NCBI GenBank assembly: GCA_964403535.1
Contig: CAYOFN010000002.1
Coordinates: 1 to 53,549 of the forward strand
Length of the DNA: 53,549 nucleotides
Direction: 5' to 3'
DNA from: Candidatus Woesearchaeota archaeon
Lineage (GTDB): Archaea > Nanobdellota > Nanobdellia > Pacearchaeales > GW2011-AR1
In this document: positions 1-53,549 of the stretch, piece by piece
Position numbering within the stretch: the first letter of the stretch is position 1
Layout of the letters: each line of letters starts with the position of its first letter
The notes under the pieces: model-generated
Database searches by the model: none
The model's input: only the letters and a program-made list of their open reading frames with translations
What the model was told of the DNA's origin: nothing
Made by a program: the position numbers and the translations under genes

Positions 1-3000
1 TCCAATATAACCAGCATAACCAATTGGATATTTTACTTTTACAATAGGAGCAGTTGTATCATTTATGATTAGACTAAAAACATCTTTGTAATTATTTCCT
101 AAACTTGCATTAAAACTATGATTTTTGCTGAGATAACTTGAATTAAGAGCGTAAATATTATATAATGAGAAATAGCTTCTTGTCCCCCCTGTATTCACAT
201 AATCAATAATCTCACCAAGTTGCGAATATCCTGTTTCATCTGTATTTAAATTAAAATTATATGCTCCTGTCCGATTATATGCGGTTATATTCGCTTCTGA
301 AACATTACTCCCTGCAGAATTGTTTACATGAGCTTTATACCACCATTTTCTTGTTAAACTCGAACCTGTTCCAACAATCTCTTTGGTGAGATCATAACTC
401 ATATTAATCAGAGTATTATTAGTAGAAGTTCCTGTTACATTAATCACATCAGAAGAAGTTTCATATACTCTCACATTCTCAACAATATTATTGTCAGAAT
501 CAGTAAAAAAAATCAAAGGAATCAGTGATTTATTTATACTCCCTCCAGTTACTCTATTACTCCCCCCACCCCCATTAAAAGTGAGACATCCAAACACTTG
601 AGTACAATTCCAGATAGTTATATTTGTAAGATTATTTTTTTGTCCGAAGACAAACATTCCATAATAACTATTTGATTTTAGAACAAGCCCATTAAATGTA
701 TTTTTATCAGCTGCACCAAGACTAATACCATTAATTAGATTATCACTTGAAGTGATGTTTGTAATATTATCATAATCACTGTTTTGTAGATATATCCCCT
801 CCCCAAAACTATTTATATATCCATTTTTAATTGTGATATTGTTATAGAGATTTGTATAAATCCCATAATCAGTTGTTCCAACTCTGTCCCCAGTTATATT
901 AAACCCATTTAAATCAATTGTTACATTATGAGCATAAACATTAATACAGGTTCCTGTTGAACTAATATTATTTCTTAAGACATATGTCCTGTTTGCTGTT
1001 ACAATATTTCTACAAGAAGTTATATTTGTGCTAAAATCAACAAAAAATTCAATTTCTTCAGTATTATTTACACTCCCCCCAGTATCATTGCACCAAAAGT
1101 TAGCAGTATAGCTTCCATCTTTCATTGAGGAATTAGTAAAATTAAAAAAAGTAGTGTTTGATTTAGTCATTGAATAATTATTTACAAAATTATCTAAACT
1201 AAATGTGCAAAAACTCAAGTCCCTATTTCCAGAAACATTAAAGTCAATTATATTATTGGTATAAGTAGTATTTGAAGGAGATTTTATTGTTAATCCAGGT
1301 AAAGAAATTGTAATATTTCTTTTTTCAGTCTTATTCCCTCCGTTTTCATTTGTAGCAAATGCCTGGTAAGAATAAATTCCAAAATCCAAACCATCTGTAG
1401 AATTTTTGCTTTGATTAATATACAAATTCCATTTGTCAGTATCATATTTATTCAAATTCATCATATACATTTGATTAATTTCCGACTCTGAGAATGACTG
1501 ATTGATATAAAGTCTGTACTCATCCATTGTCCCATTATAGTAATCATCATCCATTGTGTCTTTACATCCAACTGTTAAATTTGCAAGATTGCTAATTGAA
1601 CCAGTGAAATCTGGATCATTTCCAACTCTCACTCCATCAAACCATAATTCAGTAGTATCTCCTCTTCTCTGTCCAACAACAAAATGCCATTCATTATTGC
1701 AAATTGGAGTTGCCCACTCAAGTGTAGAACCAGCATCAGTATCACTTATAAAATTTAAGGATAATAAATTTGGAGTTCCATACCCTCCTATCTCCATCTT
1801 ATACATTATATTCCCCGGACTGGTCAAAGTGCTTCCTTTTCTGCTTAAGTCTGTGTCTGTTGTATAATTGCAATTTAACCACATCATCATAGCAAAATCA
1901 GCAGCATATGGATTTAATGAGTCACTGTGCGGAACAAAAAAACACTCTCCGTTTGAATTATAATCAGGAGTAGTAAATTTAAAAGCTCCTCCAAACTTTC
2001 CTTCAGGAACCCAGTCTGGTGAATGTGCTTTTGCTGGAGCAGAAATATTAGTAAGATTTCCATTATTATGATAAGAAGACAGGTCATAAACTATAGTGTT
2101 TGGGAGATAACTTTCACCTAATGCAGACACATTATCAAAATTAAACCAGATTCTAAGGGAGTCGTTCATTATTGTGAAATTTGTTTCATTCCAACTCCAG
2201 ATAACTCCTGTAAGAGCACTGCCTGAGTCATTAATGCTTACATTTATCTCTATGCTTGTATTTTGCGTTGAACTCTCAGAAACAGGAGTTAATGAAGCAA
2301 ATGCAATTTTCGGTAGAGAAGGAGCATAACTTGTATTAACACTAAGAGTAAAATTACTTAGAGAAAAATTACACTGGCTTGCATTATCACACGCAAGGCA
2401 GTTCCAAATATATTTTTTATTATCAGTTAAATTCACTTTAAACATAGATTCATTGCTTATCCCACTCCTTTCTAGAGTTTGATTCAAATGCCATCCTCCA
2501 CTCCAATTTCCATATAAACTAATATTTTCAAGATTCTGGTCATCTGTAGCAGAACAATTAAAATTCAGACTTGAATTAATTGTAGAGATATTATTATTTG
2601 GCGGAGAATTCAGAGTTACATTTGGAAAGTAATCAACTCCAGGCACACCTGAAACTGTAATATTTCTTTCTTCAGTTTTTCTTCCTTCTCCTGCATTTGC
2701 AACAAATGCTTGGTAAGAATAAGTTCCTAAATCTAAACCATCTGTAGAATTTTTACTTTGGTTTATATACAAACTCCACTTGTCAGCATCGTACTTTCTT
2801 AAATTCATCATATACAATTGAGAAATCTCAGTTGAATTAAGAGATTTATTCCATATCATAAACTCATCAATTGTTCCATTCCAAGCTCCATTATTTACTA
2901 TAGGATTATTTTCTAATCCAACTCCAATTCCTACATCTACAGTATTTGTATTAATTGTCCCTCCAACACTGCCACTACTTTCATATGCTCCATCTACATA

Positions 3001-6000
3001 AATTGTGGCAGTGTTCCCATCATAAGTGACTGCACCATGATACCATTGATTATTATTTAGAGTAGTACTTCCTGCAAGACTATAATCAGTTCCAGCAGTA
3101 TGTTCTGCACAAAAAGAAAGCTTACTGCTAGCTAAACCAATAATCCAATTACAATCTAATACTCCTCCATCTCCTCCACCCCCACCTTTAGCAGTAACTA
3201 CATCTATATCATCACTAAAACAAGTTGAAAAAGCACAGGAACCATCACAACTAGCTCCTTTTCTTTTAAACCAAAAAGAAATTGTAAAATTAGTTAAATC
3301 CAGATTATCAGAGTCAGGAACATAAACTCTTTTTGTTTCTTTTCCATCAAACTCAAGTCCCTTACCATACTTTCCAGTTATATTTACAATTGGAGAGCTT
3401 AATGTTGCATTATTATCATTACCAGCAATATCAAGGGCAAGTGTAGCACTTTCACCAAGAGAAGATAAATTTTCAAAATTAAACATTAAAACTAAATCAT
3501 TCTCAAAAATAGTATGATTACTTCCATTCCAATTCCAAACTATTTTATTAAGTGGATTGAGTAGAGAATCAGTAATACTTACATTTATCTCTATGCTTGT
3601 ATTTTGTGTTGAAATCTCAGAAACAGGAGTTAGTGAAGTAAATGATACACCTAATCCTTGAAGAATATTAATCTCACTTGAATTCTTTTTTGCTCCATAA
3701 CCTGCAGGATTTCTAGGGGTTATCTCACATATCCATGTATCTCCTGCTGTGAGATTTCCAGAATCTAGAATATATGAAGCACTTTTATTATTCTCAACTT
3801 CCAGGCTTAGAGTGAAGTTTGTAACATTATTCTTAAACCAAGTCATATTCCCACTTAATGAACACCCCCCAGTAATTATAAATGAACAATTAAGATTATC
3901 ATCAGTCTCTGGAGAAATAGGAGAAATTTGAGGTGTTGTAGTTACAGGAACTCCACAAACATTTACACTTCTTTCTTCAGTTTGATTTAAATTTCCAACA
4001 ATATCCACAGCATAACCTGTAATTGTATGAGTATCTAATTCCAAATTTGTAAAATTATGAGAATACTTATATTCACTTGCATTATACAAACTTTGAATTT
4101 CTGCTGCTGAAAGTGAACGATTGAAAATAAGAATATCATCCAAACTTCCATTAAGCAAATTAGAAGTGGAATATCTACATCCAATAACACAATAAGTTGG
4201 GTCTGGAGAAACATAATCAACATCAGTATCTTTTGTAGCAAGAACATTTCCATTAAGATAGTGATATGCTCCTGTTCCATTAAACATTAAAACAAAATTA
4301 TTCCACTTCTCCCAACTCCATAAAGTTAAATTATTTTGACCAATACTAATGCTTCCATATGAGGTACTTGAATAAGAGTATAGTGCATTTCCACTTCTCC
4401 CAAATCTAATATAATTCCCCTCATTGCAAGCAAGAAAGTAATGAGCTCCTTCATCTGTTGAAATCTCCCTCACCCACAATGAGATTGTGAAATTTGAATT
4501 AGTTAAGTTAAATGGAGAACCAAGCTTAAGATAACTTCCAGATTTTCCATCAAACTCAAAACTTTTTCCATAAACCCCAGACTCATTTAAAGTAGCACCA
4601 CCAAGAGCACTTCCATTATTAGAAGAACTGCTTCTATCCAAAACATCTCCTGAGGAATTTAAATCATCCATTCTCCACCACCCAACTAAAGATTTATCAA
4701 ACTCAACAAATGAATAATGTTGATTTGCATCATCTGTAGATAAATTAACATAAATTGAGGTTGCACTTAGGTTTGAGTTATTTGCAGGAGTAGGCAGAGT
4801 AAAATTAATATCAGGAGCAACTGAATCATCTCCAATTCCACTTCCTGTTAAATTTTCAACTCTGTAATTTTCTCCTTCAATCTTTGCATAAACTCCACTA
4901 TTCCATGTTCCTGCTGAAGCTTCTGCTTCTGTAAATCTTATTATATTTGTACAGGTTTTATTTACATTATTTATCAAAAGTGCATCAGGACAAATGTAAA
5001 CTCCTTCATTAAGTGTATTTGGAACAAATAAAGTATGATTTGTAGCAATTCCAGTAACTTCAGATACATTAACAACTGTTTTAGTGTCTGTAGCTCTTAT
5101 TACTAATCTTGATAAATTAACACTCCCCTCTGCAAATAATCCATATACTTTTAATCTTTTTCCATAAACATCACTTGTAAAATTAATAAACTGACTTTCT
5201 GTATAATTCCAATTATTTACAAGAGTAAGATTAGTAGAACCATTTACAGAATAATTTCCTGTTTCTGCATCAACAGGACTAAGGAATGTTGAAGGAGCAA
5301 GATTAACACAAGTTCCATTCAGCCATATAGCCTCAGGATTGAAAACAGCTCCTGTAAAATTACTTGCACATAAAGTATAATTAAGAGTAATTTTTCCTTG
5401 AGGATTTACTGTTGAATTTGCAAGATAAATTCCAGATAAAGTTAAAGTCGGAGCAGTTATATTAATTCTTGCTGTTGTTCCGTTGTAGCCAGTTGCAGTC
5501 GCATTTCCAGTACTAGTAATTGAAGTTGTAGCATTGATGTAGATTGTGCCTGCTGAACCATCAGCACTAGTGCAGCAAGTTGTTCCCCAGTTTTCCTCTC
5601 CCGCAATATTTTCAATAATTGCACCAGTTAAGTCCAATGTGTTTGCATGAAGAGCAATCCGTCCACCACCTCCACCCGCAGCACTGGCTCTATCCCCATC
5701 ACCACCATTCGCTGAAACATAACTTGAGATAGTTAAATTATCAGCAACAATTAGTATGCTACCACCTGCGCTTCCGCTTCTGCTTGCATCTTCGTAAGAA
5801 CTTGCTGTTACATTGCCAAGTAAAACCACCTTTCCAGTAGCATTAATGAAAATAGCCCCCCCTCCAGTCACCCCCACACTGTAATAATTCTCACCGCCAC
5901 TCCCCAAACTTGTTGGCCATGCTTCAGAACCATAAGCAGGGTCACTACTCCCTCCACCTTTTCCACCATGGCTTGCACCAATAGCATTGCTGCTTGAACC

Positions 6001-9000
6001 GCCCGGACCCACAGTTGGTTCAAACCCTAGATGGTCTGCACTCAAAACAGAGTAAGAATCAACATATAAGTCAACTACATTTAAGACTACTCCAGTACCA
6101 TCTCCCTGGAAAGTCAAATTAGGCTGGAAATCCAGTGTTGCACCATTTGTAACATTAATTGTGTGAAATGTATGACCCCTCCCTGTCAATGCCATACTCT
6201 CTTTTATTGTGAGGTTTACATTAGCACCTTCAACTAAAGAAAGGGTTCCATGGTGGCCAGGCAGTGCAGTGCCTGATCCAGCATCTATCCCTCCAGAAAC
6301 ATCTATATCTCCTGCGAAAGTACTTGACAAATATTCAAGAGAGACTCTTCCCCCAGAGCCTCCACCACCCCCATTTGTACCTATGAAATTCCCTCCGTCT
6401 GCAAAAATGCTACCCTCTCCAGTAAGATTAGAAGAAATTATCCAGATACTTCCCCCCGAGCCTCCCCCTCTATCAACATTTTGCCCAGCAGAAGAGAGAT
6501 TTCCATTGACCACAATGTTCCCAGTTGCATTTATAAAAATAATTCCTCCCCCTGCACCTCCACCAATCCCACTATATATCCCGCCTCCACTACCAAAATC
6601 AGTGGGATGGGCAGCAGAACCATACACCTTATCCCAATCATACACTCCTGCTCCAAGACTTCCATAGCATCCTCCCCGACTATAAGTAGATGAGCCTCCA
6701 GGGCCAAGAGTCATCAACCACCCCAACCCATCTGTATAAATCTTCCCGCCAGATTGCACATCAACACTCTCAGCAGTTATGCTTATGTTTCCAGCAGTTA
6801 AATTTCCTCCAGATTGAATTGTTAGATTTCCAGAAAGATTTAAAACAAACCCGCATCCATGATTTGTTCCTAGGCAGTTTGTTTCTGTGTTTTGCAATGC
6901 CCCCCCGTTTTTTATTATCATATTATTCGCAGAAAAAACATATCCATCTGTAATCAGATGTTCTGATGTGATATTGCAGGTTGTTTGCTCATCTCCTTCA
7001 TCACATCCTGTCTCAATTAACAAACTGTTTTCAACAAAAGTTTCTTTATATCCTCCTTTTGTGCAACTTATATTATAAGAATAATTCACATTAGGGATAA
7101 TTGATTTTTCAGATTCCCATAATTTAGTTAAAAAATTCCAGGACATATCATATGATGTTGAGTCATTAAAATTAATAGTGCAAAATGCATTTTGAAAAAC
7201 ATCAACATACCCATTTTTAGAAACAACTGCAAAATCTAAAATCCCATCACCATTAAAATCCAGAGAATCAATCGCAGGCTGTTTTCCTGCAGTTGTTCCT
7301 ATGTCTCCAAGATTAAGAGGATATCTTAGAATAAGACCGCCAGTATAATTGAATATAAAAACCTCATCATTTGCACCTCCTGCAATAATTTCATCTATTC
7401 CATCTGCATCAAAGTCTGCAGTATAAATAGAATATATTGCAATTGCAGTACCTGTTCCATCAATATCATAAGTCCAGTTGTGCGCTGTTAGTTTTTCAGC
7501 ATCTGTTAAATCATATAAATCAAGCATATCTACCTCTCCCCAATTATAAGCACCAGTGGTTCCATAAATCAACTTCTTATCACCATTTGGATATTGATAT
7601 TCCATAATCTCATTTCCCTGAGCATCTGAAAATCCTCCTCTCCATAATCTAGTTCCATTATAAGAGAAGATTTTTATTCCAGTAGCACCCCTACCATAAC
7701 CTGTGATAACTATCTCTTTTCCAGCACTTGTAGAATTATACTCGCCTGCATGAATTGCCATGGGGACATAGTTAGAGCCATTAGACAGTTGAGCCCCACT
7801 ACTTCCGTTATATACAAAATGATAATTCCTTGTAATAATAATCGGGTCATCATAACCATCTCCATCCAAATCAATTGCATAAATCTCGTGCCCGTAAGAG
7901 CCTGTTGCATCTCCTGTATTTGCACTCCATTTTAAACTCCATGAAGTCCCATCACTTGTATTAAAAGCATATACCCATGGAGGAGAAGCTAGTTTAGAAG
8001 CAACAATATCATTCTCAAACCCATTTCCATCTAAATCAACAATATCAATAGAGCCAACATCTCCTCCAAGAGTATAACTCCAAACCTGGCTTCCTGTTTC
8101 ATCAAAAACCCTGACATAATCTCCTGTTTCTGCAGAAACAATGTCATTCTCAAATCCATCCCCATCCAGGTCCCCTACTTCAATCTGATAAATACTCCAG
8201 CTTGCCTCATCCCCTGGCCAGCTTCCAGAAGTTATTTCTGAACCATTGGGATAAAACGCCCTTAACCCTGCATTTGCCTGAGCTACTCCCACAACAATGC
8301 AGTTCTTTTTGCCAGAATTCAAACAATCAAAAGAAGCAAGCGAATAAGCACCATTGCTGGAGTCTATATCCAGACTATCCCATACTGTTTGCCCTAATCC
8401 AGCAAGTTCAAGATTATCTTTTGTAAAATTTGCTTTAAAAGTTATTGTGGGTCCATCAATATCCTGTGATAAGACAATAGAAGCATCATCATATAATGAA
8501 ACTACAACATTATCACTTAAACTTGCATTCTGATATGTTCCTGTTGAATCAAAGCATGAAACATTATAAGAATAATTGCCCACAGGTATACAAGAGTGTC
8601 CTGTTTTATATCCACAATCACCATAAAACTCATACTGGTTTGTTGTATCATTAAATAACATTTCTCCAAGAGGAAGCCAAAATCCAGTCTTATTATTAGA
8701 AATATTACATTTATATGAAGAGCCATTTAAACTGCTCCCTGTAAAATTTGTGAAATTCGCATAAAATCTTGTGAGATTTGTATATACTATTGAGGCATCA
8801 GAATCATCCCAGATTGTTAAATTAGAATTAGATGTATTCATACTAGGGTCAACAATATAATCATACTCAACATCTTCAATTGATTTTAAGTCAAATGTAG
8901 GGTAACTCTCATTATCTCCTAAATTACTAAGATAAATCTTATACCAATTCTCTTGATTTATATTCTCAAATCTTGCAATCTCCTCATTATCTCCTTCTCT

Positions 9001-11751
9001 GTAGACTGCAACTTCAGCAGAAGTATTTTTTGCTCTAGCATAAATTGTAATGTCCCTGGTTTTATCAAGTGGTTGTTTAAAACTAACTCTTAAATACTCC
9101 CCATCTGGAATTAGAGAATAATTTTCATCCTGCGCTTTGACTTGTTCATAAACATCTTCAATAAATGTATAATTTTCATCTAAATGTTCTGCTTTTGAAA
9201 TTTCAATAATTAATTCATAAGTCTGGTTTGATAAATGAGGAACAATCCATTCAATATAGTCAATAAATCCATCTTCATCTAAATCATAAGATGTAAAATC
9301 AACTTCTTGCTTAATCCATTTTCCAGTAGATTCAAGAATCTCAGAACCATTAACTTCAATTTCTTGGTTAATTATCTCTTCACTTATCACACTTCCAGTT
9401 AATAAAGAATTTTCCTGAGTTTTATTCTCACTAATTAATGAATTCTCAGTATTATCTGTTATTTCTTCAGGTTGCTCTTCAATTGTTTTATTAACTTCCC
9501 CTTCTGTTGCTTCAATTGTTTGATTTACTTTTGTTTCATTAATCTCTTCAGTTGTCTGATTGATTATCTCATCACTAGTTATATTAACTACAGGAATTTC
9601 ATTAATTATCTGAGTTTCTTCTGTACTCTCTTGCTTTATTTCCTCTTCACTTAAATTAAGCTCTTGTTTTTCACTTTTAACCTCTTCCTGAACATACCCG
9701 TATAACTTAATGTTATTATTACTCTCACTTCTTATCTTATTAGGAATACGAGTATAAGCTAAAATATCAGTATAGTTTAATTCATCATCAGCAGAAATTA
9801 TTATTCTTTTTCCATTTGAAATATTCTCTTCTACTGCCTGAGGAGCAGGTGTATAATACTCAATTGCAATCTCTTCTTTTTGAGTATTATTAGCAATAGA
9901 AGTTAAATCTAGTATTTTTTTATTATTTGTCTCTGTAATCTCACTTCCTTCTTCTCCTTCACTTATCACTGCCCCAGTTATCTGACTTTTAGTTATCTTT
10001 CCCCACAATCTAGTCAAGATTCCTGGTTTCTTACCACTTTCTCCTATAATCTCTCCTGTAATTAAACTACTCCTCTCTGCACCATCAACTTTATTTTCAT
10101 ATTCCTTAACTGATTTTTCTAGATCTACAACTTCTTCATCTGTCTTAATTGTAATATTCTCAGCTGATTTAGGCAGTTCTACAATTAATCCTCCTTTTTC
10201 TGATTTATTTGTTATTTTAACCCACTTTACAGGCTGTCCTATAATTGCTTTATACTGAATAGACCTAATCTTTACTTCTGAAAGGTTCCCAATACTAATA
10301 TTCACACTCTGGTTTACAATAATTGTTTGATTAACCAAAGTTTGATTAAATATACTCTCATTTGTAGTGGTTAAATTAATTGTCTGATTTGTGGTTATAT
10401 TCTTTACAATCTCTTCTCCACTAACTGAGATTTCCTCACTTACTTCACTTAAAACTTCCTCACCATAAACTAAACTTATTTTTAATTCTCCATTTTTAGC
10501 TAAAACTCCAAATTCATTAAGATTAATTTCAGTAGAACTCTCTTCATCTTGCAGAAAATCTTCACCAAATCCTTCTTCACTCACTGAGTATTCAGTAGAG
10601 ACTACTGCTAAATTTTCCTCAATTTGTAAGGTAACTGCGTTTTCATCAAGCTTTTCATTATTTTCCAGTCTTACAGAACTCTTTTTTATCGTCGCTGTCT
10701 TTCCATTTTCCAAAGAATAAGTAAATTCCTCATCTTTTCTGCAACTTCCATCAACAAACTTTCCACTTTCTCCAGTATTTTCACTCTCTCCTATAACCTC
10801 TCCTGTAATTAAACTACTCTCTCCTGAACTTTCACTGTTCTCTGTTGCACTTTCTTCACTTACCTCAGAACTTTCTGAAGTTGATTCACTGCTTTCTACT
10901 ATCTGGGTTTCTTCACTTGCTTGTTCTTGAGGTTGTTTATTATTCTCTGGTGTTTGAGTTTCTTCATTTACTGGTCCTTGAGCTGGTTCTTCTATTATCT
11001 CTTGAGATTCTACTCCCTCTTCTGGAGTTATCTCCTCTACAATACTTCCATCTACTCCTCCCTCTTCACTTGCAGGATTTTCACTTTCCTGAGATTCTTG
11101 CTCACTTGCATTTTCTTGAGGTTTTTCTTCACTCACATTCTTTTCTTCTTCAACAAGCTCTTCACCTAAATTAGACAACACTAAAGTAAAGAATACTTCA
11201 GGATAAGTTACTTTTTCACCTAAAAATCCAATTCCAGAACCATTCCCACTTAACTTCTTTCCTTCAATATAGTAATCTCCATTAAAATTAGGCTCTAGAA
11301 TTTCATTTAATTCAATTTCTTTTCTAAAACCTTCTTGTTCAATAATCAACTTAGAGCCTAGAGGAAGAAGTTCACCTTGCTTTAAACTTAATTTTAACAC
11401 ACCAGATACATTCTCTCCAGAGAGGTACTGATTTTGAATATCTAAACTAACATTTCCTGTAATCTGCTGAGTATAAATAAAAAAAATAGCACCAATAAAA
11501 AACAAAAAAACAATTCCCACACCTACAATTAACTTTCTACCCTGAAGAATATTAGGAGAACTTTCATTCATAAGAGTTGTTCTACTCTCTCCCCTCTTTC
11601 TTTTCTTGCTCTCTTTTTTACTTAACCACTCTCTATACGCAGATTTATCTCCAATATATCTTTTTCTTACATGAGAACCATCTCTATAGCTTTCATAGTA
11701 GTAAGGTCCGAACTTTTTCCCCTTTTTGTAGACATAGCGAACATGAACCAT
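1..11751 (-). CDS. Giant (>=3917 codons, 3' end runs off the window start) membrane-anchored cell-surface protein. Parts in order: basic Tyr-rich N-terminus, single TM helix, acidic low-complexity linker, FG-GAP/VCBS-like Ca-binding repeats, Gly-rich PMP-like beta-helix repeats, three LamG (Laminin_G_3-like) modules, NosD/PbH1-like beta-helix.
   Basis: Absent from the ORF track because it has no stop inside the window. Hand translation of the minus frame from ATG 11751 (MVHVRYVYKKGKKFGPYYYESYRDGSHVRKRYIG...TTLMNESSPNILQGRKLIVGVGIVFLFFIGAIFFIY) stays open wherever I spot-checked, down to position 1. All other frames over these 11.7 kb carry only ORFs of 152 aa or less. Motifs read directly: DLDGDGFENDIV (~8140-8190), DLDGNGFENDIV (~7990-8040), DLDGDGYDD (~7845-7880), DFDADGIDE (~7385-7425), DFNGDGILD (~7230-7265), GGGAIFINATG (~5850-5885), NVDRGGGSGGSIWI (~6440-6480), LDDILIFNRSLSAAEIQSLY (~4090-4150). 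Confidence 0.85.
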   Translation of the reverse strand, partial: MVHVRYVYKKGKKFGPYYYESYRDGSHVRKRYIGDKSAYREWLSKKESKKRKRGESRTTLMNESSPNILQGRKLIVGVGIVFLFFIGAIFFIYTQQITGNVSLDIQNQYLSGENVSGVLKLSLKQGELLPLGSKLIIEQEGFRKEIELNEILEPNFNGDYYIEGKKLSGNGSGIGFLGEKVTYPEVFFTLVLSNLGEELVEEEKNVSEEKPQENASEQESQESENPASEEGGVDGSIVEEITPEEGVESQEIIEEPAQGPVNEETQTPENNKQPQEQASEETQIVESSESTSESSEVSEESATENSESSGESSLITGEVIGESENTGESGKFVDGSCRKDEEFTYSLENGKTATIKKSSVRLENNEKLDENAVTLQIEENLAVVSTEYSVSEEGFGEDFLQDEESSTEINLNEFGVLAKNGELKISLVYGEEVLSEVSEEISVSGEEIVKNITTNQTINLTTTNESIFNQTLVNQTIIVNQSVNISIGNLSEVKIRSIQYKAIIGQPVKWVKITNKSEKGGLIVELPKSAENITIKTDEEVVDLEKSVKEYENKVDGAERSSLITGEIIGESGKKPGILTRLWGKITKSQITGAVISEGEEGSEITETNNKKILDLTSIANNTQKEEIAIEYYTPAPQAVEENISNGKRIIISADDELNYTDILAYTRIPNKIRSESNNNIKLYGYVQEEVKSEKQELNLSEEEIKQESTEETQIINEIPVVNITSDEIINQTTEEINETKVNQTIEATEGEVNKTIEEQPEEITDNTENSLISENKTQENSLLTGSVISEEIINQEIEVNGSEILESTGKWIKQEVDFTSYDLDEDGFIDYIEWIVPHLSNQTYELIIEISKAEHLDENYTFIEDVYEQVKAQDENYSLIPDGEYLRVSFKQPLDKTRDITIYARAKNTSAEVAVYREGDNEEIARFENINQENWYKIYLSNLGDNESYPTFDLKSIEDVEYDYIVDPSMNTSNSNLTIWDDSDASIVYTNLTRFYANFTNFTGSSLNGSSYKCNISNNKTGFWLPLGEMLFNDTTNQYEFYGDCGYKTGHSCIPVGNYSYNVSCFDSTGTYQNASLSDNVVVSLYDDASIVLSQDIDGPTITFKANFTKDNLELAGLGQTVWDSLDIDSSNGAYSLASFDCLNSGKKNCIVVGVAQANAGLRAFYPNGSEITSGSWPGDEASWSIYQIEVGDLDGDGFENDIVSAETGDYVRVFDETGSQVWSYTLGGDVGSIDIVDLDGNGFENDIVASKLASPPWVYAFNTSDGTSWSLKWSANTGDATGSYGHEIYAIDLDGDGYDDPIIITRNYHFVYNGSSGAQLSNGSNYVPMAIHAGEYNSTSAGKEIVITGYGRGATGIKIFSYNGTRLWRGGFSDAQGNEIMEYQYPNGDKKLIYGTTGAYNWGEVDMLDLYDLTDAEKLTAHNWTYDIDGTGTAIAIYSIYTADFDADGIDEIIAGGANDEVFIFNYTGGLILRYPLNLGDIGTTAGKQPAIDSLDFNGDGILDFAVVSKNGYVDVFQNAFCTINFNDSTSYDMSWNFLTKLWESEKSIIPNVNYSYNISCTKGGYKETFVENSLLIETGCDEGDEQTTCNITSEHLITDGYVFSANNMIIKNGGALQNTETNCLGTNHGCGFVLNLSGNLTIQSGGNLTAGNISITAESVDVQSGGKIYTDGLGWLMTLGPGGSSTYSRGGCYGSLGAGVYDWDKVYGSAAHPTDFGSGGGIYSGIGGGAGGGIIFINATGNIVVNGNLSSAGQNVDRGGGSGGSIWIISSNLTGEGSIFADGGNFIGTNGGGGGSGGRVSLEYLSSTFAGDIDVSGGIDAGSGTALPGHHGTLSLVEGANVNLTIKESMALTGRGHTFHTINVTNGATLDFQPNLTFQGDGTGVVLNVVDLYVDSYSVLSADHLGFEPTVGPGGSSSNAIGASHGGKGGGSSDPAYGSEAWPTSLGSGGENYYSVGVTGGGAIFINATGKVVLLGNVTASSYEDASRSGSAGGSILIVADNLTISSYVSANGGDGDRASAAGGGGGRIALHANTLDLTGAIIENIAGEENWGTTCCTSADGSAGTIYINATTSITSTGNATATGYNGTTARINITAPTLTLSGIYLANSTVNPQGKITLNYTLCASNFTGAVFNPEAIWLNGTCVNLAPSTFLSPVDAETGNYSVNGSTNLTLVNNWNYTESQFINFTSDVYGKRLKVYGLFAEGSVNLSRLVIRATDTKTVVNVSEVTGIATNHTLFVPNTLNEGVYICPDALLINNVNKTCTNIIRFTEAEASAGTWNSGVYAKIEGENYRVENLTGSGIGDDSVAPDINFTLPTPANNSNLSATSIYVNLSTDDANQHYSFVEFDKSLVGWWRMDDLNSSGDVLDRSSSSNNGSALGGATLNESGVYGKSFEFDGKSGSYLKLGSPFNLTNSNFTISLWVREISTDEGAHYFLACNEGNYIRFGRSGNALYSYSSTSYGSISIGQNNLTLWSWEKWNNFVLMFNGTGAYHYLNGNVLATKDTDVDYVSPDPTYCVIGCRYSTSNLLNGSLDDILIFNRSLSAAEIQSLYNASEYKYSHNFTNLELDTHTITGYAVDIVGNLNQTEERSVNVCGVPVTTTPQISPISPETDDNLNCSFIITGGCSLSGNMTWFKNNVTNFTLSLEVENNKSASYILDSGNLTAGDTWICEITPRNPAGYGAKKNSSEINILQGLGVSFTSLTPVSEISTQNTSIEINVSITDSLLNPLNKIVWNWNGSNHTIFENDLVLMFNFENLSSLGESATLALDIAGNDNNATLSSPIVNITGKYGKGLEFDGKETKRVYVPDSDNLDLTNFTISFWFKRKGASCDGSCAFSTCFSDDIDVVTAKGGGGGDGGVLDCNWIIGLASSKLSFCAEHTAGTDYSLAGSTTLNNNQWYHGAVTYDGNTATIYVDGAYESSGSVGGTINTNTVDVGIGVGLENNPIVNNGAWNGTIDEFMIWNKSLNSTEISQLYMMNLRKYDADKWSLYINQSKNSTDGLDLGTYSYQAFVANAGEGRKTEERNITVSGVPGVDYFPNVTLNSPPNNNISTINSSLNFNCSATDDQNLENISLYGNWSGGWHLNQTLERSGISNESMFKVNLTDNKKYIWNCLACDNASQCNFSLSNFTLSVNTSYAPSLPKIAFASLTPVSESSTQNTSIEINVSINDSGSALTGVIWSWNETNFTIMNDSLRIWFNFDNVSALGESYLPNTIVYDLSSYHNNGNLTNISAPAKAHSPDWVPEGKFGGAFKFTTPDYNSNGECFFVPHSDSLNPYAADFAMMMWLNCNYTTDTDLSRKGSTLTSPGNIMYKMEIGGYGTPNLLSLNFISDTDAGSTLEWATPICNNEWHFVVGQRRGDTTELWFDGVRVGNDPDFTGSISNLANLTVGCKDTMDDDYYNGTMDEYRLYINQSFSESEINQMYMMNLNKYDTDKWNLYINQSKNSTDGLDFGIYSYQAFATNENGGNKTEKRNITISLPGLTIKSPSNTTYTNNIIDFNVSGNRDLSFCTFSLDNFVNNYSMTKSNTTFFNFTNSSMKDGSYTANFWCNDTGGSVNNTEEIEFFVDFSTNITSCRNIVTANRTYVLRNNISSTGTCINVYAHNVTIDLNGFNITGDRVGTTDYGIYTNLYNNITIKNGYINSFGEGIYLQNSDYDNITNITSSDNLINGISLGAADKNTFNGLVLKSNSYYGMFVFGQKNNLTNITIWNCTQVFGCLTFNGGGGSNRVTGGSINKSLIPLIFFTDSDNNIVENVRVYETSSDVINVTGTSTNNTLINMSYDLTKEIVGTGSSLTRKWWYKAHVNNSAGSNVSEANITAYNRTGAYNFNLNTDETGYSQLGEIIDYVNTGGTRSYFSLYNIYALNSSYLSKNHSFNASLGNNYKDVFSLIINDTTAPIVKVKYPIGYAGYIG
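1308..3641. repeat. Intragenic tandem module duplication with a period of about 1341-1347 bp (447-449 codons) inside the giant ORF
   Basis: About 180 bp at 1308-1490 aligns without gaps to 2655-2837 at high identity by eye. About 60 bp at 2241-2300 aligns to 3582-3641 (catttatctctatgcttgtattttg...ctcagaaacaggagtta). Both offsets are multiples of 3. Confidence 0.75.
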
Positions 11752-11887
11752 CTTTTTTATTAACTTATCTCTTTTTCTGGAATTTAAACTTCTTTATGAA
11801 AATAGTTATTCTACATAGTTTAAATACTTTTTGTTCTTATTCTACAGATTTATGCTCGATAAAACAAAAAACAACTTCAGAAAAAAA

Positions 11888-12057
11888 TTAAGCACTTTTT
11901 ATTTTTGCTTTTTCAATCCACTTCTCTTTCTGCTGGCATAATGAACAAACATAAATTAATTTGTTTTTATTGCTTTCCAAAACTTTTAATGCAGTCCCTT
12001 TTAGTTTTCCAAATCTTTCTTCAATCTCTTCATTGCATATGCAACATGTTCTTACCA
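11888..12057 (-). CDS. Candidate small zinc-ribbon protein (CxxC...CxxC, about 56 codons) with an apparent 1-nt frame break
   Basis: Minus strand reads ATG at 12057, MVRTCCICNEEIEERFGKL. After an A-run near 11998-12003 the sequence continues in another frame as TALKVLESNKNKLIYVCSLCQQKEKWIEKAKIKSA, with the stop at 11888-11890. The span is 170 nt by my count, which is not a multiple of 3. It is below the 60-aa track threshold either way. Confidence 0.3.
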
Positions 12058-12109
12058 TCCAAAAAACAAAGTCAATAAGTTTTATAAACTTAACTTTACT
12101 AAACTATTA

Positions 12110-13813
12110 ATGATACTTAAAAAACAGGTGGTAGACTTGCTCTCAAAACATGTTGAACTTTCAAAAAAACAAATAAATGAGCTAATTGAAACTCCTCCTT
12201 CAGAGGATTTAGGAGATTATTCTTTTCCTTGTTTTATTCTTTCAAAAAAACACAAAAAATCACCTAAAGATATCTCCCAGGGGTTAGTAGGAAACATAAA
12301 ACCTAAGAAATCAATAGAAAAAATCAAGGCAATTGGCCCTTATATTAACTTTTTTATAAATAAGAAGGTTCTTGCACAAGAGATTCTTCAGATAAATCAA
12401 GATTATGGCAAATCTGATGTTGGAAAAGGCAAGACAATTGCAATTGACTTTTCAGGTCCAAATATAGGAAAACCTATGCATATTGGGCATATACGCTCAA
12501 CAATTTTAGGAGACTCTCTAATGAGACTATTTGATTTTCAAGACTACAGGACAGTTGGAATAAACTATCTTGGAGATGTAGGTTTGCATATAGGAAAATT
12601 AATCACAGCTTATGAACTCTGGTTAGATGAAAACTCCTTAAAAAAAGACCCTGTAAAAGAGCTTTTAAGACTCTATATTAAGTTCTGTGAACAAGAAAAC
12701 ACTCCATATCAAGAGGGAATTGAAGAAGAATTCCAGGAAAATGAATGGACAAACAAAGCAAAAGAAAAGCTAAAATTACTTGAACTTGGAGATAAAAAAA
12801 CCCATAAAATCTGGGAAAGTATTCAAAAACACTCAAAAAAAGGGTTTAATAAAGTTTATAACACATTAAATGTAAATTTTCACGAAACAACTGGGCAGTC
12901 TTTATTCTCAGAAAAAGGCAAACAGGTTATTACTCTTGCAATTGAACAAGGAAAAGCTAAGATAGAAAAAGACAGCGCAGTTTATATTGATCTTCCAGAT
13001 TTGCCAAAAAAATATGTTCTTAGAAGCAATGGAACAGCATCTTATATTACTTATGATCTTGGAGCAGCTATAGAGAGGCATAAAAAATACAATTTTGATA
13101 AGATGATTTATATTACAGATTTTCGCCAGTCACTCCATTTTCAGCAGCTTTTTGCAATTCTCAAGAAATTAAACTTCAATTTCTCCTCAAATCTTCAGCA
13201 TCTTGGGTTTGGAACAGTAAATTTTGGAAAAGAGATTATTGCAACACGAACAGGAAAGATTATTCTTTTAGAAGATGTTCTGAAAAAAACAATAGAAAAA
13301 GCTGAAAAAGAAATAAAAAAAAGAAAAACTAAAGGAAATCCTGAAAAACTCGGAGTTGGGGCTTTAAAATACTCTTTTTTAAAAAACGAGCCAGTAAAAG
13401 ATGTTAACTTTTCATGGGAACAAGCTCTTAATTTTGAAGGAGATACAGGTCCTTATCTTCAGTATGCATATGCACGTGCAGCTTCAATTCTAAGAAAATC
13501 AAAATTCTCTGAAAAATCAGCAAAACCAGACAAACAATTAGAAATCCCAGACTTGCACACAAAAGAAATAAAACTTCTTAAAAAAATATCAAATTTTCCA
13601 GAAATCATAACTCAATCAACAAATTTCTTAAATCCAGGTATTTTAGCTCACTATTCATTTGAATTAGCTCAAACTTTCAGTGAATTTTATCATGATTGTC
13701 CTGTAATTGGTTCTAAAGAGCAGAACTTTAGGCTCGCTCTTGTAAATGCTTTTAAAATAACTTTAAAAAACTCCCTTTACTTACTTGGAATAGAAGTTAT
13801 GGAAGAAATGTAA
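12110..13813 (+). CDS. argS: Arginyl-tRNA synthetase
   Basis: 567 aa. HIGH-type motif PMHIGHIRSTILGD. Class I ArgRS C-terminal anticodon-binding region ending in M. TATA-like TTTTATAAAC about 26 nt upstream of the ATG. Confidence 0.95.
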   Translation: MILKKQVVDLLSKHVELSKKQINELIETPPSEDLGDYSFPCFILSKKHKKSPKDISQGLVGNIKPKKSIEKIKAIGPYINFFINKKVLAQEILQINQDYGKSDVGKGKTIAIDFSGPNIGKPMHIGHIRSTILGDSLMRLFDFQDYRTVGINYLGDVGLHIGKLITAYELWLDENSLKKDPVKELLRLYIKFCEQENTPYQEGIEEEFQENEWTNKAKEKLKLLELGDKKTHKIWESIQKHSKKGFNKVYNTLNVNFHETTGQSLFSEKGKQVITLAIEQGKAKIEKDSAVYIDLPDLPKKYVLRSNGTASYITYDLGAAIERHKKYNFDKMIYITDFRQSLHFQQLFAILKKLNFNFSSNLQHLGFGTVNFGKEIIATRTGKIILLEDVLKKTIEKAEKEIKKRKTKGNPEKLGVGALKYSFLKNEPVKDVNFSWEQALNFEGDTGPYLQYAYARAASILRKSKFSEKSAKPDKQLEIPDLHTKEIKLLKKISNFPEIITQSTNFLNPGILAHYSFELAQTFSEFYHDCPVIGSKEQNFRLALVNAFKITLKNSLYLLGIEVMEEM

Positions 13814-13844
13814 GATTTTTAATCCCTTCTTCCTCTACTCTTCT

Positions 13845-15170
13845 ATGACCTCCTCTACAATCTACATTGAAACTTACGGATGCACTGCAAACCAAAACAA
13901 TTCTGAGATAATTGCAGGAACACTAAAGCAGGCAGGGTATCAAATAACAAATAATCTTGATTTAGCTGAGATTATCATTCTCAACACATGCATAGTAAAG
14001 CAAAAAACAATAACTAAGATTAAAAGAAGAATCCAGGATATTGCTCAAACAGGAAAACTTATGATTATCTCTGGATGCATGCCTGAAACTCATATAAAAG
14101 AACTTGAAAAACTGAAAAAAACAGGAAAACTCTTCTTTCTAGGAACTCACCACTTTAAAGACATAAACAAGCTTCTTAATACTATAAACTCAAACCAATT
14201 AACCAAGAAAAAACAATTAGAATTTTTAGAACCTCAAAATGAAGAAAAACTTCTTCTTCCAAAGATTTCCAGAAACAAGCTTATCTCTATTATTCAGATT
14301 TCAGAAGGCTGTCTTGGAAATTGCACTTACTGCCTGACAAAATTTGCAAAAGGTAAACTCTTTTCATATCCAGAAGAAAAAATTCTAAAACAAATTGAAT
14401 CTGATTTAAACCAAGGTGCAAAAGAAATCTGGATTACAAGCCAGGACAATGCATCATATGGTTTAGATAAAAACACAGGTTCTCAACTTCCAGCTCTTCT
14501 TAATAAAATTCTAGACTTGAAGCATAATTTTAAGATTAGACTAGGAATGATGAACCCAAACACTTTTCTTCCAATTCTAGACAAAATGATTGAGATATAC
14601 AAGGACAAAAAGATGTACAACTTCCTTCACTTGCCGATTCAATCAGCTTCAAATAATGTTCTTAAATCAATGAACCGCGAGTATAATCTAGAACAAGCAG
14701 AAAAAATACTCTCAAGATTTAAAAAAGAATTTCCTAATATAACTCTAGCAACAGATATTATCATAGGGTATCCTACAGAAACAGAACAAGAATACAAGAA
14801 AAACATAGAATTCATAACAAAATTTTCTCCAAGTGTACTGAACTTAGCTAAGTTCTCTAGACATAAAACAACAAAAGCATCCACACTTAACCCTCTACCA
14901 ATAAAAACAATAAAGCAAAGAACAATCCAATTGATGAATCTTCATAGAGAAACTGCAAAACAAAACAAAGAACATTTTTTAGATAAAGAAGTTGAAGTTT
15001 TTGTAAACAATAAAAAACAAGGAATTTATGAATCAAGAGATGAAAACTACAACATTATTCTCATTAATACAAAAGAAAAAATCCTCGGAAAGAGACTAAA
15101 AGTAAAGATTATAGAAATTGGGGTTCATCATATGATTGGAACTCTCCTACTCTCAAAACTGCTTAAATAA
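13845..15170 (+). CDS. MiaB-family radical-SAM methylthiotransferase (archaeal MtaB/CDKAL1-like)
   Basis: 441 aa. N-terminal UPF0004 pattern (IYIETYGCTANQ). Radical-SAM CxxxCxxC (CLGNCTYC). C-terminal TRAM-like region. Confidence 0.9.
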   Translation: MTSSTIYIETYGCTANQNNSEIIAGTLKQAGYQITNNLDLAEIIILNTCIVKQKTITKIKRRIQDIAQTGKLMIISGCMPETHIKELEKLKKTGKLFFLGTHHFKDINKLLNTINSNQLTKKKQLEFLEPQNEEKLLLPKISRNKLISIIQISEGCLGNCTYCLTKFAKGKLFSYPEEKILKQIESDLNQGAKEIWITSQDNASYGLDKNTGSQLPALLNKILDLKHNFKIRLGMMNPNTFLPILDKMIEIYKDKKMYNFLHLPIQSASNNVLKSMNREYNLEQAEKILSRFKKEFPNITLATDIIIGYPTETEQEYKKNIEFITKFSPSVLNLAKFSRHKTTKASTLNPLPIKTIKQRTIQLMNLHRETAKQNKEHFLDKEVEVFVNNKKQGIYESRDENYNIILINTKEKILGKRLKVKIIEIGVHHMIGTLLLSKLLK

Positions 15171-15319
15171 CCTTTGATACCCACAAAAACCTCTAAATCT
15201 TATAAATTTCAATAATCTTAACTTAATGAGCCCCCAACACATTCATAAAAGATAATCAAGAACCTCAAAAATTATTTATTAATCTTCCCCTAAAAATCAA
15301 ACCCCCCTATCAGAAATAC

Positions 15320-16129
15320 TTATTTCTTAAAAACTTTAAAATTAGTCCAAGCAACTTCAAATAACTGCTCTAAAGCCTGAGCAAAAAAACTAGCATTTAA
15401 CCATATAGCAACATCATAATTAGGATGAACCTGCTCATCATCAAGAATCATAAACAATAATTGTTCTGAATCTATGATAACAAATCTAGCTTTTAGTTTA
15501 TCAACATCTCTTATCTCAGCTACTTTACTCAAATCTTTAGCAACATTCTTATTAGACTCATTAATCGGAGCAGCAATTCTAATTTTTACTCCTCTTTTTT
15601 TTGCTTTTTCAAGAGAAGGCATTAAGTGTTCAAGTTTTCTATTAATTCCAGAAGAAGTTGTCACAATTGTAATTGTTTTTTCAGCTTCTCTAACTAACAT
15701 GTCAAGATGATTATACACATTTTGTCTTCCTCTTAAACTTCCTGATAAGTCACTTGGCTCAACAAACTTAACACCTTGGTGAAACAAGCTTGATAACTCT
15801 TTTAAAATATCCTCTTGCTTTAATCTTTCTAATCTTTTGCTTTTCTCATCTGCATCTCTTACAAGATTTTTCTTAACTCTTTCAATAACCTCCTCAGGTT
15901 TTAAAGCCACGAACTTAATTGGCTTACCAAGCTTCATAATAATAAACCCTTTTTTCTCCAAACTTTCTAGAATATCATAAGTTCTGCTTCTAGGAACATC
16001 ACTTATATTGCTAAGTTCTCCTGCAGTTGAAACACCTCTGGAAAGAAGTGCTGCCCAGACTTTAACTTCATATAGGTTTAAGTCAAATATCTTCCTTAAC
16101 CTGCTTAAAAACTCCTCTTTGACAATCAT
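15320..16129 (-). CDS. TrmB-family transcriptional regulator
   Basis: 269 aa. N-terminal wHTH (LYEVKVWAALLSRGVSTAGELSNISDVPRSRTYDILESLEKKGF), typical of TrmB. Confidence 0.85.
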   Translation of the reverse strand: MIVKEEFLSRLRKIFDLNLYEVKVWAALLSRGVSTAGELSNISDVPRSRTYDILESLEKKGFIIMKLGKPIKFVALKPEEVIERVKKNLVRDADEKSKRLERLKQEDILKELSSLFHQGVKFVEPSDLSGSLRGRQNVYNHLDMLVREAEKTITIVTTSSGINRKLEHLMPSLEKAKKRGVKIRIAAPINESNKNVAKDLSKVAEIRDVDKLKARFVIIDSEQLLFMILDDEQVHPNYDVAIWLNASFFAQALEQLFEVAWTNFKVFKK

Positions 16130-16220
16130 TTTTTGTAAGTGTTAAAACTTAAAAGAAGTACTAGTATTTAAATCTTTTTATCATTCAGGCATCTATTTTA
16201 AAATTTTATCGACGATAAAT

Positions 16221-19019
16221 CTAAAGTTTTCTTAATGAGAGCCAGACTTTTTTCTCTTTAATTTTCTCTTCAGATTGAGTCTTAAACCCTTTAATCTTAT
16301 CTTTGCTTATGATTATCTTTTCTGCACCAGTCCTGTTTTTGATAAACTCTTCATGTTCAGAAAGATCTAAATCAGACTCAATAACCAAATCTATTCTGTC
16401 GCTTTTTACAAGTCCTGCTTTCTTTCTTAGAGCCTGAACTTTTCTTGCTATCTCCCTAGCATATCCTTCTTGCTCAAGTTCAGGAGTCATCTCTGTATCT
16501 AAATCAATAAATCTGTCATGTTCGAACTTATAAGCATCTTTCTTAAATTCAACTTTTTTAAGATTTAACTGGCTTTTTAAAATCTCCTCGAATTTATCTG
16601 AGTCTCTTATGCTTGGCAGATAAATTACTGCCTCTGCCAGAGGCCATTTTAATCCAACCCCTTTTTCATTTCTTACTGCTAATCCTGCTTCAATAATCTT
16701 TAAGAGTATAGAAAAATCATGCTCAAGCTTATTGTTTATTTTCCCAAGATTAAGAGTAGGAAATCCTGCTAAATGCACACTTTCCTCTTTCACAATCTTC
16801 TCTTTCCTTAATTCTTGCCAGATTTCTTCAGATACAAAAGGAGCAATTGGCGCAAGTAATTTTACAACTCCAATTCTTATCTGATTTAAAACTTCCTGAA
16901 CCTCTCCTCCTCTTTCTCTTATCATCTGAATATAAGTTCGTGAAACCTCAGAAACTAAAAAATCCTCTATTTCTTTAACAACATCTGGAAATCTGAACTC
17001 ATTATAATCTTTAACTACTCTCTCTATCATTGAATTAAACCTGCTTAAAATCCACTTATCCTCAATGCATTGCTTTTCCTCTCCCTTTTTGTCTATTTGA
17101 TTTATAAAACTATTCAGATTAACAAGAACTCTGAAAACTTTTTGAATTTCCTTAAACTCTCCTTCATCAAATGCAAAATCCTCTCCTTTAGACACTTTAG
17201 CAAAATAATACCTCATATAGTCCCTCCCATACTTTGCAATAATCTCATGAGGAGAAACAATATTCCCTAGAGATTTGGACATTTTCTTTTTCCCTAAATC
17301 CAAGACCATCCCATGAACAAGGATATTCTCAAAAGGCTTTTTATTAAACTTTATCTCAGAAAGTATTAATTGGGAGTTCCACCATCCTCTAACCTGGTCT
17401 TTTCCTTCAATATTTAAATCAGCAGGCCAGAATTTTTTGTTTGTACTATTAAGAGCTGCCCAGCTACTGACTCCAGAGTCAAACCATACATCAAGAACCT
17501 CTTCAACTCGTTTCATCTTTCCACCACACTTACACTTTAAGAATACTTCATCTATCTCAGGTTTATGAACCTCTTTAACTTTCTTTCCAGACAGCTTTTC
17601 AAGTTCACTAATGCTTCCAACTACTTTTTTTTCACTACATTTTTCACAAATCCAGATAGGTAAAGGAGTACCCCAGTATCTTTTTCTTGAAACAGGCCAG
17701 TCAGAGATTCCTTCAAGCCAGGCATTCATTCTTAGTTTCATCCATGGAGGAGCCCAGTTAGTTTTTTCATTTTCCTGCAGAATTTTTTTATGTATTTTTG
17801 ATATTCTCAAAAACCATTGTGGAAGAGAGACCATTAGCAAAGGAGATTTACATCTCCAGCATAAGGGGTAATCATGAGTATACCTCACCTGATGCACAAG
17901 AAATCCTTGTTTTTTTAAATCTTCAATAATCTCGCTATCAACCACTCTTGCTTTCTTTCCAGCATACTTTCCACTCTCTTTTGTAAGCAATCCATCAATT
18001 CCTACTGGACAGAGAATATCTATTCCTGCTTCTTTTCCAACTTCATAATCTTCTTTTCCATGTCCAGGAGCACAATGAACCAAACCTGTTCCCTCTTCAA
18101 GATTTACATATCTGCTTGAGAGCACAACTCTGTAAGCATCTTTTGTTTTTAAGTTTAAATTATTACTTAAAGGGTTCTCATACTTCCACCCCTCTAACTC
18201 TTTTCCAGAATACTCCTTCTCAACACTATAACCTAACTCTAATTCAGTCATTATTTTCTGAACAAGTTCTTTTGCTATAATCCATTTTTCTCCATTACTT
18301 AATTTAACTTCTTGATACTCAAATTTAGGGTTAACCATCACTCCAGTATTTCCAGGAAGAGTCCACGGAGTAGTAGTCCAGATAATCAAGTAAGTGTTTT
18401 CTTTTCCTTTTAATGGAAATTTAACATAGATTGAATTATCTTCTTGTTTAGAATACTCAATTTCATTATAAGCAACTGCTGTCTCGCATCTTGGGCATAC
18501 ATGGACTGGATACTGTCCAAGATAAAGAAGCTCCTTTTTATCTGCTATTTTAAAACAATCCCAAATACTTTCCACATACTCCTTATCAAGTGTAAGATAT
18601 GGATTTTGAAAATCCATCCACACTCCAAGATTCTCAAACTCAGAATTCATTACTCCAATGAACCTTGTAGCAAATTCCTTACATTTTCCTATAAACTTTT
18701 TTACTCCAAATTTTTCTATATCTTTTTTACTCTTGCTTTTTATCTCTTTTTCAATCTGAAACTCTATTGGAACCCCATGAGTATCATATCCTGCTCTATC
18801 AAATACATTTTTCCCCTGCATTCTCTGACTTCTCATTGCAATATCCTTCAGAATTTTATTCAGGGCAGTTCCCATATGAATATGTCCTGTTGCATAAGGT
18901 GGTCCATCCATCAAGTAGAACTTTTTTCCTTTTGCATTCTTCTCCTTAGACTTTTCATAAATCTTCTTCTCTTTCCAAAACTTCAAAATCTCTTCTTCTG
19001 TTTTTTTTGTTTCAGGCAT
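16221..19019 (-). CDS. ileS: Isoleucyl-tRNA synthetase
   Basis: 932 aa. HIGH-type motif (PPYATGHIHMGTA), KMSKS, editing-domain region and several CxxC zinc motifs. Confidence 0.95.
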   Translation of the reverse strand: MPETKKTEEEILKFWKEKKIYEKSKEKNAKGKKFYLMDGPPYATGHIHMGTALNKILKDIAMRSQRMQGKNVFDRAGYDTHGVPIEFQIEKEIKSKSKKDIEKFGVKKFIGKCKEFATRFIGVMNSEFENLGVWMDFQNPYLTLDKEYVESIWDCFKIADKKELLYLGQYPVHVCPRCETAVAYNEIEYSKQEDNSIYVKFPLKGKENTYLIIWTTTPWTLPGNTGVMVNPKFEYQEVKLSNGEKWIIAKELVQKIMTELELGYSVEKEYSGKELEGWKYENPLSNNLNLKTKDAYRVVLSSRYVNLEEGTGLVHCAPGHGKEDYEVGKEAGIDILCPVGIDGLLTKESGKYAGKKARVVDSEIIEDLKKQGFLVHQVRYTHDYPLCWRCKSPLLMVSLPQWFLRISKIHKKILQENEKTNWAPPWMKLRMNAWLEGISDWPVSRKRYWGTPLPIWICEKCSEKKVVGSISELEKLSGKKVKEVHKPEIDEVFLKCKCGGKMKRVEEVLDVWFDSGVSSWAALNSTNKKFWPADLNIEGKDQVRGWWNSQLILSEIKFNKKPFENILVHGMVLDLGKKKMSKSLGNIVSPHEIIAKYGRDYMRYYFAKVSKGEDFAFDEGEFKEIQKVFRVLVNLNSFINQIDKKGEEKQCIEDKWILSRFNSMIERVVKDYNEFRFPDVVKEIEDFLVSEVSRTYIQMIRERGGEVQEVLNQIRIGVVKLLAPIAPFVSEEIWQELRKEKIVKEESVHLAGFPTLNLGKINNKLEHDFSILLKIIEAGLAVRNEKGVGLKWPLAEAVIYLPSIRDSDKFEEILKSQLNLKKVEFKKDAYKFEHDRFIDLDTEMTPELEQEGYAREIARKVQALRKKAGLVKSDRIDLVIESDLDLSEHEEFIKNRTGAEKIIISKDKIKGFKTQSEEKIKEKKVWLSLRKL

Positions 19020-19106
19020 TTTTCTTTCTCCTTTCTATTATACTGCATTCAGTATTTTTAAATCTTTCAAACTTGTTCCCAATAGAGTCTAGACTCATTT
19101 TATCCT

Positions 19107-19135
19107 CTGCAAGCCAGAAAAAAGATGGCTTGCAG
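19107..19135. other. Perfect 10-bp-stem hairpin / inverted repeat in the ileS upstream intergenic region
   Basis: CTGCAAGCCA-gaaaaaaga-TGGCTTGCAG. The 12-bp palindrome GAGTCTAGACTC lies at ~19085-19096. Confidence 0.6.
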
Positions 19136-19243
19136 TTCTATACAACAATTATAGACAAAATACTTCTGGCTATGATTAAACTTTCAAAATTTGATTTAGA
19201 ACTCATAACCATACTCTACTAAAGAAAACAATACTTTTAAACT

Positions 19244-19483
19244 TTACTTATGATTTTTCCACTTTCCGTGTCTTCCTGAATGTCCTGGTCTTTTCTTTTT
19301 CTCTTTTTTCTCATCTCCCCCTTGCTTTCTACATAAGACCTCTGAAAGTACTGAGGCATGGATTTCTAAGCCACTTGTTGTAACTAGTGCAACTTCCCTG
19401 CCTGCACCTAAAACTCCATTAAATGCATACTCTGTTGCTTGTACTAAAGGGTAAATTGTTCTCTCTAAATACTCTCTTATCAT
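19244..19483 (-). CDS. Hypothetical small protein with a basic C-terminal tail
   Basis: 79-aa ORF with a TATA-like element upstream. No motif recognised. Confidence 0.4.
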   Translation of the reverse strand: MIREYLERTIYPLVQATEYAFNGVLGAGREVALVTTSGLEIHASVLSEVLCRKQGGDEKKEKKKRPGHSGRHGKWKNHK

Positions 19484-19566
19484 CCTTTTTCCTAATTTTA
19501 TTGATTTATAAAAATTACTATGCTAAAAAATATGCTTTTAACTATACTTCTTCTCCCACTCTACAA

Positions 19567-19815
19567 TCAATTATAAATATTTTTTCTATGCCCAATTCTT
19601 ACAATAATTAATTTATTCATAGAAATGAAAACATCAACAATTGCCCGGTACTCACCAATTCTTAATCTCCATAGTTTCTCTCCTTGCAGTCTTTTAAGAA
19701 ATCTATAAGGATTCTCTCTTATTGAGTAAATTTTATTTAAGATTATTTCAGCATCCTTCTTTTCCAGATTTTTAAGAAATTTTTTTGCTGTTTCAGTAAT
19801 TTCTATCTGAAACAT
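19567..19815 (-). CDS. relE: RelE/ParE-family toxin
   Basis: MFQIEITETAKKFLKNL...LWRLRIGEYRAIVDV...IIVRIGHRKNIY is a typical RelE/ParE fold pattern. I chose ATG 19815, 1 nt after the upstream antitoxin stop. The track ORF starts earlier, at 19830. Confidence 0.8.
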   Translation of the reverse strand: MFQIEITETAKKFLKNLEKKDAEIILNKIYSIRENPYRFLKRLQGEKLWRLRIGEYRAIVDVFISMNKLIIVRIGHRKNIYN

Positions 19816-19816
19816 T

Positions 19817-20053
19817 TTATCTAAGAGCAATTCCTAATTCTTTTGCAACTTGTTCAATAGGTTTTACTCTGCCTCTTTTAATATCTTCAAGTCCTTTTTG
19901 TATCTCTGCTATCTCCTCTTCACTTAGGCTTTCTTCTTCACAATTGTTTATTAGTCTGTTTAATACTTCATCATAAGACTGTCTCTCAAAATTTTTCAAA
20001 GCCTTAAGTCTTCCAAGAGTTTCAACATTTATTTGTATTGTTGTTTTTCCCAT
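19817..20053 (-). CDS. Ribbon-helix-helix type antitoxin (RelE partner)
   Basis: MGKTTIQINVETLGRLKALKNFERQSYDEVLNRLI. The track start at 20065 is TTG; ATG at 20053 is preferred. It lies immediately upstream of the RelE gene. Confidence 0.7.
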   Translation of the reverse strand: MGKTTIQINVETLGRLKALKNFERQSYDEVLNRLINNCEEESLSEEEIAEIQKGLEDIKRGRVKPIEQVAKELGIALR

Positions 20054-20103
20054 GTTATATAGCAACTATAAGAGGTATATAAACCTTTCTGCACTATGTT
20101 TCT

Positions 20104-20727
20104 CTATTCCTTCCACTCTACAATCTTCCCAACATTAATCTCAATTTTGTCAGCTCTTCTTAAACCTCTGGCTTGTTCTTTTGTCAAAATATTAAAATGC
20201 TTTAATTTATCAAGATAATCATGAATTTCCCATAAGTTGTCCTCACTTGTTATCCAACCTGTCCCAAATTTCTTAAAAATATCAATAGGAACTGAATAAC
20301 TTCTTAGATTCTTTCTTCCTTTATTGTCAAAGTACTCATGGAACATTGACATTACTAACTCACGAATCGAGTTATATATTGGTTCTCTGTACCTAAGAAC
20401 AACATGATTTGTTTTTGAAATTGCCCCATATTTTCCATTTTTCTTGAAAACACATAAAACATGTTCAAGATCATCGTGCGTTGCCTTTAAATCAACTAAC
20501 CATGCTTTTTTCCCTGCTAATTTAAAACATAAAACAGCAAGCAAAGCTCCTTCAATACAGTGCGCCCTTTTCTCGCGAAGCACTCTACGAGGAGATATGC
20601 AAGTATCTCCTTCAGGTTCAAAATTTATTTTAATCTTATTTAAAAAATCCTGAATTTTTCCCTCTGTACTAAGTTTCCTCAGGATTTTTAGTTCTTGTTT
20701 TGTTAATTCAAATTCCTCTTTTTTCAT
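20104..20727 (-). CDS. Transglutaminase-like / papain-fold superfamily protein (putative)
   Basis: 207 aa. Candidate Cys (RAHCIEGALLA) and His (DLEHVLCVF) in a transglutaminase-core-like arrangement. Confidence 0.45.
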   Translation of the reverse strand: MKKEEFELTKQELKILRKLSTEGKIQDFLNKIKINFEPEGDTCISPRRVLREKRAHCIEGALLAVLCFKLAGKKAWLVDLKATHDDLEHVLCVFKKNGKYGAISKTNHVVLRYREPIYNSIRELVMSMFHEYFDNKGRKNLRSYSVPIDIFKKFGTGWITSEDNLWEIHDYLDKLKHFNILTKEQARGLRRADKIEINVGKIVEWKE

Positions 20728-20745
20728 TTTTTATCTTTTTTTCAC

Positions 20746-21465
20746 TTACTTTTCTTTTAAAGCTTCTAGTGCTTCTTTCTCAAGAAAATGCATTTCACTA
20801 GGGATAATCATGCAAAAAGGCATTTTTATCTTCTTTTTCTTTAGTTTTTCAAGAGTATCATAATAAATCTTGCTGTCTACTCCAATTTGCGAACAAATTA
20901 TTATCTTTCCAAGGTTCATATCTCTCTTTTTACAAACCTGTTCAAATTGTTCAAGAGCATTTTCACTTGATAACCCAATATCCACAAGCAAAAGAGTATG
21001 TGCCTTAATCTTAAGATTCTCTTTAATTATCTCACAAAAACTATCAGGAGCATACTTTTCTTTCCATGCAGGCATGCTTGCTGTTTTTCCAAATTTATAA
21101 AGTTGCAATCCAGTTTCAGCAATTGCAGTTAAAATACTTTCTGAATGGATAATCTTATATGGAATATTTTTTTTCTTTGCTCTAAGAACAAGAGAAATAT
21201 GGGTAGTTGCACTAAGAGGGTTACCATAAACTAACAAAGCAATATCCTGCTTTTTTGCAGAATCAATAAACTCTTCATTTTCTACTTTTTCTCTTCCAAG
21301 TTCTTTAATTTTCTTTTCAATCACTTTTTCAATTTCCCCCATAGAATATGGAAAATCAACAGTATAATTTTCAAGATAAACGAGGTTGCATTTTTTAACT
21401 GCTTCCAGAGCTTTGACTGAAATTGATTTCAAGTTCAATCCCAAGCCGATTAAGTAAAATACCAT
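20746..21465 (-). CDS. dph5: Diphthine synthase (Dph5, tetrapyrrole-methylase fold)
   Basis: MVFYLIGLGLNLKSISVKALEAVKKCNLVYLENYT... is the typical Dph5 N-terminus. Internal ATG 21465 was chosen because the longer track ORF overlaps the upstream gene. Confidence 0.85.
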   Translation of the reverse strand: MVFYLIGLGLNLKSISVKALEAVKKCNLVYLENYTVDFPYSMGEIEKVIEKKIKELGREKVENEEFIDSAKKQDIALLVYGNPLSATTHISLVLRAKKKNIPYKIIHSESILTAIAETGLQLYKFGKTASMPAWKEKYAPDSFCEIIKENLKIKAHTLLLVDIGLSSENALEQFEQVCKKRDMNLGKIIICSQIGVDSKIYYDTLEKLKKKKIKMPFCMIIPSEMHFLEKEALEALKEK

Positions 21466-21466
21466 G

Positions 21467-21733
21467 TTATTTTTTCTTCCCAACCCATTTCTTATCATAA
21501 CTCTTCCATAAAGCCATAAGGCAGAGAATATCAATAAAGAAAAGAGTAAGAGTTATAGGAAGACTGACAAATAAGAAACAAACTAACAAGATGTTTACAA
21601 CTAAACTAACAATCACTAAGATAATAAACCACTTTCTTCCTGCAACAAGCTCATCTTTTGCAAGCCAAGCCAGGAGATAACCGACTGGAAAAGCAAGTAC
21701 AAGTATGAACACATAAAGCAAGTTTAATATCAT
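21467..21733 (-). CDS. Small integral membrane protein
   Basis: 88 aa with about three hydrophobic helices. Its stop abuts the dph5 start. Confidence 0.5.
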   Translation of the reverse strand: MILNLLYVFILVLAFPVGYLLAWLAKDELVAGRKWFIILVIVSLVVNILLVCFLFVSLPITLTLFFIDILCLMALWKSYDKKWVGKKK

Positions 21734-21766
21734 AACTTATATAAGGATAATTGGTTTTTAAGTATT

Positions 21767-22291
21767 ATGAATCAGCAAGAACTAACAAAAGCAATCAAAC
21801 AAGGAAAAATATTTATTTATCCAACAGACACGATTTATGGATTAGGATGTGATGCAACAAATAAAGAAGCAGTTGAAAAAATAAAGAAAATCAAAGCAAG
21901 AGACAGAGACAAGCCTCTGAGTGTAATTTCTCCAAGCATTAAATGGATAAAAGAACATTTAATTGTTGATGTAGAACTTGAAAAATATTTGCCAGGAGCA
22001 TATACTCTTGTCTTAAAAAAGAAAAACCCAGAATTCTTGTCTTGGGTTTCTTCAGGAGATAGTTTAGGAATAAGGATTCCAAGGCACGAGTTTATAAAAA
22101 CAATTCAAAAAGCAGGAATCCCTTTTATCACAACTTCTGTAAATTTATCAGGAGAAAAACCAGCAATAAACTTAAGTGAGATTTCAGAAAATATTAAAAA
22201 TCAGGCTGATTTTATTATTAAATCACAAACAAAATTCTCAGGAAAACCTTCCAAATTAGTAATCAATAATAAAGAAGTAAAAAGAAAATGA
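21767..22291 (+). CDS. tsaC: L-threonylcarbamoyladenylate synthase, YrdC-domain only (Sua5/TsaC family)
   Basis: IFIYPTDTIYGLGCDATNKEAVEKIKKIKARDRDKPLSV. TATA-like CTTATATAAGG about 26 nt upstream of the ATG. Confidence 0.85.
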   Translation: MNQQELTKAIKQGKIFIYPTDTIYGLGCDATNKEAVEKIKKIKARDRDKPLSVISPSIKWIKEHLIVDVELEKYLPGAYTLVLKKKNPEFLSWVSSGDSLGIRIPRHEFIKTIQKAGIPFITTSVNLSGEKPAINLSEISENIKNQADFIIKSQTKFSGKPSKLVINNKEVKRK

Positions 22292-23088
22292 GATTTGCAG
22301 TTTTATATTCAAAAAAAGATACAGCAGGAATAAACATAGCTAAGCAATTGAAAAAACTATTCCTGCCAGATATTCTGGTAATTGAATTAAAAAAAGATTC
22401 AATTTATTCAGAGAACATAGATAAAGATTCAAGATTAAGAAATTTTGATTTTTTAGTTTTTGCAACAAAACATCAATCAAAAGAGCAAAGAAAAACACTT
22501 TCTCTTCATGCTCCTGGAAACTGGAGAAATGCTGAATTTGGAGGAAAAGAATCTAAGGCTTGCCCAACTTCTGCATTAGTTCTAAAATATCTTTTTCAGC
22601 AATTAAATAAAAATGCAGAACAATCAGGCCCTGATTATCAGGTAACTCTAGAATGCACTCATCATGGCCCTTATATCGAAAAACCATGCTGTTTTATTGA
22701 AATTGGTTCAGGTGAAGAACAATGGCAAGATGAACAAGCAGGAAAAATAATTGCAAAAACAATATCCTCTCTTCAGCAGTATAAGAAACTCAAAAACAAA
22801 AGTGCAATTGGGCTTGGAGGTTCGCACTACTGCCCAAATTTTAACAAAATTCAATTAAGTTCAGAATATGCAATCGGGCATATAATCCCAGAATATGCTT
22901 TGCCTTTAACAGAATCAATAATAAAACAAGCAATTGAAAAAACAACAGAACATCTGGATTGTGTTTTGATTGACTGGAAAGGTTTAGGAAAGAGCGAAGA
23001 ACGCCAAAAAACACTAGAGTTATTAAAACATCTTGACTTGGAATTTAAAAGGACAAGTGAAATTTCTCGCGAAACAAATCAGGAATAA
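22288..23088 (+). CDS. dtdA: Archaeal-type D-aminoacyl-tRNA deacylase (DtdA)
   Basis: 266 aa with LHAPGNW, ECTHHGP and CFIEIGS motifs. 4-nt overlap with the tsaC stop. Confidence 0.8.
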   Translation: MRFAVLYSKKDTAGINIAKQLKKLFLPDILVIELKKDSIYSENIDKDSRLRNFDFLVFATKHQSKEQRKTLSLHAPGNWRNAEFGGKESKACPTSALVLKYLFQQLNKNAEQSGPDYQVTLECTHHGPYIEKPCCFIEIGSGEEQWQDEQAGKIIAKTISSLQQYKKLKNKSAIGLGGSHYCPNFNKIQLSSEYAIGHIIPEYALPLTESIIKQAIEKTTEHLDCVLIDWKGLGKSEERQKTLELLKHLDLEFKRTSEISRETNQE

Positions 23089-23153
23089 TTAATGAGCGAG
23101 AGATTGAATAGAGATTGAGAAGTAAAAGAGGCTAAAATGAAAAACCTTTAACC

Positions 23154-23214
23154 AAAAGCTTTATAAGGTGATGTTATTATATTATAACAGATGTAATATG
23201 TTTATAACAAATGT
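23154..23214 (+). promoter_or_regulatory. Promoter plus operator-like repeats of the nucleotidyltransferase gene
   Basis: AAAAGCTTTATAAGG (BRE/TATA-like, ~23154-23168). Two units follow 20 bp apart: TTATAACAGATGT (~23182-23194) and TTATAACAAATGT (~23202-23214). The second overlaps the ATG. Several TGTT/AACA inverted half-sites are present. Confidence 0.5.
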
Positions 23215-23735
23215 TAGCAAAAAATAACAAATATAAGGTAATGAAAGTTTTTTTATTTAATCCTACTGAAAGTTTTAGGTTAAGAGAGTTAAGCAGATTA
23301 GCTAAAATATCACCCCCTTCTGTCATTAATTATTTAAAAGAGCTTGAAGGAGAGAAATTAATAAGAAAATATGAAAAAAGAGGAATTCCTTTTTACAAGG
23401 CTGAAAGAGATAATGAAAATTTTAAACATTATAAAAAACTGAGTATTTTATTTGAATTGCGGCATAACGGGCTGATTGATTATTTATGGGATAAATTAAC
23501 CCCTAATGTTATTATTTTGTTTGGTTCTTTTTCTTTAGGTGAAGATATAGAGAGCAGTGATGTTGACTTATTTATCCAGTGCCCTGAAAAAAAACTGGAT
23601 TTAGAAAAATATGAAAAACTCTTGGGCAGAGAAATAAATATTTTTTATGAATCTAATTTTTCCAGATTAAGCAAAGAACTCAGGAATAATATTATAAATG
23701 GAATTATTTTAAAAGGATATCTCAAGGCATTTTAA
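23211..23735 (+). CDS. wHTH-fused minimal nucleotidyltransferase (MNT-type, putative antitoxin)
   Basis: N-terminal wHTH (FRLRELSRLAKISPPSVINYLKELEGEKLI). NTase motif LFGSFSLGEDIESSDVDLFI. Confidence 0.8.
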   Translation: MLAKNNKYKVMKVFLFNPTESFRLRELSRLAKISPPSVINYLKELEGEKLIRKYEKRGIPFYKAERDNENFKHYKKLSILFELRHNGLIDYLWDKLTPNVIILFGSFSLGEDIESSDVDLFIQCPEKKLDLEKYEKLLGREINIFYESNFSRLSKELRNNIINGIILKGYLKAF

Positions 23736-23898
23736 AATGGATCACCCCACTTTAAAAAGAGCAACTCGCAAATAAAAATGGAAAAACACAATCAATTTAA
23801 ACAACTAATCCGAATAACAACAAAGAGAAATTTGCTAAATAGAAATTCAAAATATTATAGCTATGATATTGGTAATTCCAAAAGGTTATGTAAATTAA

Positions 23899-24336
23899 AT
23901 GCTGGGGGCGGAAAAATACTCGGTTGCCGTTGATAAAATGGATTTAATTAAAATCACGCCTAACAAAGAAAGAGCAAAGAGTATTTTAGAAATGGTTTCT
24001 TTAATAGAAGAAAGAATAAAAATTCAGGATAAAGTAAAAATGGCTTCTCTTGTGATTTCTGATTATTATGAGATAATTAAGGAATTAATTACAGCTGTGC
24101 TTTTAATAGATGGCTATAAAACTTTAAGCCATAAAGATTTGTTAGACTATCTTAAAGAAAAATACAAAAATTTCTCTCAAAATGAAATTTCTCTCTTAGA
24201 TAATTTAAGAGTTTTAAGAAATAGGGTTGCTTATGAAGGACATAAGATTGAGAGTTCTTATTTAAGCAGGAATGAAAGTTTGTTTAAACAGATTATTGAA
24301 AAAATTAAAAGAATTTTGGAGAAGAGGTTGAGATGA
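23899..24336 (+). CDS. HEPN-domain protein (putative toxin partner of the MNT)
   Basis: All-helical. Rx4-6H-type motif LRVLRNRVAYEGH. The true start may be ATG ~23938 (MDLIKITPNKERAKSIL). Confidence 0.75.
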   Translation: MLGAEKYSVAVDKMDLIKITPNKERAKSILEMVSLIEERIKIQDKVKMASLVISDYYEIIKELITAVLLIDGYKTLSHKDLLDYLKEKYKNFSQNEISLLDNLRVLRNRVAYEGHKIESSYLSRNESLFKQIIEKIKRILEKRLR

Positions 24337-24337
24337 A
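24321..24337. repeat. Left copy of a perfect 17-bp direct repeat, GAAGAGGTTGAGATGAA
   Basis: Covers the HEPN stop / GNAT start overlap (ATGA). An identical copy lies at 24749-24765. Confidence 0.8.
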
Positions 24338-24764
24338 AATAAGAAAAGCAACTAAAGAAGATTTCAGTAGAATTGCTGAATTAATAAATGAGGAGTATTC
24401 TAAGCCACCTTATCATGAACCTTGGAAAAAGAAAAATGCAATTAAGACATTGAACTATTTTGCAAAAGTTGGGAAAATACTTGTTCTTATTGAAGAAAGG
24501 ATTATTGGTTTTATAATCTCAAGAGATGAGTATTATAATGAAGGCAGCGCAACAATGATTGAAGAGCTAATTGTTGATAATGAATTTAAAGGAAGAGGAT
24601 TTGGAAGAAAATTAGTGGAATATGTGGAAAAACAGGGTAAAAAGAAGAAAATCAAGAGAGTTTTGTTAATGGCTTCAAAAGATGCTCCTGCTTTTAAGTT
24701 TTATAAGAAAATGGGTTATATTCCTAGCAAGAAAACTGTTCTATTTAGGAAGAGGTTGAGATGA
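24333..24764 (+). CDS. GNAT-family N-acetyltransferase
   Basis: 143 aa. Acetyl-CoA binding motif FKGRGFGRKLV. Its start overlaps the HEPN stop by 4 nt. Confidence 0.85.
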   Translation: MKIRKATKEDFSRIAELINEEYSKPPYHEPWKKKNAIKTLNYFAKVGKILVLIEERIIGFIISRDEYYNEGSATMIEELIVDNEFKGRGFGRKLVEYVEKQGKKKKIKRVLLMASKDAPAFKFYKKMGYIPSKKTVLFRKRLR

Positions 24765-24765
24765 A
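24749..24765. repeat. Right copy of the perfect 17-bp direct repeat, GAAGAGGTTGAGATGAA
   Basis: Covers the GNAT stop. Because of this repeat, the HEPN and GNAT proteins both end in KRLR. Confidence 0.8.
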
Positions 24766-24782
24766 TTATTCTGAATAATAAT

Positions 24783-25631
24783 TTATACTTTCCCAGTCTG
24801 CTTCCAACCTTTTCCTTTTTTCATTAATTCAGAAAGCTGAGGCCATTTTTCTTCAAGTGTTGGCTCACGAGTTTCATATAAAATTCCAAGGGGAATTTTC
24901 CCACTTTTGCTGTTATAATCAAATTCATCTGCAATTTTTTCAGCTTTTGATTTATCTTTATTATCTGGAATTTTATACATCAATTTATCTTTATTATTTG
25001 CGTCTATATTGAAAATTAAGCAGTCCTGTATTATTTCAACAAATGAGAAACCTTTATGCTGAATTGCTTTTTCAATAATTTCAGCTGTGTGCGTGATATC
25101 TTTGGCATTTGCCCTTGCAATAAATGTTGCTCCTGCTGCTAGTGCAAGTTTTACTGGATTAAATGGCTTATTAAACTCTCCTAATGGCTCTGATTTTGCT
25201 TTAAAACCTTGTTGTGATGTAGGTGTTGGCTGTCCTGTTGTCAAGGAAAAAGACTGATTATCATGAACAATGAGAGTCATATCTGCATTATACCTGAAAT
25301 TATGTATAAAATGAGCCATGCCTTCTGCATATGTATCTCCATCACCTGCAAATCCAATTACTTTTAGATTAGGATTTCCAAGCTTAACTCCAAGACTAGT
25401 AGGAATAACTCTTCCATGCAAACCATAAATTCCTGAGATATTTAAATAATCAAAAATTTTAGCATGACATCCGATTCCAGTTACCATTGCAAACTCTTCT
25501 TGCTTTGCTTGCTTTTTGTCAATTAAATTTGTAATTGCTCTTTTCACACTTTCAAGTATCATATGATTCGGGCATCCTGGACACCATGTATTTATGTTTT
25601 TTGTGTTGAGTTTTTCTTTTGTATTTGTCAT
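24783..25631 (-). CDS. 2-oxoacid:ferredoxin oxidoreductase, beta (TPP-binding) subunit
   Basis: 282 aa with CPGCPNH, GIGCHAK and GDGDTYAEG motifs. Confidence 0.9.
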   Translation of the reverse strand: MTNTKEKLNTKNINTWCPGCPNHMILESVKRAITNLIDKKQAKQEEFAMVTGIGCHAKIFDYLNISGIYGLHGRVIPTSLGVKLGNPNLKVIGFAGDGDTYAEGMAHFIHNFRYNADMTLIVHDNQSFSLTTGQPTPTSQQGFKAKSEPLGEFNKPFNPVKLALAAGATFIARANAKDITHTAEIIEKAIQHKGFSFVEIIQDCLIFNIDANNKDKLMYKIPDNKDKSKAEKIADEFDYNSKSGKIPLGILYETREPTLEEKWPQLSELMKKGKGWKQTGKV

Positions 25632-25632
25632 A

Positions 25633-27189
25633 TTACTTCAATCTCTTCTTTATTTCATTTTTAAGCTCGTCGCTTAAAAACGGCCTTGCATCATATTTTA
25701 AAATTCTATTTTCAGCAGGAATTGAAATTCCTGTTTTTTCTCGCAAAAGTCTTCCAAGCTGTCCTGTTAAATTATTTTCCACAAGGATAATATTTTTTGC
25801 TTTTTGCATTTCTTCTTTTATCTTATTGCTCAGAGGTTTTAAATAAAGAACTTGTAAAAACTTTGCATCAAGCAAATCTTTCTCGCCAGAGTCAACACCA
25901 ATTGCATCTAAAATAGCGGTTTTTGTGCTTCCCCATCCAATTACAAGATTTTTGCTTTCTTTTTTACCAAAAATCTTAATCATCTGAAATTTCTCAGATT
26001 CCTTTTTTATTTGATTATATTTTTCAATTCTTGCTTCTGCATTTGCTTTTGTTATTTCAACATCCTCAGTTGTGTTTCCAAATTTATCATGCTCATATGA
26101 GCTTGCTTTGACAATTGCCTCTCCAGGTATTTTTCTTTTTACATCTACTTTTAATATTTTATTTGGTTTTCTGTCTGATGAAAATTCACTTTCAGCTAAA
26201 TGCTTATCACTTAAGATTATTGATAAAGCATTAAATTTCTCAGATAAATAAAACGCTTCATTTGTTTTTTCAACACACTCAATCGGGTCTCCTGGCGCTA
26301 TTACTACTCTTGGAAACTCCCCGTGTCCTGCTCTAAGAGCTATATCTAAATCTCCCTGAGTAGTATACGTAGGAACTCCTGTTCCAGGTCCTGGGCGAGC
26401 AGCTAAGTAAACCACAAGAGGAATCTCACTTTGTCCTTGAAACGACAAAGCCTCTGTCATTAAATCAAATCCTCCGCCACTACTTCCAATCATAACTTTT
26501 GCACCTGTAAAACTAGCTCCTAATGCAGAATTTGCAACAGCAATTTCATTTTCTTCCTGAAAAACCATAAACTGCTTGTTCTTATCTTTTAATTGCTTTT
26601 CTGCTAATTCATTTAAAACACCAGTAGCCGGGGTCATTGGATATGCAAAATATAGATTAATCCCAGAATTAATTGCTCCTTCACTTACACCTATATTTCC
26701 ATTCATAATTGTAATATTATTATTTAATTTTTTTAATGAGTATCTTGATTCTTCAGAATCATATCCTTTTTCAGCTGCTTTAATTGATTCTGGAAAATTT
26801 AATTGTTCTTTTATTTCTTTAATTAAATTTTCTTGTGAAATCCCAAGTATTTTTATTAAAGCTCCTGCTTGTGCCACATTTAAATTTCTCCCGAGCTCCT
26901 GAAATCTTTCAAAACTTATTTTAAATGCATTTTTCTTCAGTTCTTTTTCATGAATTGGAATCGTTCGCTCGTCCATAGCAATAATACCATCTATTTTGCT
27001 CTCTGAACTTCCAATTTTCTTGTCAGATACAGAAAGTATATTAAAATTATGCCCCCCGCGTATTAAACTTGGGTACTCTCTATAGTTGAATGTAAAATAT
27101 CCCTGCTTAATTAAAATTCTTGAAACAATTTCAGAGATCTTATTAATCCCTTGCCCTGCTTTTCCTCCGATTAGAATGTTGAGTTTCAT
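25633..27189 (-). CDS. 2-oxoacid:ferredoxin oxidoreductase, fused gamma-alpha subunit
   Basis: 518 aa. N-terminal gamma-type domain (IGGKAGQGINKISEIV...RGGHNFNILSVSD) followed by an alpha-type domain (FAYPMTPATG...GSSGGGFDLM). Its stop lies 1 nt from the beta start. Confidence 0.9.
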   Translation of the reverse strand: MKLNILIGGKAGQGINKISEIVSRILIKQGYFTFNYREYPSLIRGGHNFNILSVSDKKIGSSESKIDGIIAMDERTIPIHEKELKKNAFKISFERFQELGRNLNVAQAGALIKILGISQENLIKEIKEQLNFPESIKAAEKGYDSEESRYSLKKLNNNITIMNGNIGVSEGAINSGINLYFAYPMTPATGVLNELAEKQLKDKNKQFMVFQEENEIAVANSALGASFTGAKVMIGSSGGGFDLMTEALSFQGQSEIPLVVYLAARPGPGTGVPTYTTQGDLDIALRAGHGEFPRVVIAPGDPIECVEKTNEAFYLSEKFNALSIILSDKHLAESEFSSDRKPNKILKVDVKRKIPGEAIVKASSYEHDKFGNTTEDVEITKANAEARIEKYNQIKKESEKFQMIKIFGKKESKNLVIGWGSTKTAILDAIGVDSGEKDLLDAKFLQVLYLKPLSNKIKEEMQKAKNIILVENNLTGQLGRLLREKTGISIPAENRILKYDARPFLSDELKNEIKKRLK

Positions 27190-27389
27190 TTTAGAGTTTT
27201 TAAGATATTCAATTTAAATAATTCTATTGAATTAATATCATCACAACAAGGATATTTTAACTTATTAATTAATAAATCTTTTTCTGTTATTATTAAATTT
27301 ATTGGTTTAAGCTGTCTTTGCATTTTTCCTTTAGTTTTACCTAATTTTCCTGCTTTTATTTTTAAAGAAAAGTTTAGAGATATTTAAAT

Positions 27390-29336
27390 TTATGCTTGAG
27401 ATTGAGAACTCTCAATCATCCCCTTAATTTTCTCAACACACTCAGGATTAACCAGAGTCATTAATCCTGCAGGATCCTCACCAGCAAGCAAATTCTTCAG
27501 AATTCTTCTCATTATTTTCCCAGAACGAGTTTTTGGCAAGTCTTCAACAAAATAAACTTTAGCAGGACGCGCAGTAGGCCCTATCTTCTTATCAACATGT
27601 TTTTTAATATCTTTTTCAAGTTCTTCAAATCCTTCAGGAGAAACTTGCTTTTTCAAAACAACAAATGCAACAGGCACCTGTCCTTTAATTTTGTCAGGAA
27701 TAGGAACAACAGCAGCCTCACCGACTAAAGAACTTTCATCAATTGCATTTTCAAGTTCAGCAGTCGCTAATCTATGTCCTGCAACTTTCATAACATCATC
27801 TGTCCTTCCAGTAACTCTTATCAAGCCTTCTTTATTCTCATAAGCTCCGTCACTTGTATCATATAATTTTTTAAATCTTTTCCAGTAAGTTTCAACATAT
27901 TTTTCATGATTTTTCCAAACCCCATGAAGCAATCCTGGTGCAAATGGAGGACACTGTACTAAATTTCCTGTTTCCCCTTTCTTAACTTCCTTGCTTTTAT
28001 CATCAACAATCTTGTGCATTGTTCCAGGAAAAGAAATTCCTGCTACAGTGGGAACAAACGGCCCGATTCCAGGAAGAACATTAATCAAAGTGCCTCCTGT
28101 TTCTGTCTGCCACCAAGTATCAATTAAAGGGCATCTTGATTTCCCAATATTCTTAAAATACCATCTCCATGATTCTTCATCAATTGGTTCTCCAACTGTT
28201 CCAAGAATCTTCAGACTTGAAAGTTTCCTGCTTTTCAAGTACTTATCATCAGCTCTCATAAACATTCTTATTGCAGTTGGTGCAGTGTAAAAAACAGAAA
28301 CTTTGTTTTTTTCAACAATCTCCCACCATCTTCCAATATTCGGAAAATCAGGAGCTCCTTCATAAATTAAAGTAATGGAGCCATTAAGCAAAGGTCCGTA
28401 AATCGCATATGTATGTCCTGTAATCCATCCAATATCTGCAGTGCACCACATTACATCTTTTTCATGCAAATTAAAATTCCATTTTGTTGTCCAGTAAGCC
28501 TGAACAGCATACCCCCCAGTATCATGAACAACTCCTTTTGGCTTTCCTGTTGTTCCACTAGTATACAAGATGAACATAATATCCTCAGAACTCATAATTT
28601 CTGGTTTGCAATAAGGTTTTGCTTTTTTAATCTCTCTTTCAAAATCTAGATGTTCTTTCTTTAATTTTTCTCCAAGCCTTCTTGCCACAATTATTTTTTT
28701 CACAGAAGTATTTTTTGCAGCTTCTTCTGCCTTATCAAGCAATCTTTCTTTTTTCCCTCTTCGGTAATATCCATCAGCAGTTATCAAAACTTTTGCTTTT
28801 CCATCTTCAATTCTTGCTTTTAGAGCATCTGCTGAAAATGCAGAAAATACTACACTATGAATTGCACCTATGCGAGTACATGCAAGCATTGCAATTGCTG
28901 CTTCTGGAATCAAAGGCATATAAACAGCAACCCTGTCACCTTTTTTTACCCCCATTCCTCTGAGCACATTTGCAAATCTGTTGACTTTGTCATATAACTC
29001 CTGATAAGTTATATTCTGAACTTTTTCTTTAGTTGGCTCAGGCACAAAAATCAGAGCAGTTTGATTTGCTTTTCCTTCTTCAATATGCCTGTCAAGACAA
29101 TTTACAGAAAAATTTAATTTTCCTCCAACAAACCATTTAAAATAAGGTGATTTTTCTTCATATGTTTTTTTCCATTTTTCTTCCCATTGTAATCCCTCTT
29201 GAGCCAATTTCTCCCAGAACTTAATAGGATCTTTCGCAGATTCTTCATAAATTTTAGCATCTTTCACAAAAGCAATTTTCTTCATCTCTGAACTTGGCCA
29301 GAAAACTCCATTCTTTTTTGTTATGTAGTTTGTCAT
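27390..29336 (-). CDS. acs: Acetyl-CoA synthetase (AMP-forming)
   Basis: 648 aa with YTSGTTGKPKG, WWQTETGG and the C-terminal PKTRSGKIMRR motif. Confidence 0.95.
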   Translation of the reverse strand: MTNYITKKNGVFWPSSEMKKIAFVKDAKIYEESAKDPIKFWEKLAQEGLQWEEKWKKTYEEKSPYFKWFVGGKLNFSVNCLDRHIEEGKANQTALIFVPEPTKEKVQNITYQELYDKVNRFANVLRGMGVKKGDRVAVYMPLIPEAAIAMLACTRIGAIHSVVFSAFSADALKARIEDGKAKVLITADGYYRRGKKERLLDKAEEAAKNTSVKKIIVARRLGEKLKKEHLDFEREIKKAKPYCKPEIMSSEDIMFILYTSGTTGKPKGVVHDTGGYAVQAYWTTKWNFNLHEKDVMWCTADIGWITGHTYAIYGPLLNGSITLIYEGAPDFPNIGRWWEIVEKNKVSVFYTAPTAIRMFMRADDKYLKSRKLSSLKILGTVGEPIDEESWRWYFKNIGKSRCPLIDTWWQTETGGTLINVLPGIGPFVPTVAGISFPGTMHKIVDDKSKEVKKGETGNLVQCPPFAPGLLHGVWKNHEKYVETYWKRFKKLYDTSDGAYENKEGLIRVTGRTDDVMKVAGHRLATAELENAIDESSLVGEAAVVPIPDKIKGQVPVAFVVLKKQVSPEGFEELEKDIKKHVDKKIGPTARPAKVYFVEDLPKTRSGKIMRRILKNLLAGEDPAGLMTLVNPECVEKIKGMIESSQSQA

Positions 29337-29372
29337 CTTTCCTATTTTTGGATTTTCTTTGATTTAAATTTT

Positions 29373-29906
29373 TTATTTCAACTTTCTAATTTTTTTAGCA
29401 GGTATTCCTCCCCAGAGCTCATTAGATGGGATATCTTTATTTACAAGGCTAAACATAGAGACAGTGGAATTTTCTCCAATATTAACTCCAGATCTTATAA
29501 CACTAAAAGCTCCAATAAGAACATTTTTCCCAATATGAACTTTTCCTAGTCTTATTTTACTCCGAGTAAACTCATGAGTCATGATGTGAACTTTATTTCC
29601 AATAATGCTATACTCTTCAATTGAAATTAATTCTGGAAAAACAGAATCAAAATGGGAGGGAGCAAGACTGACATTTTTCCCAATTTTTATACCAACACCT
29701 CTCAATAATACTCTTTTCAATTTCATAGATGGACACAATTTACAAAGTTGAATCACTATAAAATTAAGCGGAACTTTTAAAGGAGTTCTTATCCTCCACC
29801 ATTCAGAAACTGCACCATACTTTTTGTTTCGGTCTAAAATTAATATTTTCTTACTAGGATTTTTAAGAAAATCCATTATTTTTTCTTTTCTTTTATCATT
29901 TGTCAT
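29373..29906 (-). CDS. Hexapeptide-repeat (left-handed beta-helix) acetyltransferase
   Basis: 177 aa. Repeats IGKNVLIGAFSVIRSGVNIGENSTV, then the tail WGGIPAKKI. Confidence 0.75.
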   Translation of the reverse strand: MTNDKRKEKIMDFLKNPSKKILILDRNKKYGAVSEWWRIRTPLKVPLNFIVIQLCKLCPSMKLKRVLLRGVGIKIGKNVSLAPSHFDSVFPELISIEEYSIIGNKVHIMTHEFTRSKIRLGKVHIGKNVLIGAFSVIRSGVNIGENSTVSMFSLVNKDIPSNELWGGIPAKKIRKLK

Positions 29907-29911
29907 CTTCT

Positions 29912-30493
29912 TTATTTTATAAAATACCTTTTATCTTTAATGCCCCTATCCCACAACATTCTTGTATATCCTGTATTATCAATATGCTCTGGATTTATTT
30001 CAAGTTCTTTGAGAACGTTTCTGATTTTCTTTTTTGCAGTCTGTATCTCATGAGGCTGGCATAAATACTCTATTTCAAGATACCATCCAAGATGTTCAAC
30101 TTTATTCAGTTCAATCTCTACTCTTTTGTCTTTTTTCCAGACATACTGCTCTGAGTATTTTCTTTTTTTCATCCACTCTTCAAACCCTAAATCTCTAAAC
30201 AAAGCAAGCATATCTTCAACTTCTTCCCTGCCTTTTAGTTTAAATTCAAACTCCTGTTTAACAACAATATCCTTACTCCAGCATCTTTTCAGCCATTTTT
30301 TAAAATTAACTTCAAACTCTCCTGGTTTGTTTCTTATTCTAAATGCTTTTTTAGGATATCCTTTAATATTTACAGCAAAATAATCATCACCCTTTGTTTG
30401 TTTTTTCACAAACCTTGCTATTTTCTGAAGCCTTGCTCTCATTGCTTTAGGATTATACACATTCACTTTTGTTTCAACTTCCAACCACACCAT
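29912..30493 (-). CDS. CYTH-domain protein (triphosphate tunnel metalloenzyme / CyaB-like)
   Basis: Begins MVWLEVETKV (ExExK motif). Internal ATG 30493 was chosen because the track start at 30571 is TTG. GAGG lies 8 nt upstream of the ATG. Confidence 0.75.
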   Translation of the reverse strand: MVWLEVETKVNVYNPKAMRARLQKIARFVKKQTKGDDYFAVNIKGYPKKAFRIRNKPGEFEVNFKKWLKRCWSKDIVVKQEFEFKLKGREEVEDMLALFRDLGFEEWMKKRKYSEQYVWKKDKRVEIELNKVEHLGWYLEIEYLCQPHEIQTAKKKIRNVLKELEINPEHIDNTGYTRMLWDRGIKDKRYFIK

Positions 30494-30610
30494 TTTATCC
30501 TCTTTTTGTATAAATATGACAACCCCTGCATTTAAATAGATTACTAAAATAAAAAGTTCATTAAACAACAAGGTTTATATTCTAAATCTGAGTGGATATT
30601 CTACTGGAGA

Positions 30611-30961
30611 ATGGTGCTAGAAAAAATAACTCATGTTTATCCATGTACCCTTTTAACAACTGTTCTATCCTCTGTTCCATTAATCGCAGGTTATTTTGGT
30701 TTTCTTGATTTGCCAAGTGTTCTAGGAACTAGCGTAATAACCGCATTTTTTGGAGCTTACTTTAGGATGTCAGAAAGAAAAGATTATGAATTAATTGGTT
30801 CTCTTGTAGACCAAGAGGGACTTGCCTCTATTTTAACTGACTCCTCACTTAAACAATTTCATAATGCAGCAAGAGTCTGGGAAAATGAACACCCTCACCT
30901 ACTCTCTCCAAAACCAGTTCAAAGTTCAGTCTCTTCCCAGAGCCTAAGAAGAGCAGGATAA
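30611..30961 (+). CDS. Hypothetical membrane protein
   Basis: 116 aa with two hydrophobic segments. No motif recognised. Confidence 0.4.
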   Translation: MVLEKITHVYPCTLLTTVLSSVPLIAGYFGFLDLPSVLGTSVITAFFGAYFRMSERKDYELIGSLVDQEGLASILTDSSLKQFHNAARVWENEHPHLLSPKPVQSSVSSQSLRRAG

Positions 30962-30964
30962 TCC

Positions 30965-31342
30965 TTAATCTAAGAAAAAATTCTCATTAAGAACATCAGA
31001 ATGTTCAATCAAGTCCTTTGCATCAATTACACCAACTAACTTTCCTTTTTCAGTAATAGGAAGAATTCTTATATTATGCTCAGCCATAATTGTAGCAGCA
31101 TTATCAACACTTGTATCAATATCAGTACTCTTAACATTTTTGCTCATAATAGAAGAAACTTTGTTTCCAGACTTGTTAAAACTTTTAGTTATGTCTTTTT
31201 CAGTAACTATCCCAATCATCTTCTCTTTTTCAATAATAATCAAACTGCTTATATTTTTACTTGACATAATCTCAGCAGCTTTTTTCACACTAATTCCAGG
31301 TTCAGATACAACTACCTTTCTCATCACATCTTTAAGTTTCAT
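30965..31342 (-). CDS. CBS-domain pair protein
   Basis: 125 aa with two CBS repeats (ISSLIIIEKEKMIGIVTEKDI and IRILPITEKGKLVGVIDAKDL). Confidence 0.85.
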   Translation of the reverse strand: MKLKDVMRKVVVSEPGISVKKAAEIMSSKNISSLIIIEKEKMIGIVTEKDITKSFNKSGNKVSSIMSKNVKSTDIDTSVDNAATIMAEHNIRILPITEKGKLVGVIDAKDLIEHSDVLNENFFLD

Positions 31343-31399
31343 ACTAGTCTCAAAGTCCTGACATATTTAAATGTTTTTAACTCACTCTTATAAATCAGT

Positions 31400-31936
31400 C
31401 TAACCAAGACTCTGCAGTCTCTTTCTATACTCTAAACTAATCAGCCACAAGACTAAAATAACTCCATCTAAAACAGGCTCTATAGTCCCCTGCCACGCAA
31501 GAGGAAAGAGATTAATTAGATTTAATCCAAGTCCTGCACTAGAGATAGGATAAAAAGGCATGATAACTCCTGCAACAAGAGCATCTAAAATTAAGTGGAC
31601 AAAACATCCAAATGCAATAACAAGAAAAATATTTCTTAATTTAAGATGTCTCTCACTTAATTTTCTGTTCTTAAAATTTAAAAATGGAATAGCAAGAACT
31701 ATGAAGAATAATGGAAAAAATAAAGTATGAGTAAATGTTCTGTGTATCTGTCCAAATCCATACCCAAAAAAACTCAGGATATAATAAATAATCACATCAA
31801 TATCAGGAAGCAGTCCAGCAATTCCTCCAATTAAAATATAATGCAAAGGAAAATTTCTTTTATCCTTAACAAAGTAATCTCTGTATAAATCCAGCAATAT
31901 TATTACAATAAATATATGTGTAACTGCTTGTGGCAT
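31400..31936 (-). CDS. Membrane-bound metal-dependent hydrolase (YdjM/DUF457-like)
   Basis: 178 aa, polytopic. N-terminal THIF motif; HRTFTH and HLILD histidine motifs. Confidence 0.65.
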   Translation of the reverse strand: MPQAVTHIFIVIILLDLYRDYFVKDKRNFPLHYILIGGIAGLLPDIDVIIYYILSFFGYGFGQIHRTFTHTLFFPLFFIVLAIPFLNFKNRKLSERHLKLRNIFLVIAFGCFVHLILDALVAGVIMPFYPISSAGLGLNLINLFPLAWQGTIEPVLDGVILVLWLISLEYRKRLQSLG

Positions 31937-31962
31937 TTTTCCTCTTTTTTAAATGACTTTAT

Positions 31963-32223
31963 CTACTCTTCCTTAACCTCATCAAGAGTTTCCTGTTCTT
32001 TCCCACTAGACTTTAAGTCATCTAAACTAATTTTATTCACCATCTCCCTAAACTCAAGAAAGCTATCTGCAGGAATCCTTGTACCAGACTTAGTAAATCC
32101 AGTGTACCTCTCTGATGTTGTAAACTCTCTTATTGTTACTCCAACTCGTCCTCCAAAGTCATCGATTCTTATGACAATATCTGTATTGTCATTTTTCTTT
32201 ATTTTTCCAATGTCTTTTTCCAT
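31963..32223 (-). CDS. PC4/YdbC-like ssDNA-binding protein
   Basis: 86 aa. IGKIKKN..DIVIRIDDFGGRVGVTIREF....FTKSGTRIPADSFLEFREMVNKISLDD matches the PC4 C-terminal-domain pattern (DFkGk..vdIREy...kKGIsL...w..L...i..Id). Confidence 0.6.
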   Translation of the reverse strand: MEKDIGKIKKNDNTDIVIRIDDFGGRVGVTIREFTTSERYTGFTKSGTRIPADSFLEFREMVNKISLDDLKSSGKEQETLDEVKEE

Positions 32224-32346
32224 TTTTTATTCTATCTTAACATATTTATAATTCTTTTGGTTAAGAATTCTTTTGGGGTTACTTCTCTGAAAACTCTTCT
32301 AAAAGGGGATATCCAGTATAGTTTTCCATTTTCCTTTCCAGCTAAA

Positions 32347-32427
32347 CGCCACCACCAGGAGTCGAACCTGGCCACCCCGAAGGGTCTTGGTTAGCAACCA
32401 AGTGCAATACCGCTATGCGATGGTGGC
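32347..32427 (-). tRNA. tRNA-Ser (anticodon GCU), intact, no encoded CCA
   Basis: GCCACCA / TGGTGGC acceptor stem. Anticodon stem CTTGG/CCAAG with loop TTGCTAA. Long variable arm ACCCTTCGGGGT. T arm CCAGG-TTCGACT-CCTGG. Discriminator G. Confidence 0.85.
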
Positions 32428-32523
32428 TTAATATGATGGGTGATTTGTGATATTTTAAGCTTTTGTATTGGTGATTATGATTTTTGATTATTTTTACTAA
32501 CTGTTACACTTTTATAGCCTATC

Positions 32524-32610
32524 TTAGCAACCAAGTGCAATACCTCTACCTGAAGGTTCGTGAAAACCGAGGGGACAGGAATTTTTAATTCCTGTATGCG
32601 ATGGTGGCTT
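32524..32610 (-). pseudogene. Duplicated 5' half of tRNA-Ser(GCU), with a 50-nt insert in the D loop, ending at the anticodon loop
   Basis: 32595-32610 is identical to 32414-32429 (acceptor 5' strand plus start of the D arm). 32524-32544 is identical to 32391-32411 (rest of the D arm through the anticodon loop). The two blocks are separated by a 50-nt insert, CAGGAATTAAAAATTCCTGTCCCCTCGGTTTTCACGAACCTTCAGGTAGA (minus-strand sense). No 3' half follows. Confidence 0.55.
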
Positions 32611-32741
32611 TCCATATCTGCAAAGCAGATATAATATTAATTAATTGTCTATTTTTAAGGTTTTGCGTTATTTTATGTTTCCTCATTTGATTTAATATAT
32701 AGATAAGTTAATCTTTTATAGGGGTACTTCTTTATTAAAAA

Positions 32742-33407
32742 ATGAAAGTAGCTGTGCTTTTTTCAGGAGGCAAAGATTCATGTTTTGCAGCTTTTTTAGC
32801 CAAAAAATATGGGCATGACATAGAATGCTTAATTAGCATTATCTCAAAAAACAAAGAAAGTTATATGTTTCACACTCCTTCTATTCTTAATGTTAAAAAA
32901 CAAGCAGAAATCATGGGTTTGCCACTGATACTCCAACAAACAGAAGGAAGGAAAGAATTAGAATTAAATGATTTAGAAAAAGCAATTAAAACCGCCATAA
33001 CTAAGTATAAAATCCAAGGCATTGTAACAGGAGCAATAGAATCAGTTTATCAGGCATCTAGAGTTCAGAAGATTTGTGATAAATTGAAGTTAGAGTGTTT
33101 TAATCCTCTCTGGCAAAAAGATTCAATAGAACTGCTGAATGATTTAATCAAAAATAAATTCAAGGTTATTATCACAGGAGTTTTTGCATATCCTCTTGAC
33201 AAAACCTGGTTAGAAAGAGAAATTAATGAAAGGTTTATTGAAGATGTAAAGAAATTAAGAGAAAAATACAAAGTTCATCCAGCAGGAGAAGGTGGAGAAT
33301 TTGAAACTTTTGTTCTTGACTGCCCCTTATTTAAAAATTCTTTAAAAATAAAAGATCGGAAGATATACGGAACAAAAAACTCCTGGGCAATGGACTTAGA
33401 GATATGA
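32742..33407 (+). CDS. dph6: Diphthine-ammonia ligase (Dph6 / MJ0570-family PP-loop ATPase)
   Basis: 221 aa with SGGKDS PP-loop, MFHTP, YQASRVQKICDKL..ECFNPLW and HPAGEGGEFETFVLDCPLF. Confidence 0.85.
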   Translation: MKVAVLFSGGKDSCFAAFLAKKYGHDIECLISIISKNKESYMFHTPSILNVKKQAEIMGLPLILQQTEGRKELELNDLEKAIKTAITKYKIQGIVTGAIESVYQASRVQKICDKLKLECFNPLWQKDSIELLNDLIKNKFKVIITGVFAYPLDKTWLEREINERFIEDVKKLREKYKVHPAGEGGEFETFVLDCPLFKNSLKIKDRKIYGTKNSWAMDLEI

Positions 33408-33937
33408 AAGAATCATTAATAATTAATATTTGTAGAGAGAAACTGCATTATCTTGAATTTGTAAAGCCCATTGAAGATATTCTAAAAAGCAAAAATATTA
33501 AATTCAAGACATTAAATTATAAAGAAATAAAAGAAACTCCAGATTATGAAAAAATAATTATTTGTGGGACTTCACTAAAAGATAAAGAATACCTTAATGC
33601 AAATTTTTCATGGATTAGAGATACAAATAAGTCTGTACTTGGAATCTGCGCAGGTATGCAGATAATTGGAATTGAATTTAAAGGAAAATTAAAAACTAAA
33701 AAAGAAATAGGGTTTTTCAAAGAAACTTTCAAGGAGGAGTTTTTAGGCTTAAAAGGAGAAAATGAAGTTTATCACCTGCATAATAATTATGTAGAACTTT
33801 CAAATGATTTTAAAATATTCTCTAAAAATACCCTCACCCAGGCTGTTAAACATAAAACAAAAGAGATTTATGGTGTTTTATTTCACCCTGAAGTTAGAAA
33901 TAAGGAGCTTATCTTAAACTTTGTAAAAATCCCTTAA
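33404..33937 (+). CDS. Class I glutamine amidotransferase (GuaA-subunit-A-like)
   Basis: 177 aa. Nucleophile elbow LGICAGMQ and the His-Glu pair in LFHPEV. Its ATG overlaps the dph6 stop (ATGA). Confidence 0.8.
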   Translation: MKESLIINICREKLHYLEFVKPIEDILKSKNIKFKTLNYKEIKETPDYEKIIICGTSLKDKEYLNANFSWIRDTNKSVLGICAGMQIIGIEFKGKLKTKKEIGFFKETFKEEFLGLKGENEVYHLHNNYVELSNDFKIFSKNTLTQAVKHKTKEIYGVLFHPEVRNKELILNFVKIP

Positions 33938-33953
33938 TCTCTCTTAAAACTTC

Positions 33954-34193
33954 TTACTTTTTTCTATCTTTCTTTAGTATCTTCTCAGCTCGTTTAATCA
34001 TCTCTTTTTTCAAACCTAGAAACACCCCACCTTCCTTGCCCCCAACATAACTATTCTCTCCTGGATTAATTATCTCATTTAATTCTTCTAATTCTACATC
34101 AATATGAGTAACACTTGCACCACTTTTTCCTTTTTCATGCAAGTAAACTTTTGCATTTCCCAGTAATTTTTTTCCTTCACCTGAACCACTCAT
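33954..34193 (-). CDS. Hypothetical small protein
   Basis: 79-aa ORF rich in Gly and Lys. No motif recognised. Confidence 0.4.
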   Translation of the reverse strand: MSGSGEGKKLLGNAKVYLHEKGKSGASVTHIDVELEELNEIINPGENSYVGGKEGGVFLGLKKEMIKRAEKILKKDRKK

Positions 34194-34220
34194 TTTTCTT
34201 TATTTTAACTGTTTAAAACA

Positions 34221-34296
34221 TAGCGGGGGCGGGATTTGAACCACGCGACCTCCGGGTTATGGGCCCGGTGAGCACTCCAGGCTGCTCCACCCCGCT
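34221..34296 (-). tRNA. Initiator tRNA-Met (CAU)
   Basis: AGCGGGG...CCCCGCT acceptor stem with A1:U72. GGG/CCC in the anticodon stem. Loop CCCATAA. T loop GGTTCAAATCC. These are classic archaeal initiator features. Confidence 0.9.
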
Positions 34297-34348
34297 ATAG
34301 TCCTTTTATATTGAAAATACTTATAAATCTTGCTATTTATAATAATCA

Positions 34349-35050
34349 ATGGAAAACAAAGAGATTAAAGAAAAAGAGCTGATTCTAGGAATAGATGATG
34401 CAGGCAGAGGCCCCTTAATCGGTCCAATGGCATTAGCTGGCTGTTTGATAACTCCAGAAACAGAAGAAGAATTTAGAAAACTCGGAGTTAAAGACTCAAA
34501 AATGCTCTCACCAGCAAGAAGAGAATTTCTTGCAAAAATCATAAGAAAAAAGTCTTTAGGTTTTTATGTAACTCTCACTCATCCATCTGAAATAGACTCA
34601 AAAATAAATAGGGGTACAAATCTTAACACAATAGAAGCAATAAACTCAGCAGAAATAATCCTTCATCTGACAAAACAAAGAAAAGAAAAGATAAAGATTA
34701 TAATTGACTGCCCTTCACCAAATCGCGAGAATTGGAAGCAAACTGTTCTAAAAAATCTTTCTCTTTCTGAGAATATAACTCTTGCCTGCGAGCATAAAGC
34801 AGATAGAGATTATATTGCAGTTTCAGCAGCATCTATACTTGCAAAATCTGAAAGAGAGTCTGAGGTTTTAAAACTCAAAAAGAAAATTGGAAAAGATTTT
34901 GGCTCTGGTTACACTTCTGATTCTGTAACAATTAATTTTTTAAAAAAATACAGCGAGGAGCATAAAAATGACGGTATTTTTAGAGAAACCTGGGCAACAT
35001 TTAAAAATCATACAAAACAAAAGCAGCAAAAAAGTTTAGGAGAATTTTAA
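34349..35050 (+). CDS. rnhB: Ribonuclease HII
   Basis: 233 aa with the GIDDAGRGPLIGPMALAG active-site motif. TATA-like CTTATAAATC about 25 nt upstream. Confidence 0.9.
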   Translation: MENKEIKEKELILGIDDAGRGPLIGPMALAGCLITPETEEEFRKLGVKDSKMLSPARREFLAKIIRKKSLGFYVTLTHPSEIDSKINRGTNLNTIEAINSAEIILHLTKQRKEKIKIIIDCPSPNRENWKQTVLKNLSLSENITLACEHKADRDYIAVSAASILAKSERESEVLKLKKKIGKDFGSGYTSDSVTINFLKKYSEEHKNDGIFRETWATFKNHTKQKQQKSLGEF

Positions 35051-35053
35051 TCC

Positions 35054-35575
35054 CTACAATCCCTGTCCTCTTCCCCTCTTAGTAATCTTCTTCATCAAAA
35101 AATCTCTTATCTCTTCAGCTTTTTCTTGTGAAACTGCAGGAAGATATCCTTCAGCCATTGGTCCTGCTCCTGAAAATCCAGCTGTCTGTATCATTACACT
35201 TGAAAATCCAAGCATTCTTGCTAAAATCCCTCTATGAATATCAACATTCTGAACTCTTTCATATGGAACATTAGAGTATCTTTTAAAAATTATCCCTCTC
35301 TCTAATCTTAGATTAGTTGGAGTGAATTCATACAACCATCTCGTATAAGCCATTCTAGCATAAACCTCAGCAAGAATAATTACTGCAGCAACAAAAATAA
35401 CAAATAGTCCAACTCCTATTAGTACAACTGTTCCAATTGATTTAGGAAATATGAATGCAAATAAGGAAACAAATAAAGGTCCGATAAAAAATGATAAGAA
35501 AATTAATAATACAATTGAACCAACATACCCGCTTATTCTAAAGCTCCATTTTGCTCCAGGGTGCAATTTTTCCAT
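35054..35575 (-). CDS. Membrane protein with bacterial-type PH domain (bPH_2 / YdbS-like)
   Basis: 173 aa. Two TM helices, then YEFTPTNLRLERGIIFKRYSNVPYERVQNVDIHRGILARMLGFSSVMIQTAG. Confidence 0.7.
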   Translation of the reverse strand: MEKLHPGAKWSFRISGYVGSIVLLIFLSFFIGPLFVSLFAFIFPKSIGTVVLIGVGLFVIFVAAVIILAEVYARMAYTRWLYEFTPTNLRLERGIIFKRYSNVPYERVQNVDIHRGILARMLGFSSVMIQTAGFSGAGPMAEGYLPAVSQEKAEEIRDFLMKKITKRGRGQGL

Positions 35576-35691
35576 ATTTATAGATAGTTAATATCTTTAA
35601 AAACATTATCCTTTTAATCATTAGGGTGCTTTCTGTTTATATTCCTTCTACTTTGATAAAAGTTTAAAAACATCTCTTCTTTTCATCAGAT

Positions 35692-38553
35692 ATGCCTTTT
35701 ATAAAAGAGTTGGTAATGAAAGGGTTCAAGAGCTTTGCAAGAGAGACAAGAATCCCCTTAAAAAGAACAATGAATGTTATCATTGGCCCAAATGGTTCAG
35801 GAAAATCTAATATAACTGATGGAATCTGTTTTGTTCTAGGAAGATTAGGTACAAAGAGTCTAAGAGCATCTAAATTATCTAATCTAATTTTCGCAGGAAC
35901 AAAAAAATATAAACCCTCTCCAGAAGCTTCTGTTGAATTGGTCTTTGATAATTCAGACAAAGGATTTTCTTTACAGGAAAAAGATGTAGGAATAAAGAGA
36001 ATAATCAGAAAAAATGGGCAGAGTGTCTATAAGATAAATGATGAAGTTAAAACAAGACAAGAAGTAATTGAACTTCTTGCACAGGCAGGAATAGACCCAA
36101 AAGGATTTAACATTGTTCTTCAGGGAGAAATAGAAAGATTTGTAAAAATGCCTCCAGAATCAAGAAGGCAGATTATAGAAGAGGTTGCAGGAATATCAGT
36201 TTATGAATTAAGAAAAGAAAAATCCCTAAAAGAACTTGAGAAGACTGATTCAAAACTAAAAGAGGTTAATGCAGTCCTGAGAGAGAGAAGGGCTTATTTG
36301 AATAATCTTGAACAAGAGAGAAAACAAGCTCTTAGATTCAATCAACTGCAGGATACACTAAAAAAATGCAGAGCATCTATACTGAATAAACATCTTTCTG
36401 AAAAAAAATCCCAGATAAATTCAGTTAATGAGGAAATCTCAAAAAAACAAGGGGAACTAGATAAAATCAGAATTAACATAGGAAAAACAGAGTCTGAAAT
36501 ATCTTCATTAAATGAAAAGATTAATGATATTACAAACAGAATTCAGAGAGAATCAGGAATTGAGCAGGAGAGAGTAAACTCTGAATTATCAGATTTAAGA
36601 GCAGAGATGGCAGGATTAACAACAAGAAAAGATAACTATGAATCACAGATATCTGAACTTGAGGAAAGAAATAAAGAGCTAAAAGAAACAACCTCTAATC
36701 TCGAGGAAGAGATAGAAAATCTTAAAAAAACAAAAGGAAAAAACAAAAAACAGGAGCTTGATTTAAAAAAATCCCAATTAGAAGAATTAGATGAACAAAA
36801 AAGAAAATTTTACATTATAAAATCTCAGATTTCTTCTTTAATTCAGATACTTGAAGACAAAAAATCCCAGCTTCAGAAAATAAAAAACACCCTTGAGTTC
36901 ACTCTAAAACAAATAGAGCAGGTAGAACAAGAGCTTAAAACAAAAGAAAGTCTTGAAAAACAAGAGGAAATTCTGCGAAAGATTAGTCACTCTCTCATAG
37001 AAAACAAAGAGAATCTTAAAATCCTTGAGCAGGAGAAAATTGAGAGAGATAAAACCATAGCAGTACTAGAAAAACAAATAGAAAAAGCAGAAAAAATAAA
37101 AAAACAAGTCAAAGAAGTAGACATCTGTCCTCTCTGCCAGACAAAAATAACAAAAGAGCATATAGAAGAGGTAATTAAACAGCAGGAAGAAGAAATTCAA
37201 AAAGCAAACTCAGAAATTTCCACTTCCAAAGAAAGAATTCACGAACTAAAAGCAAACTCAGAAAAATCAGAAAAAGAAATTAAAACAGCAGATTCAGAAG
37301 TAAGTATAAGAGAACAGGACATGCAAAAGCTTCATAATATTGATGAGAAAAAACAACATCTTCAAACACTCAACTCTGAAAAAGAAAGTCTTGAAAAAGA
37401 ATTTAATGATTTGCACCAGAAAAAGAAAACTCTTGAAAATAAAATGATTTCTCTAAAAATAAGTGAAGAAAAATATGACTCTTTGAGATTAGACCTGCAA
37501 GAATTGGAGAGGCAGGAAGAGTCTAGTTTAGGGATGGATGTAACAATGAAACAGAGAGAAGTAGAAAGAATAAAATTAAATCTAAAGCAAAATCAAAGAA
37601 CTCTTGATGATTTAAGAGAAGAGCTTGAATCAGTCTCATCTTCACTTGAAGAAAAAACCTCTCTTATAGAAGAAAAAGAACACATAGAGCTTCAGCTTAA
37701 ATCCAAGTTCAGGAAGATTCTTGAAGATAAAGCTAGATTACAAGACAAAATAAGGCTGTTTGAATCTCACATTCTAAAAAAACAAAACGAAAAAACCCTG
37801 ATTGAACAGGAGATAAATGAAAAGAAAATCACAAGAGCCCAGGTTTCAGCACAAAAAGACTCTTTAGAACAGGAATTTTCAGAATTTTCAGGATTAGAAT
37901 TAATCAGTATGTCCATCACACTACTGCAGGAGAAACTGGAAAAAACTCAGCAAACAATAAACTCTATAGGAACAGTTAATCAAAAAGCTCTTGAAGTTTA
38001 TGATGAAGTAAAACAAGAGTATGATTCAGTAGAGCAAAAAGTACAACAGCTCGGGAAAGAGAAAGAAGAAATTCTAAAGATAATTGAAGATATAGACAAG
38101 AAAAAGAAAAAAGCTTTCTTTTTCACTCTTAAAAACATTAATGATTTATTTGAAAGAAACTTTTCTCAATTAAGTATAAAAGGGCAAGCTCAACTCTCTG
38201 CAGAAAACTCAGAAGATGTTTTTGCAGCAGGTTTAGATATTCTTATTAAAGTAGCAAAAGGAAAGTATTTTGATGTTTCTTCTCTTTCTGGAGGAGAACA
38301 AACCCTTGTTGCCCTGAGTTTAATTTTTGCTATTCAGGAGTTTAAACCTTACTCCTTTTACATTTTTGATGAGATTGATGCAGCCCTAGATAAGCATAAT
38401 AGTGAAAGACTCGCAGCTCTCCTTAAAAGATATTTTAAATCAGGACAATATCTAGTCATCACGCATAATGACGCTCTAATCTCAGAATCAACTGCATTAT
38501 TTGGAGTAAGTATGCAAGAAGGAGTAAGTAAAGTTTTAAGTCTAGAAGTTTAA
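35692..38553 (+). CDS. SMC-family ATPase lacking a hinge; CPLC (zinc-hook-like) motif at the coiled-coil midpoint
   Basis: 953 aa. Walker A GPNGSGKSN. SMC-type QGEIERFVKMPPESRRQIIEEVAGI. Signature LSGGEQTLVAL. Walker B FYIFDEIDAALD. ITHN. The long central region is rich in E/K/Q/L. CPLC sits at residues 479-482 (nt ~37126-37137). Confidence 0.85.
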   Translation: MPFIKELVMKGFKSFARETRIPLKRTMNVIIGPNGSGKSNITDGICFVLGRLGTKSLRASKLSNLIFAGTKKYKPSPEASVELVFDNSDKGFSLQEKDVGIKRIIRKNGQSVYKINDEVKTRQEVIELLAQAGIDPKGFNIVLQGEIERFVKMPPESRRQIIEEVAGISVYELRKEKSLKELEKTDSKLKEVNAVLRERRAYLNNLEQERKQALRFNQLQDTLKKCRASILNKHLSEKKSQINSVNEEISKKQGELDKIRINIGKTESEISSLNEKINDITNRIQRESGIEQERVNSELSDLRAEMAGLTTRKDNYESQISELEERNKELKETTSNLEEEIENLKKTKGKNKKQELDLKKSQLEELDEQKRKFYIIKSQISSLIQILEDKKSQLQKIKNTLEFTLKQIEQVEQELKTKESLEKQEEILRKISHSLIENKENLKILEQEKIERDKTIAVLEKQIEKAEKIKKQVKEVDICPLCQTKITKEHIEEVIKQQEEEIQKANSEISTSKERIHELKANSEKSEKEIKTADSEVSIREQDMQKLHNIDEKKQHLQTLNSEKESLEKEFNDLHQKKKTLENKMISLKISEEKYDSLRLDLQELERQEESSLGMDVTMKQREVERIKLNLKQNQRTLDDLREELESVSSSLEEKTSLIEEKEHIELQLKSKFRKILEDKARLQDKIRLFESHILKKQNEKTLIEQEINEKKITRAQVSAQKDSLEQEFSEFSGLELISMSITLLQEKLEKTQQTINSIGTVNQKALEVYDEVKQEYDSVEQKVQQLGKEKEEILKIIEDIDKKKKKAFFFTLKNINDLFERNFSQLSIKGQAQLSAENSEDVFAAGLDILIKVAKGKYFDVSSLSGGEQTLVALSLIFAIQEFKPYSFYIFDEIDAALDKHNSERLAALLKRYFKSGQYLVITHNDALISESTALFGVSMQEGVSKVLSLEV

Positions 38554-38557
38554 TCTC

Positions 38558-38782
38558 TTAATGTGCTCTATCGACTCCCTCTACAAAAATTCCTGCAGCA
38601 ATTTTTACTGCTTTTTCAAGAACAGAAATCTGATGCCTTATTGTTTCATTTGTTTCTTCTGGAGGAATACCTTTTGTCAAATCTAAAACAACTGCCACTC
38701 CAAAATAGCCATATTCTAAAGCTAATTGTCCAGGAGTTTTCTCTCCAAACATTCCATAAAAAGATTGTCCTTCTGCTACCAT
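38558..38782 (-). CDS. Hypothetical protein (downstream member of a coupled pair)
   Basis: ATG at 38782 (MVAEGQSFYGMFGEKTPGQLALEYGYFG...) lies 1 nt after the upstream stop. The track start at 38791 is TTG. Confidence 0.45.
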   Translation of the reverse strand: MVAEGQSFYGMFGEKTPGQLALEYGYFGVAVVLDLTKGIPPEETNETIRHQISVLEKAVKIAAGIFVEGVDRAH

Positions 38783-38783
38783 T

Positions 38784-39152
38784 TTATTCAATAACCCTCA
38801 TAATTCTTGTAGGTAAAACTTCTCTGCCAACTAACACTCTAACTTCTTGTGAATAAGCTCTTGCATCTGTTAGTCTTGCAAAATTAGGAGACGAACAATC
38901 TGGGCCAATATTTGATCCACTTAGTTCATTTCCAACAACAGCATAACTACATTTTGTTCCATAAGGCACAAGAAAACCCACTTCCTTTAAAAAATCAAAT
39001 AAGTTAGTCATAACCTCTTCAGTTACCCTCTTTCCTTCATATCCATTCATAGCTTTAAAAGAAGCAAGCCCTCTCCAGTTTATAGAGATTCCATCTTTAT
39101 CTCCTATAATAAATTCACTTGCTTGTTCTTCAAGAACTACTTGTTTTGACAT
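38784..39152 (-). CDS. Hypothetical protein (upstream member of a coupled pair)
   Basis: 122-aa ORF. TATA-like AAGTTTATAAACC and GGAGAG upstream. No motif recognised. Confidence 0.45.
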   Translation of the reverse strand: MSKQVVLEEQASEFIIGDKDGISINWRGLASFKAMNGYEGKRVTEEVMTNLFDFLKEVGFLVPYGTKCSYAVVGNELSGSNIGPDCSSPNFARLTDARAYSQEVRVLVGREVLPTRIMRVIE

Positions 39153-39192
39153 AATTACTCTCCAAAATTTAGGTTTATAAACTTATTCTCTT

Positions 39193-39228
39193 AAAAAATC
39201 AAATAAAAAAAATAAAAAAAATAAAAAA
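39193..39228 (-). terminator. Long oligo-T (minus strand) terminator tract after the surface-protein gene
   Basis: Minus strand reads TTTTTTATTTTTTTTATTTTTTTTATTTGATTTTTT directly after the stop at 39229-39231. Confidence 0.6.
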
Positions 39229-40467
39229 CTAATAATAACTTGCTTCTCCAAAGTCCTCTGTTCTTGTAGGTTTCTTTGTCAATAACACTATTAGTACAAC
39301 AAGCAACACAATAAAGATTATTGCTAAAACAACTGTCAGTATCAAAACAGAACTCACAACTGCGCTTGTTCCTTTTTCAACATTTGCACTGAATCTTACA
39401 GTCTTTAGAACTTCATCTCCAGACTTAACATTTATAGTTATAGTCTGTGTTCCTTCTTCAGCACTTTCTGTTGCTTTAACCTTTACATTCACTGTTTTGC
39501 TAGAATCAGCAGAGATGCTTACTATAGGTTCATCTATTGTAACGATCAAACCTTTAACATCATCTACTACTTCTAATGTGTATATAGCCATTCTATCACT
39601 TGGGTTAACTACAACTAAATCAAAGTTAGTTGATTCTCCAATAGCAACATCTTTTGATGTAGCTGTTGACAAAATGTTTCCTATACCACTAGTTACTACT
39701 AGAGTCTTAGTTACTTCTGCTTCAAAATCAAAGCTTTCTACTCTGATTTCCATGTTGTACACTCCAGTTGGGACACCTGTAGGGATAGTGAGGTATACTC
39801 TTCTCTCTACTGCATCTTGTTTAGCGCCTGCCCTGTCATCTTCATCTTCTGGAGTTATATCTCCAAAATAAATCCTTCTTGAAACTCCAAGTTCAGGTAT
39901 TCTCGCAGTAACAAAAACATCATCAATCCTCTGATTTCCAATGTTCTTTAATACCACATCAAGTGCAATAGTGTCTCCTGCAGTAGCTTGTCCTGGTGCT
40001 TCAACAGACAAAACATCTAAACTGTATTGCTCTCTTTTAAGTCTGATGGTGTATTCTTCTTCTACTTCATCATTCTTGTCAGAGATTCTTACATTCAGAG
40101 TTAAAGTCTCGTTTTTGTCATCCATGTCTTGAATTGGAGGCAGAGTTAATGAGAACAACTTAGTATCAGTGTCTCCAGAGATTACATCAAATCTTCCTGT
40201 AGATGAACTAACTTCGTCCTTGTATCCATCTATCCATACCTTCATCTTCAAGTCATCATAGTCGTCATGTGCAGTATATTGAACAGTTATAGGTATATTC
40301 TCACCAGGGTGTGCTGAAAGAACAGTTGCACCTGAAGGTGAAACATCTACATTTTTCATCTCAACTCTGTCAATACTTATGCTTAAAGCTCCAGCAGATA
40401 CTGTAACTAAACTAGCAATCAATACTAAAGCAAGTGTTATTGAAAAATAAATTGCATTATTTTTCAT
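39229..40467 (-). CDS. Secreted, C-terminally membrane-anchored cell-surface protein (S-layer candidate, CARDB/Ig-like beta-sandwich repeats)
   Basis: 412 aa. Signal-like N-terminus MKNNAIYFSITLALVLIASLVTVSAGA. C-terminal TM VVSSVLILTVVLAIIFIVLLVVLIVLL plus a short charged tail. GGAG about 11 nt upstream of the ATG. Confidence 0.7.
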   Translation of the reverse strand: MKNNAIYFSITLALVLIASLVTVSAGALSISIDRVEMKNVDVSPSGATVLSAHPGENIPITVQYTAHDDYDDLKMKVWIDGYKDEVSSSTGRFDVISGDTDTKLFSLTLPPIQDMDDKNETLTLNVRISDKNDEVEEEYTIRLKREQYSLDVLSVEAPGQATAGDTIALDVVLKNIGNQRIDDVFVTARIPELGVSRRIYFGDITPEDEDDRAGAKQDAVERRVYLTIPTGVPTGVYNMEIRVESFDFEAEVTKTLVVTSGIGNILSTATSKDVAIGESTNFDLVVVNPSDRMAIYTLEVVDDVKGLIVTIDEPIVSISADSSKTVNVKVKATESAEEGTQTITINVKSGDEVLKTVRFSANVEKGTSAVVSSVLILTVVLAIIFIVLLVVLIVLLTKKPTRTEDFGEASYY

Positions 40468-40563
40468 TTTAAATCTCCAAATTTAATTATAAAAATGAGC
40501 TATTTTTCCTTTATAAACATTATTATGGTGTAGTAACTAAATAAAGATAACAATTTCAGAAAG

Positions 40564-40589
40564 CTTTATAAAGTATACCCTGGTATACC
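40564..40589 (+). promoter_or_regulatory. TATA box followed by tandem GTATACC operator-like repeats
   Basis: CTTTATAAAG (40564-40573), then GTATACC at 40573-40579 and 40583-40589 (10-bp register), 6 nt before ATG 40595. Confidence 0.5.
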
Positions 40590-40594
40590 TAGAG

Positions 40595-40858
40595 ATGAGA
40601 CAAAAGAACATAACTACTATCAAACTTGAAAAAGAAACTAAATCAAGACTTGATAAACTAAAAGAGCATGAAAAAGAGTCCTATAACGACTTAATAAAAA
40701 AAACACTCTACCTCTTGAATATCTTTAGAAAAAATTCTACTCTTGGAAACAAAATGTTGTCTAATATTGACAGGACAATAAAGAGAAGAAAAATGATTGA
40801 GAACTATGAAAATGTCAATCGTTTTGGTAAACCTTCAAACCTTCAACAGAATCTTTAA
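40595..40858 (+). CDS. Ribbon-helix-helix protein, paralogous to the RelE-partner antitoxin, with no adjacent toxin
   Basis: ITTIKLEKETKSRLDKLKEHEKESYNDLIKKTL resembles TTIQINVETLGRLKALKNFERQSYDEVLNRLI of 19817-20053. Its 3' end overlaps the convergent gene by 44 nt. Confidence 0.55.
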   Translation: MRQKNITTIKLEKETKSRLDKLKEHEKESYNDLIKKTLYLLNIFRKNSTLGNKMLSNIDRTIKRRKMIENYENVNRFGKPSNLQQNL

Positions 40859-41606
40859 TTGGTTGAGGACTTTCACTGATTATTGTAATCTCTTTATTTT
40901 TTGCGTATTTTTTTAATCCTCTTATCAACTTTTCCCACTCTTCTTTTTTTGTATCTCTATGCTTTTTCTCTCCACTCTCTCCATACTCAATACCAGAAAA
41001 ATGACAGTGCCACTCTTTTTCAGGAAAATTCCTTTTAATCATTTCAAAATTATAGTCTTTATATCTTGCAAGTATATGTGCAAAGTCAATGCAGAAACAA
41101 CATCCAGTCTCTTTAACTAATCTTGAGATTTCCTCAACAGAACCAAATACATTTATCTTTCCCATTGTCTCAGGTGCAAGCTTTACTTTCCATCCTTTTT
41201 CATTAATTTTATCCTGAATTTCCTGAACTCCTTTTTTAATGTTTTGGAAAGTTTCTTCTTTTTCCATTCCTCCATAATACCCACAGTGAAAAACAACCTT
41301 CTTCACCCCCAACTCACTTCCAATCTCACAGCACCTAAGAATTCTCTCCTGGCTTTCTTTTATCTTTTTGTCTTCTTTTGAGTTTAAATTAATCCAGTAA
41401 GGTGCATGTATAGAAAGATTAATTCCAAGACTTTTGGCCTTTTTCCCAATTCTTAAAGCATCTTGTTTATTTTTAATAAAAATCTGATAAGTAAATGGAA
41501 TTTCAGCAGCACCTATCCCCAGGTTATTATACCCCTCTAGAGTTTCTTCAACATCTTTTACACTTCCAATTCCTGAAGGCCCAAATCTTGTTTTCATCTT
41601 AAACAA
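40815..41606 (-). CDS. Xylose-isomerase-like TIM-barrel protein (endonuclease IV / AP endonuclease family 2-like)
   Basis: 263 aa with LSIHAPYWINLNS, KKVVFHCGYYG and CIDFAH. Confidence 0.7.
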   Translation of the reverse strand: MFKMKTRFGPSGIGSVKDVEETLEGYNNLGIGAAEIPFTYQIFIKNKQDALRIGKKAKSLGINLSIHAPYWINLNSKEDKKIKESQERILRCCEIGSELGVKKVVFHCGYYGGMEKEETFQNIKKGVQEIQDKINEKGWKVKLAPETMGKINVFGSVEEISRLVKETGCCFCIDFAHILARYKDYNFEMIKRNFPEKEWHCHFSGIEYGESGEKKHRDTKKEEWEKLIRGLKKYAKNKEITIISESPQPIKDSVEGLKVYQND

Positions 41607-42060
41607 CCATTATTGTCTCATTAGAAATCTCACCAATATTCTCAAAAATATAAGCGTGCATCTTGTTTATCATTTCTTCCTGTATACTCTCTTTTAATAT
41701 TCCATGACAGTTTCCAATTTGTTTTTCAGGACGAATAACAAGCCCTACTGGAATATCACACTCCATACTTTTTCCCTCTAATTTTTCAAGAGATAACTTG
41801 CCCTCTTTTATCTGAACTAACTCTACATTAATCTTGCAGTTTTCTCCATTTTTCCCAAGAATTTCATACTTCCATATCCCCCCATCATCATTTTGGATAA
41901 ACTCAGCTCTCTTGCATTCAGCCATTTTTTCAAAAAAGCAATCAACATCTTCGCATGTCTCTTTATTAAGTACGAAAAAGATTATTCCTACAATTACTAT
42001 AAGAACCAAAATAAGAACTACAAGGAGGATTATTTCCTTCTTTCTTCCCCTTTTTTCCAT
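41599..42060 (-). CDS. N-terminally anchored, Cys-containing extracytoplasmic protein (hypothetical)
   Basis: 153 aa. TM EIILLVVLILVLIVIVGIIFFVL, then 6 Cys residues. Overlaps the next gene by 8 nt. Confidence 0.5.
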   Translation of the reverse strand: MEKRGRKKEIILLVVLILVLIVIVGIIFFVLNKETCEDVDCFFEKMAECKRAEFIQNDDGGIWKYEILGKNGENCKINVELVQIKEGKLSLEKLEGKSMECDIPVGLVIRPEKQIGNCHGILKESIQEEMINKMHAYIFENIGEISNETIMVV

Positions 42061-42129
42061 ATTTTATCAAGCCAGTTTATCTTTTTAAACTTTCTTGATA
42101 ACTAAGAAACTTAGAAACCTTCATGCCCC

Positions 42130-43275
42130 TTAAACACTAACCAAATTAATATAAGTATCAGTATATGCAAAATTTTTAGCCATTAAATTCTGGCATCCTA
42201 ATCTTTCAGCAGATTTAATTACAGGAGGCGTAGCTGTCCCATTAATTGCAACTACATAAGGGCTTCCGTTTACTCTTACTGAACTTAACTGACTGATTGG
42301 AATTTTTTTCATCACCCCCAATTCATCATCAAATAAAATTGCCCCTCTTGTCCCAACCAACTCTCCCAAAACTTCTTTAATCTTTTCTTTTTCTTTGCTT
42401 GTTACTTTTTTTATCTTTATATCCTCTTTCTTTTCTTCTTTTTCCTCATAAACCCTCGAACCTTTCTTTGAATACTCTCCTACCTTGGATTTTTTCCTTA
42501 ATGCTTGCAAAATCTCTTTACTTGTCAACTCTTCAACTTCTTTTCCATCAGGAGCAACAGCAATATAATCTATCTTTGCATTTCCAGTTACATTTTTTAT
42601 TATTAATTGTCCGCCTCTGTCTCCATCAACAAAAAGAGTTGTTTCTTTATTATTACTTAATTCTTTGATAGTTTCAGGCAGATAAACTCCATTCATAGCA
42701 ATAACATTTTTTATTCCTTTTTTTAGCATATTCACAACATCTGCTCTTCCTTCAACAACAATAACTTCCTCTCCTGACAAATCTCCAGCAGGAAGATTTT
42801 CAGTTCCATACTCCTGCAATCTTGCTAATTTTGCAGAATCTCTTAATTCTTCCTCCATATTTTCCATGTTACTCTCTCCATGAATTTTAGACATTAGTGC
42901 TTTTGCTCTTTCCATAATATACTCTCTTTTATTTCCCCTAACATCTTCTATTTTCTCAACTTCTATACGGGTATCACTCGGACCAATTCTTTCTATAGTC
43001 TCAAGTGCAGCTGCAATTATTGTGGTTTCAGTTTTATCAAGTGCAGATGGAATCTCTATCTCTCCGAGAGTTTTGCTCTCCTTTGATTCTAAACTAACCT
43101 CAATTCTTCCAATCTTTCCTTGTTTCTGTAATTCTCTCATCTCTAAGTCTTCTCCTAAAAGTCCCTCTGTCTGCCCAAACACAGCTCCGATTACGTCTGG
43201 TTTTTCTATTACTCCTTCTGCAGAAAATTTTGCATAGATAATATACTTTATTGAAACTGGGCTTATTTTTGCCAT
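42130..43275 (-). CDS. dnaG: Archaeal DnaG-type primase (TOPRIM)
   Basis: 381 aa. KYIIYAKFSAEGVIEKPDVIGAVFGQTEGLLGEDLEMRELQKQGKIGRIEV is the hallmark archaeal DnaG N-terminus. TOPRIM motifs VIVVEGRADV and FVDGDRGG. Confidence 0.9.
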   Translation of the reverse strand: MAKISPVSIKYIIYAKFSAEGVIEKPDVIGAVFGQTEGLLGEDLEMRELQKQGKIGRIEVSLESKESKTLGEIEIPSALDKTETTIIAAALETIERIGPSDTRIEVEKIEDVRGNKREYIMERAKALMSKIHGESNMENMEEELRDSAKLARLQEYGTENLPAGDLSGEEVIVVEGRADVVNMLKKGIKNVIAMNGVYLPETIKELSNNKETTLFVDGDRGGQLIIKNVTGNAKIDYIAVAPDGKEVEELTSKEILQALRKKSKVGEYSKKGSRVYEEKEEKKEDIKIKKVTSKEKEKIKEVLGELVGTRGAILFDDELGVMKKIPISQLSSVRVNGSPYVVAINGTATPPVIKSAERLGCQNLMAKNFAYTDTYINLVSV

Positions 43276-43406
43276 TGTTTTTTCCTTTTAATTATACAAA
43301 AACCAGTTTCTGATTTAGAAAAAGATATTTTAATACATCTTACTACTCTTTACTCAAGATGATAATTTTAAGCAAAATAAATATAACCGTTAATCATCTA
43401 TTTGTA

Positions 43407-43427
43407 CTGTGATCTGTGATCTGTGAT
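43407..43427. repeat. Three perfect tandem heptamers, CTGTGAT
   Basis: CTGTGATCTGTGATCTGTGAT, read directly, about 130 bp upstream of dnaG within the 650-bp gap. Confidence 0.8.
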
Positions 43428-43617
43428 ATATGAAATTTAATATCCTTCTCTTATCAAAAATCTTAAAAGATTTCTGGTAATTTTTTGTTTTCTTAGCACT
43501 TAGTTATAATTTAACATATTTATAAATCTTTCTAATCCTAAACTCTTATTCTCACAGCATAAGAAGTTTTATAAACTCTTTATCTATTCTAAAATAAAAA
43601 GTAGGAAATCAAAAAAA

Positions 43618-43692
43618 ATGCCTGAAGACGAATTTGAGGATGAGCTTGATGAGCTTCTTGACGAAGATGATGACAGTATTTCAGACTTCTAA
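43618..43692 (+). CDS. 24-codon highly acidic micro-ORF (MPEDEFEDELDELLDEDDDSISDF)
   Basis: ATG is preceded by a TATA-like GTTTTATAAACTC (~43566-43578) and AGGA 12 nt upstream. The stop is followed by TTTTTTTCTTTTTTT. 14 of 24 residues are Asp or Glu. Confidence 0.35.
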   Translation: MPEDEFEDELDELLDEDDDSISDF

Positions 43693-43707
43693 TTTTTTTC
43701 TTTTTTT
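43693..43707 (+). terminator. Oligo-T terminator tract after the acidic micro-ORF
   Basis: TTTTTTTCTTTTTTT immediately after the TAA. Confidence 0.45.
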
Positions 43708-43925
43708 ACCTCCAGAGAATTAGTATTTTTCAGAGAATATCTCATCGCCTTGTATAAACTTGACCAAATTCCTAAAACAACTTTCAACACCAAGTCAGAA
43801 TAGAATAATACTTCTCAGAACTTAATAGAATTTTAATTTATCAACTCCCAATATCTTAAATATAAATTAAATTCTCAATTATTCAATTTATCTCTCTCTA
43901 AAACAATAAGAATTAAAAAAATCAA

Positions 43926-45227
43926 TTAAGCTAATTTCTTCTCAACTAACTCGATGCAAACACCTGCAGCTACAGTAGCCCCAGCATCTCTAATAGCAAA
44001 CCTTGACATGTTTGGATTTACAGACTGCTTCTCAATAACAAGATTTCCAATTGGTTTGACTCTTACTTTTGCAACATCTCCATTTTTCAGGAAATCAGGT
44101 TTTCCAGGAATTGCCTGCCCTGTTTTTGGATCTATTTTTTCAATTAAATCTATAAATTTGCAAGGCACCTGAGCAGTATGAACATGGAATACAGGGGTAT
44201 ATCCTTGAGCAATAACAGTCGGATGATTAATTACAGCAATTTGAGCTGTAAACTCTTCAGCAATTGAAGCAGGTTTTGCAGCATCGCAAACAACATCTCC
44301 TCTTGCAACATCTTTCTTTCCAACTCCTCTTATATTAATTCCAACATTATCTCCAGCAGGAGCTTCCTGTAATTGTTCATGGTGCATTTCAATACTCCTT
44401 ATCTCTCCTGGAACTCCTTTACCGCTTCTTCCAGGTAACACTATAATCTTTTGTCCAACTTTCATTATTCCAGTTTCTATTTTTCCAACAGGCACAGTGC
44501 CAATTCCAGTTATATCATATACATCCTGAAGAGGCATTCTAAGAGGCAATTCAGTTGGTTTTTTAGGTTCTGAAAATAAGTCAAATTGTTCTATCAAAGT
44601 AGGTCCTTTATACCATGACATTTTATCTGATTTTTTAGCAATATTATCTCCCATTAATCCAGAAACTGCCAAGAAAGTAACTTTTTCAGGATTGATTCCA
44701 ACAACCTTTAGTAAATTAGAAAGTTCTTCTTTAACTTTAGTAAAATCTTCTTCTTTATACTGAACAGTATCCATTTTATTAATTAAAACTGCAATCTGAG
44801 AAACACCCATTGTTCTAAGCAACCATAGATGCTCTTTTGTCTGAGGTTGAACCCCTTCTTTTGCAGCAACAGTCAAAAATGCAGCATCAGCTTGGCTTGC
44901 ACCAGTAATCATATTCTTTACAAAGTCTTTGTGCCCAGGAGCATCAATAATTGTAACTTCATACTTTTGAGTTATTAATTTTTTATAAGCTAAATCAATT
45001 GTAACTCCTCTTTCTCTCTCTTCTTTAAACTTATCCATAACATATGCAAACTCAAATCCAACTTTTCCATGTTTTACAGCCTCTTCTTTTAATTTTTTTA
45101 ATTCTTGTTCAGGCAAAACTCCAGAGTCATACATAAGCCTTCCTACACAAGTACTCTTCCCGTGGTCTACATGACCTACGAATACAACATTAATATTTGG
45201 TTTTGTATGTGCCATTTTTTCTATCAA
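43926..45227 (-). CDS. tuf: Translation elongation factor aEF-1alpha
   Basis: 433 aa with [14 protein letters not shown] and NKMD G-motifs. Confidence 0.97.
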
Positions 45228-45297
45228 TCACTTTTATTTTGTGAAACGTAGTTTTATCAAAAAATTCTGCTTTATAAATCTTTCGTTTAATTTCTAT

Positions 45298-45744
45298 TTA
45301 TCTGGTTATTCTTAGTCTCTCTCTTTGTTGTCTAATCTCTTCTCTTGTATCTCTTACTCCCGTCGCTGTTACTCTCCTGCTCCATCTGTCTTTTGGACCA
45401 CTTAAGTCTTTTGAAGAGGGAGACATGTTTATTAAACCAGGAAGTTCTTTAGTTCCTTTAGGAGTAAGTCTTATTTTATCATCTCTTCTTTCCAAATACC
45501 CCGCAGATACTAATTCTTCCCATCCTTCTCTTGTCCTCTCGCTAATTGGAGTTAATCTAACACTCGCAATTTGAGATTCATCAACCCCAAAATAATCACG
45601 AGGGTCTTGGAGAACAGGCACTCGATACCTTACTTGAGCAGTATAAATCTGATTAAGCAAAGCTTTTCCATCTGAACCAACTCCCTCAGGATTTCTTAAA
45701 TGAGACGGACAAGCATTCCAACTTTTTGTTCTTGTCTTTGCCAT
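45298..45744 (-). CDS. Hypothetical basic protein with a possible winged-helix segment
   Basis: 148 aa. EELVSAGYLERRDDKIRLTPKGTKEL resembles a wHTH wing. Arg-rich C-terminus. It has its own TATA-like element close to the ATG. Confidence 0.5.
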   Translation of the reverse strand: MAKTRTKSWNACPSHLRNPEGVGSDGKALLNQIYTAQVRYRVPVLQDPRDYFGVDESQIASVRLTPISERTREGWEELVSAGYLERRDDKIRLTPKGTKELPGLINMSPSSKDLSGPKDRWSRRVTATGVRDTREEIRQQRERLRITR

Positions 45745-45954
45745 TATTTTTATTTAAAATCTTCATTTAAAAATCCTTGCATTTTTAATAAAAGCCAAAT
45801 CTTAGTTTAGTAGAATTAAACCTCTGGACCACTTCTCTCTTGTACAAAAAACACCCCTCCAAATTAATAATACTTAAGATTCTAAATAGGTTGAGAGTAA
45901 TTAATTTGTTAGAAGTAGTTAATTATTTCCTTTCAGTCAATCAGAAAAATAAAA

Positions 45955-48126
45955 TCACTCGTTATCAGCCAAACCTTTTCTTTTTCTTATTTGAGGAACA
46001 ACTTTATTTTGAATTTCAGTTGGCATTCTTTCAAATAACTGGTCAACAAGAGCAAATGTTCCTCTTCCTTCTGTAGACCCTCTTAAATCTCCAGCCATTC
46101 CAATCATCTCAGCTACTGGCATTTTCACCCTCATAGAAATATGTTCAACTTCCTGTTCTACATTTAACATCTGTCCTCTTTTGCTCTGCACTAATTTAGT
46201 CATTTCTCCCATATACTTTAGAGGAGCTTCTATCTGGAGCACTTGTATTGGTTCAAAGAGAATAGTTTTTCCATCATTCATTGCACCTCTTAGAGAATCT
46301 CTCACAGCAGGGTAAACCTGAGCAGGGCCCCTATGAATAGCATCTTCGTGAAGTTTAATATCAACAAGCATTACTTTCATTTTAAGACAAGGTTCTCTTG
46401 CAATTGGTCCTGCATCAACAACCTGTTCAAAAGCATCAAGAATCATTTCAATAACCTCTCCAATATGAACCTCTCCTTTTATCTTGTCTTCAAAAACACA
46501 ACCTTTGTAAACTTCTCTATATTGTCTTGCTTCTTCATTGCTTATTCCCATTTCTGATAATTTTTTCCATAATCCCTCATCTTTTTTCTTTATACGTCCC
46601 TCTTTAATCTCTCCTGCTTTTATTGCATTATACACCTCATCTTCAAGAGGCGCAACTTTAATAAAAAATACATTATGCTTATTCGGACTTTTTCCATCAA
46701 ACTCTCTTGATTCTTTTTGCACAGCCTCTCTATAAACCACTATTGGAGAAGAAGTTAGAATATCCACTCCTTTTTCAGTTCTTATCCTATTAGCAATAAC
46801 CTCTAAATGCAGTTCTCCCATACCTGATAAAAGATGCTGTCCTGTCTCTTCATTAATCTCCAGTTTTACAGTAGGGTCTTCTTTTTGTACAGTTTTAAGC
46901 ACATCAATTAATTTTGGCAAGTCTGCAGGATTTTTAGATCCAATGCTGATAGTAACAACTGGCTCAAAAATATGCTTTATTGATTCAAAAGGTTCAATGT
47001 CTATGCTCGATAGAGTCTCTCCAGCAGTAACTCCTTTTAATCCAGCAATTCCCACAATATTTCCAGCAGGAACATTGTCAACAATAATTCTTTGAGGGCC
47101 TTTGTAAATATTTATTTGCTGAACTTTTACAGGACGATTTGCAGTCATTATTTTTAAATCCTGTCCCTTGCTAAGTGTTCCAGAAAAAAGTCTTCCTCCA
47201 GCTATCTCTCCTGCCTGTGGGTCTACCACTATCTTAGTGATTACAAAAATAGTTGGTCCTTTTGGATCAGCACTAAGCAATGATTTCCCAGTATCACTTT
47301 CTAAATCACCAGACCAGACTCTGGGAATTCTATATCCTTGTGCTTTTATTGGATTAGGAATATGTTTAACAGACATATTTAAAATAGCCTGATGTAAAGG
47401 AGCTTTTTTAGCTAATTCATTTAACTTATCTTGTTTATAAGCATCTACAACATCACTAAACTTAATTCCCAGCTTTTTCATAGTGTTAAAATTTATTGCC
47501 CATCTGTCTTTTGCACTTCCAAAAGCAACACTCCCATTCTGTACAGAAACAAGCCACTTTCCTTTAAACTCATCTGGAACAATAGAATCAATATAATTAT
47601 TAACTGAATTTATAACTTTTATAAAACGTTGCTGCATCTCGTCACCATTTAATTTTAATTCTTTAATAAGCCTGTCAACTTTATTAATAAACAAAACTGG
47701 TTTAACCCTCTCTCTCAAAGCCTGTTTTAATACAGTTTCTGTTTGAGGCATCATCCCTTCTGCAGCACAAACCACTACTACTGCTCCATCAGTTGCCCTC
47801 ATCGCTCTTGTAACCTCTCCTGAAAAATCAATATGTCCAGGAGTATCAATTAAATTAATAAGATAGTCCTCTCCATCAACATTATGAATCATATTAACAT
47901 TAGCAGAATCAATAGTAATCCCTCTTGCTTTTTCATCTTCATGAAAATCCATAACAAGCAGTTTTCCTGCAAGTTCACTTGAAATCATCCCTGCTCCAGC
48001 AAGCAAAGAGTCAGTCATTGTTGTTTTCCCATGGTCTATATGAGCAACTATCCCAATGTTCCTGATTTTTTCAGGATTTTTCATTAATTCTACAATCTTT
48101 TTTGTTTTTTCTTCTTCAGATACCAT
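45955..48126 (-). CDS. fusA: Translation elongation factor aEF-2
   Basis: 723 aa with AHIDHGKTT, DTPGH and NKVD. The diphthamide-site loop is HEDAIHRGPAQ. Confidence 0.97.
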   Translation of the reverse strand: MVSEEEKTKKIVELMKNPEKIRNIGIVAHIDHGKTTMTDSLLAGAGMISSELAGKLLVMDFHEDEKARGITIDSANVNMIHNVDGEDYLINLIDTPGHIDFSGEVTRAMRATDGAVVVVCAAEGMMPQTETVLKQALRERVKPVLFINKVDRLIKELKLNGDEMQQRFIKVINSVNNYIDSIVPDEFKGKWLVSVQNGSVAFGSAKDRWAINFNTMKKLGIKFSDVVDAYKQDKLNELAKKAPLHQAILNMSVKHIPNPIKAQGYRIPRVWSGDLESDTGKSLLSADPKGPTIFVITKIVVDPQAGEIAGGRLFSGTLSKGQDLKIMTANRPVKVQQINIYKGPQRIIVDNVPAGNIVGIAGLKGVTAGETLSSIDIEPFESIKHIFEPVVTISIGSKNPADLPKLIDVLKTVQKEDPTVKLEINEETGQHLLSGMGELHLEVIANRIRTEKGVDILTSSPIVVYREAVQKESREFDGKSPNKHNVFFIKVAPLEDEVYNAIKAGEIKEGRIKKKDEGLWKKLSEMGISNEEARQYREVYKGCVFEDKIKGEVHIGEVIEMILDAFEQVVDAGPIAREPCLKMKVMLVDIKLHEDAIHRGPAQVYPAVRDSLRGAMNDGKTILFEPIQVLQIEAPLKYMGEMTKLVQSKRGQMLNVEQEVEHISMRVKMPVAEMIGMAGDLRGSTEGRGTFALVDQLFERMPTEIQNKVVPQIRKRKGLADNE

Positions 48127-48183
48127 TTTAAATTAGAATAACTTATCATATAAAAGTTGGTTTTTAAACCCTTCGAAACTTCT

Positions 48184-48483
48184 TTAAGAAAAAGTAATTG
48201 TCTCTTTAGTAATTTTTTTAGGCACTCTTTTCTTTACTGCCTTTTTCTTCACTGCTTTTTTTCTGGGTTTCTTTTCTTTTTTCTTCACTGCCAGGGTCTT
48301 AGTTACCTTTCTTTTACCTGCTCTTAATCTCTCTACTTCACTAAGCAAGGTTACATGGTTTAAACTTAGATGCTGTATCTCTTCTTCAAATCTTTGCATC
48401 TCTTCTTTCATTCTTATTAAATCTCTTTTGACAAGAATAAAACTTTCCTTAACATTCTTCTCAATTTGTTTAGGCGTTACCAT
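48184..48483 (-). CDS. Small coiled-coil protein with a Lys-rich (H1-like) C-terminal tail
   Basis: 99 aa. The tail reads KRKVTKTLAVKKKEKKPRKKAVKKKAVKKRVPKK. The palindrome AGAGCAAtTTGCTCT (48491-48505) lies between the TATA and the ATG. Confidence 0.5.
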   Translation of the reverse strand: MVTPKQIEKNVKESFILVKRDLIRMKEEMQRFEEEIQHLSLNHVTLLSEVERLRAGKRKVTKTLAVKKKEKKPRKKAVKKKAVKKRVPKKITKETITFS

Positions 48484-48562
48484 TAAAATCAGAGCAATTT
48501 GCTCTTTATAAAAATTATTATACTGTAACTACACAATTACTACACCCCTCTAAGAGCTCTAA

Positions 48563-48847
48563 CTATCCTTCTCTTATTTTTGTAATCTCCTTGTATCTAT
48601 GGGGAATACCCCAACTTGCATAAAAAGCATAATCCATACATCTCTCCAAGAATCTATCCCACCCCTTTTTCACTTTTCTAAACTCAATTACAACTTCTCT
48701 TCCCCTGTAATTTAATAGTCTTGATTTCTCATCTCTTTCCCCTGTTCTTTTGTAAAATTTTTCTCCACTCTTAAGAGTAACTTCTAAATCTCCTCCCCAC
48801 CCTCTAAGCACTTTCATAAAATTTATCCTTCCCTGAACTTCTCCCAT
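48563..48847 (-). CDS. Hypothetical protein
   Basis: 94-aa ORF between S7 and the Lys-rich protein gene. No motif recognised. Confidence 0.45.
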   Translation of the reverse strand: MGEVQGRINFMKVLRGWGGDLEVTLKSGEKFYKRTGERDEKSRLLNYRGREVVIEFRKVKKGWDRFLERCMDYAFYASWGIPHRYKEITKIREG

Positions 48848-48931
48848 TTATTCTTAATAAAACAGCCATTTAAAAATAAATATATACTTAATCACTCATT
48901 TTATTTTAATTTTTATAAACGAGAATTAGAT

Positions 48932-49525
48932 TTATCTTGAAGAATCAGCTTGTTTTTCTGACTCATTTTTCTTTTGCATTGCAAGACTATCATTAGTTCC
49001 ATTAAATGCAGCGAATATTTCATCAGCAAGAGTATCTTCAATTTTTGCTTTTTTATTAAAGGATTTATCATATGCACCATGAACTATATGCTTTAGAACA
49101 AGATTTAATCTTCTTAGAGGGCTTACATCTACTGCTTGAGGGTATTTTGCACCACCATACTCAATTGTAGTTATTTCATCCCTTGGAGCAGCATTCTCAA
49201 TTGCTTTAACTAAAACCTGAATAGGGTTTTGTCCTGTTCTTTTTTCAAGACTCTCAAGACATTTTAGTATAGTCTTCATTTTTTGATTAAATTTTCCTGA
49301 AGCATGGCTTGTCATAATCTTGTGCTTTTTTCCTCTATGCCCTGGTACAGCCAAAACATTTGCAAGCCTCTCAACAACATTAACTTTAGTTTTGGAAAAC
49401 TTTCCTTTTATTTTTCCCTGAGTTCTTAATACTATTCTTGCATCTAGATTAATAACTCTTTTCAGTCCAGGATCCTCAATTTTAACTTCACTTAAATCAT
49501 ATAAACCAAAAATTTTATTGTCCAT
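48932..49525 (-). CDS. rps7: Ribosomal protein uS7
   Basis: 197 aa. VERLANVL...GKK and AIENAAPRDEITTIEYGGAKYPQAVDVSPLRR are typical of archaeal S7. Confidence 0.95.
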   Translation of the reverse strand: MDNKIFGLYDLSEVKIEDPGLKRVINLDARIVLRTQGKIKGKFSKTKVNVVERLANVLAVPGHRGKKHKIMTSHASGKFNQKMKTILKCLESLEKRTGQNPIQVLVKAIENAAPRDEITTIEYGGAKYPQAVDVSPLRRLNLVLKHIVHGAYDKSFNKKAKIEDTLADEIFAAFNGTNDSLAMQKKNESEKQADSSR

Positions 49526-49527
49526 TT

Positions 49528-49893
49528 TTAAATATTAGGATCTCCTCTTCCCGGATGTATATCTTCAAACCATCCTTCATCCTCATCTTCTGCTGCTAAT
49601 CCCCCTAAAAAGCGATTAACATAATTAATAGTTCTCTTTCCTACATATAATAAAGACACAGCAACCAGTGCTCCTCCAACATAACATGCTGTTTTTGAGT
49701 CTGTTATAAGTCCAGCAACTGTTGCAACAATTCCACCAAATCCGCCAACTCCAGCATAAACTAACCTTCTTGTTTCTCTTTTCCTTTCTTTCTCACCCAG
49801 CCATCCAGACTCATAATCAAAATCCTCCTCGTTAGTAGGAGTGAATGATTCAGCTATTGTCCTTAATCTTGAGGGTATTTCTGTTGAGTCCAT
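49528..49893 (-). CDS. Hypothetical two-TM glycine-zipper-like membrane protein inserted between rps12 and rps7
   Basis: 121 aa. Helices LVYAGVGGFGGIVATVAGLI and ACYVGGALVAVSLLYVG. Both termini are acidic. 1-nt and 2-nt gaps separate it from the flanking ribosomal genes. Confidence 0.55.
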   Translation of the reverse strand: MDSTEIPSRLRTIAESFTPTNEEDFDYESGWLGEKERKRETRRLVYAGVGGFGGIVATVAGLITDSKTACYVGGALVAVSLLYVGKRTINYVNRFLGGLAAEDEDEGWFEDIHPGRGDPNI

Positions 49894-49894
49894 T

Positions 49895-50317
49895 TTATCT
49901 TCTTCCCTTCTCCATCTTACCTTTCCATAATTGTCTTAAAGGCTGGTCATTTACTTTAATAACTGCAAATCTGACTCCAGGAATATCTCCTTTAGTTCTT
50001 CCCTGCTTTCCACCAATCCTTTCAATTATAACTTCATCATGTTCATTAATAAATTTCTGAGCAAGATTTCCAGGAATAAAAGCAGTAACTTGTTTTCCAT
50101 TTTTTATTAACTGCACTCTGCAACATTTTCTCATTGCAGAATTAGGTTGTTTTGCTTCTTTCTGAACTTTTTCAATAACAATTCCTTTTCCCTGACTAGA
50201 TCCTTCAAGAGGGTCGTATTTTTTTCTAATTCCAAGAGCTTTCTTTTTATATCGATAATCCATCCATCTGGACTTTCTCCTGTTTTTCATTAATTTTGTA
50301 GCGTTTTTTAATCCCAT
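49895..50317 (-). CDS. rps12: Ribosomal protein uS12
   Basis: [28 protein letters not shown]...[11 protein letters not shown] 50317 (MGLKNATKL) is preferred over the GTG at 50347. Confidence 0.95.
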
Positions 50318-50440
50318 CTTAATTATAAGTAGATAGTAATTAATCACGAAAAGGGTTTTTAAATATTTACTTTACAACAATAACCTTTATCCCCTCTTTA
50401 TCTTAACCACGACCCTTGTTGAATTTGGAAGTCTAACACC

Positions 50441-50863
50441 TTAAGAAATCTTTAATTTTTTTACATTAAAATACTGCCCTAAAATATCCTGCATCTCCTC
50501 TAACCTCTTCTTTCCTCTTCCTATCAGCATCGCCTTGCTCAATCCTGCATTTATTGTAGCCTCTCCATCTTTTAACTCTACACTCCTAATTTTATTAGGG
50601 TAGATAATTGTCGCCACAAAATTTTCAATATCCTGTTCTCCAGAAGGAAGACCTACAATCTTAATTCTTTTTCTTAGAATCTCACTTACTTTTTTCAGAT
50701 TTCTATTGTCTTGCCCAAGCGCCCTTGATACAAGCTCTTTTGATACAATAAACACAATTCCTTCATTATAACTAAAGCAGTGCTTTGTCCTTACATTAGT
50801 TATTTTTTCAAATAAGTTTGCATATCTTATAAATTGCATATCAAGTTTTTTCATCATCTTCAT
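50441..50863 (-). CDS. nusA: Archaeal NusA-like protein (two KH domains)
   Basis: 140 aa. Conserved position between rpoA and rps12. KH-type GxxG (LIGRGKKRL, ALGQDNRNL). Confidence 0.85.
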   Translation of the reverse strand: MKMMKKLDMQFIRYANLFEKITNVRTKHCFSYNEGIVFIVSKELVSRALGQDNRNLKKVSEILRKRIKIVGLPSGEQDIENFVATIIYPNKIRSVELKDGEATINAGLSKAMLIGRGKKRLEEMQDILGQYFNVKKLKIS

Positions 50864-50896
50864 AGATCAATCACTTTAAGCATTACTCATTGCTTT

Positions 50897-53549
50897 TTAT
50901 ACCTTCTCACTCTTTTTCACTTTTTTATTGCTTGTTTTCTTTTCACTTTTTGCAGAAGCAAGACTTCCAGTTACTTTAACTAATAATCCTGGCAAACCAG
51001 TTCCAACAGGAACAGGCTGATTCAGTATGATATTCTCAATAACTGAAGCAAGATGATCTTTATTATCTTTTAAAGTAGCATTAACAAATTGTTTTATTGG
51101 TGTTTCAAAACTCGCTCTTGCAAGTATAGATGATTTCTGTGCGATTATTCCCATTCTTGTAACCCCTCTAATATCTCCACTTGAGGTCATTGCATCAGCA
51201 ACCATCTTTAAATGTCTCTCGTCAATATCAAGTCCTTGTGAGTCTATCACTTTCTTGATTTCCAGGATTATCAGTGTTCTTGCAGCTTCAACTCCAAAAA
51301 CTTCTGCAACTTCATGCAAGTCATTACTCTTTGTCTTGTTTTTGTCAACACCTTTAATCTCAAGAATCTCCTTTAAATTAGAACCAGCAGTGATAATCAC
51401 ATAATTACTCTCTCTTTTTACAACAAGTATTTGTTCAATGCCTTTTATTCCTGAGATAATAGTCTCTTTTATTTTTTCTTTTAATTTGTAAATCTCTTTA
51501 AAGTCTAGTGACTCTGTGTCAAATACAAGTGAATTTGCTTTCTCTCTGTTTTTATACCCTTTATCTTTTAATTTTTTTGATATTGTGCTTACGGTTGTAT
51601 GAACCTCCCTAATAGAGCCTAGATTTATTACAGCCTCTATTTTTTTATCTCCAAAATTAACTTTAATTTCTTCAACAACATCCTTTAATTTTGATTCCTG
51701 TATTTTTTGAGCAATTATTCTTGCTTCTTTTTCATTATTATATTCTTTTTCAAGATAAATTTCCATGCTTGGAGTTGAAGGTTTTTTTCTTGCATCAAAA
51801 ATTTCAATTAATCTTGGAAGTCCAAGTGTAATCTGCATCTCCTGAACTCCTGCAAAATGGAAAACATTTAGTGCCATTTGAGTACTTGGTTCACCAAAAC
51901 TCTGTGCAGTTAACATTCCAATTGCTTCTCCAGGACAGATTTGTTTTTCTTTATGCAAATTAATAACATCAATTCCATCATCTCCATATGCAAACTGGAC
52001 TATTCTTCCAGAAGCATCTCTTACTGTATGGTCATACTCTACTCTTAAGTCCTGCAGAGCATTTGCAAGCCTTCTATAAAGGTAACCAGATTTAGGAGTT
52101 CTTAAAGCAGTATCCATCAGTGCATCTCTTCCAGTTATTGCACCAAAGAAAAATTCAAAAGGTTCAAGCCCTTTGATAAATGAAGAGTAAATAAATCCTC
52201 TTGACTTTGGACTTAAATCTCCTTCTTTAAAAAAAGAAAGAGTTCTATTTTTATACCCCATACTGATTCTTTTTGCCCATAATGCCTGCTGTCCAACACA
52301 ACAAGCCATTTGAGTGATATTCAGCACATTTCCTCCAGCTCCAGAAGAAATCATAATACTGACTGGATTGTCTTTTGGAAATTCCTCTTTTACAATCTCC
52401 CCAACTTTTGTTCTTACTTCATTTAAAATTTGAAGAATTTTGATTTCTCTTGACTCTTCTTTTGTTTTTCCAGGTATAGGCTCTATTGAATTATTGTAAT
52501 ACGCCTCAATAACCTTGTTAGTTTTTTCTTCAGAATTCTTAATTATTTCCTCAGTTTTCTTTTTTACTCCCTCTTTAACATTTAAATCCTCAATAGAAAT
52601 AGTAAACCCTCTCTTTGAAAGATAATTCATTCCAAGAGCAAAAGCATTTCTTATTACCTCAATTGTTTTGTTTCTCCCACACATCTTATCAATATGTTTT
52701 ATTACTGCTCCATTCTCAACTCCAAAAACATTTTCATCTACATCTCCTTCTATAATCTTGCCTTTTTTAACAACAAAATTCTTGTCTGTTCTTGTTTTTC
52801 CAGTATAATCAATTTCTGGGAAAACCTGGGAGATAATCTCACTTCCTAAAATTGTTTTTTTATTAATCTCCCCCCCTATTCCAGATTGAAAGAGAAGTTG
52901 TGAAGCTTCACCCTTTTCAAATTCGCTGAGATTAAGAAGATAATCTCCAGTTATCGCATCAGCAATACATCCAATCAAATTAGAATTATTTTTAGGAGAC
53001 ATTAAATTCTGCTTTACATCCAAAAGAACTCTTGCCTCTGCTCTAGCTTCCTCTCCCTGAGGAGAGTGAACATTCATTTCATCTCCATCAAAATCTGCAT
53101 TATATGGAAATGCAGTAGCAGGATGAAGTCTAAATGTTTTATGTGGAAGAACTCTTACAAAATGCGCCATTAAACTTGCCTTATGCAAAGATGGATGTCT
53201 GTTAAACAATACAACATCTCCGTCTTTTAAATGCCTCTCAACAATATACCCGGGATGAATCTCATCAGTTATCTCTTGTTTTAATTCAGGAGTTATTCTT
53301 TTTCTTTTACCATCTGGCCTGATTATATAATTTGCTCCAGGATAACTATCTGAGTTTATTAATTTTCTCAATTTCTCAATGTTCTTTGTAGTTACAGACT
53401 CGTTTACAGTAAGAACCTCTGCAATTTCTTGAGGAACACCAATCTCATTTATATCCAAGTAAGGATCTGGAGAGATTACTGTTCTGCTGGAAAAGTTGAC
53501 TCTTTTTCCTGCAAGATTATGTCTTATTCTTCCTTCTTTTCCTTTTATT
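50897..53549 (-). CDS. rpoA: DNA-directed RNA polymerase largest subunit, unsplit A'-A'' fusion (N-terminus beyond the window end)
   Basis: The frame is open from 53549 (IKGKEGRIRHNLAGKRVNFSSRTVISPDPYLDINEIGVP). Catalytic NADFDGDEMN. Bridge-helix region GRDALMDTALRTPKSGYLYRRL. It continues without a stop through YGDDGIDVINLHKEKQICPGEAIGMLTAQSFGEPSTQMALNVFHFAGV...GLPRLIEIFDARKKPSTP, which are A''-type trigger-loop motifs, to the stop at 50897. Confidence 0.9.
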   Translation of the reverse strand, partial: IKGKEGRIRHNLAGKRVNFSSRTVISPDPYLDINEIGVPQEIAEVLTVNESVTTKNIEKLRKLINSDSYPGANYIIRPDGKRKRITPELKQEITDEIHPGYIVERHLKDGDVVLFNRHPSLHKASLMAHFVRVLPHKTFRLHPATAFPYNADFDGDEMNVHSPQGEEARAEARVLLDVKQNLMSPKNNSNLIGCIADAITGDYLLNLSEFEKGEASQLLFQSGIGGEINKKTILGSEIISQVFPEIDYTGKTRTDKNFVVKKGKIIEGDVDENVFGVENGAVIKHIDKMCGRNKTIEVIRNAFALGMNYLSKRGFTISIEDLNVKEGVKKKTEEIIKNSEEKTNKVIEAYYNNSIEPIPGKTKEESREIKILQILNEVRTKVGEIVKEEFPKDNPVSIMISSGAGGNVLNITQMACCVGQQALWAKRISMGYKNRTLSFFKEGDLSPKSRGFIYSSFIKGLEPFEFFFGAITGRDALMDTALRTPKSGYLYRRLANALQDLRVEYDHTVRDASGRIVQFAYGDDGIDVINLHKEKQICPGEAIGMLTAQSFGEPSTQMALNVFHFAGVQEMQITLGLPRLIEIFDARKKPSTPSMEIYLEKEYNNEKEARIIAQKIQESKLKDVVEEIKVNFGDKKIEAVINLGSIREVHTTVSTISKKLKDKGYKNREKANSLVFDTESLDFKEIYKLKEKIKETIISGIKGIEQILVVKRESNYVIITAGSNLKEILEIKGVDKNKTKSNDLHEVAEVFGVEAARTLIILEIKKVIDSQGLDIDERHLKMVADAMTSSGDIRGVTRMGIIAQKSSILARASFETPIKQFVNATLKDNKDHLASVIENIILNQPVPVGTGLPGLLVKVTGSLASAKSEKKTSNKKVKKSEKV

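Follow-up and report, generated by a model that had tools for sequence, protein, structure and literature searches.

A contig of 53,549 bp, analyzed here over its whole length as the window, ends within a minus-strand gene for a giant surface protein. Judged by comparison with its relatives, what is conserved and defines the family is the N-terminal ~1000 residues of this protein, whereas its named domains are cassettes that vary. The protein is a new example of the already known giant LamG-rich surface proteins of DPANN archaea. We infer its function, glycosylation, and anchoring from sequence, and we consider it probable that the protein serves a Nanoarchaeota-type (Pace-/Woesearchaeota-like) DPANN archaeon as an adhesin or contact protein, N-glycosylated and anchored at its N-terminus, with swappable binding cassettes on a conserved stalk.

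A single stop-free gene at the contig end

On exact translation, the minus-strand frame from ATG 11751 to position 1 comprises 3917 codons and no stop. At the base composition of the sequence, stops are expected at 8.4% of codons, so that a frame of this length would stay open by chance with a probability of ~1e-150. An in-frame stop sits immediately upstream of ATG 11751, and gene calling chose the identical start in four independent assemblies. A preliminary description of the window had proposed one stop-free frame continuing past the edge, filling about 22% of the window (11751/53549) and missed by the ORF track. Each of these points was borne out, and the gene is absent from the ORF list because that list omits frames running off an end. 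With no in-frame stops present, we regard the frame as a single real gene and not a pseudogene.

Since the window is the entire contig, the C-terminus is absent from the assembly. It was not recovered from GTDB representative genomes or JGI metagenome contigs, where the best relatives were at most 53% identical, and the homologue search contained no near-identical protein to the last 440 aa.

Could the frame nevertheless be spurious, because the gene is a pseudogene, because repeats misled the assembly, or because separate genes were joined in error? Other assemblies of the same organism do stop earlier inside the gene, at window positions 5851 and 6474, and window 1-5850 is without independent reproduction; aa 1-1967 are reproduced in two other assemblies with 4-6 mismatches. 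Against an artefact stand the open frame itself, the occurrence of relatives of 4,000-5,800 aa on contigs of up to 534 kb, and the finding that each segment either has homologues or gives a confident fold. No long exact DNA repeats were found within the gene. The longest internal repeat is 179 nt at 82% identity, and mis-assembly via repeats was rejected on this ground. We consider an artefact of any of these kinds extremely improbable.

The contig encodes aEF1A, aEF2, an Rpb1-type RpoA, and Rad50 and has a GC content of 33%. These markers, together with the named members of the protein family, uphold the archaeal host suggested in the preliminary description and identify it as one of DPANN/Nanoarchaeota type. 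The GC content of the giant gene resembles that of the rest of the contig and gives no indication of recent horizontal acquisition. By eye, a TATA-like box rich in A/T ('TTTAAAT') can be seen ~30-40 nt ahead of the ATG; a sigma-70 promoter/terminator scan was uninformative, the host being archaeal.

Features of the giant gene, from N- to C-terminus, in window coordinates:

1-11751, minus: giant ORF, residues 1-3917; stop-free frame, cut at the contig end, C-terminus missing
11650-11751, minus: conserved N-terminal cytoplasmic motif, aa 1-34 (MVHVRYVYKKGKKFGPYYYESYRDGSHVRKRYIG); GPY-type motif counts
11533-11649, minus: basic linker of the cytoplasmic stub, aa 35-73; stub charge
11473-11532, minus: single TM helix, aa 74-93 (LIVGVGIVFLFFIGAIFFIY), with the conserved TG motif directly after it; hydropathy scan
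11155-11469, minus: base domain D1, aa 95-199, beta-sandwich; AF2 pLDDT ~90, kept in 126/150 relatives
10798-11154, minus: acidic Ser/Glu/Gln disordered linker, aa 200-318; net charge -37, AF2 pLDDT <50
10420-10797, minus: base domain D2a, aa 319-444, beta-sandwich; AF2 pLDDT ~90, conserved
10279-10416, minus: sequon-dense disordered linker, aa 446-491 (NITTNQTINLTTTNES...); sequence, AF2 pLDDT <50
9685-10272, minus: base domains D2b, aa 494-689; AF2 pLDDT ~75, conserved YKAIIGxPVKW motif
9322-9681, minus: second acidic, sequon-rich disordered linker, aa 691-810; AF2 pLDDT <40, covered by only 45/150
8845-9318, minus: base domain D3, aa 812-969, beta-sandwich; AF2 pLDDT ~85, kept in 122-141/150
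7192-8364, minus: FG-GAP repeat region, aa 1130-1520, presumed beta-propeller; HMMs, loops, internal blade repeats
5332-6999, minus: Gly-rich predicted beta-solenoid, aa 1585-2140, two duplicated modules; self-identity, AF2, Foldseek
4093-4542, minus: Laminin_G_3 domain 1, aa 2404-2553; E 7.9e-19
2821-3336, minus: Laminin_G_3 domain 2, aa 2806-2977; E 1.4e-24
1477-1917, minus: Laminin_G_3 domain 3, aa 3279-3425; E 2.3e-11
1036-1212, minus: Big_13-like Ig domain, aa 3514-3572; 25.1 bits, just below the cutoff of 27
472-993, minus: right-handed parallel beta-helix (Beta_helix/NosD), aa 3587-3760; HMM scores
1-381, minus: beta-rich module, aa 3791-3917 (RKWWYKAHVN...NITAYN...); 39% identical to the relative P0001

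A conserved, probably cytoplasmic motif precedes a predicted transmembrane helix

From Met-1 onward, the protein carries the family motif M-V-x-K-K-Y-x-K-x-G-K-x-[YF]-G-P-Y-x-Y-E-S-x-R. A GPY-type motif is present in 130 of 150 representatives and in 38 of 39 word-search matches. When the 161 motif-bearing sequences are aligned on it, G, P, and Y are invariant in all 161, and Met lies exactly 14 residues ahead of GPY in 120. No Pfam family matched aa 1-34 at E<=10, and no mention of the motif string turned up in a literature search.

The basic stub and single TM helix recognized in the preliminary description were both recovered. The stub (aa 1-73) has a net charge of +13, compared with a family median of 50 aa and +10, and every segment of the ectodomain is net negative. 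Across the family, the uncharged hydrophobic stretch measures 25 aa (median), the length of a TM helix. Starting at Met-61 instead would give the protein a classical signal peptide, but conservation of aa 1-34 throughout the family sets in at Met-1, and the later start was rejected for this reason. In our reading, the stub would remain in the cytoplasm and the helix would serve as an uncleaved signal-anchor.

The conserved TG directly after the helix could, however, be a signal-peptidase site. Because the C-terminus is missing and relatives have varied C-terminal types, the protein might instead be anchored by its C-terminus and lose its N-terminal helix by cleavage. The motif and hydrophobic segment would then form a long cleavable leader, cut after TG, with a role analogous to that of the ESPR extension of very large bacterial autotransporter/TpsA proteins, and the mature protein would either be released or stay attached to the cell through the C-terminus that the assembly lacks (a TM helix, a conserved domain, or a dockerin-like motif). 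Consistent with such a leader, the motif begins exactly at Met-1, and [ST]G[KRN..] follows just after the hydrophobic segment in 105 of 150 relatives. About ten of the 45 longest relatives end in a TM helix with a basic tail, while others have a conserved C-terminal domain or a dockerin-like motif that might be the real anchor; none carries a plain PGF-CTERM. Two observations argue the other way. The hydrophobic stretch is of TM length, whereas elsewhere on the contig, at 39229-40467, a conventional surface protein begins with a short classical signal peptide whose h-region is much shorter. In addition, the strong conservation of the 35-residue motif points to a role in the mature protein or to a specific partner in the cytoplasm. 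We therefore consider a cleaved leader unlikely and retain the signal-anchor as the working model.

The N-terminal base defines a large family

Residues 1-~1000 form a conserved family core in which the motif and TM helix are followed by ~900 residues in which four or five beta-sandwich domains alternate with long disordered linkers that are acidic and rich in sequons. The first of these is the acidic Ser/Glu/Gln linker that the preliminary description had noted. D2b is the best-conserved stretch of the core (142-146 of 150 relatives), and D3 holds a conserved DLDxDGxxDYIEW loop (aa 823) with a weak EF-hand_5 match.

With aa 1-1100 as the query, phmmer matched 2,393 representative clusters (E<=1e-3), of which 749 also passed E<=1e-30, and most alignments started at residue 1. 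Members reach 5,817 aa, and the few that are named are Nanoarchaeota or Pacearchaeota. The core, D1 included, matched nothing in Pfam, NCBIfam, or PDB, and PDB sequence and profile searches gave nothing significant. Foldseek searches with both AF2 models, of the base and of the Gly-rich solenoid, returned no match at E<=1e-3; hence, we limit our claims to fold class. The preliminary description had overlooked that this part of the protein defines the family.

Conservation falls away at ~aa 1000. Before this point, positions are covered by 100-146 of 150 relatives, apart from the less well covered second acidic linker. Beyond it, coverage is 1-2 of 150 for the propeller and Gly-rich helix and ~25 of 150 for LamG and NosD. 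The distal modules vary among relatives in kind, number, and order; the relative P0183, for example, has the same module types in a different order.

Distal modules of the ectodomain

The preliminary description had named several repeat families, and significant matches were found to FG-GAP, FG-GAP_3, Laminin_G_3, Beta_helix, and NosD. In a Pfam search of aa 1101-1600, FG-GAP scored 38.8 bits over three stretches (cutoff 22.1) and FG-GAP_3, formerly VCBS, 44.2 bits over five (cutoff 26.9). Within these matches lie exactly five Ca-type DxDxDG loops, at aa 1194, 1239, 1294, 1446, and 1498 (window 7243-8172), where at least five had been proposed. By eye, aa 1130-1520 contain ~7-8 blade-like units, and we presume that the region is a beta-propeller.

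The Gly-rich region had been described as two blocks of PMP-like beta-helix. The two duplicated blocks stand, with 38-46% identity between aa 1610-1790 and 1846-2018, and an all-beta AF2 model (pLDDT 83.9, pTM 0.87) places them in the beta-solenoid fold class. The PMP label does not, since the Chlam_PMP HMM had no match at E<=1, whether searched against all 3917 residues or against pieces that span aa 1501-2300. The best Foldseek matches to the model are nearly all beta-solenoids, none of them significant (best E 3.6e-3, TM<=0.35). The module has 247 homologues, nearly all without a Pfam domain, with the consensus ...GPGxG..HGGxGG..YGS..P..GSGGG..GGGAI..GGGSGGSIW..GGGGGGRIA. It shares GGAI-like strings in Gly-rich repeats and a predicted beta-solenoid with Chlam_PMP and autotransporter passengers, and autotransporter and TPS solenoids are its closest, though non-significant, Foldseek neighbors. 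Unlike those proteins, it comes with no autotransporter barrel, and it belongs to a widespread Pfam-less family of its own.

Laminin_G_3 (PF13385, concanavalin A-like lectin/glucanase) scored 163 bits overall (cutoff 27.6, E 6e-48). As had been proposed, there are three such jelly-rolls, each closing in D(D/E)..I.N.SLS..EI..Y, and an [Ig-LamG-Ig] unit recurs with a period of ~1345 nt. Homologues of the Big_13-like region carry PF19077.

For the terminal beta-helix, the isolated segment aa 3578-3790 scored 37.7 bits with Beta_helix (PF13229, cutoff 25.9) and 27.6 bits with NosD (PF05048, cutoff 23.6). The score depends on the query, Beta_helix reaching only 25.6 bits in a 500-aa piece; homologues of the segment carry both families. 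The NosD/PbH1-type helix had been placed at ~1-1020. It lies within window 382-1020, and the last 127 aa (window 1-381) fall outside it. They have no Pfam match, and a new domain (DTTAPIV...) begins at the contig edge, where another Ig-like domain follows in P0001.

Sequons are enriched in the ectodomain

The preliminary description had called N-x-S/T sequons extremely frequent, and counting against a background confirmed this. The protein has 187 (4.77 per 100 aa), compared with 71+-7.3 in shuffled sequences and 87 for the reversed pattern, a density ~2.6-fold above that expected from composition. Other ORFs on the contig (n=39) have 0.54 per 100 aa, 9-fold fewer, and the family median is 4.2 per 100 aa. 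All but one of the sequons (186) belong to the ectodomain, and sequons account for 48% of the Asn residues. Many of these 186 would be glycosylated by the archaeal oligosaccharyltransferase AglB. A scan of the contig's 49 other ORFs detected no AglB/STT3 or other glycosylation gene.

A proposed constant stalk with exchangeable outer modules

Topology (a positive-inside stub, a TM helix, and an acidic ectodomain) and domain content both fit the surface or contact protein first proposed. The base would act as a flexible, glycan-shielded stalk. Judging from domain classes only, the cassettes would be ligand-binding, in part Ca-dependently; glycans, or a protein lattice, on a host cell or substrate are the probable ligands, and cassette swapping on the constant base may tune partner specificity.

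Beta-helix and LamG domains are also found in glycan-degrading enzymes. Perhaps the protein is instead a surface-tethered enzyme that degrades glycans or attacks cell walls, with the NosD/pectin-lyase-type helix, and possibly the Gly-rich solenoid, as catalytic parts and LamG and Ig domains as carbohydrate-binding and spacer modules? The Beta_helix and NosD scores lie above cutoff, and Foldseek matches of the solenoid include alginate and pectate lyases, polygalacturonases, and phage depolymerase tailspikes. Moreover, pectin-lyase-like surface proteins of Nanobdella have been discussed as degraders of the host envelope (bioRxiv 10.1101/2023.10.27.564410), and giant genes of predatory bacteria have been linked to cell-wall degradation (bioRxiv 10.1101/2023.11.21.568195). 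However, none of the structural matches is significant, and solenoids of adhesins (Ag43, EtpA, HMW1, TibA, and pertactin) rank at least equally high. HMMs of glycoside-hydrolase and lyase families had no match, and no catalytic residues were identified. An enzyme thus seems rather improbable.

Very high sequon density and acidic disordered linkers would also suit a structural part of the envelope or glycocalyx, S-layer-associated or a halomucin-like protective coat, that recognizes no specific partner; protective giant secreted glycoproteins such as halomucin do exist in archaea (PMC11573180). Cassette variability on a constant base is, however, the pattern of recognition proteins and not of lattice-forming structural proteins, and ligand-binding domain classes dominate the distal part. 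We consider a purely structural role quite improbable, and an adhesin or contact protein remains our preferred reading.

A wider proposal can be made, though only tentatively, as it may well go too far: that this undescribed, very large family is a universal chassis of Nanoarchaeota-type DPANN archaea, on which shuffled binding cassettes change host or substrate specificity, and that the Gly-rich solenoid is likewise an unannotated domain family. The Met-1 GPY motif would be a cytoplasmic handle for targeting or for coupling to an intracellular partner; the TM helix and then D1-D3, joined by linkers bearing glycan sites, would form the stalk; and the shuffled cassettes would comprise the propeller, Gly-solenoid, LamG, NosD helix, RCC1, and dockerin-like ends. 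The solenoid family might be common to DPANN archaea, CPR bacteria, and predatory bacteria.

Giant surface proteins are leading candidates for how ultra-small DPANN archaea recognize and hold their hosts, and almost none has been characterized. A single gene alone adds little. What is new here is a family of at least 749 clusters (E<=1e-30) that combines a constant anchor and stalk, unannotated in databases, with interchangeable outer modules. Such proteins can be picked out of fragmented metagenomes by their N-terminal motif and base, and their cassettes can then be compared across lineages with different hosts. For questions about the export of proteins this large, or about their coupling to the cell interior, the conserved cytoplasmic motif offers a defined starting point.

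Comparison with known systems

Large LamG/ConA-like proteins of DPANN archaea have many N-glycosylation sites and a presumed role in host attachment (PMC7443923, PMC10266531, bioRxiv 10.1101/2023.10.27.564410), and Laminin_G_3 is the commonest domain among huge archaeal proteins (PMC11573180). Judged by its features, the closest known counterparts of the giant protein are the nanohaloarchaeal lectin-like giants, the 'SPEARE'/SVXNc_0300-type giants, and the pectin-lyase-like and lectin-like proteins of Nanobdella. Like these, it comes from a small-genome archaeon, spans thousands of residues, and takes up a large share of coding capacity; it also shares LamG/ConA-like, Ig-like, and beta-helix modules and many predicted N-glycosylation sites. 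SPEARE-type proteins have an N-terminal Sec signal peptide, WD40-like propellers, a C-terminal VirB4/TraG-like ATPase, and an adjacent second ATPase gene (PMC10266531). By this description the giant protein is set apart: it has the cytoplasmic GPY motif and TM helix, and its neighbors are housekeeping genes (ArgRS and MiaB-like). No ATPase family matched the 3917 residues or the upstream neighbors; the C-terminus and downstream genes lie beyond the contig end.

The presumed propeller resembles those of integrin alpha and other FG-GAP (VCBS) proteins in its HMM scores above cutoff and in its five Ca-type loops, ~45-55 residues apart with one wider gap. Unlike in integrin alpha, there is no thigh/calf or beta-subunit context, and the cassette occurs in just 1-2 of the 150 family representatives.

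In layout, the protein is similar to the modular giant adhesins of bacteria. MpIBP of Marinomonas primoryensis, SiiE, and the LapA-type RTX adhesins are retained by a part close to the cell, continue into an extender or stalk, and carry Ca-dependent ligand-binding modules at the far end, among which are beta-solenoid and sugar-binding domains (PMC5550230, PMC6272769). These adhesins are type I-secreted, with an N-terminal plug in the outer membrane and C-terminal RTX repeats, whereas the giant protein has a putative archaeal signal-anchor; RTX and PGF-CTERM families had no match in its 3917 residues, the C-terminus lying beyond the contig end. The bacterial stalks consist of dozens of identical Ig repeats, whereas that of the giant protein is built from predicted beta-sandwiches and disordered linkers carrying glycan sites.

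An intact reading frame with a settled start

The preliminary description had claimed a single open minus-strand frame that the ORF track missed, and on both counts it was right. Translation from the ATG at window position 11751 to base 1 gave 3,917 codons and no stops. The base composition of this strand predicts stops in 8.4% of codons, so that such a frame would stay open by chance with a probability of ~1e-150. An in-frame stop lies immediately 5' of the ATG. The longest recorded contig with the proteins of this window measures 53,549 bp, the same as the window. The window is thus the whole contig, whose end interrupts the gene; the frame is absent from the mechanical ORF list only because that list skips frames running off an end.

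Might the gene be a pseudogene or a chimeric assembly? The same 5' end was present in four independent assemblies of the organism (ENA ERZ27248922, ENA ERZ27248897, Logan SRR8437287 and JGI 3300028191), and the start codon was identical in the gene calls of all four. The two longer of these four cover residues 1-1967 (4 mismatches) and 1-1759 (6 mismatches). Long exact DNA repeats are absent from the gene, in which the longest repeat spans 179 nt at 82% identity, and its GC content equals that of the remaining contig. From the lack of stops and of long exact repeats, the agreement of the four assemblies at the 5' end and the matching GC, we conclude that a pseudogene or chimera is very unlikely.

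L031 and L032, other assemblies of the same organism that end inside the giant gene (window 5851 and 6474), both stop within a duplicated Gly-rich module, even though its two copies share just 38-46% protein identity. Of the 37 mismatches to the ENA assembly L031, 33 fall in window 15701-16821 (the TrmB/IleRS 3' region), whereas 5.9 kb of the giant gene contain 4; this cluster suggests local strain-level recombination.

The N-terminal motif of the protein's family begins at the Met and is followed by a basic linker and a hydrophobic stretch, which settles ATG 11751 as the start. Met-61, a start that would mimic a plain signal peptide, is ruled out by the family-conserved N-terminus from Met-1.

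Genomic setting

The other genes of the contig (33% GC) are archaeal housekeeping genes. They encode ArgRS, a MiaB-like radical-SAM enzyme, a TrmB regulator and IleRS; pyruvate:ferredoxin oxidoreductase subunits and acetyl-CoA synthetase; Rad50, a primase-like Toprim protein, aEF-1alpha and aEF-2; ribosomal proteins S7 and S12, NusA-KH and an Rpb1-type RpoA; and two tRNAs. The assignment of the giant gene to DPANN (Nanoarchaeota sensu GTDB) is well supported, and this placement would suggest an episymbiotic lifestyle for the archaeon.

Several neighbors deserve mention. Directly upstream of the giant gene, a 56-aa ORF (window 11888-12058, minus strand) contains two CxxC pairs (MVRTCCICNEE...VCSLCQQKE...) and is Zn-ribbon-like; gene callers predicted it in each of four independent assemblies, and Pfam gave no match for it. 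The A'/A'' gene of RNA polymerase is split in many archaea. Here, the RNA polymerase subunit A ORF (window 50897-53549, minus strand), open to the window edge, holds Rpb1 domains 2-5 within one frame and looks like an unsplit gene. A 412-aa protein (window 39229-40467, minus strand) combines a short classical signal peptide with Ig-like (FixG_C/NPCBM_assoc) matches and a C-terminal TM helix with a short tail. It contains 17.5% Ser+Thr, yet only one sequon, and is a conventional surface protein, which contrasts with the giant protein in N-terminus and sequon load. GC skew of the plus strand is strongly negative over almost the whole contig (G 12.8%, C 19.9%) and tracks the excess of minus-strand genes.

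Domain layout of the giant protein

Features of the giant protein (minus strand, from ATG 11751; residue numbers)
aa 1-73: basic stub, net charge +13; its first 34 residues are the family signature MVHVRYVYKKGKKFGPYYYESYRDGSHVRKRYIG
aa 74-93: sole hydrophobic helix, followed by a conserved TG
aa 95-199, 319-444, 494-689, 812-969: all-beta base domains, AlphaFold2 pLDDT ~75-90
aa 200-318: disordered linker, net charge -37, pLDDT <50
aa 446-491: disordered linker with a NITTNQTINLTTTNES... run, pLDDT <50
aa 691-810: disordered linker, pLDDT <50
aa ~1130-1520: FG-GAP and FG-GAP_3 repeats, scores over gathering thresholds
aa ~1585-2140: Gly-rich region; internal duplication, aa 1610-1790 versus 1846-2018 (38-46% identity)
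aa 2300-3500: three [Ig-like / Laminin_G_3 / Ig-like] units, DNA period ~1345 nt
aa 3514-3572: Big_13-like Ig domain, score slightly below cutoff
aa 3587-3760: right-handed parallel beta-helix, Beta_helix and NosD over cutoffs when the segment is scanned alone
aa 3791-3917: unassigned beta-rich module, closest relative P0001 (39% identity)

Most of this layout had been anticipated: the basic stub with one TM helix, the acidic linker (aa 200-318), the NosD-type beta-helix and three LamG jelly-rolls, each of which does end in D(D/E)..I.N.SLS..EI..Y. Where at least five DxDxDG loops of FG-GAP/VCBS type had been placed, we found exactly five. Homologues of the aa 3587-3760 helix carry both Beta_helix and NosD. 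In the relative P0001, the counterpart of the last module is followed by another Ig-like domain; in the giant protein, a new domain (DTTAPIV...) is just starting at the window edge, and hence the protein continues.

The base domains, modeled from an alignment of 48 sequences, had no match in Pfam, NCBIfam or PDB sequences. Foldseek returned nothing significant for them, only a non-significant likeness to pilin Ig-like domains and CBM32/discoidin-type sandwiches. The domain at aa 812-969 contains a conserved DLDxDGxxDYIEW loop with a weak EF-hand match.

The Gly-rich region had been described as PMP-like beta-helix repeats. The fold class stands: the AlphaFold2 model (pLDDT 83.9, pTM 0.87) consists of stacked short strands, and nearly all listed Foldseek neighbors, non-significant as they are (E>=3.6e-3, TM<=0.35), are beta-solenoids. 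These include Ag43, EtpA, HMW1, TibA, pertactin, tailspikes, pectate/alginate lyases and the Ca-dependent MpAFP helix. The label PMP-like does not stand, as Chlam_PMP gave no match on this region. That the beta-helices of the giant protein are envelope-degrading enzymes strikes us as improbable. The Gly-rich module (window 5332-7071) belongs to a broadly distributed family that lacks a Pfam model; it has 247 homologues at E<=1e-5, almost none with a Pfam domain over the region, with the consensus ...GPGxG..HGGxGG..YGS..P..GSGGG..GGGAI..GGGSGGSIW..GGGGGGRIA.... Their named sources are Bdellovibrio, Planctomycetes, Lentisphaerae, Armatimonadetes, CPR bacteria, Pace-/Woesearchaeota (DPANN) and others.

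A constant base with variable cassettes

A full phmmer search of 1.84 billion representative proteins with residues 1-1100 gave 2,393 clusters at E<=1e-3; of these, 1,860 reach E<=1e-10 and 749 reach E<=1e-30. Lengths of 3,000-5,817 aa are common among these relatives, and in most of them the alignment starts at residue 1. In the minority of matched clusters that have a source name, on which the taxonomic range of the family rests, the names are 'Nanoarchaeota archaeon', 'Candidatus Pacearchaeota archaeon', 'Candidatus Nanoarchaeia archaeon' and 'Woesearchaeota'.

The relatives share the N-terminus M-V-[YH]-K-K-Y-x-K-x-G-K-x-[YF]-G-P-Y-x-Y-E-S-[YK]-R-..-G-K-V-...-Y-L-G. The GPY-type motif occurs in 130 of 150 representatives and 38 of 39 word-search matches. 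Among the 161 motif-bearing sequences alignable on it, 120 have the Met exactly 14 residues before GPY, and all 161 share G, P and the first Y without exception, which is partly inherent in the selection pattern. Past the motif comes a basic linker (median stub 50 aa, charge +10), then an uncharged hydrophobic stretch with a median of 25 residues.

We mapped the whole giant protein on the 150 best representatives. Residues 1-1000 were covered by 100-146 of them, with a sharp boundary there; the presumed FG-GAP propeller and the Gly-solenoid were covered by 1-2, the LamG units by ~27 and the NosD helix by ~24. By this measure, the conserved part of the protein is its N-terminus and not the named domains. 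Members that share cassettes differ in their order and number: P0183 reads base / Ig / LamG / Gly-solenoid / ... / Gly-solenoid / LamG / NosD, and other members have RCC1 or SBBP repeats instead, or Big_13 alone. Three kinds of C-terminus occur in the full-length relatives (among P0147-P0339): a conserved ...LNYTDATDSAEIDINVTVP..EG.G.K.S..TFTASLGE domain, a TM helix with a basic tail, or a dockerin-like DIN.DGKINV.D motif. Some relatives would accordingly have TM helices at both ends.

We tentatively read these proteins as a chassis-plus-cassette family with a dedicated cytoplasmic handle. The signal-anchor reading set out below has one main rival, in which the N-terminal motif and helix would form a long cleavable leader and the missing C-terminus would hold the protein. 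In its favor are the TG conserved behind the helix and those relatives whose C-terminus carries a TM helix. However, the helix is of TM length and is unlike the classical short signal peptide of the 39229-40467 protein on the same contig; we consider a cleavable leader unlikely.

Selection for glycosylation sites

The extreme sequon frequency noted at the outset is real. N-x(not P)-S/T sequons number 187 in the giant protein (4.77 per 100 aa), compared with 71+-7.3 in composition-preserving shuffles, an excess of ~16 standard deviations; read in reverse, as [ST]-x-N, the pattern is found 87 times, and the 39 other contig ORFs average 0.54 per 100 aa. Sequons account for 48% of its Asn, N-P-S/T does not occur in it, and the predicted ectodomain contains 186 of the 187. 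Family-wide, the median density is 4.2 per 100 aa. These counts are strong evidence of selection for predicted glycosylation sites. No AglB gene is present on the contig.

Proposed working and known systems

Topology signals, domain classes, a constant base with variable cassettes and a sequon excess are what the protein displays. In the most likely reading, the stub would remain inside the cell, with the helix as signal-anchor and the base as a stalk that is flexible and coated with glycans. Further out, the presumed propeller, the solenoids, the lectin-like LamG domains and the NosD helix would then bind partner-cell or substrate glycans or lattice proteins, in part Ca-dependently, with specificity tuned by cassette exchange. 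Of the initial interpretation as an adhesin or host-contact protein, the architecture and glycosylation-site selection hold; function and lifestyle we infer.

In the open full-text literature, the GPY motif string was absent and we found no description of the Gly-rich solenoid family; the base family also has no Pfam, NCBIfam or PDB match. Since this literature check was confined to open full text, the novelty of both families is plausible but unproven.

Comparable proteins have been described. Nanohaloarchaea have large LamG/ConA-like proteins with many N-glycosylation sites, presumed to serve host attachment (PMC7443923); in cultivated DPANN, membrane-anchored giant proteins reach 9,409 aa (PMC10266531); and Nanobdella has sequon-rich, pectin-lyase-like and lectin-like surface proteins (bioRxiv 10.1101/2023.10.27.564410). 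Among huge archaeal proteins, with a function that is 'not understood', Laminin_G_3 is reported to be the most frequent domain (PMC11573180). Hence, the giant protein is one more of a known kind. Its layout also resembles that of bacterial giant adhesins such as MpIBP, in which a part for retention is joined by an extender and by ligand-binding modules at the distal end (PMC5550230), but the secretion and anchoring machinery differ.

Follow-up and report, generated by a model that had tools for sequence, protein, structure and literature searches.

Diphthamide is a modification of elongation factor 2 (EF-2) that is conserved in archaea and eukaryotes. To our knowledge, enzyme catalogues assign the last step of its synthesis solely to a ligase that depends on ammonia (EC 6.3.1.14). 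In the 53,549-nucleotide stretch of a Candidatus Woesearchaeota genome that we analysed (the window), the gene for this ligase, dph6, runs directly into a gene for a class I glutamine amidotransferase (GATase). The locus thus raises the question of whether the two proteins form a synthetase that takes its nitrogen from glutamine, as was originally predicted, or whether the GATase is subunit A of GMP synthase (GuaAA) or some other glutaminase that happens to lie beside dph6. The source genome is a 727-kb assembly of 43 contigs that is 89.5% complete, and its relatives appear in public records as Woesearchaeota, Pacearchaeota or Nanoarchaeota.

The dph6 locus and its two proteins

The dph6 gene (positions 32742 to 33407, plus strand) encodes a diphthine-ammonia ligase of 221 amino acids, a PP-loop ATP pyrophosphatase and the proposed synthetase subunit. 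It is followed on the same strand by the gene for the GATase (33404 to 33937), the proposed glutaminase subunit. The stop codon of dph6 overlaps the start codon of the GATase gene in the sequence ATGA (33404 to 33407, plus strand), an arrangement expected to couple their translation. We identified by eye a TATA-like element (CTTTTATAGGGG, 32713 to 32724, plus strand) 29 nt 5' of the dph6 ATG, which is a putative promoter, and a T-rich tract 3' of the GATase stop (33953 to 33968, plus strand), which may be an archaeal terminator. The two genes therefore have the appearance of a two-gene operon. A scan for sigma-70 promoters and intrinsic terminators, which is unsuited to archaea, found such sites to be no more common than in shuffled sequences.

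Other genes for diphthamide formation are nearby. The gene for diphthine synthase (dph5), which acts in the preceding step of the pathway, is encoded on the minus strand at 20746 to 21534 (TIGR00522, 200.9 bits; cut-off 114.3). The gene for the protein substrate, aEF-2, is also on the minus strand (45955 to 48126; TIGR00490, 1000.3 bits) and includes the diphthamide motif HEDAIHRG (residues 592-599) with the target histidine. Matches to Dph2 are present in the genome as well. The original prediction had read the ATGA overlap, both of its open reading frames and the aEF-2 gene as we find them. It was right about the presence of dph5, but had ended that gene at 21465, which corresponds to a shorter choice of start; the open reading frame reaches 21534.

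The first open reading frame of the pair is a Dph6 orthologue by its score above the curated equivalog cut-off (TIGR03679, Dph6_archaeal, 270.9 bits; cut-off 197.3), with a match that covers profile positions 1-213 of 218. It also matches PF01902 (226.9 bits). The motifs from which it was first called are in place, with the PP-loop SGGKDS at residues 8-13 and GEGGEFET at residues 182-189. The nearest solved structures are PH1257 (2D13; 193 bits) and PF0828 (3RJZ, 3RK0 and 3RK1). Six residues (Y103, Q104, A149, E183, E186 and E188) were proposed in 2012 to face EF-2 (PMC3541065), and all six are invariant in 59 Dph6 proteins that are partnered with or fused to a GATase. Besides this GATase-linked copy, no Dph6 match was found in the window's genome.

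The second open reading frame encodes a GATase of 177 amino acids (PF00117, 64.7 bits; gathering cut-off 22.8) with the complete Cys-His-Glu triad that had been noted in it, in the contexts GICAGMQ (Cys82) and FHPE (His161 and Glu163). The triad is invariant across 59 diverse members of the family, fusions included, and the glutaminase-site residues Gly80, Gly84 and Gln86 are invariant or nearly so. The family also has motifs of its own (EFVxP, IICGTSLKD, YHLHN and FHPEVR). When clustered at 90%, it numbers at least 2744 proteins (E ≤ 1e-3), and clustering at 50% gives 325 clusters (E ≤ 1e-10). Relatives are encoded in at least 563 species genomes.

Relationship of the GATase to GMP synthase subunit A

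The GATase scores well below the cut-offs of the GuaAA models (64.7 bits vs 198 for NF001975 and 54.3 bits vs 172 for TIGR00888), of which the 198-bit cut-off was passed solely by full-length, stand-alone GuaAA copies (246 to 273 bits). A search of the window's genome, at 89.5% completeness, for the synthetase subunit GuaAB gave no match to GMP_synt_C (PF00958), and a search for further GATases gave no second match to PF00117. No chorismate-binding (TrpE/PabB) partner was matched in this genome, and the only candidate for a HisF partner, at 15.9 bits, was under the cut-off and not credible.

In a sample of 61 genomes from the window's order (its own genome counted), GMP_synt_C was found in only two. 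Of the 16 genomes in the sample that bear this type of GATase (again with the window's genome counted), 15 gave no match to the domain. One of the two genomes with GMP_synt_C encodes a fused GuaA of 507 amino acids with its own GATase domain, and a dph6-GATase pair elsewhere. Close copies of the pair occur in five genomes of 1.3-1.8 Mb, each of which also has a match to GuaAA or to fused GuaA. With the GuaAA model, these comprise two full-length GuaAA (273 and 246 bits), a third that is truncated by the end of a contig (183 bits) and the N-terminal domains of two fused GuaA (193 and 144 bits), as compared with 57-74 bits for the dph6-linked GATases of the same five genomes. Similarly, a 2.5-Mb Methanothrix genome encodes a GuaAA that scores 254.7 bits and a Dph6-fused GATase that scores 79.5 bits.

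We also placed the GATase by phylogeny. In a tree of 88 rows, nine rows of GuaAA, fused GuaA, TrpG and CarA are separated from the 79 rows of the family by a branch with SH-aLRT support of 99; this outgroup is small and does not include HisH, PurQ, PdxT or PyrG.

Conserved linkage, natural fusions and the predicted interface

From at least 563 species loci we took the best 80 and surveyed their gene neighborhoods; three were cut by contig ends and 77 could be assessed. In 73 of the 77, dph6 lies upstream of the GATase gene on the same strand, directly in 58 and with an insert of 250-2500 bp in 15. The inserted genes are mostly unrelated to one another, and an open reading frame for DUF3977 recurs in five of these loci. 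In the other four loci, dph6 was not found within 2.5 kb or more upstream of the GATase gene. The 4-nt stop/start overlap recurs in other species, where 47 of 56 adjacent pairs have it, and thus the arrangement in the window is not due to chance. Even in the most divergent cluster representatives tested (36% identity), the GATase gene follows a Dph6 gene.

The two proteins also occur as natural fusions of 392-480 amino acids, in which Dph6 is N-terminal and the GATase is C-terminal, as in the gene order of the window. Several of these fusions bear the NCBI title 'diphthine--ammonia ligase [Methanothrix sp.]'. One scores 277.3 bits with TIGR03679 (cut-off 197.3). Besides its gene, the 2.5-Mb Methanothrix genome has no PF01902 match, and the fused gene is therefore the Dph6 of that organism. 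The GATase tree indicates at least three independent origins of the fusions. The order and phylum of this genome are labeled Methanothrix solely from the NCBI name of protein P0123. Of 61 genomes sampled from the order, 15 have the fused form, approximately 40 have split but adjacent genes, and approximately six have just a distant Dph6-like match. A strong match to this type of GATase was identified in 34 of 201 genomes sampled from the phylum, and dph6 was adjacent or fused to the GATase gene in all 12 loci that were fetched from that sample. Linkage and fusion across archaea, for which the original prediction had suggested a search, are thus both found.

A model of the complex, which had likewise been suggested as a check, was computed from the window's two proteins with a 59-row alignment for each. 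Three runs gave ipSAE values of 0.92, 0.91 and 0.92, compared with 0.01 for the best of three control pairs. The runs agreed in at least 93% of contacts, and the pLDDT of the partners was at least 91. In calibration, 58 of 80 solved complexes attained this mark, as did two of 110 mismatched pairs, counts that are approximate when alignments are supplied by the user. On the GATase, the predicted interface comprises residues 12-25 (the family-specific EFVKP region), 57-59, 102-104, 123-127 (YHLHN) and 163-165, so that the face that bears the triad is predicted to lie against Dph6. On Dph6, it comprises residues 19-25, 102-113 and 116-127, and adjoins Y103 and Q104, which were assigned to the EF-2 and active-site face of the protein in the 2012 study (PMC3541065).

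The fused form was modeled with AF2 (mean pLDDT 89.7, pTM 0.87), and only the linker (residues 230-252) is disordered. Foldseek searches with this model returned single-domain matches only, namely PH1257/PF0828 for the N-terminal domain (TM 0.95) and GuaAA for the C-terminal domain. Full-length GMP synthases aligned over only about 200 columns, and no PDB entry that spans both domains was found by Foldseek. Thus, the two-domain arrangement was not copied from a solved structure.

The predicted interface was compared with residue differences between 59 partnered or fused Dph6 and 20 solo Dph6, the latter from relatives without a GATase match anywhere in the genome and without one within 1.5 kb. 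Only eight of the 221 positions (25, 100, 102, 113, 118, 120, 125 and 216) differ by 0.5 or more in residue frequency. The model assigns 25 Dph6 residues to the interface, and six of the eight positions are found there (Fisher p = 2.8e-5). An aromatic residue occupies position 120 in 58 of the 59 partnered proteins, and 17 of the 20 solo proteins have I, L, V or S at this site. Position 118 is mainly E or W in partnered proteins and K in 13 of the 20 solo proteins. On the Dph6 tree, solo copies are scattered among partnered copies, with at least five changes forced by supported branches, and therefore the residue pattern is not a single inherited difference. An independent-pairs test of interface residues against the presence of the partner gave approximately 3.7 concordant pairs and no opposite pair, from five pairs, a number that cannot reach significance. 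These comparisons show that the Dph6 side of the modeled interface changes where the partner is absent.

A proposed glutamine-dependent diphthamide synthetase

Several roles for the GATase can be weighed against this evidence. It could be GuaAA that merely lies beside dph6 and has its GuaAB partner encoded at another site, the alternative raised in the original prediction. The top sequence matches in NCBIfam and the PDB are GuaAA (NF001975; 2LXN and 1WL8, about 69 bits), and some databases label members of the family 'GMP synthase-like'. However, the GATase reaches only one third of the GuaAA cut-off, GMP_synt_C was not matched in its own, 89.5%-complete genome or in most of the sampled genomes that bear it, organisms with a true GuaAA or fused GuaA have this GATase in addition, and the tree sets it apart from GuaA. 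The adjacency to dph6 and the fusions would also be unexplained. We consider this role exceedingly improbable and have rejected it. Alternatively, the protein could be a shared or general glutaminase, or a gamma-glutamyl hydrolase of the peptidase C26 type, that serves another acceptor and is linked to dph6 through co-expression only. Weak matches to Peptidase_C26, the four loci in which the GATase is unlinked from dph6 and the frequency of Dph6 without it are in keeping with such a role, and the genome encodes an ammonia-using QueC-like PP-loop enzyme on another contig (its sole PF02540 match), which might in principle draw on this glutaminase. This explanation is nevertheless hard to reconcile with several independent origins of a fusion to Dph6 that preserves the gene order, with adjacency that holds to 36% identity and in two distant archaeal lineages, with a complex model that outscores its controls and has the active-site face of the glutaminase against Dph6, and with Dph6 interface residues that differ when the partner is missing. 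We regard it as distinctly unlikely.

The pair could also act together on a substrate other than diphthine, as a glutamine-dependent amidotransferase for a corrinoid or another carboxylate, as has been proposed for the DUF71-B12 subgroup. DUF71 is not monofunctional (PMC3541065), and one Methanothrix fused gene begins 4 nt past a gene for a CbiA/CobB-type amidotransferase. Yet both the partnered and the fused Dph6 score well above the Dph6 cut-off and fall far short with the paralog models. Each is the sole PF01902/Dph6 match in its genome, so both organisms need it for diphthamide. Moreover, dph5, Dph2 matches and aEF-2 with its target histidine accompany the pair in the window's genome, and the proposed EF-2-facing residues do not vary. 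A different substrate is thus highly unlikely in our view. A catalytically silent GATase, which would stabilize Dph6 or replace its homodimerization and deliver no ammonia, might be considered because the Dph6 surface at residues 116-127, on which the interface is predicted, is conserved in solo Dph6 too. It is very improbable, given that the triad and the neighboring glycines and glutamine of the glutaminase site show little or no variation, which argues for retained catalysis.

We therefore favor the original proposal of a glutamine-dependent, two-subunit diphthamide synthetase, toward which the genome searches, the tree, the adjacency and fusions, and the complex model all point. It is quite likely, on these sequence comparisons and models, that dph6 and the GATase gene encode a heteromeric diphthamide synthetase that hydrolyzes glutamine. 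In the proposed reaction, Dph6 would use ATP to adenylate the diphthine carboxylate on His597 of aEF-2. The GATase would dock with its active-site face on Dph6, beside the helix of Y103 and Q104 and the conserved loop 119-CFNPLW-124. Glutamine would then be hydrolyzed by the triad Cys82-His161-Glu163, and the nascent ammonia would be passed to the adenylated intermediate, to yield diphthamide, AMP, PPi and glutamate. We infer glutaminase activity, transfer of ammonia and diphthine-EF-2 as the acceptor. By analogy, the logic would be that of the two-subunit archaeal GMP synthase, turned to a protein substrate.

Dph6 is present in 56 of the 61 genomes of the window's order and the GATase in 16. 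Given the many relatives in which Dph6 occurs alone, the GATase is probably accessory. It probably enables the use of glutamine and has been lost repeatedly, and Dph6 on its own probably uses free ammonia. Many archaea retain the pair, either as two genes or as a fusion, and thus the last nitrogen of diphthamide probably comes from glutamine in these organisms rather than from free ammonia. It is likely that many archaea make diphthamide with an unrecognized glutamine-hydrolyzing Dph6-GATase, either as a heteromer or as a fused protein, which would represent a new activity of the EC 6.3.5 type. Its range would include much of the DPANN Woesearchaeota, Pacearchaeota and Nanoarchaeota and nearly all of the sampled genomes of the Methanothrix order.

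The closest known parallel is the archaeal GMP synthase (Methanocaldococcus jannaschii 2LXN/7D40; Pyrococcus horikoshii 1WL8/2D7J), in which a class I GATase serves a separate, adenylating PP-loop enzyme. Among solved structures and curated families, its GuaAA is the closest in sequence to the GATase described here. In contrast to that system, the synthetase is Dph6 (MJ0570/DUF71) instead of GuaAB and the proposed acceptor is a protein side chain instead of XMP. The Dph6-linked GATases also form a clade of their own (SH-aLRT 99), with 57-80 bits against the cut-off of 198 and with distinct motifs. The synthetase subunit itself is orthologous to described Dph6 of EC 6.3.1.14 (yeast Dph6; PF0828/PH1257, 3RK1/2D13). 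Those enzymes use free ammonium and have no glutaminase subunit, whereas here a GATase is coupled or fused, and partnered Dph6 differ from solo Dph6 at interface positions (e.g., F120 and E or W at 118).

Ammonia sources for Dph6 have been discussed before, from fusions of DUF71 with AsnB (a class II GATase with asparagine synthetase) and of eukaryotic Dph6 with RidA (PMC3541065). As in the present case, Dph6 is proposed to obtain ammonia from an attached module that releases it. The modules of the earlier proposals are of other kinds, either RidA domains or a GATase of class II (Ntn) that comes with an additional PP-loop domain. The 2012 study of DUF71 makes no mention of a class I GATase as a partner (PMC3541065). 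No description of such a partner was found in the literature searched, which lies mostly outside subscription journals, in agreement with the impression recorded in the original prediction that the arrangement was new. From its sequence, the system appears to be a known enzyme with an undescribed, proposed glutaminase subunit that belongs to a known superfamily.

If correct, these results would add a glutamine-hydrolyzing form of the enzyme, which would be among the few class I amidotransferases with a protein side chain as the acceptor. For these lineages, this would answer the question raised in 2012 of the physiological source of the nitrogen (PMC3541065), and the lineages in which the partner has repeatedly been lost would be those dependent on free ammonia. 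A GATase family encoded in at least 563 species genomes, whose members are now labeled hypothetical, 'GMP synthase-like' or 'gamma-glutamyl-GABA hydrolase family', would be re-annotated, and a false hint of GMP synthesis would be removed from reduced DPANN genomes. The natural fusions of Methanothrix would provide a ready single-chain protein for biochemical and structural work.

Genes at and near dph6-GATase loci

A small ORF of 79-99 aa matching DUF3977 (PF13122) lies between dph6 and the GATase gene, on the same strand as both, in five of the 80 related loci (the best 80 of at least 563 species loci with a GATase relative): L028:2729-2998, L046:2739-3020, L072:2760-2999, L088:2450-2749 and L096:2744-3007. 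It could be a third component, or a recurrent insert. Convergent on the GATase gene of the window is a 79-aa ORF (33954-34193, minus strand), for which an NCBIfam search returned no match.

On a Methanothrix contig, a 498-aa CbiA/CobB-type amidotransferase gene (PF01656 and GATase_3; L143:3501-4997) is followed, with a start 4 nt past it, by a fused dph6-GATase gene (L143:5001-6317). Possibly, these genes form an operon with two amidating enzymes.

Dph6 and Dph2 in incomplete genomes

The "solo" Dph6 at locus L138 retains the partner-type interface residues W118 and F120. No GATase was found in its source genome (G017, 88% complete), and the retained residues suggest that the partner was lost recently or is unassembled. 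Outside the window, PF01866 (Dph2) matches in the archaeon's own genome are spread over two contigs: profile positions 80-276 in a 214-aa frame (G000:C9:4664-5200) and positions 1-59 in a 96-aa frame (G000:C3:8420-8599). The Dph2 gene may be split.

Other glutaminases and ammonia-using enzymes

Genome G045 encodes a 192-aa GATase (L019:1444-2019, minus strand) scoring 137.6 bits against the GuaAA model NF001975, below the cut-off of 198 bits; GMP_synt_C was not found in this genome. This orphan, GuaAA-like glutaminase is a different protein from the GATase linked to Dph6 that the genome also encodes. A QueC-like PP-loop protein on contig C8 of the archaeon's own genome (L021:1498-2211, plus strand; TIGR00364, 143.2 bits versus a cut-off of 150.3) is a further ammonia-using enzyme in this reduced genome.

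Follow-up and report, generated by a model that had tools for sequence, protein, structure and literature searches.

The window, the 53.5-kb stretch of DNA analysed here, carries on its forward strand a complete gene for an SMC-like protein of 953 residues. Both ends of the protein contribute to an ATPase head, from which two coiled-coil arms lead to an apex with a single CxxC motif. We refer to this protein and its family as hook SMC. The features of the locus are the following, in the order of their coordinates.

34349..35050, + strand: rnhB (RNase HII), upstream neighbour of the smc gene; RNase_HII by Pfam on an identical contig
35692..38553, + strand: complete hook-SMC gene, from the ORF list; 953 aa plus stop codon, ATG start; SMC_N at 1.6e-50, TIGR02169 at 548 bits
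35692..36192, + strand: ATPase head, N-terminal half, aa 1-167; Walker A GPNGSGKSN, R58 and Q-loop Q144
35785-35811, + strand: Walker A GPNGSGKSN, aa 32-40, by motif position
36193..37116, + strand: N-terminal coiled-coil arm, aa 168-475; AlphaFold DSSP helices 168-344, 355-414 and 421-475
37117..37161, + strand: zinc-hook apex VDICPLCQTKITKEH, aa 476-490, from translation, PF04423, PDB profile search and apex model
37126-37137, + strand: CPLC, aa 479-482, the sole CxxC
37153..38061, + strand: C-terminal coiled-coil arm, aa 488-790, by AlphaFold DSSP
38062..38550, + strand: ATPase head, C-terminal half, aa 791-953; signature, Walker B, D-loop and H-loop H925
38284-38298, + strand: signature LSGGE, aa 865-869, by motif position
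38356-38379, + strand: Walker B FYIFDEID, aa 889-896, by motif position

An SMC-type ATPase head

The head of the hook SMC is of the SMC type, and its set of catalytic motifs is complete. All motifs that the sequence-only reading had listed as SMC-like were located, with FKSF at aa 12, GPNGSGKSN at aa 32, QGEIERF at aa 144 and RRQIIEEVAGI at aa 158, followed by LSGGEQTLVAL at aa 865 and FYIFDEIDAALD at aa 889; the open reading frame has the length of 953 aa given there. In an alignment of 65 sequences, G32, K38, S39, R58 and Q144 of the N-terminal half are invariant, as are S866, G867, G868, E869, D893, E894, D896 and H925 of the C-terminal half.

The further claim that this head is closer to SMC than to Rad50 is borne out by profile scores, PDB head matches, Foldseek and neighbour-joining (NJ) head trees alike. 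Among NCBIfam models, TIGR02169 and TIGR02168 score 547.9 and 508 bits, and those of other branches 120.5 bits (ASRP), 55-93 bits (Rad50) and 42 bits (RecN). The Pyrococcus Smc heads 5xei, 5xns and 4i99 match at E=1e-106 to 1e-83, 5xei at 2.9e-106, while PDB Rad50 heads reach only E=3e-14. A Foldseek search with the full model returned SMC proteins as top matches, the Pyrococcus Smc head 4i99_A at a TM score of 0.91, in a ranking that is dominated by the head and uninformative on the apex; the latter was therefore modelled separately. The TIGR02169 match comes in two stretches, with the hinge portion of the model left unmatched between them, and at 547.9 bits it stays below the equivalog cut-off of 729.4 bits, because the domain that defines the equivalog is missing.

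A Rad50-type zinc hook in the place of the hinge

The hook SMC lacks a hinge. SMC_hinge (PF06470) was not found in it by Pfam search at E<=1, and a hinge profile that we made from the closest hinge-bearing relatives matched 104 canonical SMCs and no member of the hook family. The nearest hinge-bearing relative, P0146, served as positive control and returned PF06470 at E=3e-33. Residues 4-469 and 680-1157 of P0146 align with residues 4-468 and 492-953 of the hook SMC; the intervening 210-aa block of P0146 (aa 470-679), composed of the PF06470 hinge (517-634) and ~47 flanking residues per side, stands against ~23 aa in the hook SMC. The absence of a globular hinge, as read from the sequence at the outset, is thus backed by both profiles and by the control.

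The long coiled coil claimed for the middle of the protein is likewise seen, both in the AlphaFold model and in the scarcity of proline and glycine. The model is helical over residues 168-827 save for short breaks, with helices 168-475 and 488-827; residues 176-825 contain very few glycines and a single proline, Pro480 of the hook. The two helical arms, of ~308 residues each, are interrupted at corresponding places: the N-terminal arm at ~aa 205-240, the joint, and at aa 345-354, the C-terminal arm at aa 608-614 and 730-741, mirror images of the former about the hook. Of the breaks seen by AlphaFold DSSP, that at 345-354 is 131 residues away from the hook and that at 608-614 is 130 residues away. 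The arm lengths of the family are tightly fixed, with 445-449 aa between Walker A and the first hook cysteine in 171 of 184 homologues and 382-384 aa between the second cysteine and the signature motif in, again, 171 of 184. The coiled coil around the hook is only ~40-55% conserved, and conservation peaks at aa 466-495.

This peak contains the CPLC motif, which sits where the chain folds back and, as had been pointed out, close to the sequence midpoint (476.5). The protein has only four cysteines, at positions 46, 226, 479 and 482. Conservation of the motif in orthologues had been named as a check, and C479, P480 and C482 turned out to be invariant in every full-length homologue examined: in 120 of the 120 closest homologues, in the 65-sequence alignment, which extends down to 37% identity, and in all full-length GTDB loci. 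D477 and H490 of the apex are nearly invariant. Such conservation of CPxC is far beyond chance.

More than a bare CxxC, the apex is a homologue of the Rad50 zinc hook. The Pfam model Rad50_zn_hook (PF04423) scores 21.6 bits when run on the full protein; with an 86-aa apex fragment it reaches 26.8 bits and passes the cut-off of 24.3. It matches 29 of 32 apex fragments of the family. The best match of an apex profile in the PDB is the P. furiosus Rad50 zinc hook (6zff, 6.2e-7; 1l8d, 8.5e-7), where CPLCKTKITKEH is placed opposite CPVCGRELTDEH. The apex model, predicted with a pLDDT of 96, has 1l8d as its top Foldseek match (TM 0.82, rmsd 2.4 Å). The initial proposal of a hybrid between an SMC head and a Rad50-style hook is supported by the lack of a hinge match, the grouping of the head with SMCs and the invariant CxxC.

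A central CxxC hook with a PF04423 match, a missing hinge and a Rad50-like length of ~950 aa could also describe a Rad50/SbcC DNA-repair ATPase, its gene parted from mre11 and its head merely SMC-like, and Rad50 models do align end to end, e.g. PRK03918 over residues 4-948. However, their 55-93 bits compare with cut-offs of 700-1087 bits for the Rad50 equivalogs and with 548 bits for SMC, and the PDB Rad50 heads (3e-14) trail the Smc heads (3e-106) widely. Since the head clade is moreover nested among hinge-bearing SMCs, the gene order is common with a hinge-bearing smc locus and Mre11 is absent nearby, in the window ORFs scanned and in related loci, we regard this explanation as exceedingly improbable.

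Gene order, kleisin and distribution of the family

The hook SMC has its gene order in common with a hinge-bearing smc locus (L068), in which rnhB immediately precedes the smc gene, the rnhB-smc synteny being common to both; rnhB is present near the hook SMC in 49 of 65 loci. The neighbourhood of hook SMCs is of a housekeeping nature, with rnhB, dnaG and tuf, and also includes an endonuclease IV-like gene. The immediate neighbours are as the sequence-only reading had described them, with a bPH membrane protein on the upstream side and, downstream, two ORFs without Pfam match, and its statement that no mre11, scpA or scpB is adjacent agrees with our scans. Domains of ScpA, ScpB, Mre11 or Rad50 were not found in 20 window ORFs scanned against Pfam, the further ORFs of the window being judged from sequence only, nor among the called genes around identical copies of the hook-SMC gene. 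A motif scan for Mre11 found none in the whole window or in 1.39 Mb of related loci, and one for Rad50 none in the same 1.39 Mb, which are targeted neighbourhoods and say little about whole genomes. An Rfam scan returned two tRNAs only and no rRNA.

ScpA is encoded in the genomes of relatives that carry the hook SMC. In one of them (L039), a ScpA (PF02616, 3.6e-9), picked up by the archaeal ScpA motif 'DPWDIDI' and confirmed by Pfam, is encoded at a distance of 5 kb from the hook SMC; in another, the ScpA P0375 and the hook SMC L050 are on one 575-kb contig, JAIFVX010000001.1. The bacterial-type ScpA motif FxGPLDLL, used as a regular expression, occurs in none of the loci, and ScpA was not found in the locus of the hinge-bearing P0146. 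Archaeal Smc-ScpA is generally a binary complex (PMC7055376).

The zinc-hook SMC is not peculiar to the present genome but defines large DPANN clades. The family is large in Pacearchaeota and Woesearchaeota MAGs, comprises at least ~60 GTDB species, and has a second clade in Diapherotrites and Micrarchaeota. Among the complete or nearly complete genomes with a hook SMC are JAQTST010000001.1 (623 kb), JAIFVX010000001.1 (575 kb), JBAZNI010000001.1 (565 kb) and AR10 (1.24 Mb, P0411). An NJ head tree with HMM-based head extraction and bootstraps, in which neither Rad50 nor ASRP serves as an outgroup, recovers the hook clade as monophyletic in 98 of 100 bootstraps and nested among hinge-bearing SMCs, with the hinge-bearing SMCs of Woesearchaeota as its sister. 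This tree was used instead of an earlier NJ head tree that was distorted by intein-containing sequences.

It is conceivable that the hook SMC is a specialised SMC-related paralogue, like the ASRPs ClsN and Sph or the defence SMCs LmuB and JetC, and that the main condensin is a canonical Smc whose gene lies in another part of the genome. Archaeal, SMC-related proteins with a zinc hook are known in the ASRPs (PMC9389158), the ASRP model does match, at 7.8e-35, as do the PADLOC models mad3, LmuB and JetC, and our view of the present genome is limited to the 53.5-kb window. Yet the ASRP score of 120 bits falls short of both the cut-off of 300 bits and the 548 bits for SMC, and the PADLOC matches, at <=175 bits, reflect generic head similarity. 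The rnhB-smc synteny common with a hinge-bearing smc gene and the housekeeping gene context also speak against a paralogue, and in the tree the hook clade replaces its hinge-bearing sisters, with no duplication. The best 80 GTDB loci contain no hinge-bearing SMC from any of the ~60 hook-SMC assemblies, while hinge-bearing SMCs from other assemblies did rank among these 80. This lends slight, indirect weight to the sequence-only suggestion that the hook SMC may be the one SMC-class protein of a reduced genome. A paralogue of this kind therefore appears unlikely to us. A role in defence of the Lamassu (LmuB) or Wadjet (JetC) type was rejected on its own account: the PADLOC matches are generic (LmuB 68 bits, JetC 52 bits, mad3 175 bits over the C-terminal head only), and rnhB, dnaG, tuf and the endonuclease IV-like gene do not constitute a defence-island context.

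Nested in both hook clades are derivatives with neither hook nor hinge, which recur in independent assemblies; the hook is thus not indispensable for every member. Hingeless SMCs without cysteines are also present in Spirochaetes, and for marine Actinobacteria 'hinge-less' SMC variants have been described that are bacterial and explicitly without a CXXC motif (Sussfeld et al. 2025, PMC12153180). The existence of such Cys-free proteins means that an apex without recognisable dimeriser can persist, and together with the derivatives inside the hook clades it lends some weight to a different view of the motif, namely that the protein is the chromosomal Smc, but that its CPxC caps the hairpin structurally or senses metal or redox state, with dimerisation left to arm-arm and head-head contacts only. 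Against this, two cysteines per chain cannot alone complete a tetrahedral zinc site, and the motif with its flanks, C-P-x-C-x-x-x-I/L-T-x-E-H, matches the Rad50 hook, which does dimerise, at the level of sequence as well as of predicted fold. The invariance of Cys, Pro and Cys in at least 184 sequences argues for a precise function, and we give the non-dimerising role little credence.

A probable condensin closed by a zinc hook

Taking these observations together, the gene is probably the chromosomal Smc of a Pacearchaeota-like DPANN archaeon, with its hinge replaced by a Rad50-type zinc hook. Its product would most likely act as a zinc-hook-dimerised Smc-ScpA condensin, the natural counterpart of an engineered B. 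subtilis protein, Smc(Zh). Zinc binding, homodimerisation through the hook, binding of ScpA, and DNA loop extrusion or chromosome segregation are properties that we infer. In this reading, the Rad50-type hook has taken the place of the hinge together with ~47 residues of hinge-proximal coiled coil per strand. Each chain folds back at CPLC (aa 479-482) to give an antiparallel arm of ~308 residues, with an estimated length of ~46 nm at 1.5 Å per residue, and the folded arm unites the N- and C-terminal halves into the SMC ABC-ATPase head. In the mechanism that we propose, two chains would be joined at the apex by one Zn2+ held by four cysteines, two per chain, as in Rad50. ATP would drive engagement and disengagement of the heads, and the kleisin ScpA would connect the two Smc chains, holding one at its neck and the other at its cap; the resulting binary Smc-ScpA ring would organise and segregate the chromosome.

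With the prokaryotic Smc of Smc-ScpA(B) (TIGR02169/TIGR02168; Pyrococcus 5XEI, 5XNS, 4I99), the hook SMC has in common an ABC-ATPase head in which no motif is missing, long antiparallel coiled-coil arms that are interrupted at a joint-like place and have nearly the canonical length, the genomic slot rnhB-smc of its hinge-bearing relative and a ScpA kleisin in the lineage; it differs in having a ~23-residue zinc-hook apex instead of PF06470, and in a score below the equivalog cut-off. What connects it to the Rad50 zinc hook (PF04423; P. furiosus 1L8D, 6ZFF; human 5GOX) is a CPxC placed where an antiparallel coiled coil has its apex, along with common flanking residues, a significant profile similarity and the best structural match; it is set apart by its SMC-type head, the lack of an adjacent Mre11 and a likely partner in the kleisin ScpA. 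ASRPs (ClsN/coalescin, Sph1/Sph2; NF045487) resemble it as archaeal proteins of the SMC superfamily with coiled coil and zinc-hook motif (PMC9389158), but belong to a different head lineage, whereas the hook SMC is nested among bona fide SMCs. The 'hinge-less' SMCs of marine Actinobacteria also combine an SMC-type head and coiled coil with loss of the hinge, but only the hook-SMC family has a conserved zinc hook.

A protein of this build, in which Smc head and arms are combined with a Rad50 zinc hook for the hinge, has been made in the laboratory. B. subtilis Smc in which the P. furiosus Rad50 hook replaces the hinge supports normal growth (Burmann et al. 2017, PMC5344682), and this Smc(Zh) chimera is functional in a manner that depends on arm length (PMC5344682). 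The hinge and hook swaps of Tatebe et al. 2020 (PMC6969161) are laboratory constructs as well. The hook SMC, by contrast, is a natural and conserved family, known here from its sequences. We came across no account of a natural zinc-hook SMC in the literature that we searched, outside of which lie most subscription journals; as far as this literature goes, the swap from hinge to hook has so far been known only from laboratory chimeras.

A broader reading, for which we would put the chances somewhat short of even, is that whole DPANN orders have the zinc-hook Smc as their only chromosomal SMC. A Rad50-type hook would then have supplanted the hinge in situ on at least two independent occasions, one in Pacearchaeota and Woesearchaeota and the other in Diapherotrites and Micrarchaeota, and some sublineages would later have lost even the hook. 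If this were true, every hinge-specific activity, such as DNA binding, gating and obstacle bypass, would be dispensable for the core function of Smc-ScpA, and arm length, to within +/-2 residues, would be the feature still constrained.

The roles of the SMC hinge beyond dimerisation are debated, and among the proposals are that it binds DNA, serves as an entry gate for DNA or bypasses obstacles selectively. The main argument that the fold of the dimeriser does not matter rests on a single engineered chimera, Smc(Zh) of B. subtilis; in a natural, conserved Smc that bears a Rad50 hook and is vertically inherited, evolution would have repeated this experiment. Hook SMCs are ready-made proteins with which to ask if loop extrusion, loading and segregation work without a hinge, and they may show how domain swaps between the Rad50 repair branch and the SMC condensin branch happen. 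Surveys seeded with the hinge, and equivalog cut-offs that expect one, overlook or under-annotate them. Hook SMCs also allow the rules of arm length to be checked in a second architecture. One subclass has both arms shortened by ~93 residues, a step reminiscent of the period of about 99 residues seen in B. subtilis.

Head, arms and the missing hinge

The protein is encoded by one complete reading frame:

35692-38553, + strand: hook SMC, ATG start, 953 aa

The sequence-only reading had described an SMC-type head joined to a Rad50-style hook at the centre of the protein. The ORF and the quoted head motifs (at aa 12, 32, 144, 158, 865 and 889) were borne out, as was the sole CxxC, CPLC at aa 479-482 (nt 37126-37137), close to the midpoint of the sequence at 476.5; the protein contains four cysteines in total. 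Pro480 of the hook is the only proline from aa 176 to 825, a stretch in which glycine is nearly absent. In an AlphaFold2 model of the full protein (65 homologues as input, mean pLDDT 79), residues 168-475 and 488-827 are helical and connected by a short loop, 476-487. Composition, modelled helices and the lack of a Pfam SMC_hinge match thus uphold the earlier description of a continuous coiled-coil-type middle without a globular hinge. Moreover, the helix breaks of the model are mirrored about the hook, one pair (345-354 and 608-614) lying 131 and 130 residues away from it and a second pair, a low-confidence stretch at ~205-240 and a break at 730-741, ~258 and ~255 residues away, as predicted for an antiparallel hairpin that turns exactly at CPLC.

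The head is that of an SMC protein, neither of Rad50 nor of the archaea-specific SMC-related proteins (ASRPs; ClsN/Sph). It matches Pfam SMC_N (1.6e-50) and scores 548 and 508 bits against the NCBIfam models SMC_prok_A and SMC_prok_B, compared with 120 for the ASRP family, 93 for the best Rad50 model and 42 for RecN. That it stays below the SMC equivalog cut-off of 729 bits is explained by the match itself, which consists of two stretches that omit the hinge part of the model. The best matches among PDB sequences were Pyrococcus Smc heads (5xei, 2.9e-106; 5xns, 2.4e-91; 4i99, 3.8e-83), while Rad50 heads reached 2.7e-14 at best, and a Foldseek search with the full model placed SMC proteins at the top (4i99_A, TM 0.91), the first Rad50 appearing at rank 19. 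The family shows no variation at Walker A, R58, Q144, the signature motif, Walker B D893/E894, D896 or H925, and, judging from these catalytic residues, the ATPase is very likely active. We also considered a defence ATPase, but rejected this identity, as the PADLOC models match by generic head similarity only.

For the proposed loss of the hinge, we additionally ran jackhmmer on the closest hinge-bearing relative to obtain a hinge profile. Among the collected sequences, this profile matched 104 canonical SMCs and not one hook-family member, in agreement with the Pfam result. As a positive control, Pfam SMC_hinge detected the hinge of this closest hinge-bearing relative, P0146 (1157 aa, 37% identical to the hook SMC), at aa 517-634 (E=3e-33). 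In the alignment of the two proteins, residues 4-469 of P0146 pair with 4-468 of the hook SMC, and 680-1157 with 492-953; ~210 residues, comprising the hinge and ~47 residues of hinge-proximal coil per strand, have therefore been exchanged for ~23 that contain the hook. The hinge is truly absent, and the swap is precise. The remaining arms measure ~308 residues per strand, or ~46 nm by our own estimate at 1.5 Å per residue; the bacterial Smc arm is quoted as ~47 nm (PMC5344682).

The zinc-hook apex

The apex is the conservation peak of a weakly conserved surrounding coiled coil. No substitution of C479, P480 or C482 occurs in the best 120 homologues (53-58% identity), in a 65-sequence alignment reaching down to 37% identity, or in any full-length locus from GTDB species representatives, so that the motif withstood the check for conservation in orthologues. 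D477, T484, K485, T487 and H490 are nearly invariant in the best 120 homologues, with only D477 and H490 exceeding 90% in the 65-sequence alignment.

On the full protein, Pfam Rad50_zn_hook aligns to aa 460-507 with 21.6 bits, below its 24.3 cut-off; the isolated apex fragment of the same protein scores 26.8 bits, above the cut-off, and 29 of 32 family apex fragments are matched, the best at 4.6e-8. A search of all PDB sequences with an 86-residue apex profile ranked the P. furiosus Rad50 hook first (6zff, 6.2e-7; 1l8d, 8.5e-7), with DiCPlCktkitkeh of the hook-SMC apex aligned to GKCPVCGRELTDEH of the Rad50 hook; the human RAD50 hook, 5gox, followed at E 0.06. An apex-only AlphaFold model (pLDDT 96), compared by Foldseek with 350,542 PDB chains, again retrieved 1l8d_B and 1l8d_A (TM 0.82 and 0.81, rmsd 2.4-2.5 Å), then 5gox, with modest E-values (0.014), as is expected for a small helical hairpin. 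The hook, in sum, is a conserved homologue of the Rad50 zinc hook.

Origin of the hook SMC and its probable kleisin

The best 120 database matches, nearly all of 953-954 aa, derive from Pacearchaeota and Nanoarchaeota MAGs, are annotated as 'chromosome segregation SMC family protein' and contain no hinge domain. Among the 80 best loci of a scan of GTDB species genomes, the hook form is found in ~60 different assemblies that bear the label Pacearchaeota, Woesearchaeota or Nanoarchaeota; hinge-bearing SMCs also rank among these 80, but no assembly contributed both types, a weak hint that hook-SMC genomes may lack a hinge-bearing copy. The arm lengths are strikingly fixed: in 171 of 184 sequences, Walker A and Cys1 are separated by 445-449 aa, and Cys2 and the signature motif by 382-384 aa. 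One MAG, assembly CAZOAN01, carries hook SMCs with the same apex motif on two contigs (L014 and L015), which may stem from contig duplication, from a bin that mixes two strains, or from a genuine duplication.

Head halves extracted by HMM from 225 sequences (334 columns) gave a neighbour-joining (NJ) tree in which 98 of 100 bootstraps recover a monophyletic hook clade; the sister of this clade, at a weak 49/100, comprises 28 hinge-bearing SMCs, including proteins named Woesearchaeota SMC. The conserved neighbourhood of the hook SMC is a housekeeping one, with rnhB at 49 of 65 loci, an Ig-like surface protein at 41, and dnaG and an endonuclease IV-like gene at 31 each. At L068, the locus of a hinge-bearing SMC, rnhB lies directly upstream, in the same position as at the hook SMC. 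Placement, neighbourhood and synteny together favour an in-place exchange of the hinge inside the resident smc gene over a new paralogue.

As the earlier reading had noted, mre11, scpA and scpB are not adjacent: a Pfam scan of 20 window ORFs revealed no ScpA, ScpB, Mre11 or Rad50 domain, the other window ORFs having been assessed from sequence only. A kleisin, ScpA, is nevertheless present in the lineage. At the hook-SMC locus L039, on a Pacearchaeota-like contig, a 279-aa ORF 5 kb downstream is covered in full by Pfam SMC_ScpA (3.6e-9) and has at least 120 listed homologues (466 at E<=0.001), of which the few with a named source belong to Pacearchaeota or Nanoarchaeia MAGs. One homologue, P0375, lies at 153-166 kb of JAIFVX010000001.1, a 575,302-bp contig that also carries a hook SMC (L050). 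Since Smc complexes of archaea are generally binary Smc-ScpA (PMC7055376), failure to find ScpB is not informative. Between hook SMC and ScpA, L039 also encodes a cyclic-di-AMP synthesis/degradation pair beside these chromosome-maintenance genes:

L039 8223-10273, - strand: DisA-type diadenylate cyclase (DAC and DisA-linker) with DHH/DHHA1 phosphoesterase

In the best-supported reading, the zinc hook would dimerise Smc, which would work with ScpA as the chromosomal condensin; we infer zinc binding, dimerisation and ScpA binding. The closest functional counterpart is engineered: B. subtilis Smc(Zh), whose hinge was exchanged for the P. furiosus Rad50 hook, 'supported normal growth' and remained subject to arm-length constraints (PMC5344682), and hook and hinge are interchangeable according to Tatebe et al. 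(PMC6969161). By lineage the natural protein is an SMC without the defining hinge; it shares the hook with Rad50 and ASRPs but has the head of neither, and is thus best called an SMC variant. Full-text literature searches did not turn up any natural zinc-hook SMC. The nearest report concerns a hinge-less SMC clade of marine Actinobacteria, explicitly without CXXC (PMC12153180), and archaeal surveys treat DPANN SMC as canonical (PMC8665677). Burmann et al. started their arm-length survey from hinge alignments (PMC5344682), and it may have overlooked such proteins for this reason.

Other hingeless SMCs and further window features

A second hook clade is represented by the Iainarchaeum locus L076, whose SMC-type protein (TIGR02169, 464 bits; Rad50, 72) has an intein in Walker A, CPVC at the apex and no hinge. 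Its best 120 relatives, from Diapherotrites, Micrarchaeota and AR10, are mostly 985-1012 aa long; 101 contain a central CPxC and none matches SMC_hinge. In a ~806-aa subclass of this Diapherotrites clade (P0438, P0454, P0465-P0471, P0475, P0481, P0487), each arm is ~91-95 residues (~93) shorter, which places the hook at aa 393 instead of 488 and the signature motif at 709 instead of 895. The shortening recalls the arm-length period of ~99 residues reported for B. subtilis Smc and the 'steps of ~100 AA' described for Smc (PMC5344682). The two hook clades grouped without intervening hinge-bearing sequences in 0 of 100 NJ bootstraps, which suggests two independent hinge-to-hook replacements, NJ on 334 columns not being decisive. 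Nested in both clades are SMC-headed proteins with neither hinge nor apex cysteine, the 804-aa P0137 type having identical length in independent assemblies:

Pacearchaeota clade, ~780-804 aa: P0137, P0140, P0142, P0145, L058
Diapherotrites clade, ~920-940 aa: P0425 and 16 others

Bacterial SMCs of 920-980 aa from Spirochaetes genomes (L069-L080) exceed the TIGR02168 equivalog cut-off (869 bits), do not match SMC_hinge and share a Cys-free apex motif, ...P....L(S/A)PEG(I/V)..(K/R)KR; they look like another natural hingeless design. A cysteine-free, SMC-type protein of 1010 aa from Altiarchaeota (L066 10001-13030) gives no Pfam hinge match and has a small non-helical insert, possibly a degenerate hinge, at the hinge position (~aa 470-540). 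In many DPANN SMC genes, hook-type genes among them, Walker A is interrupted directly after GK by an intein that contains a LAGLIDADG homing endonuclease:

L076 8198-12925; P0095, P0097, P0114, P0122, P0127, P0389, P0411 and others

Two further ORFs stand at the ends of the window:

1-11793, - strand: single ORF of >3931 codons, running past the left window end
50897-53458, - strand: RNA polymerase large subunit, Rpb1 domains 2, 3, 4 and 5 in one frame

The first, which leaves the ORF list of the first 12 kb nearly empty, probably encodes one of the giant surface proteins that are typical of DPANN genomes. The second may be a fused A'/A'' gene, since domain 5 resides on a separate A'' subunit in most archaea; its listed TTG start lies close to the window end.
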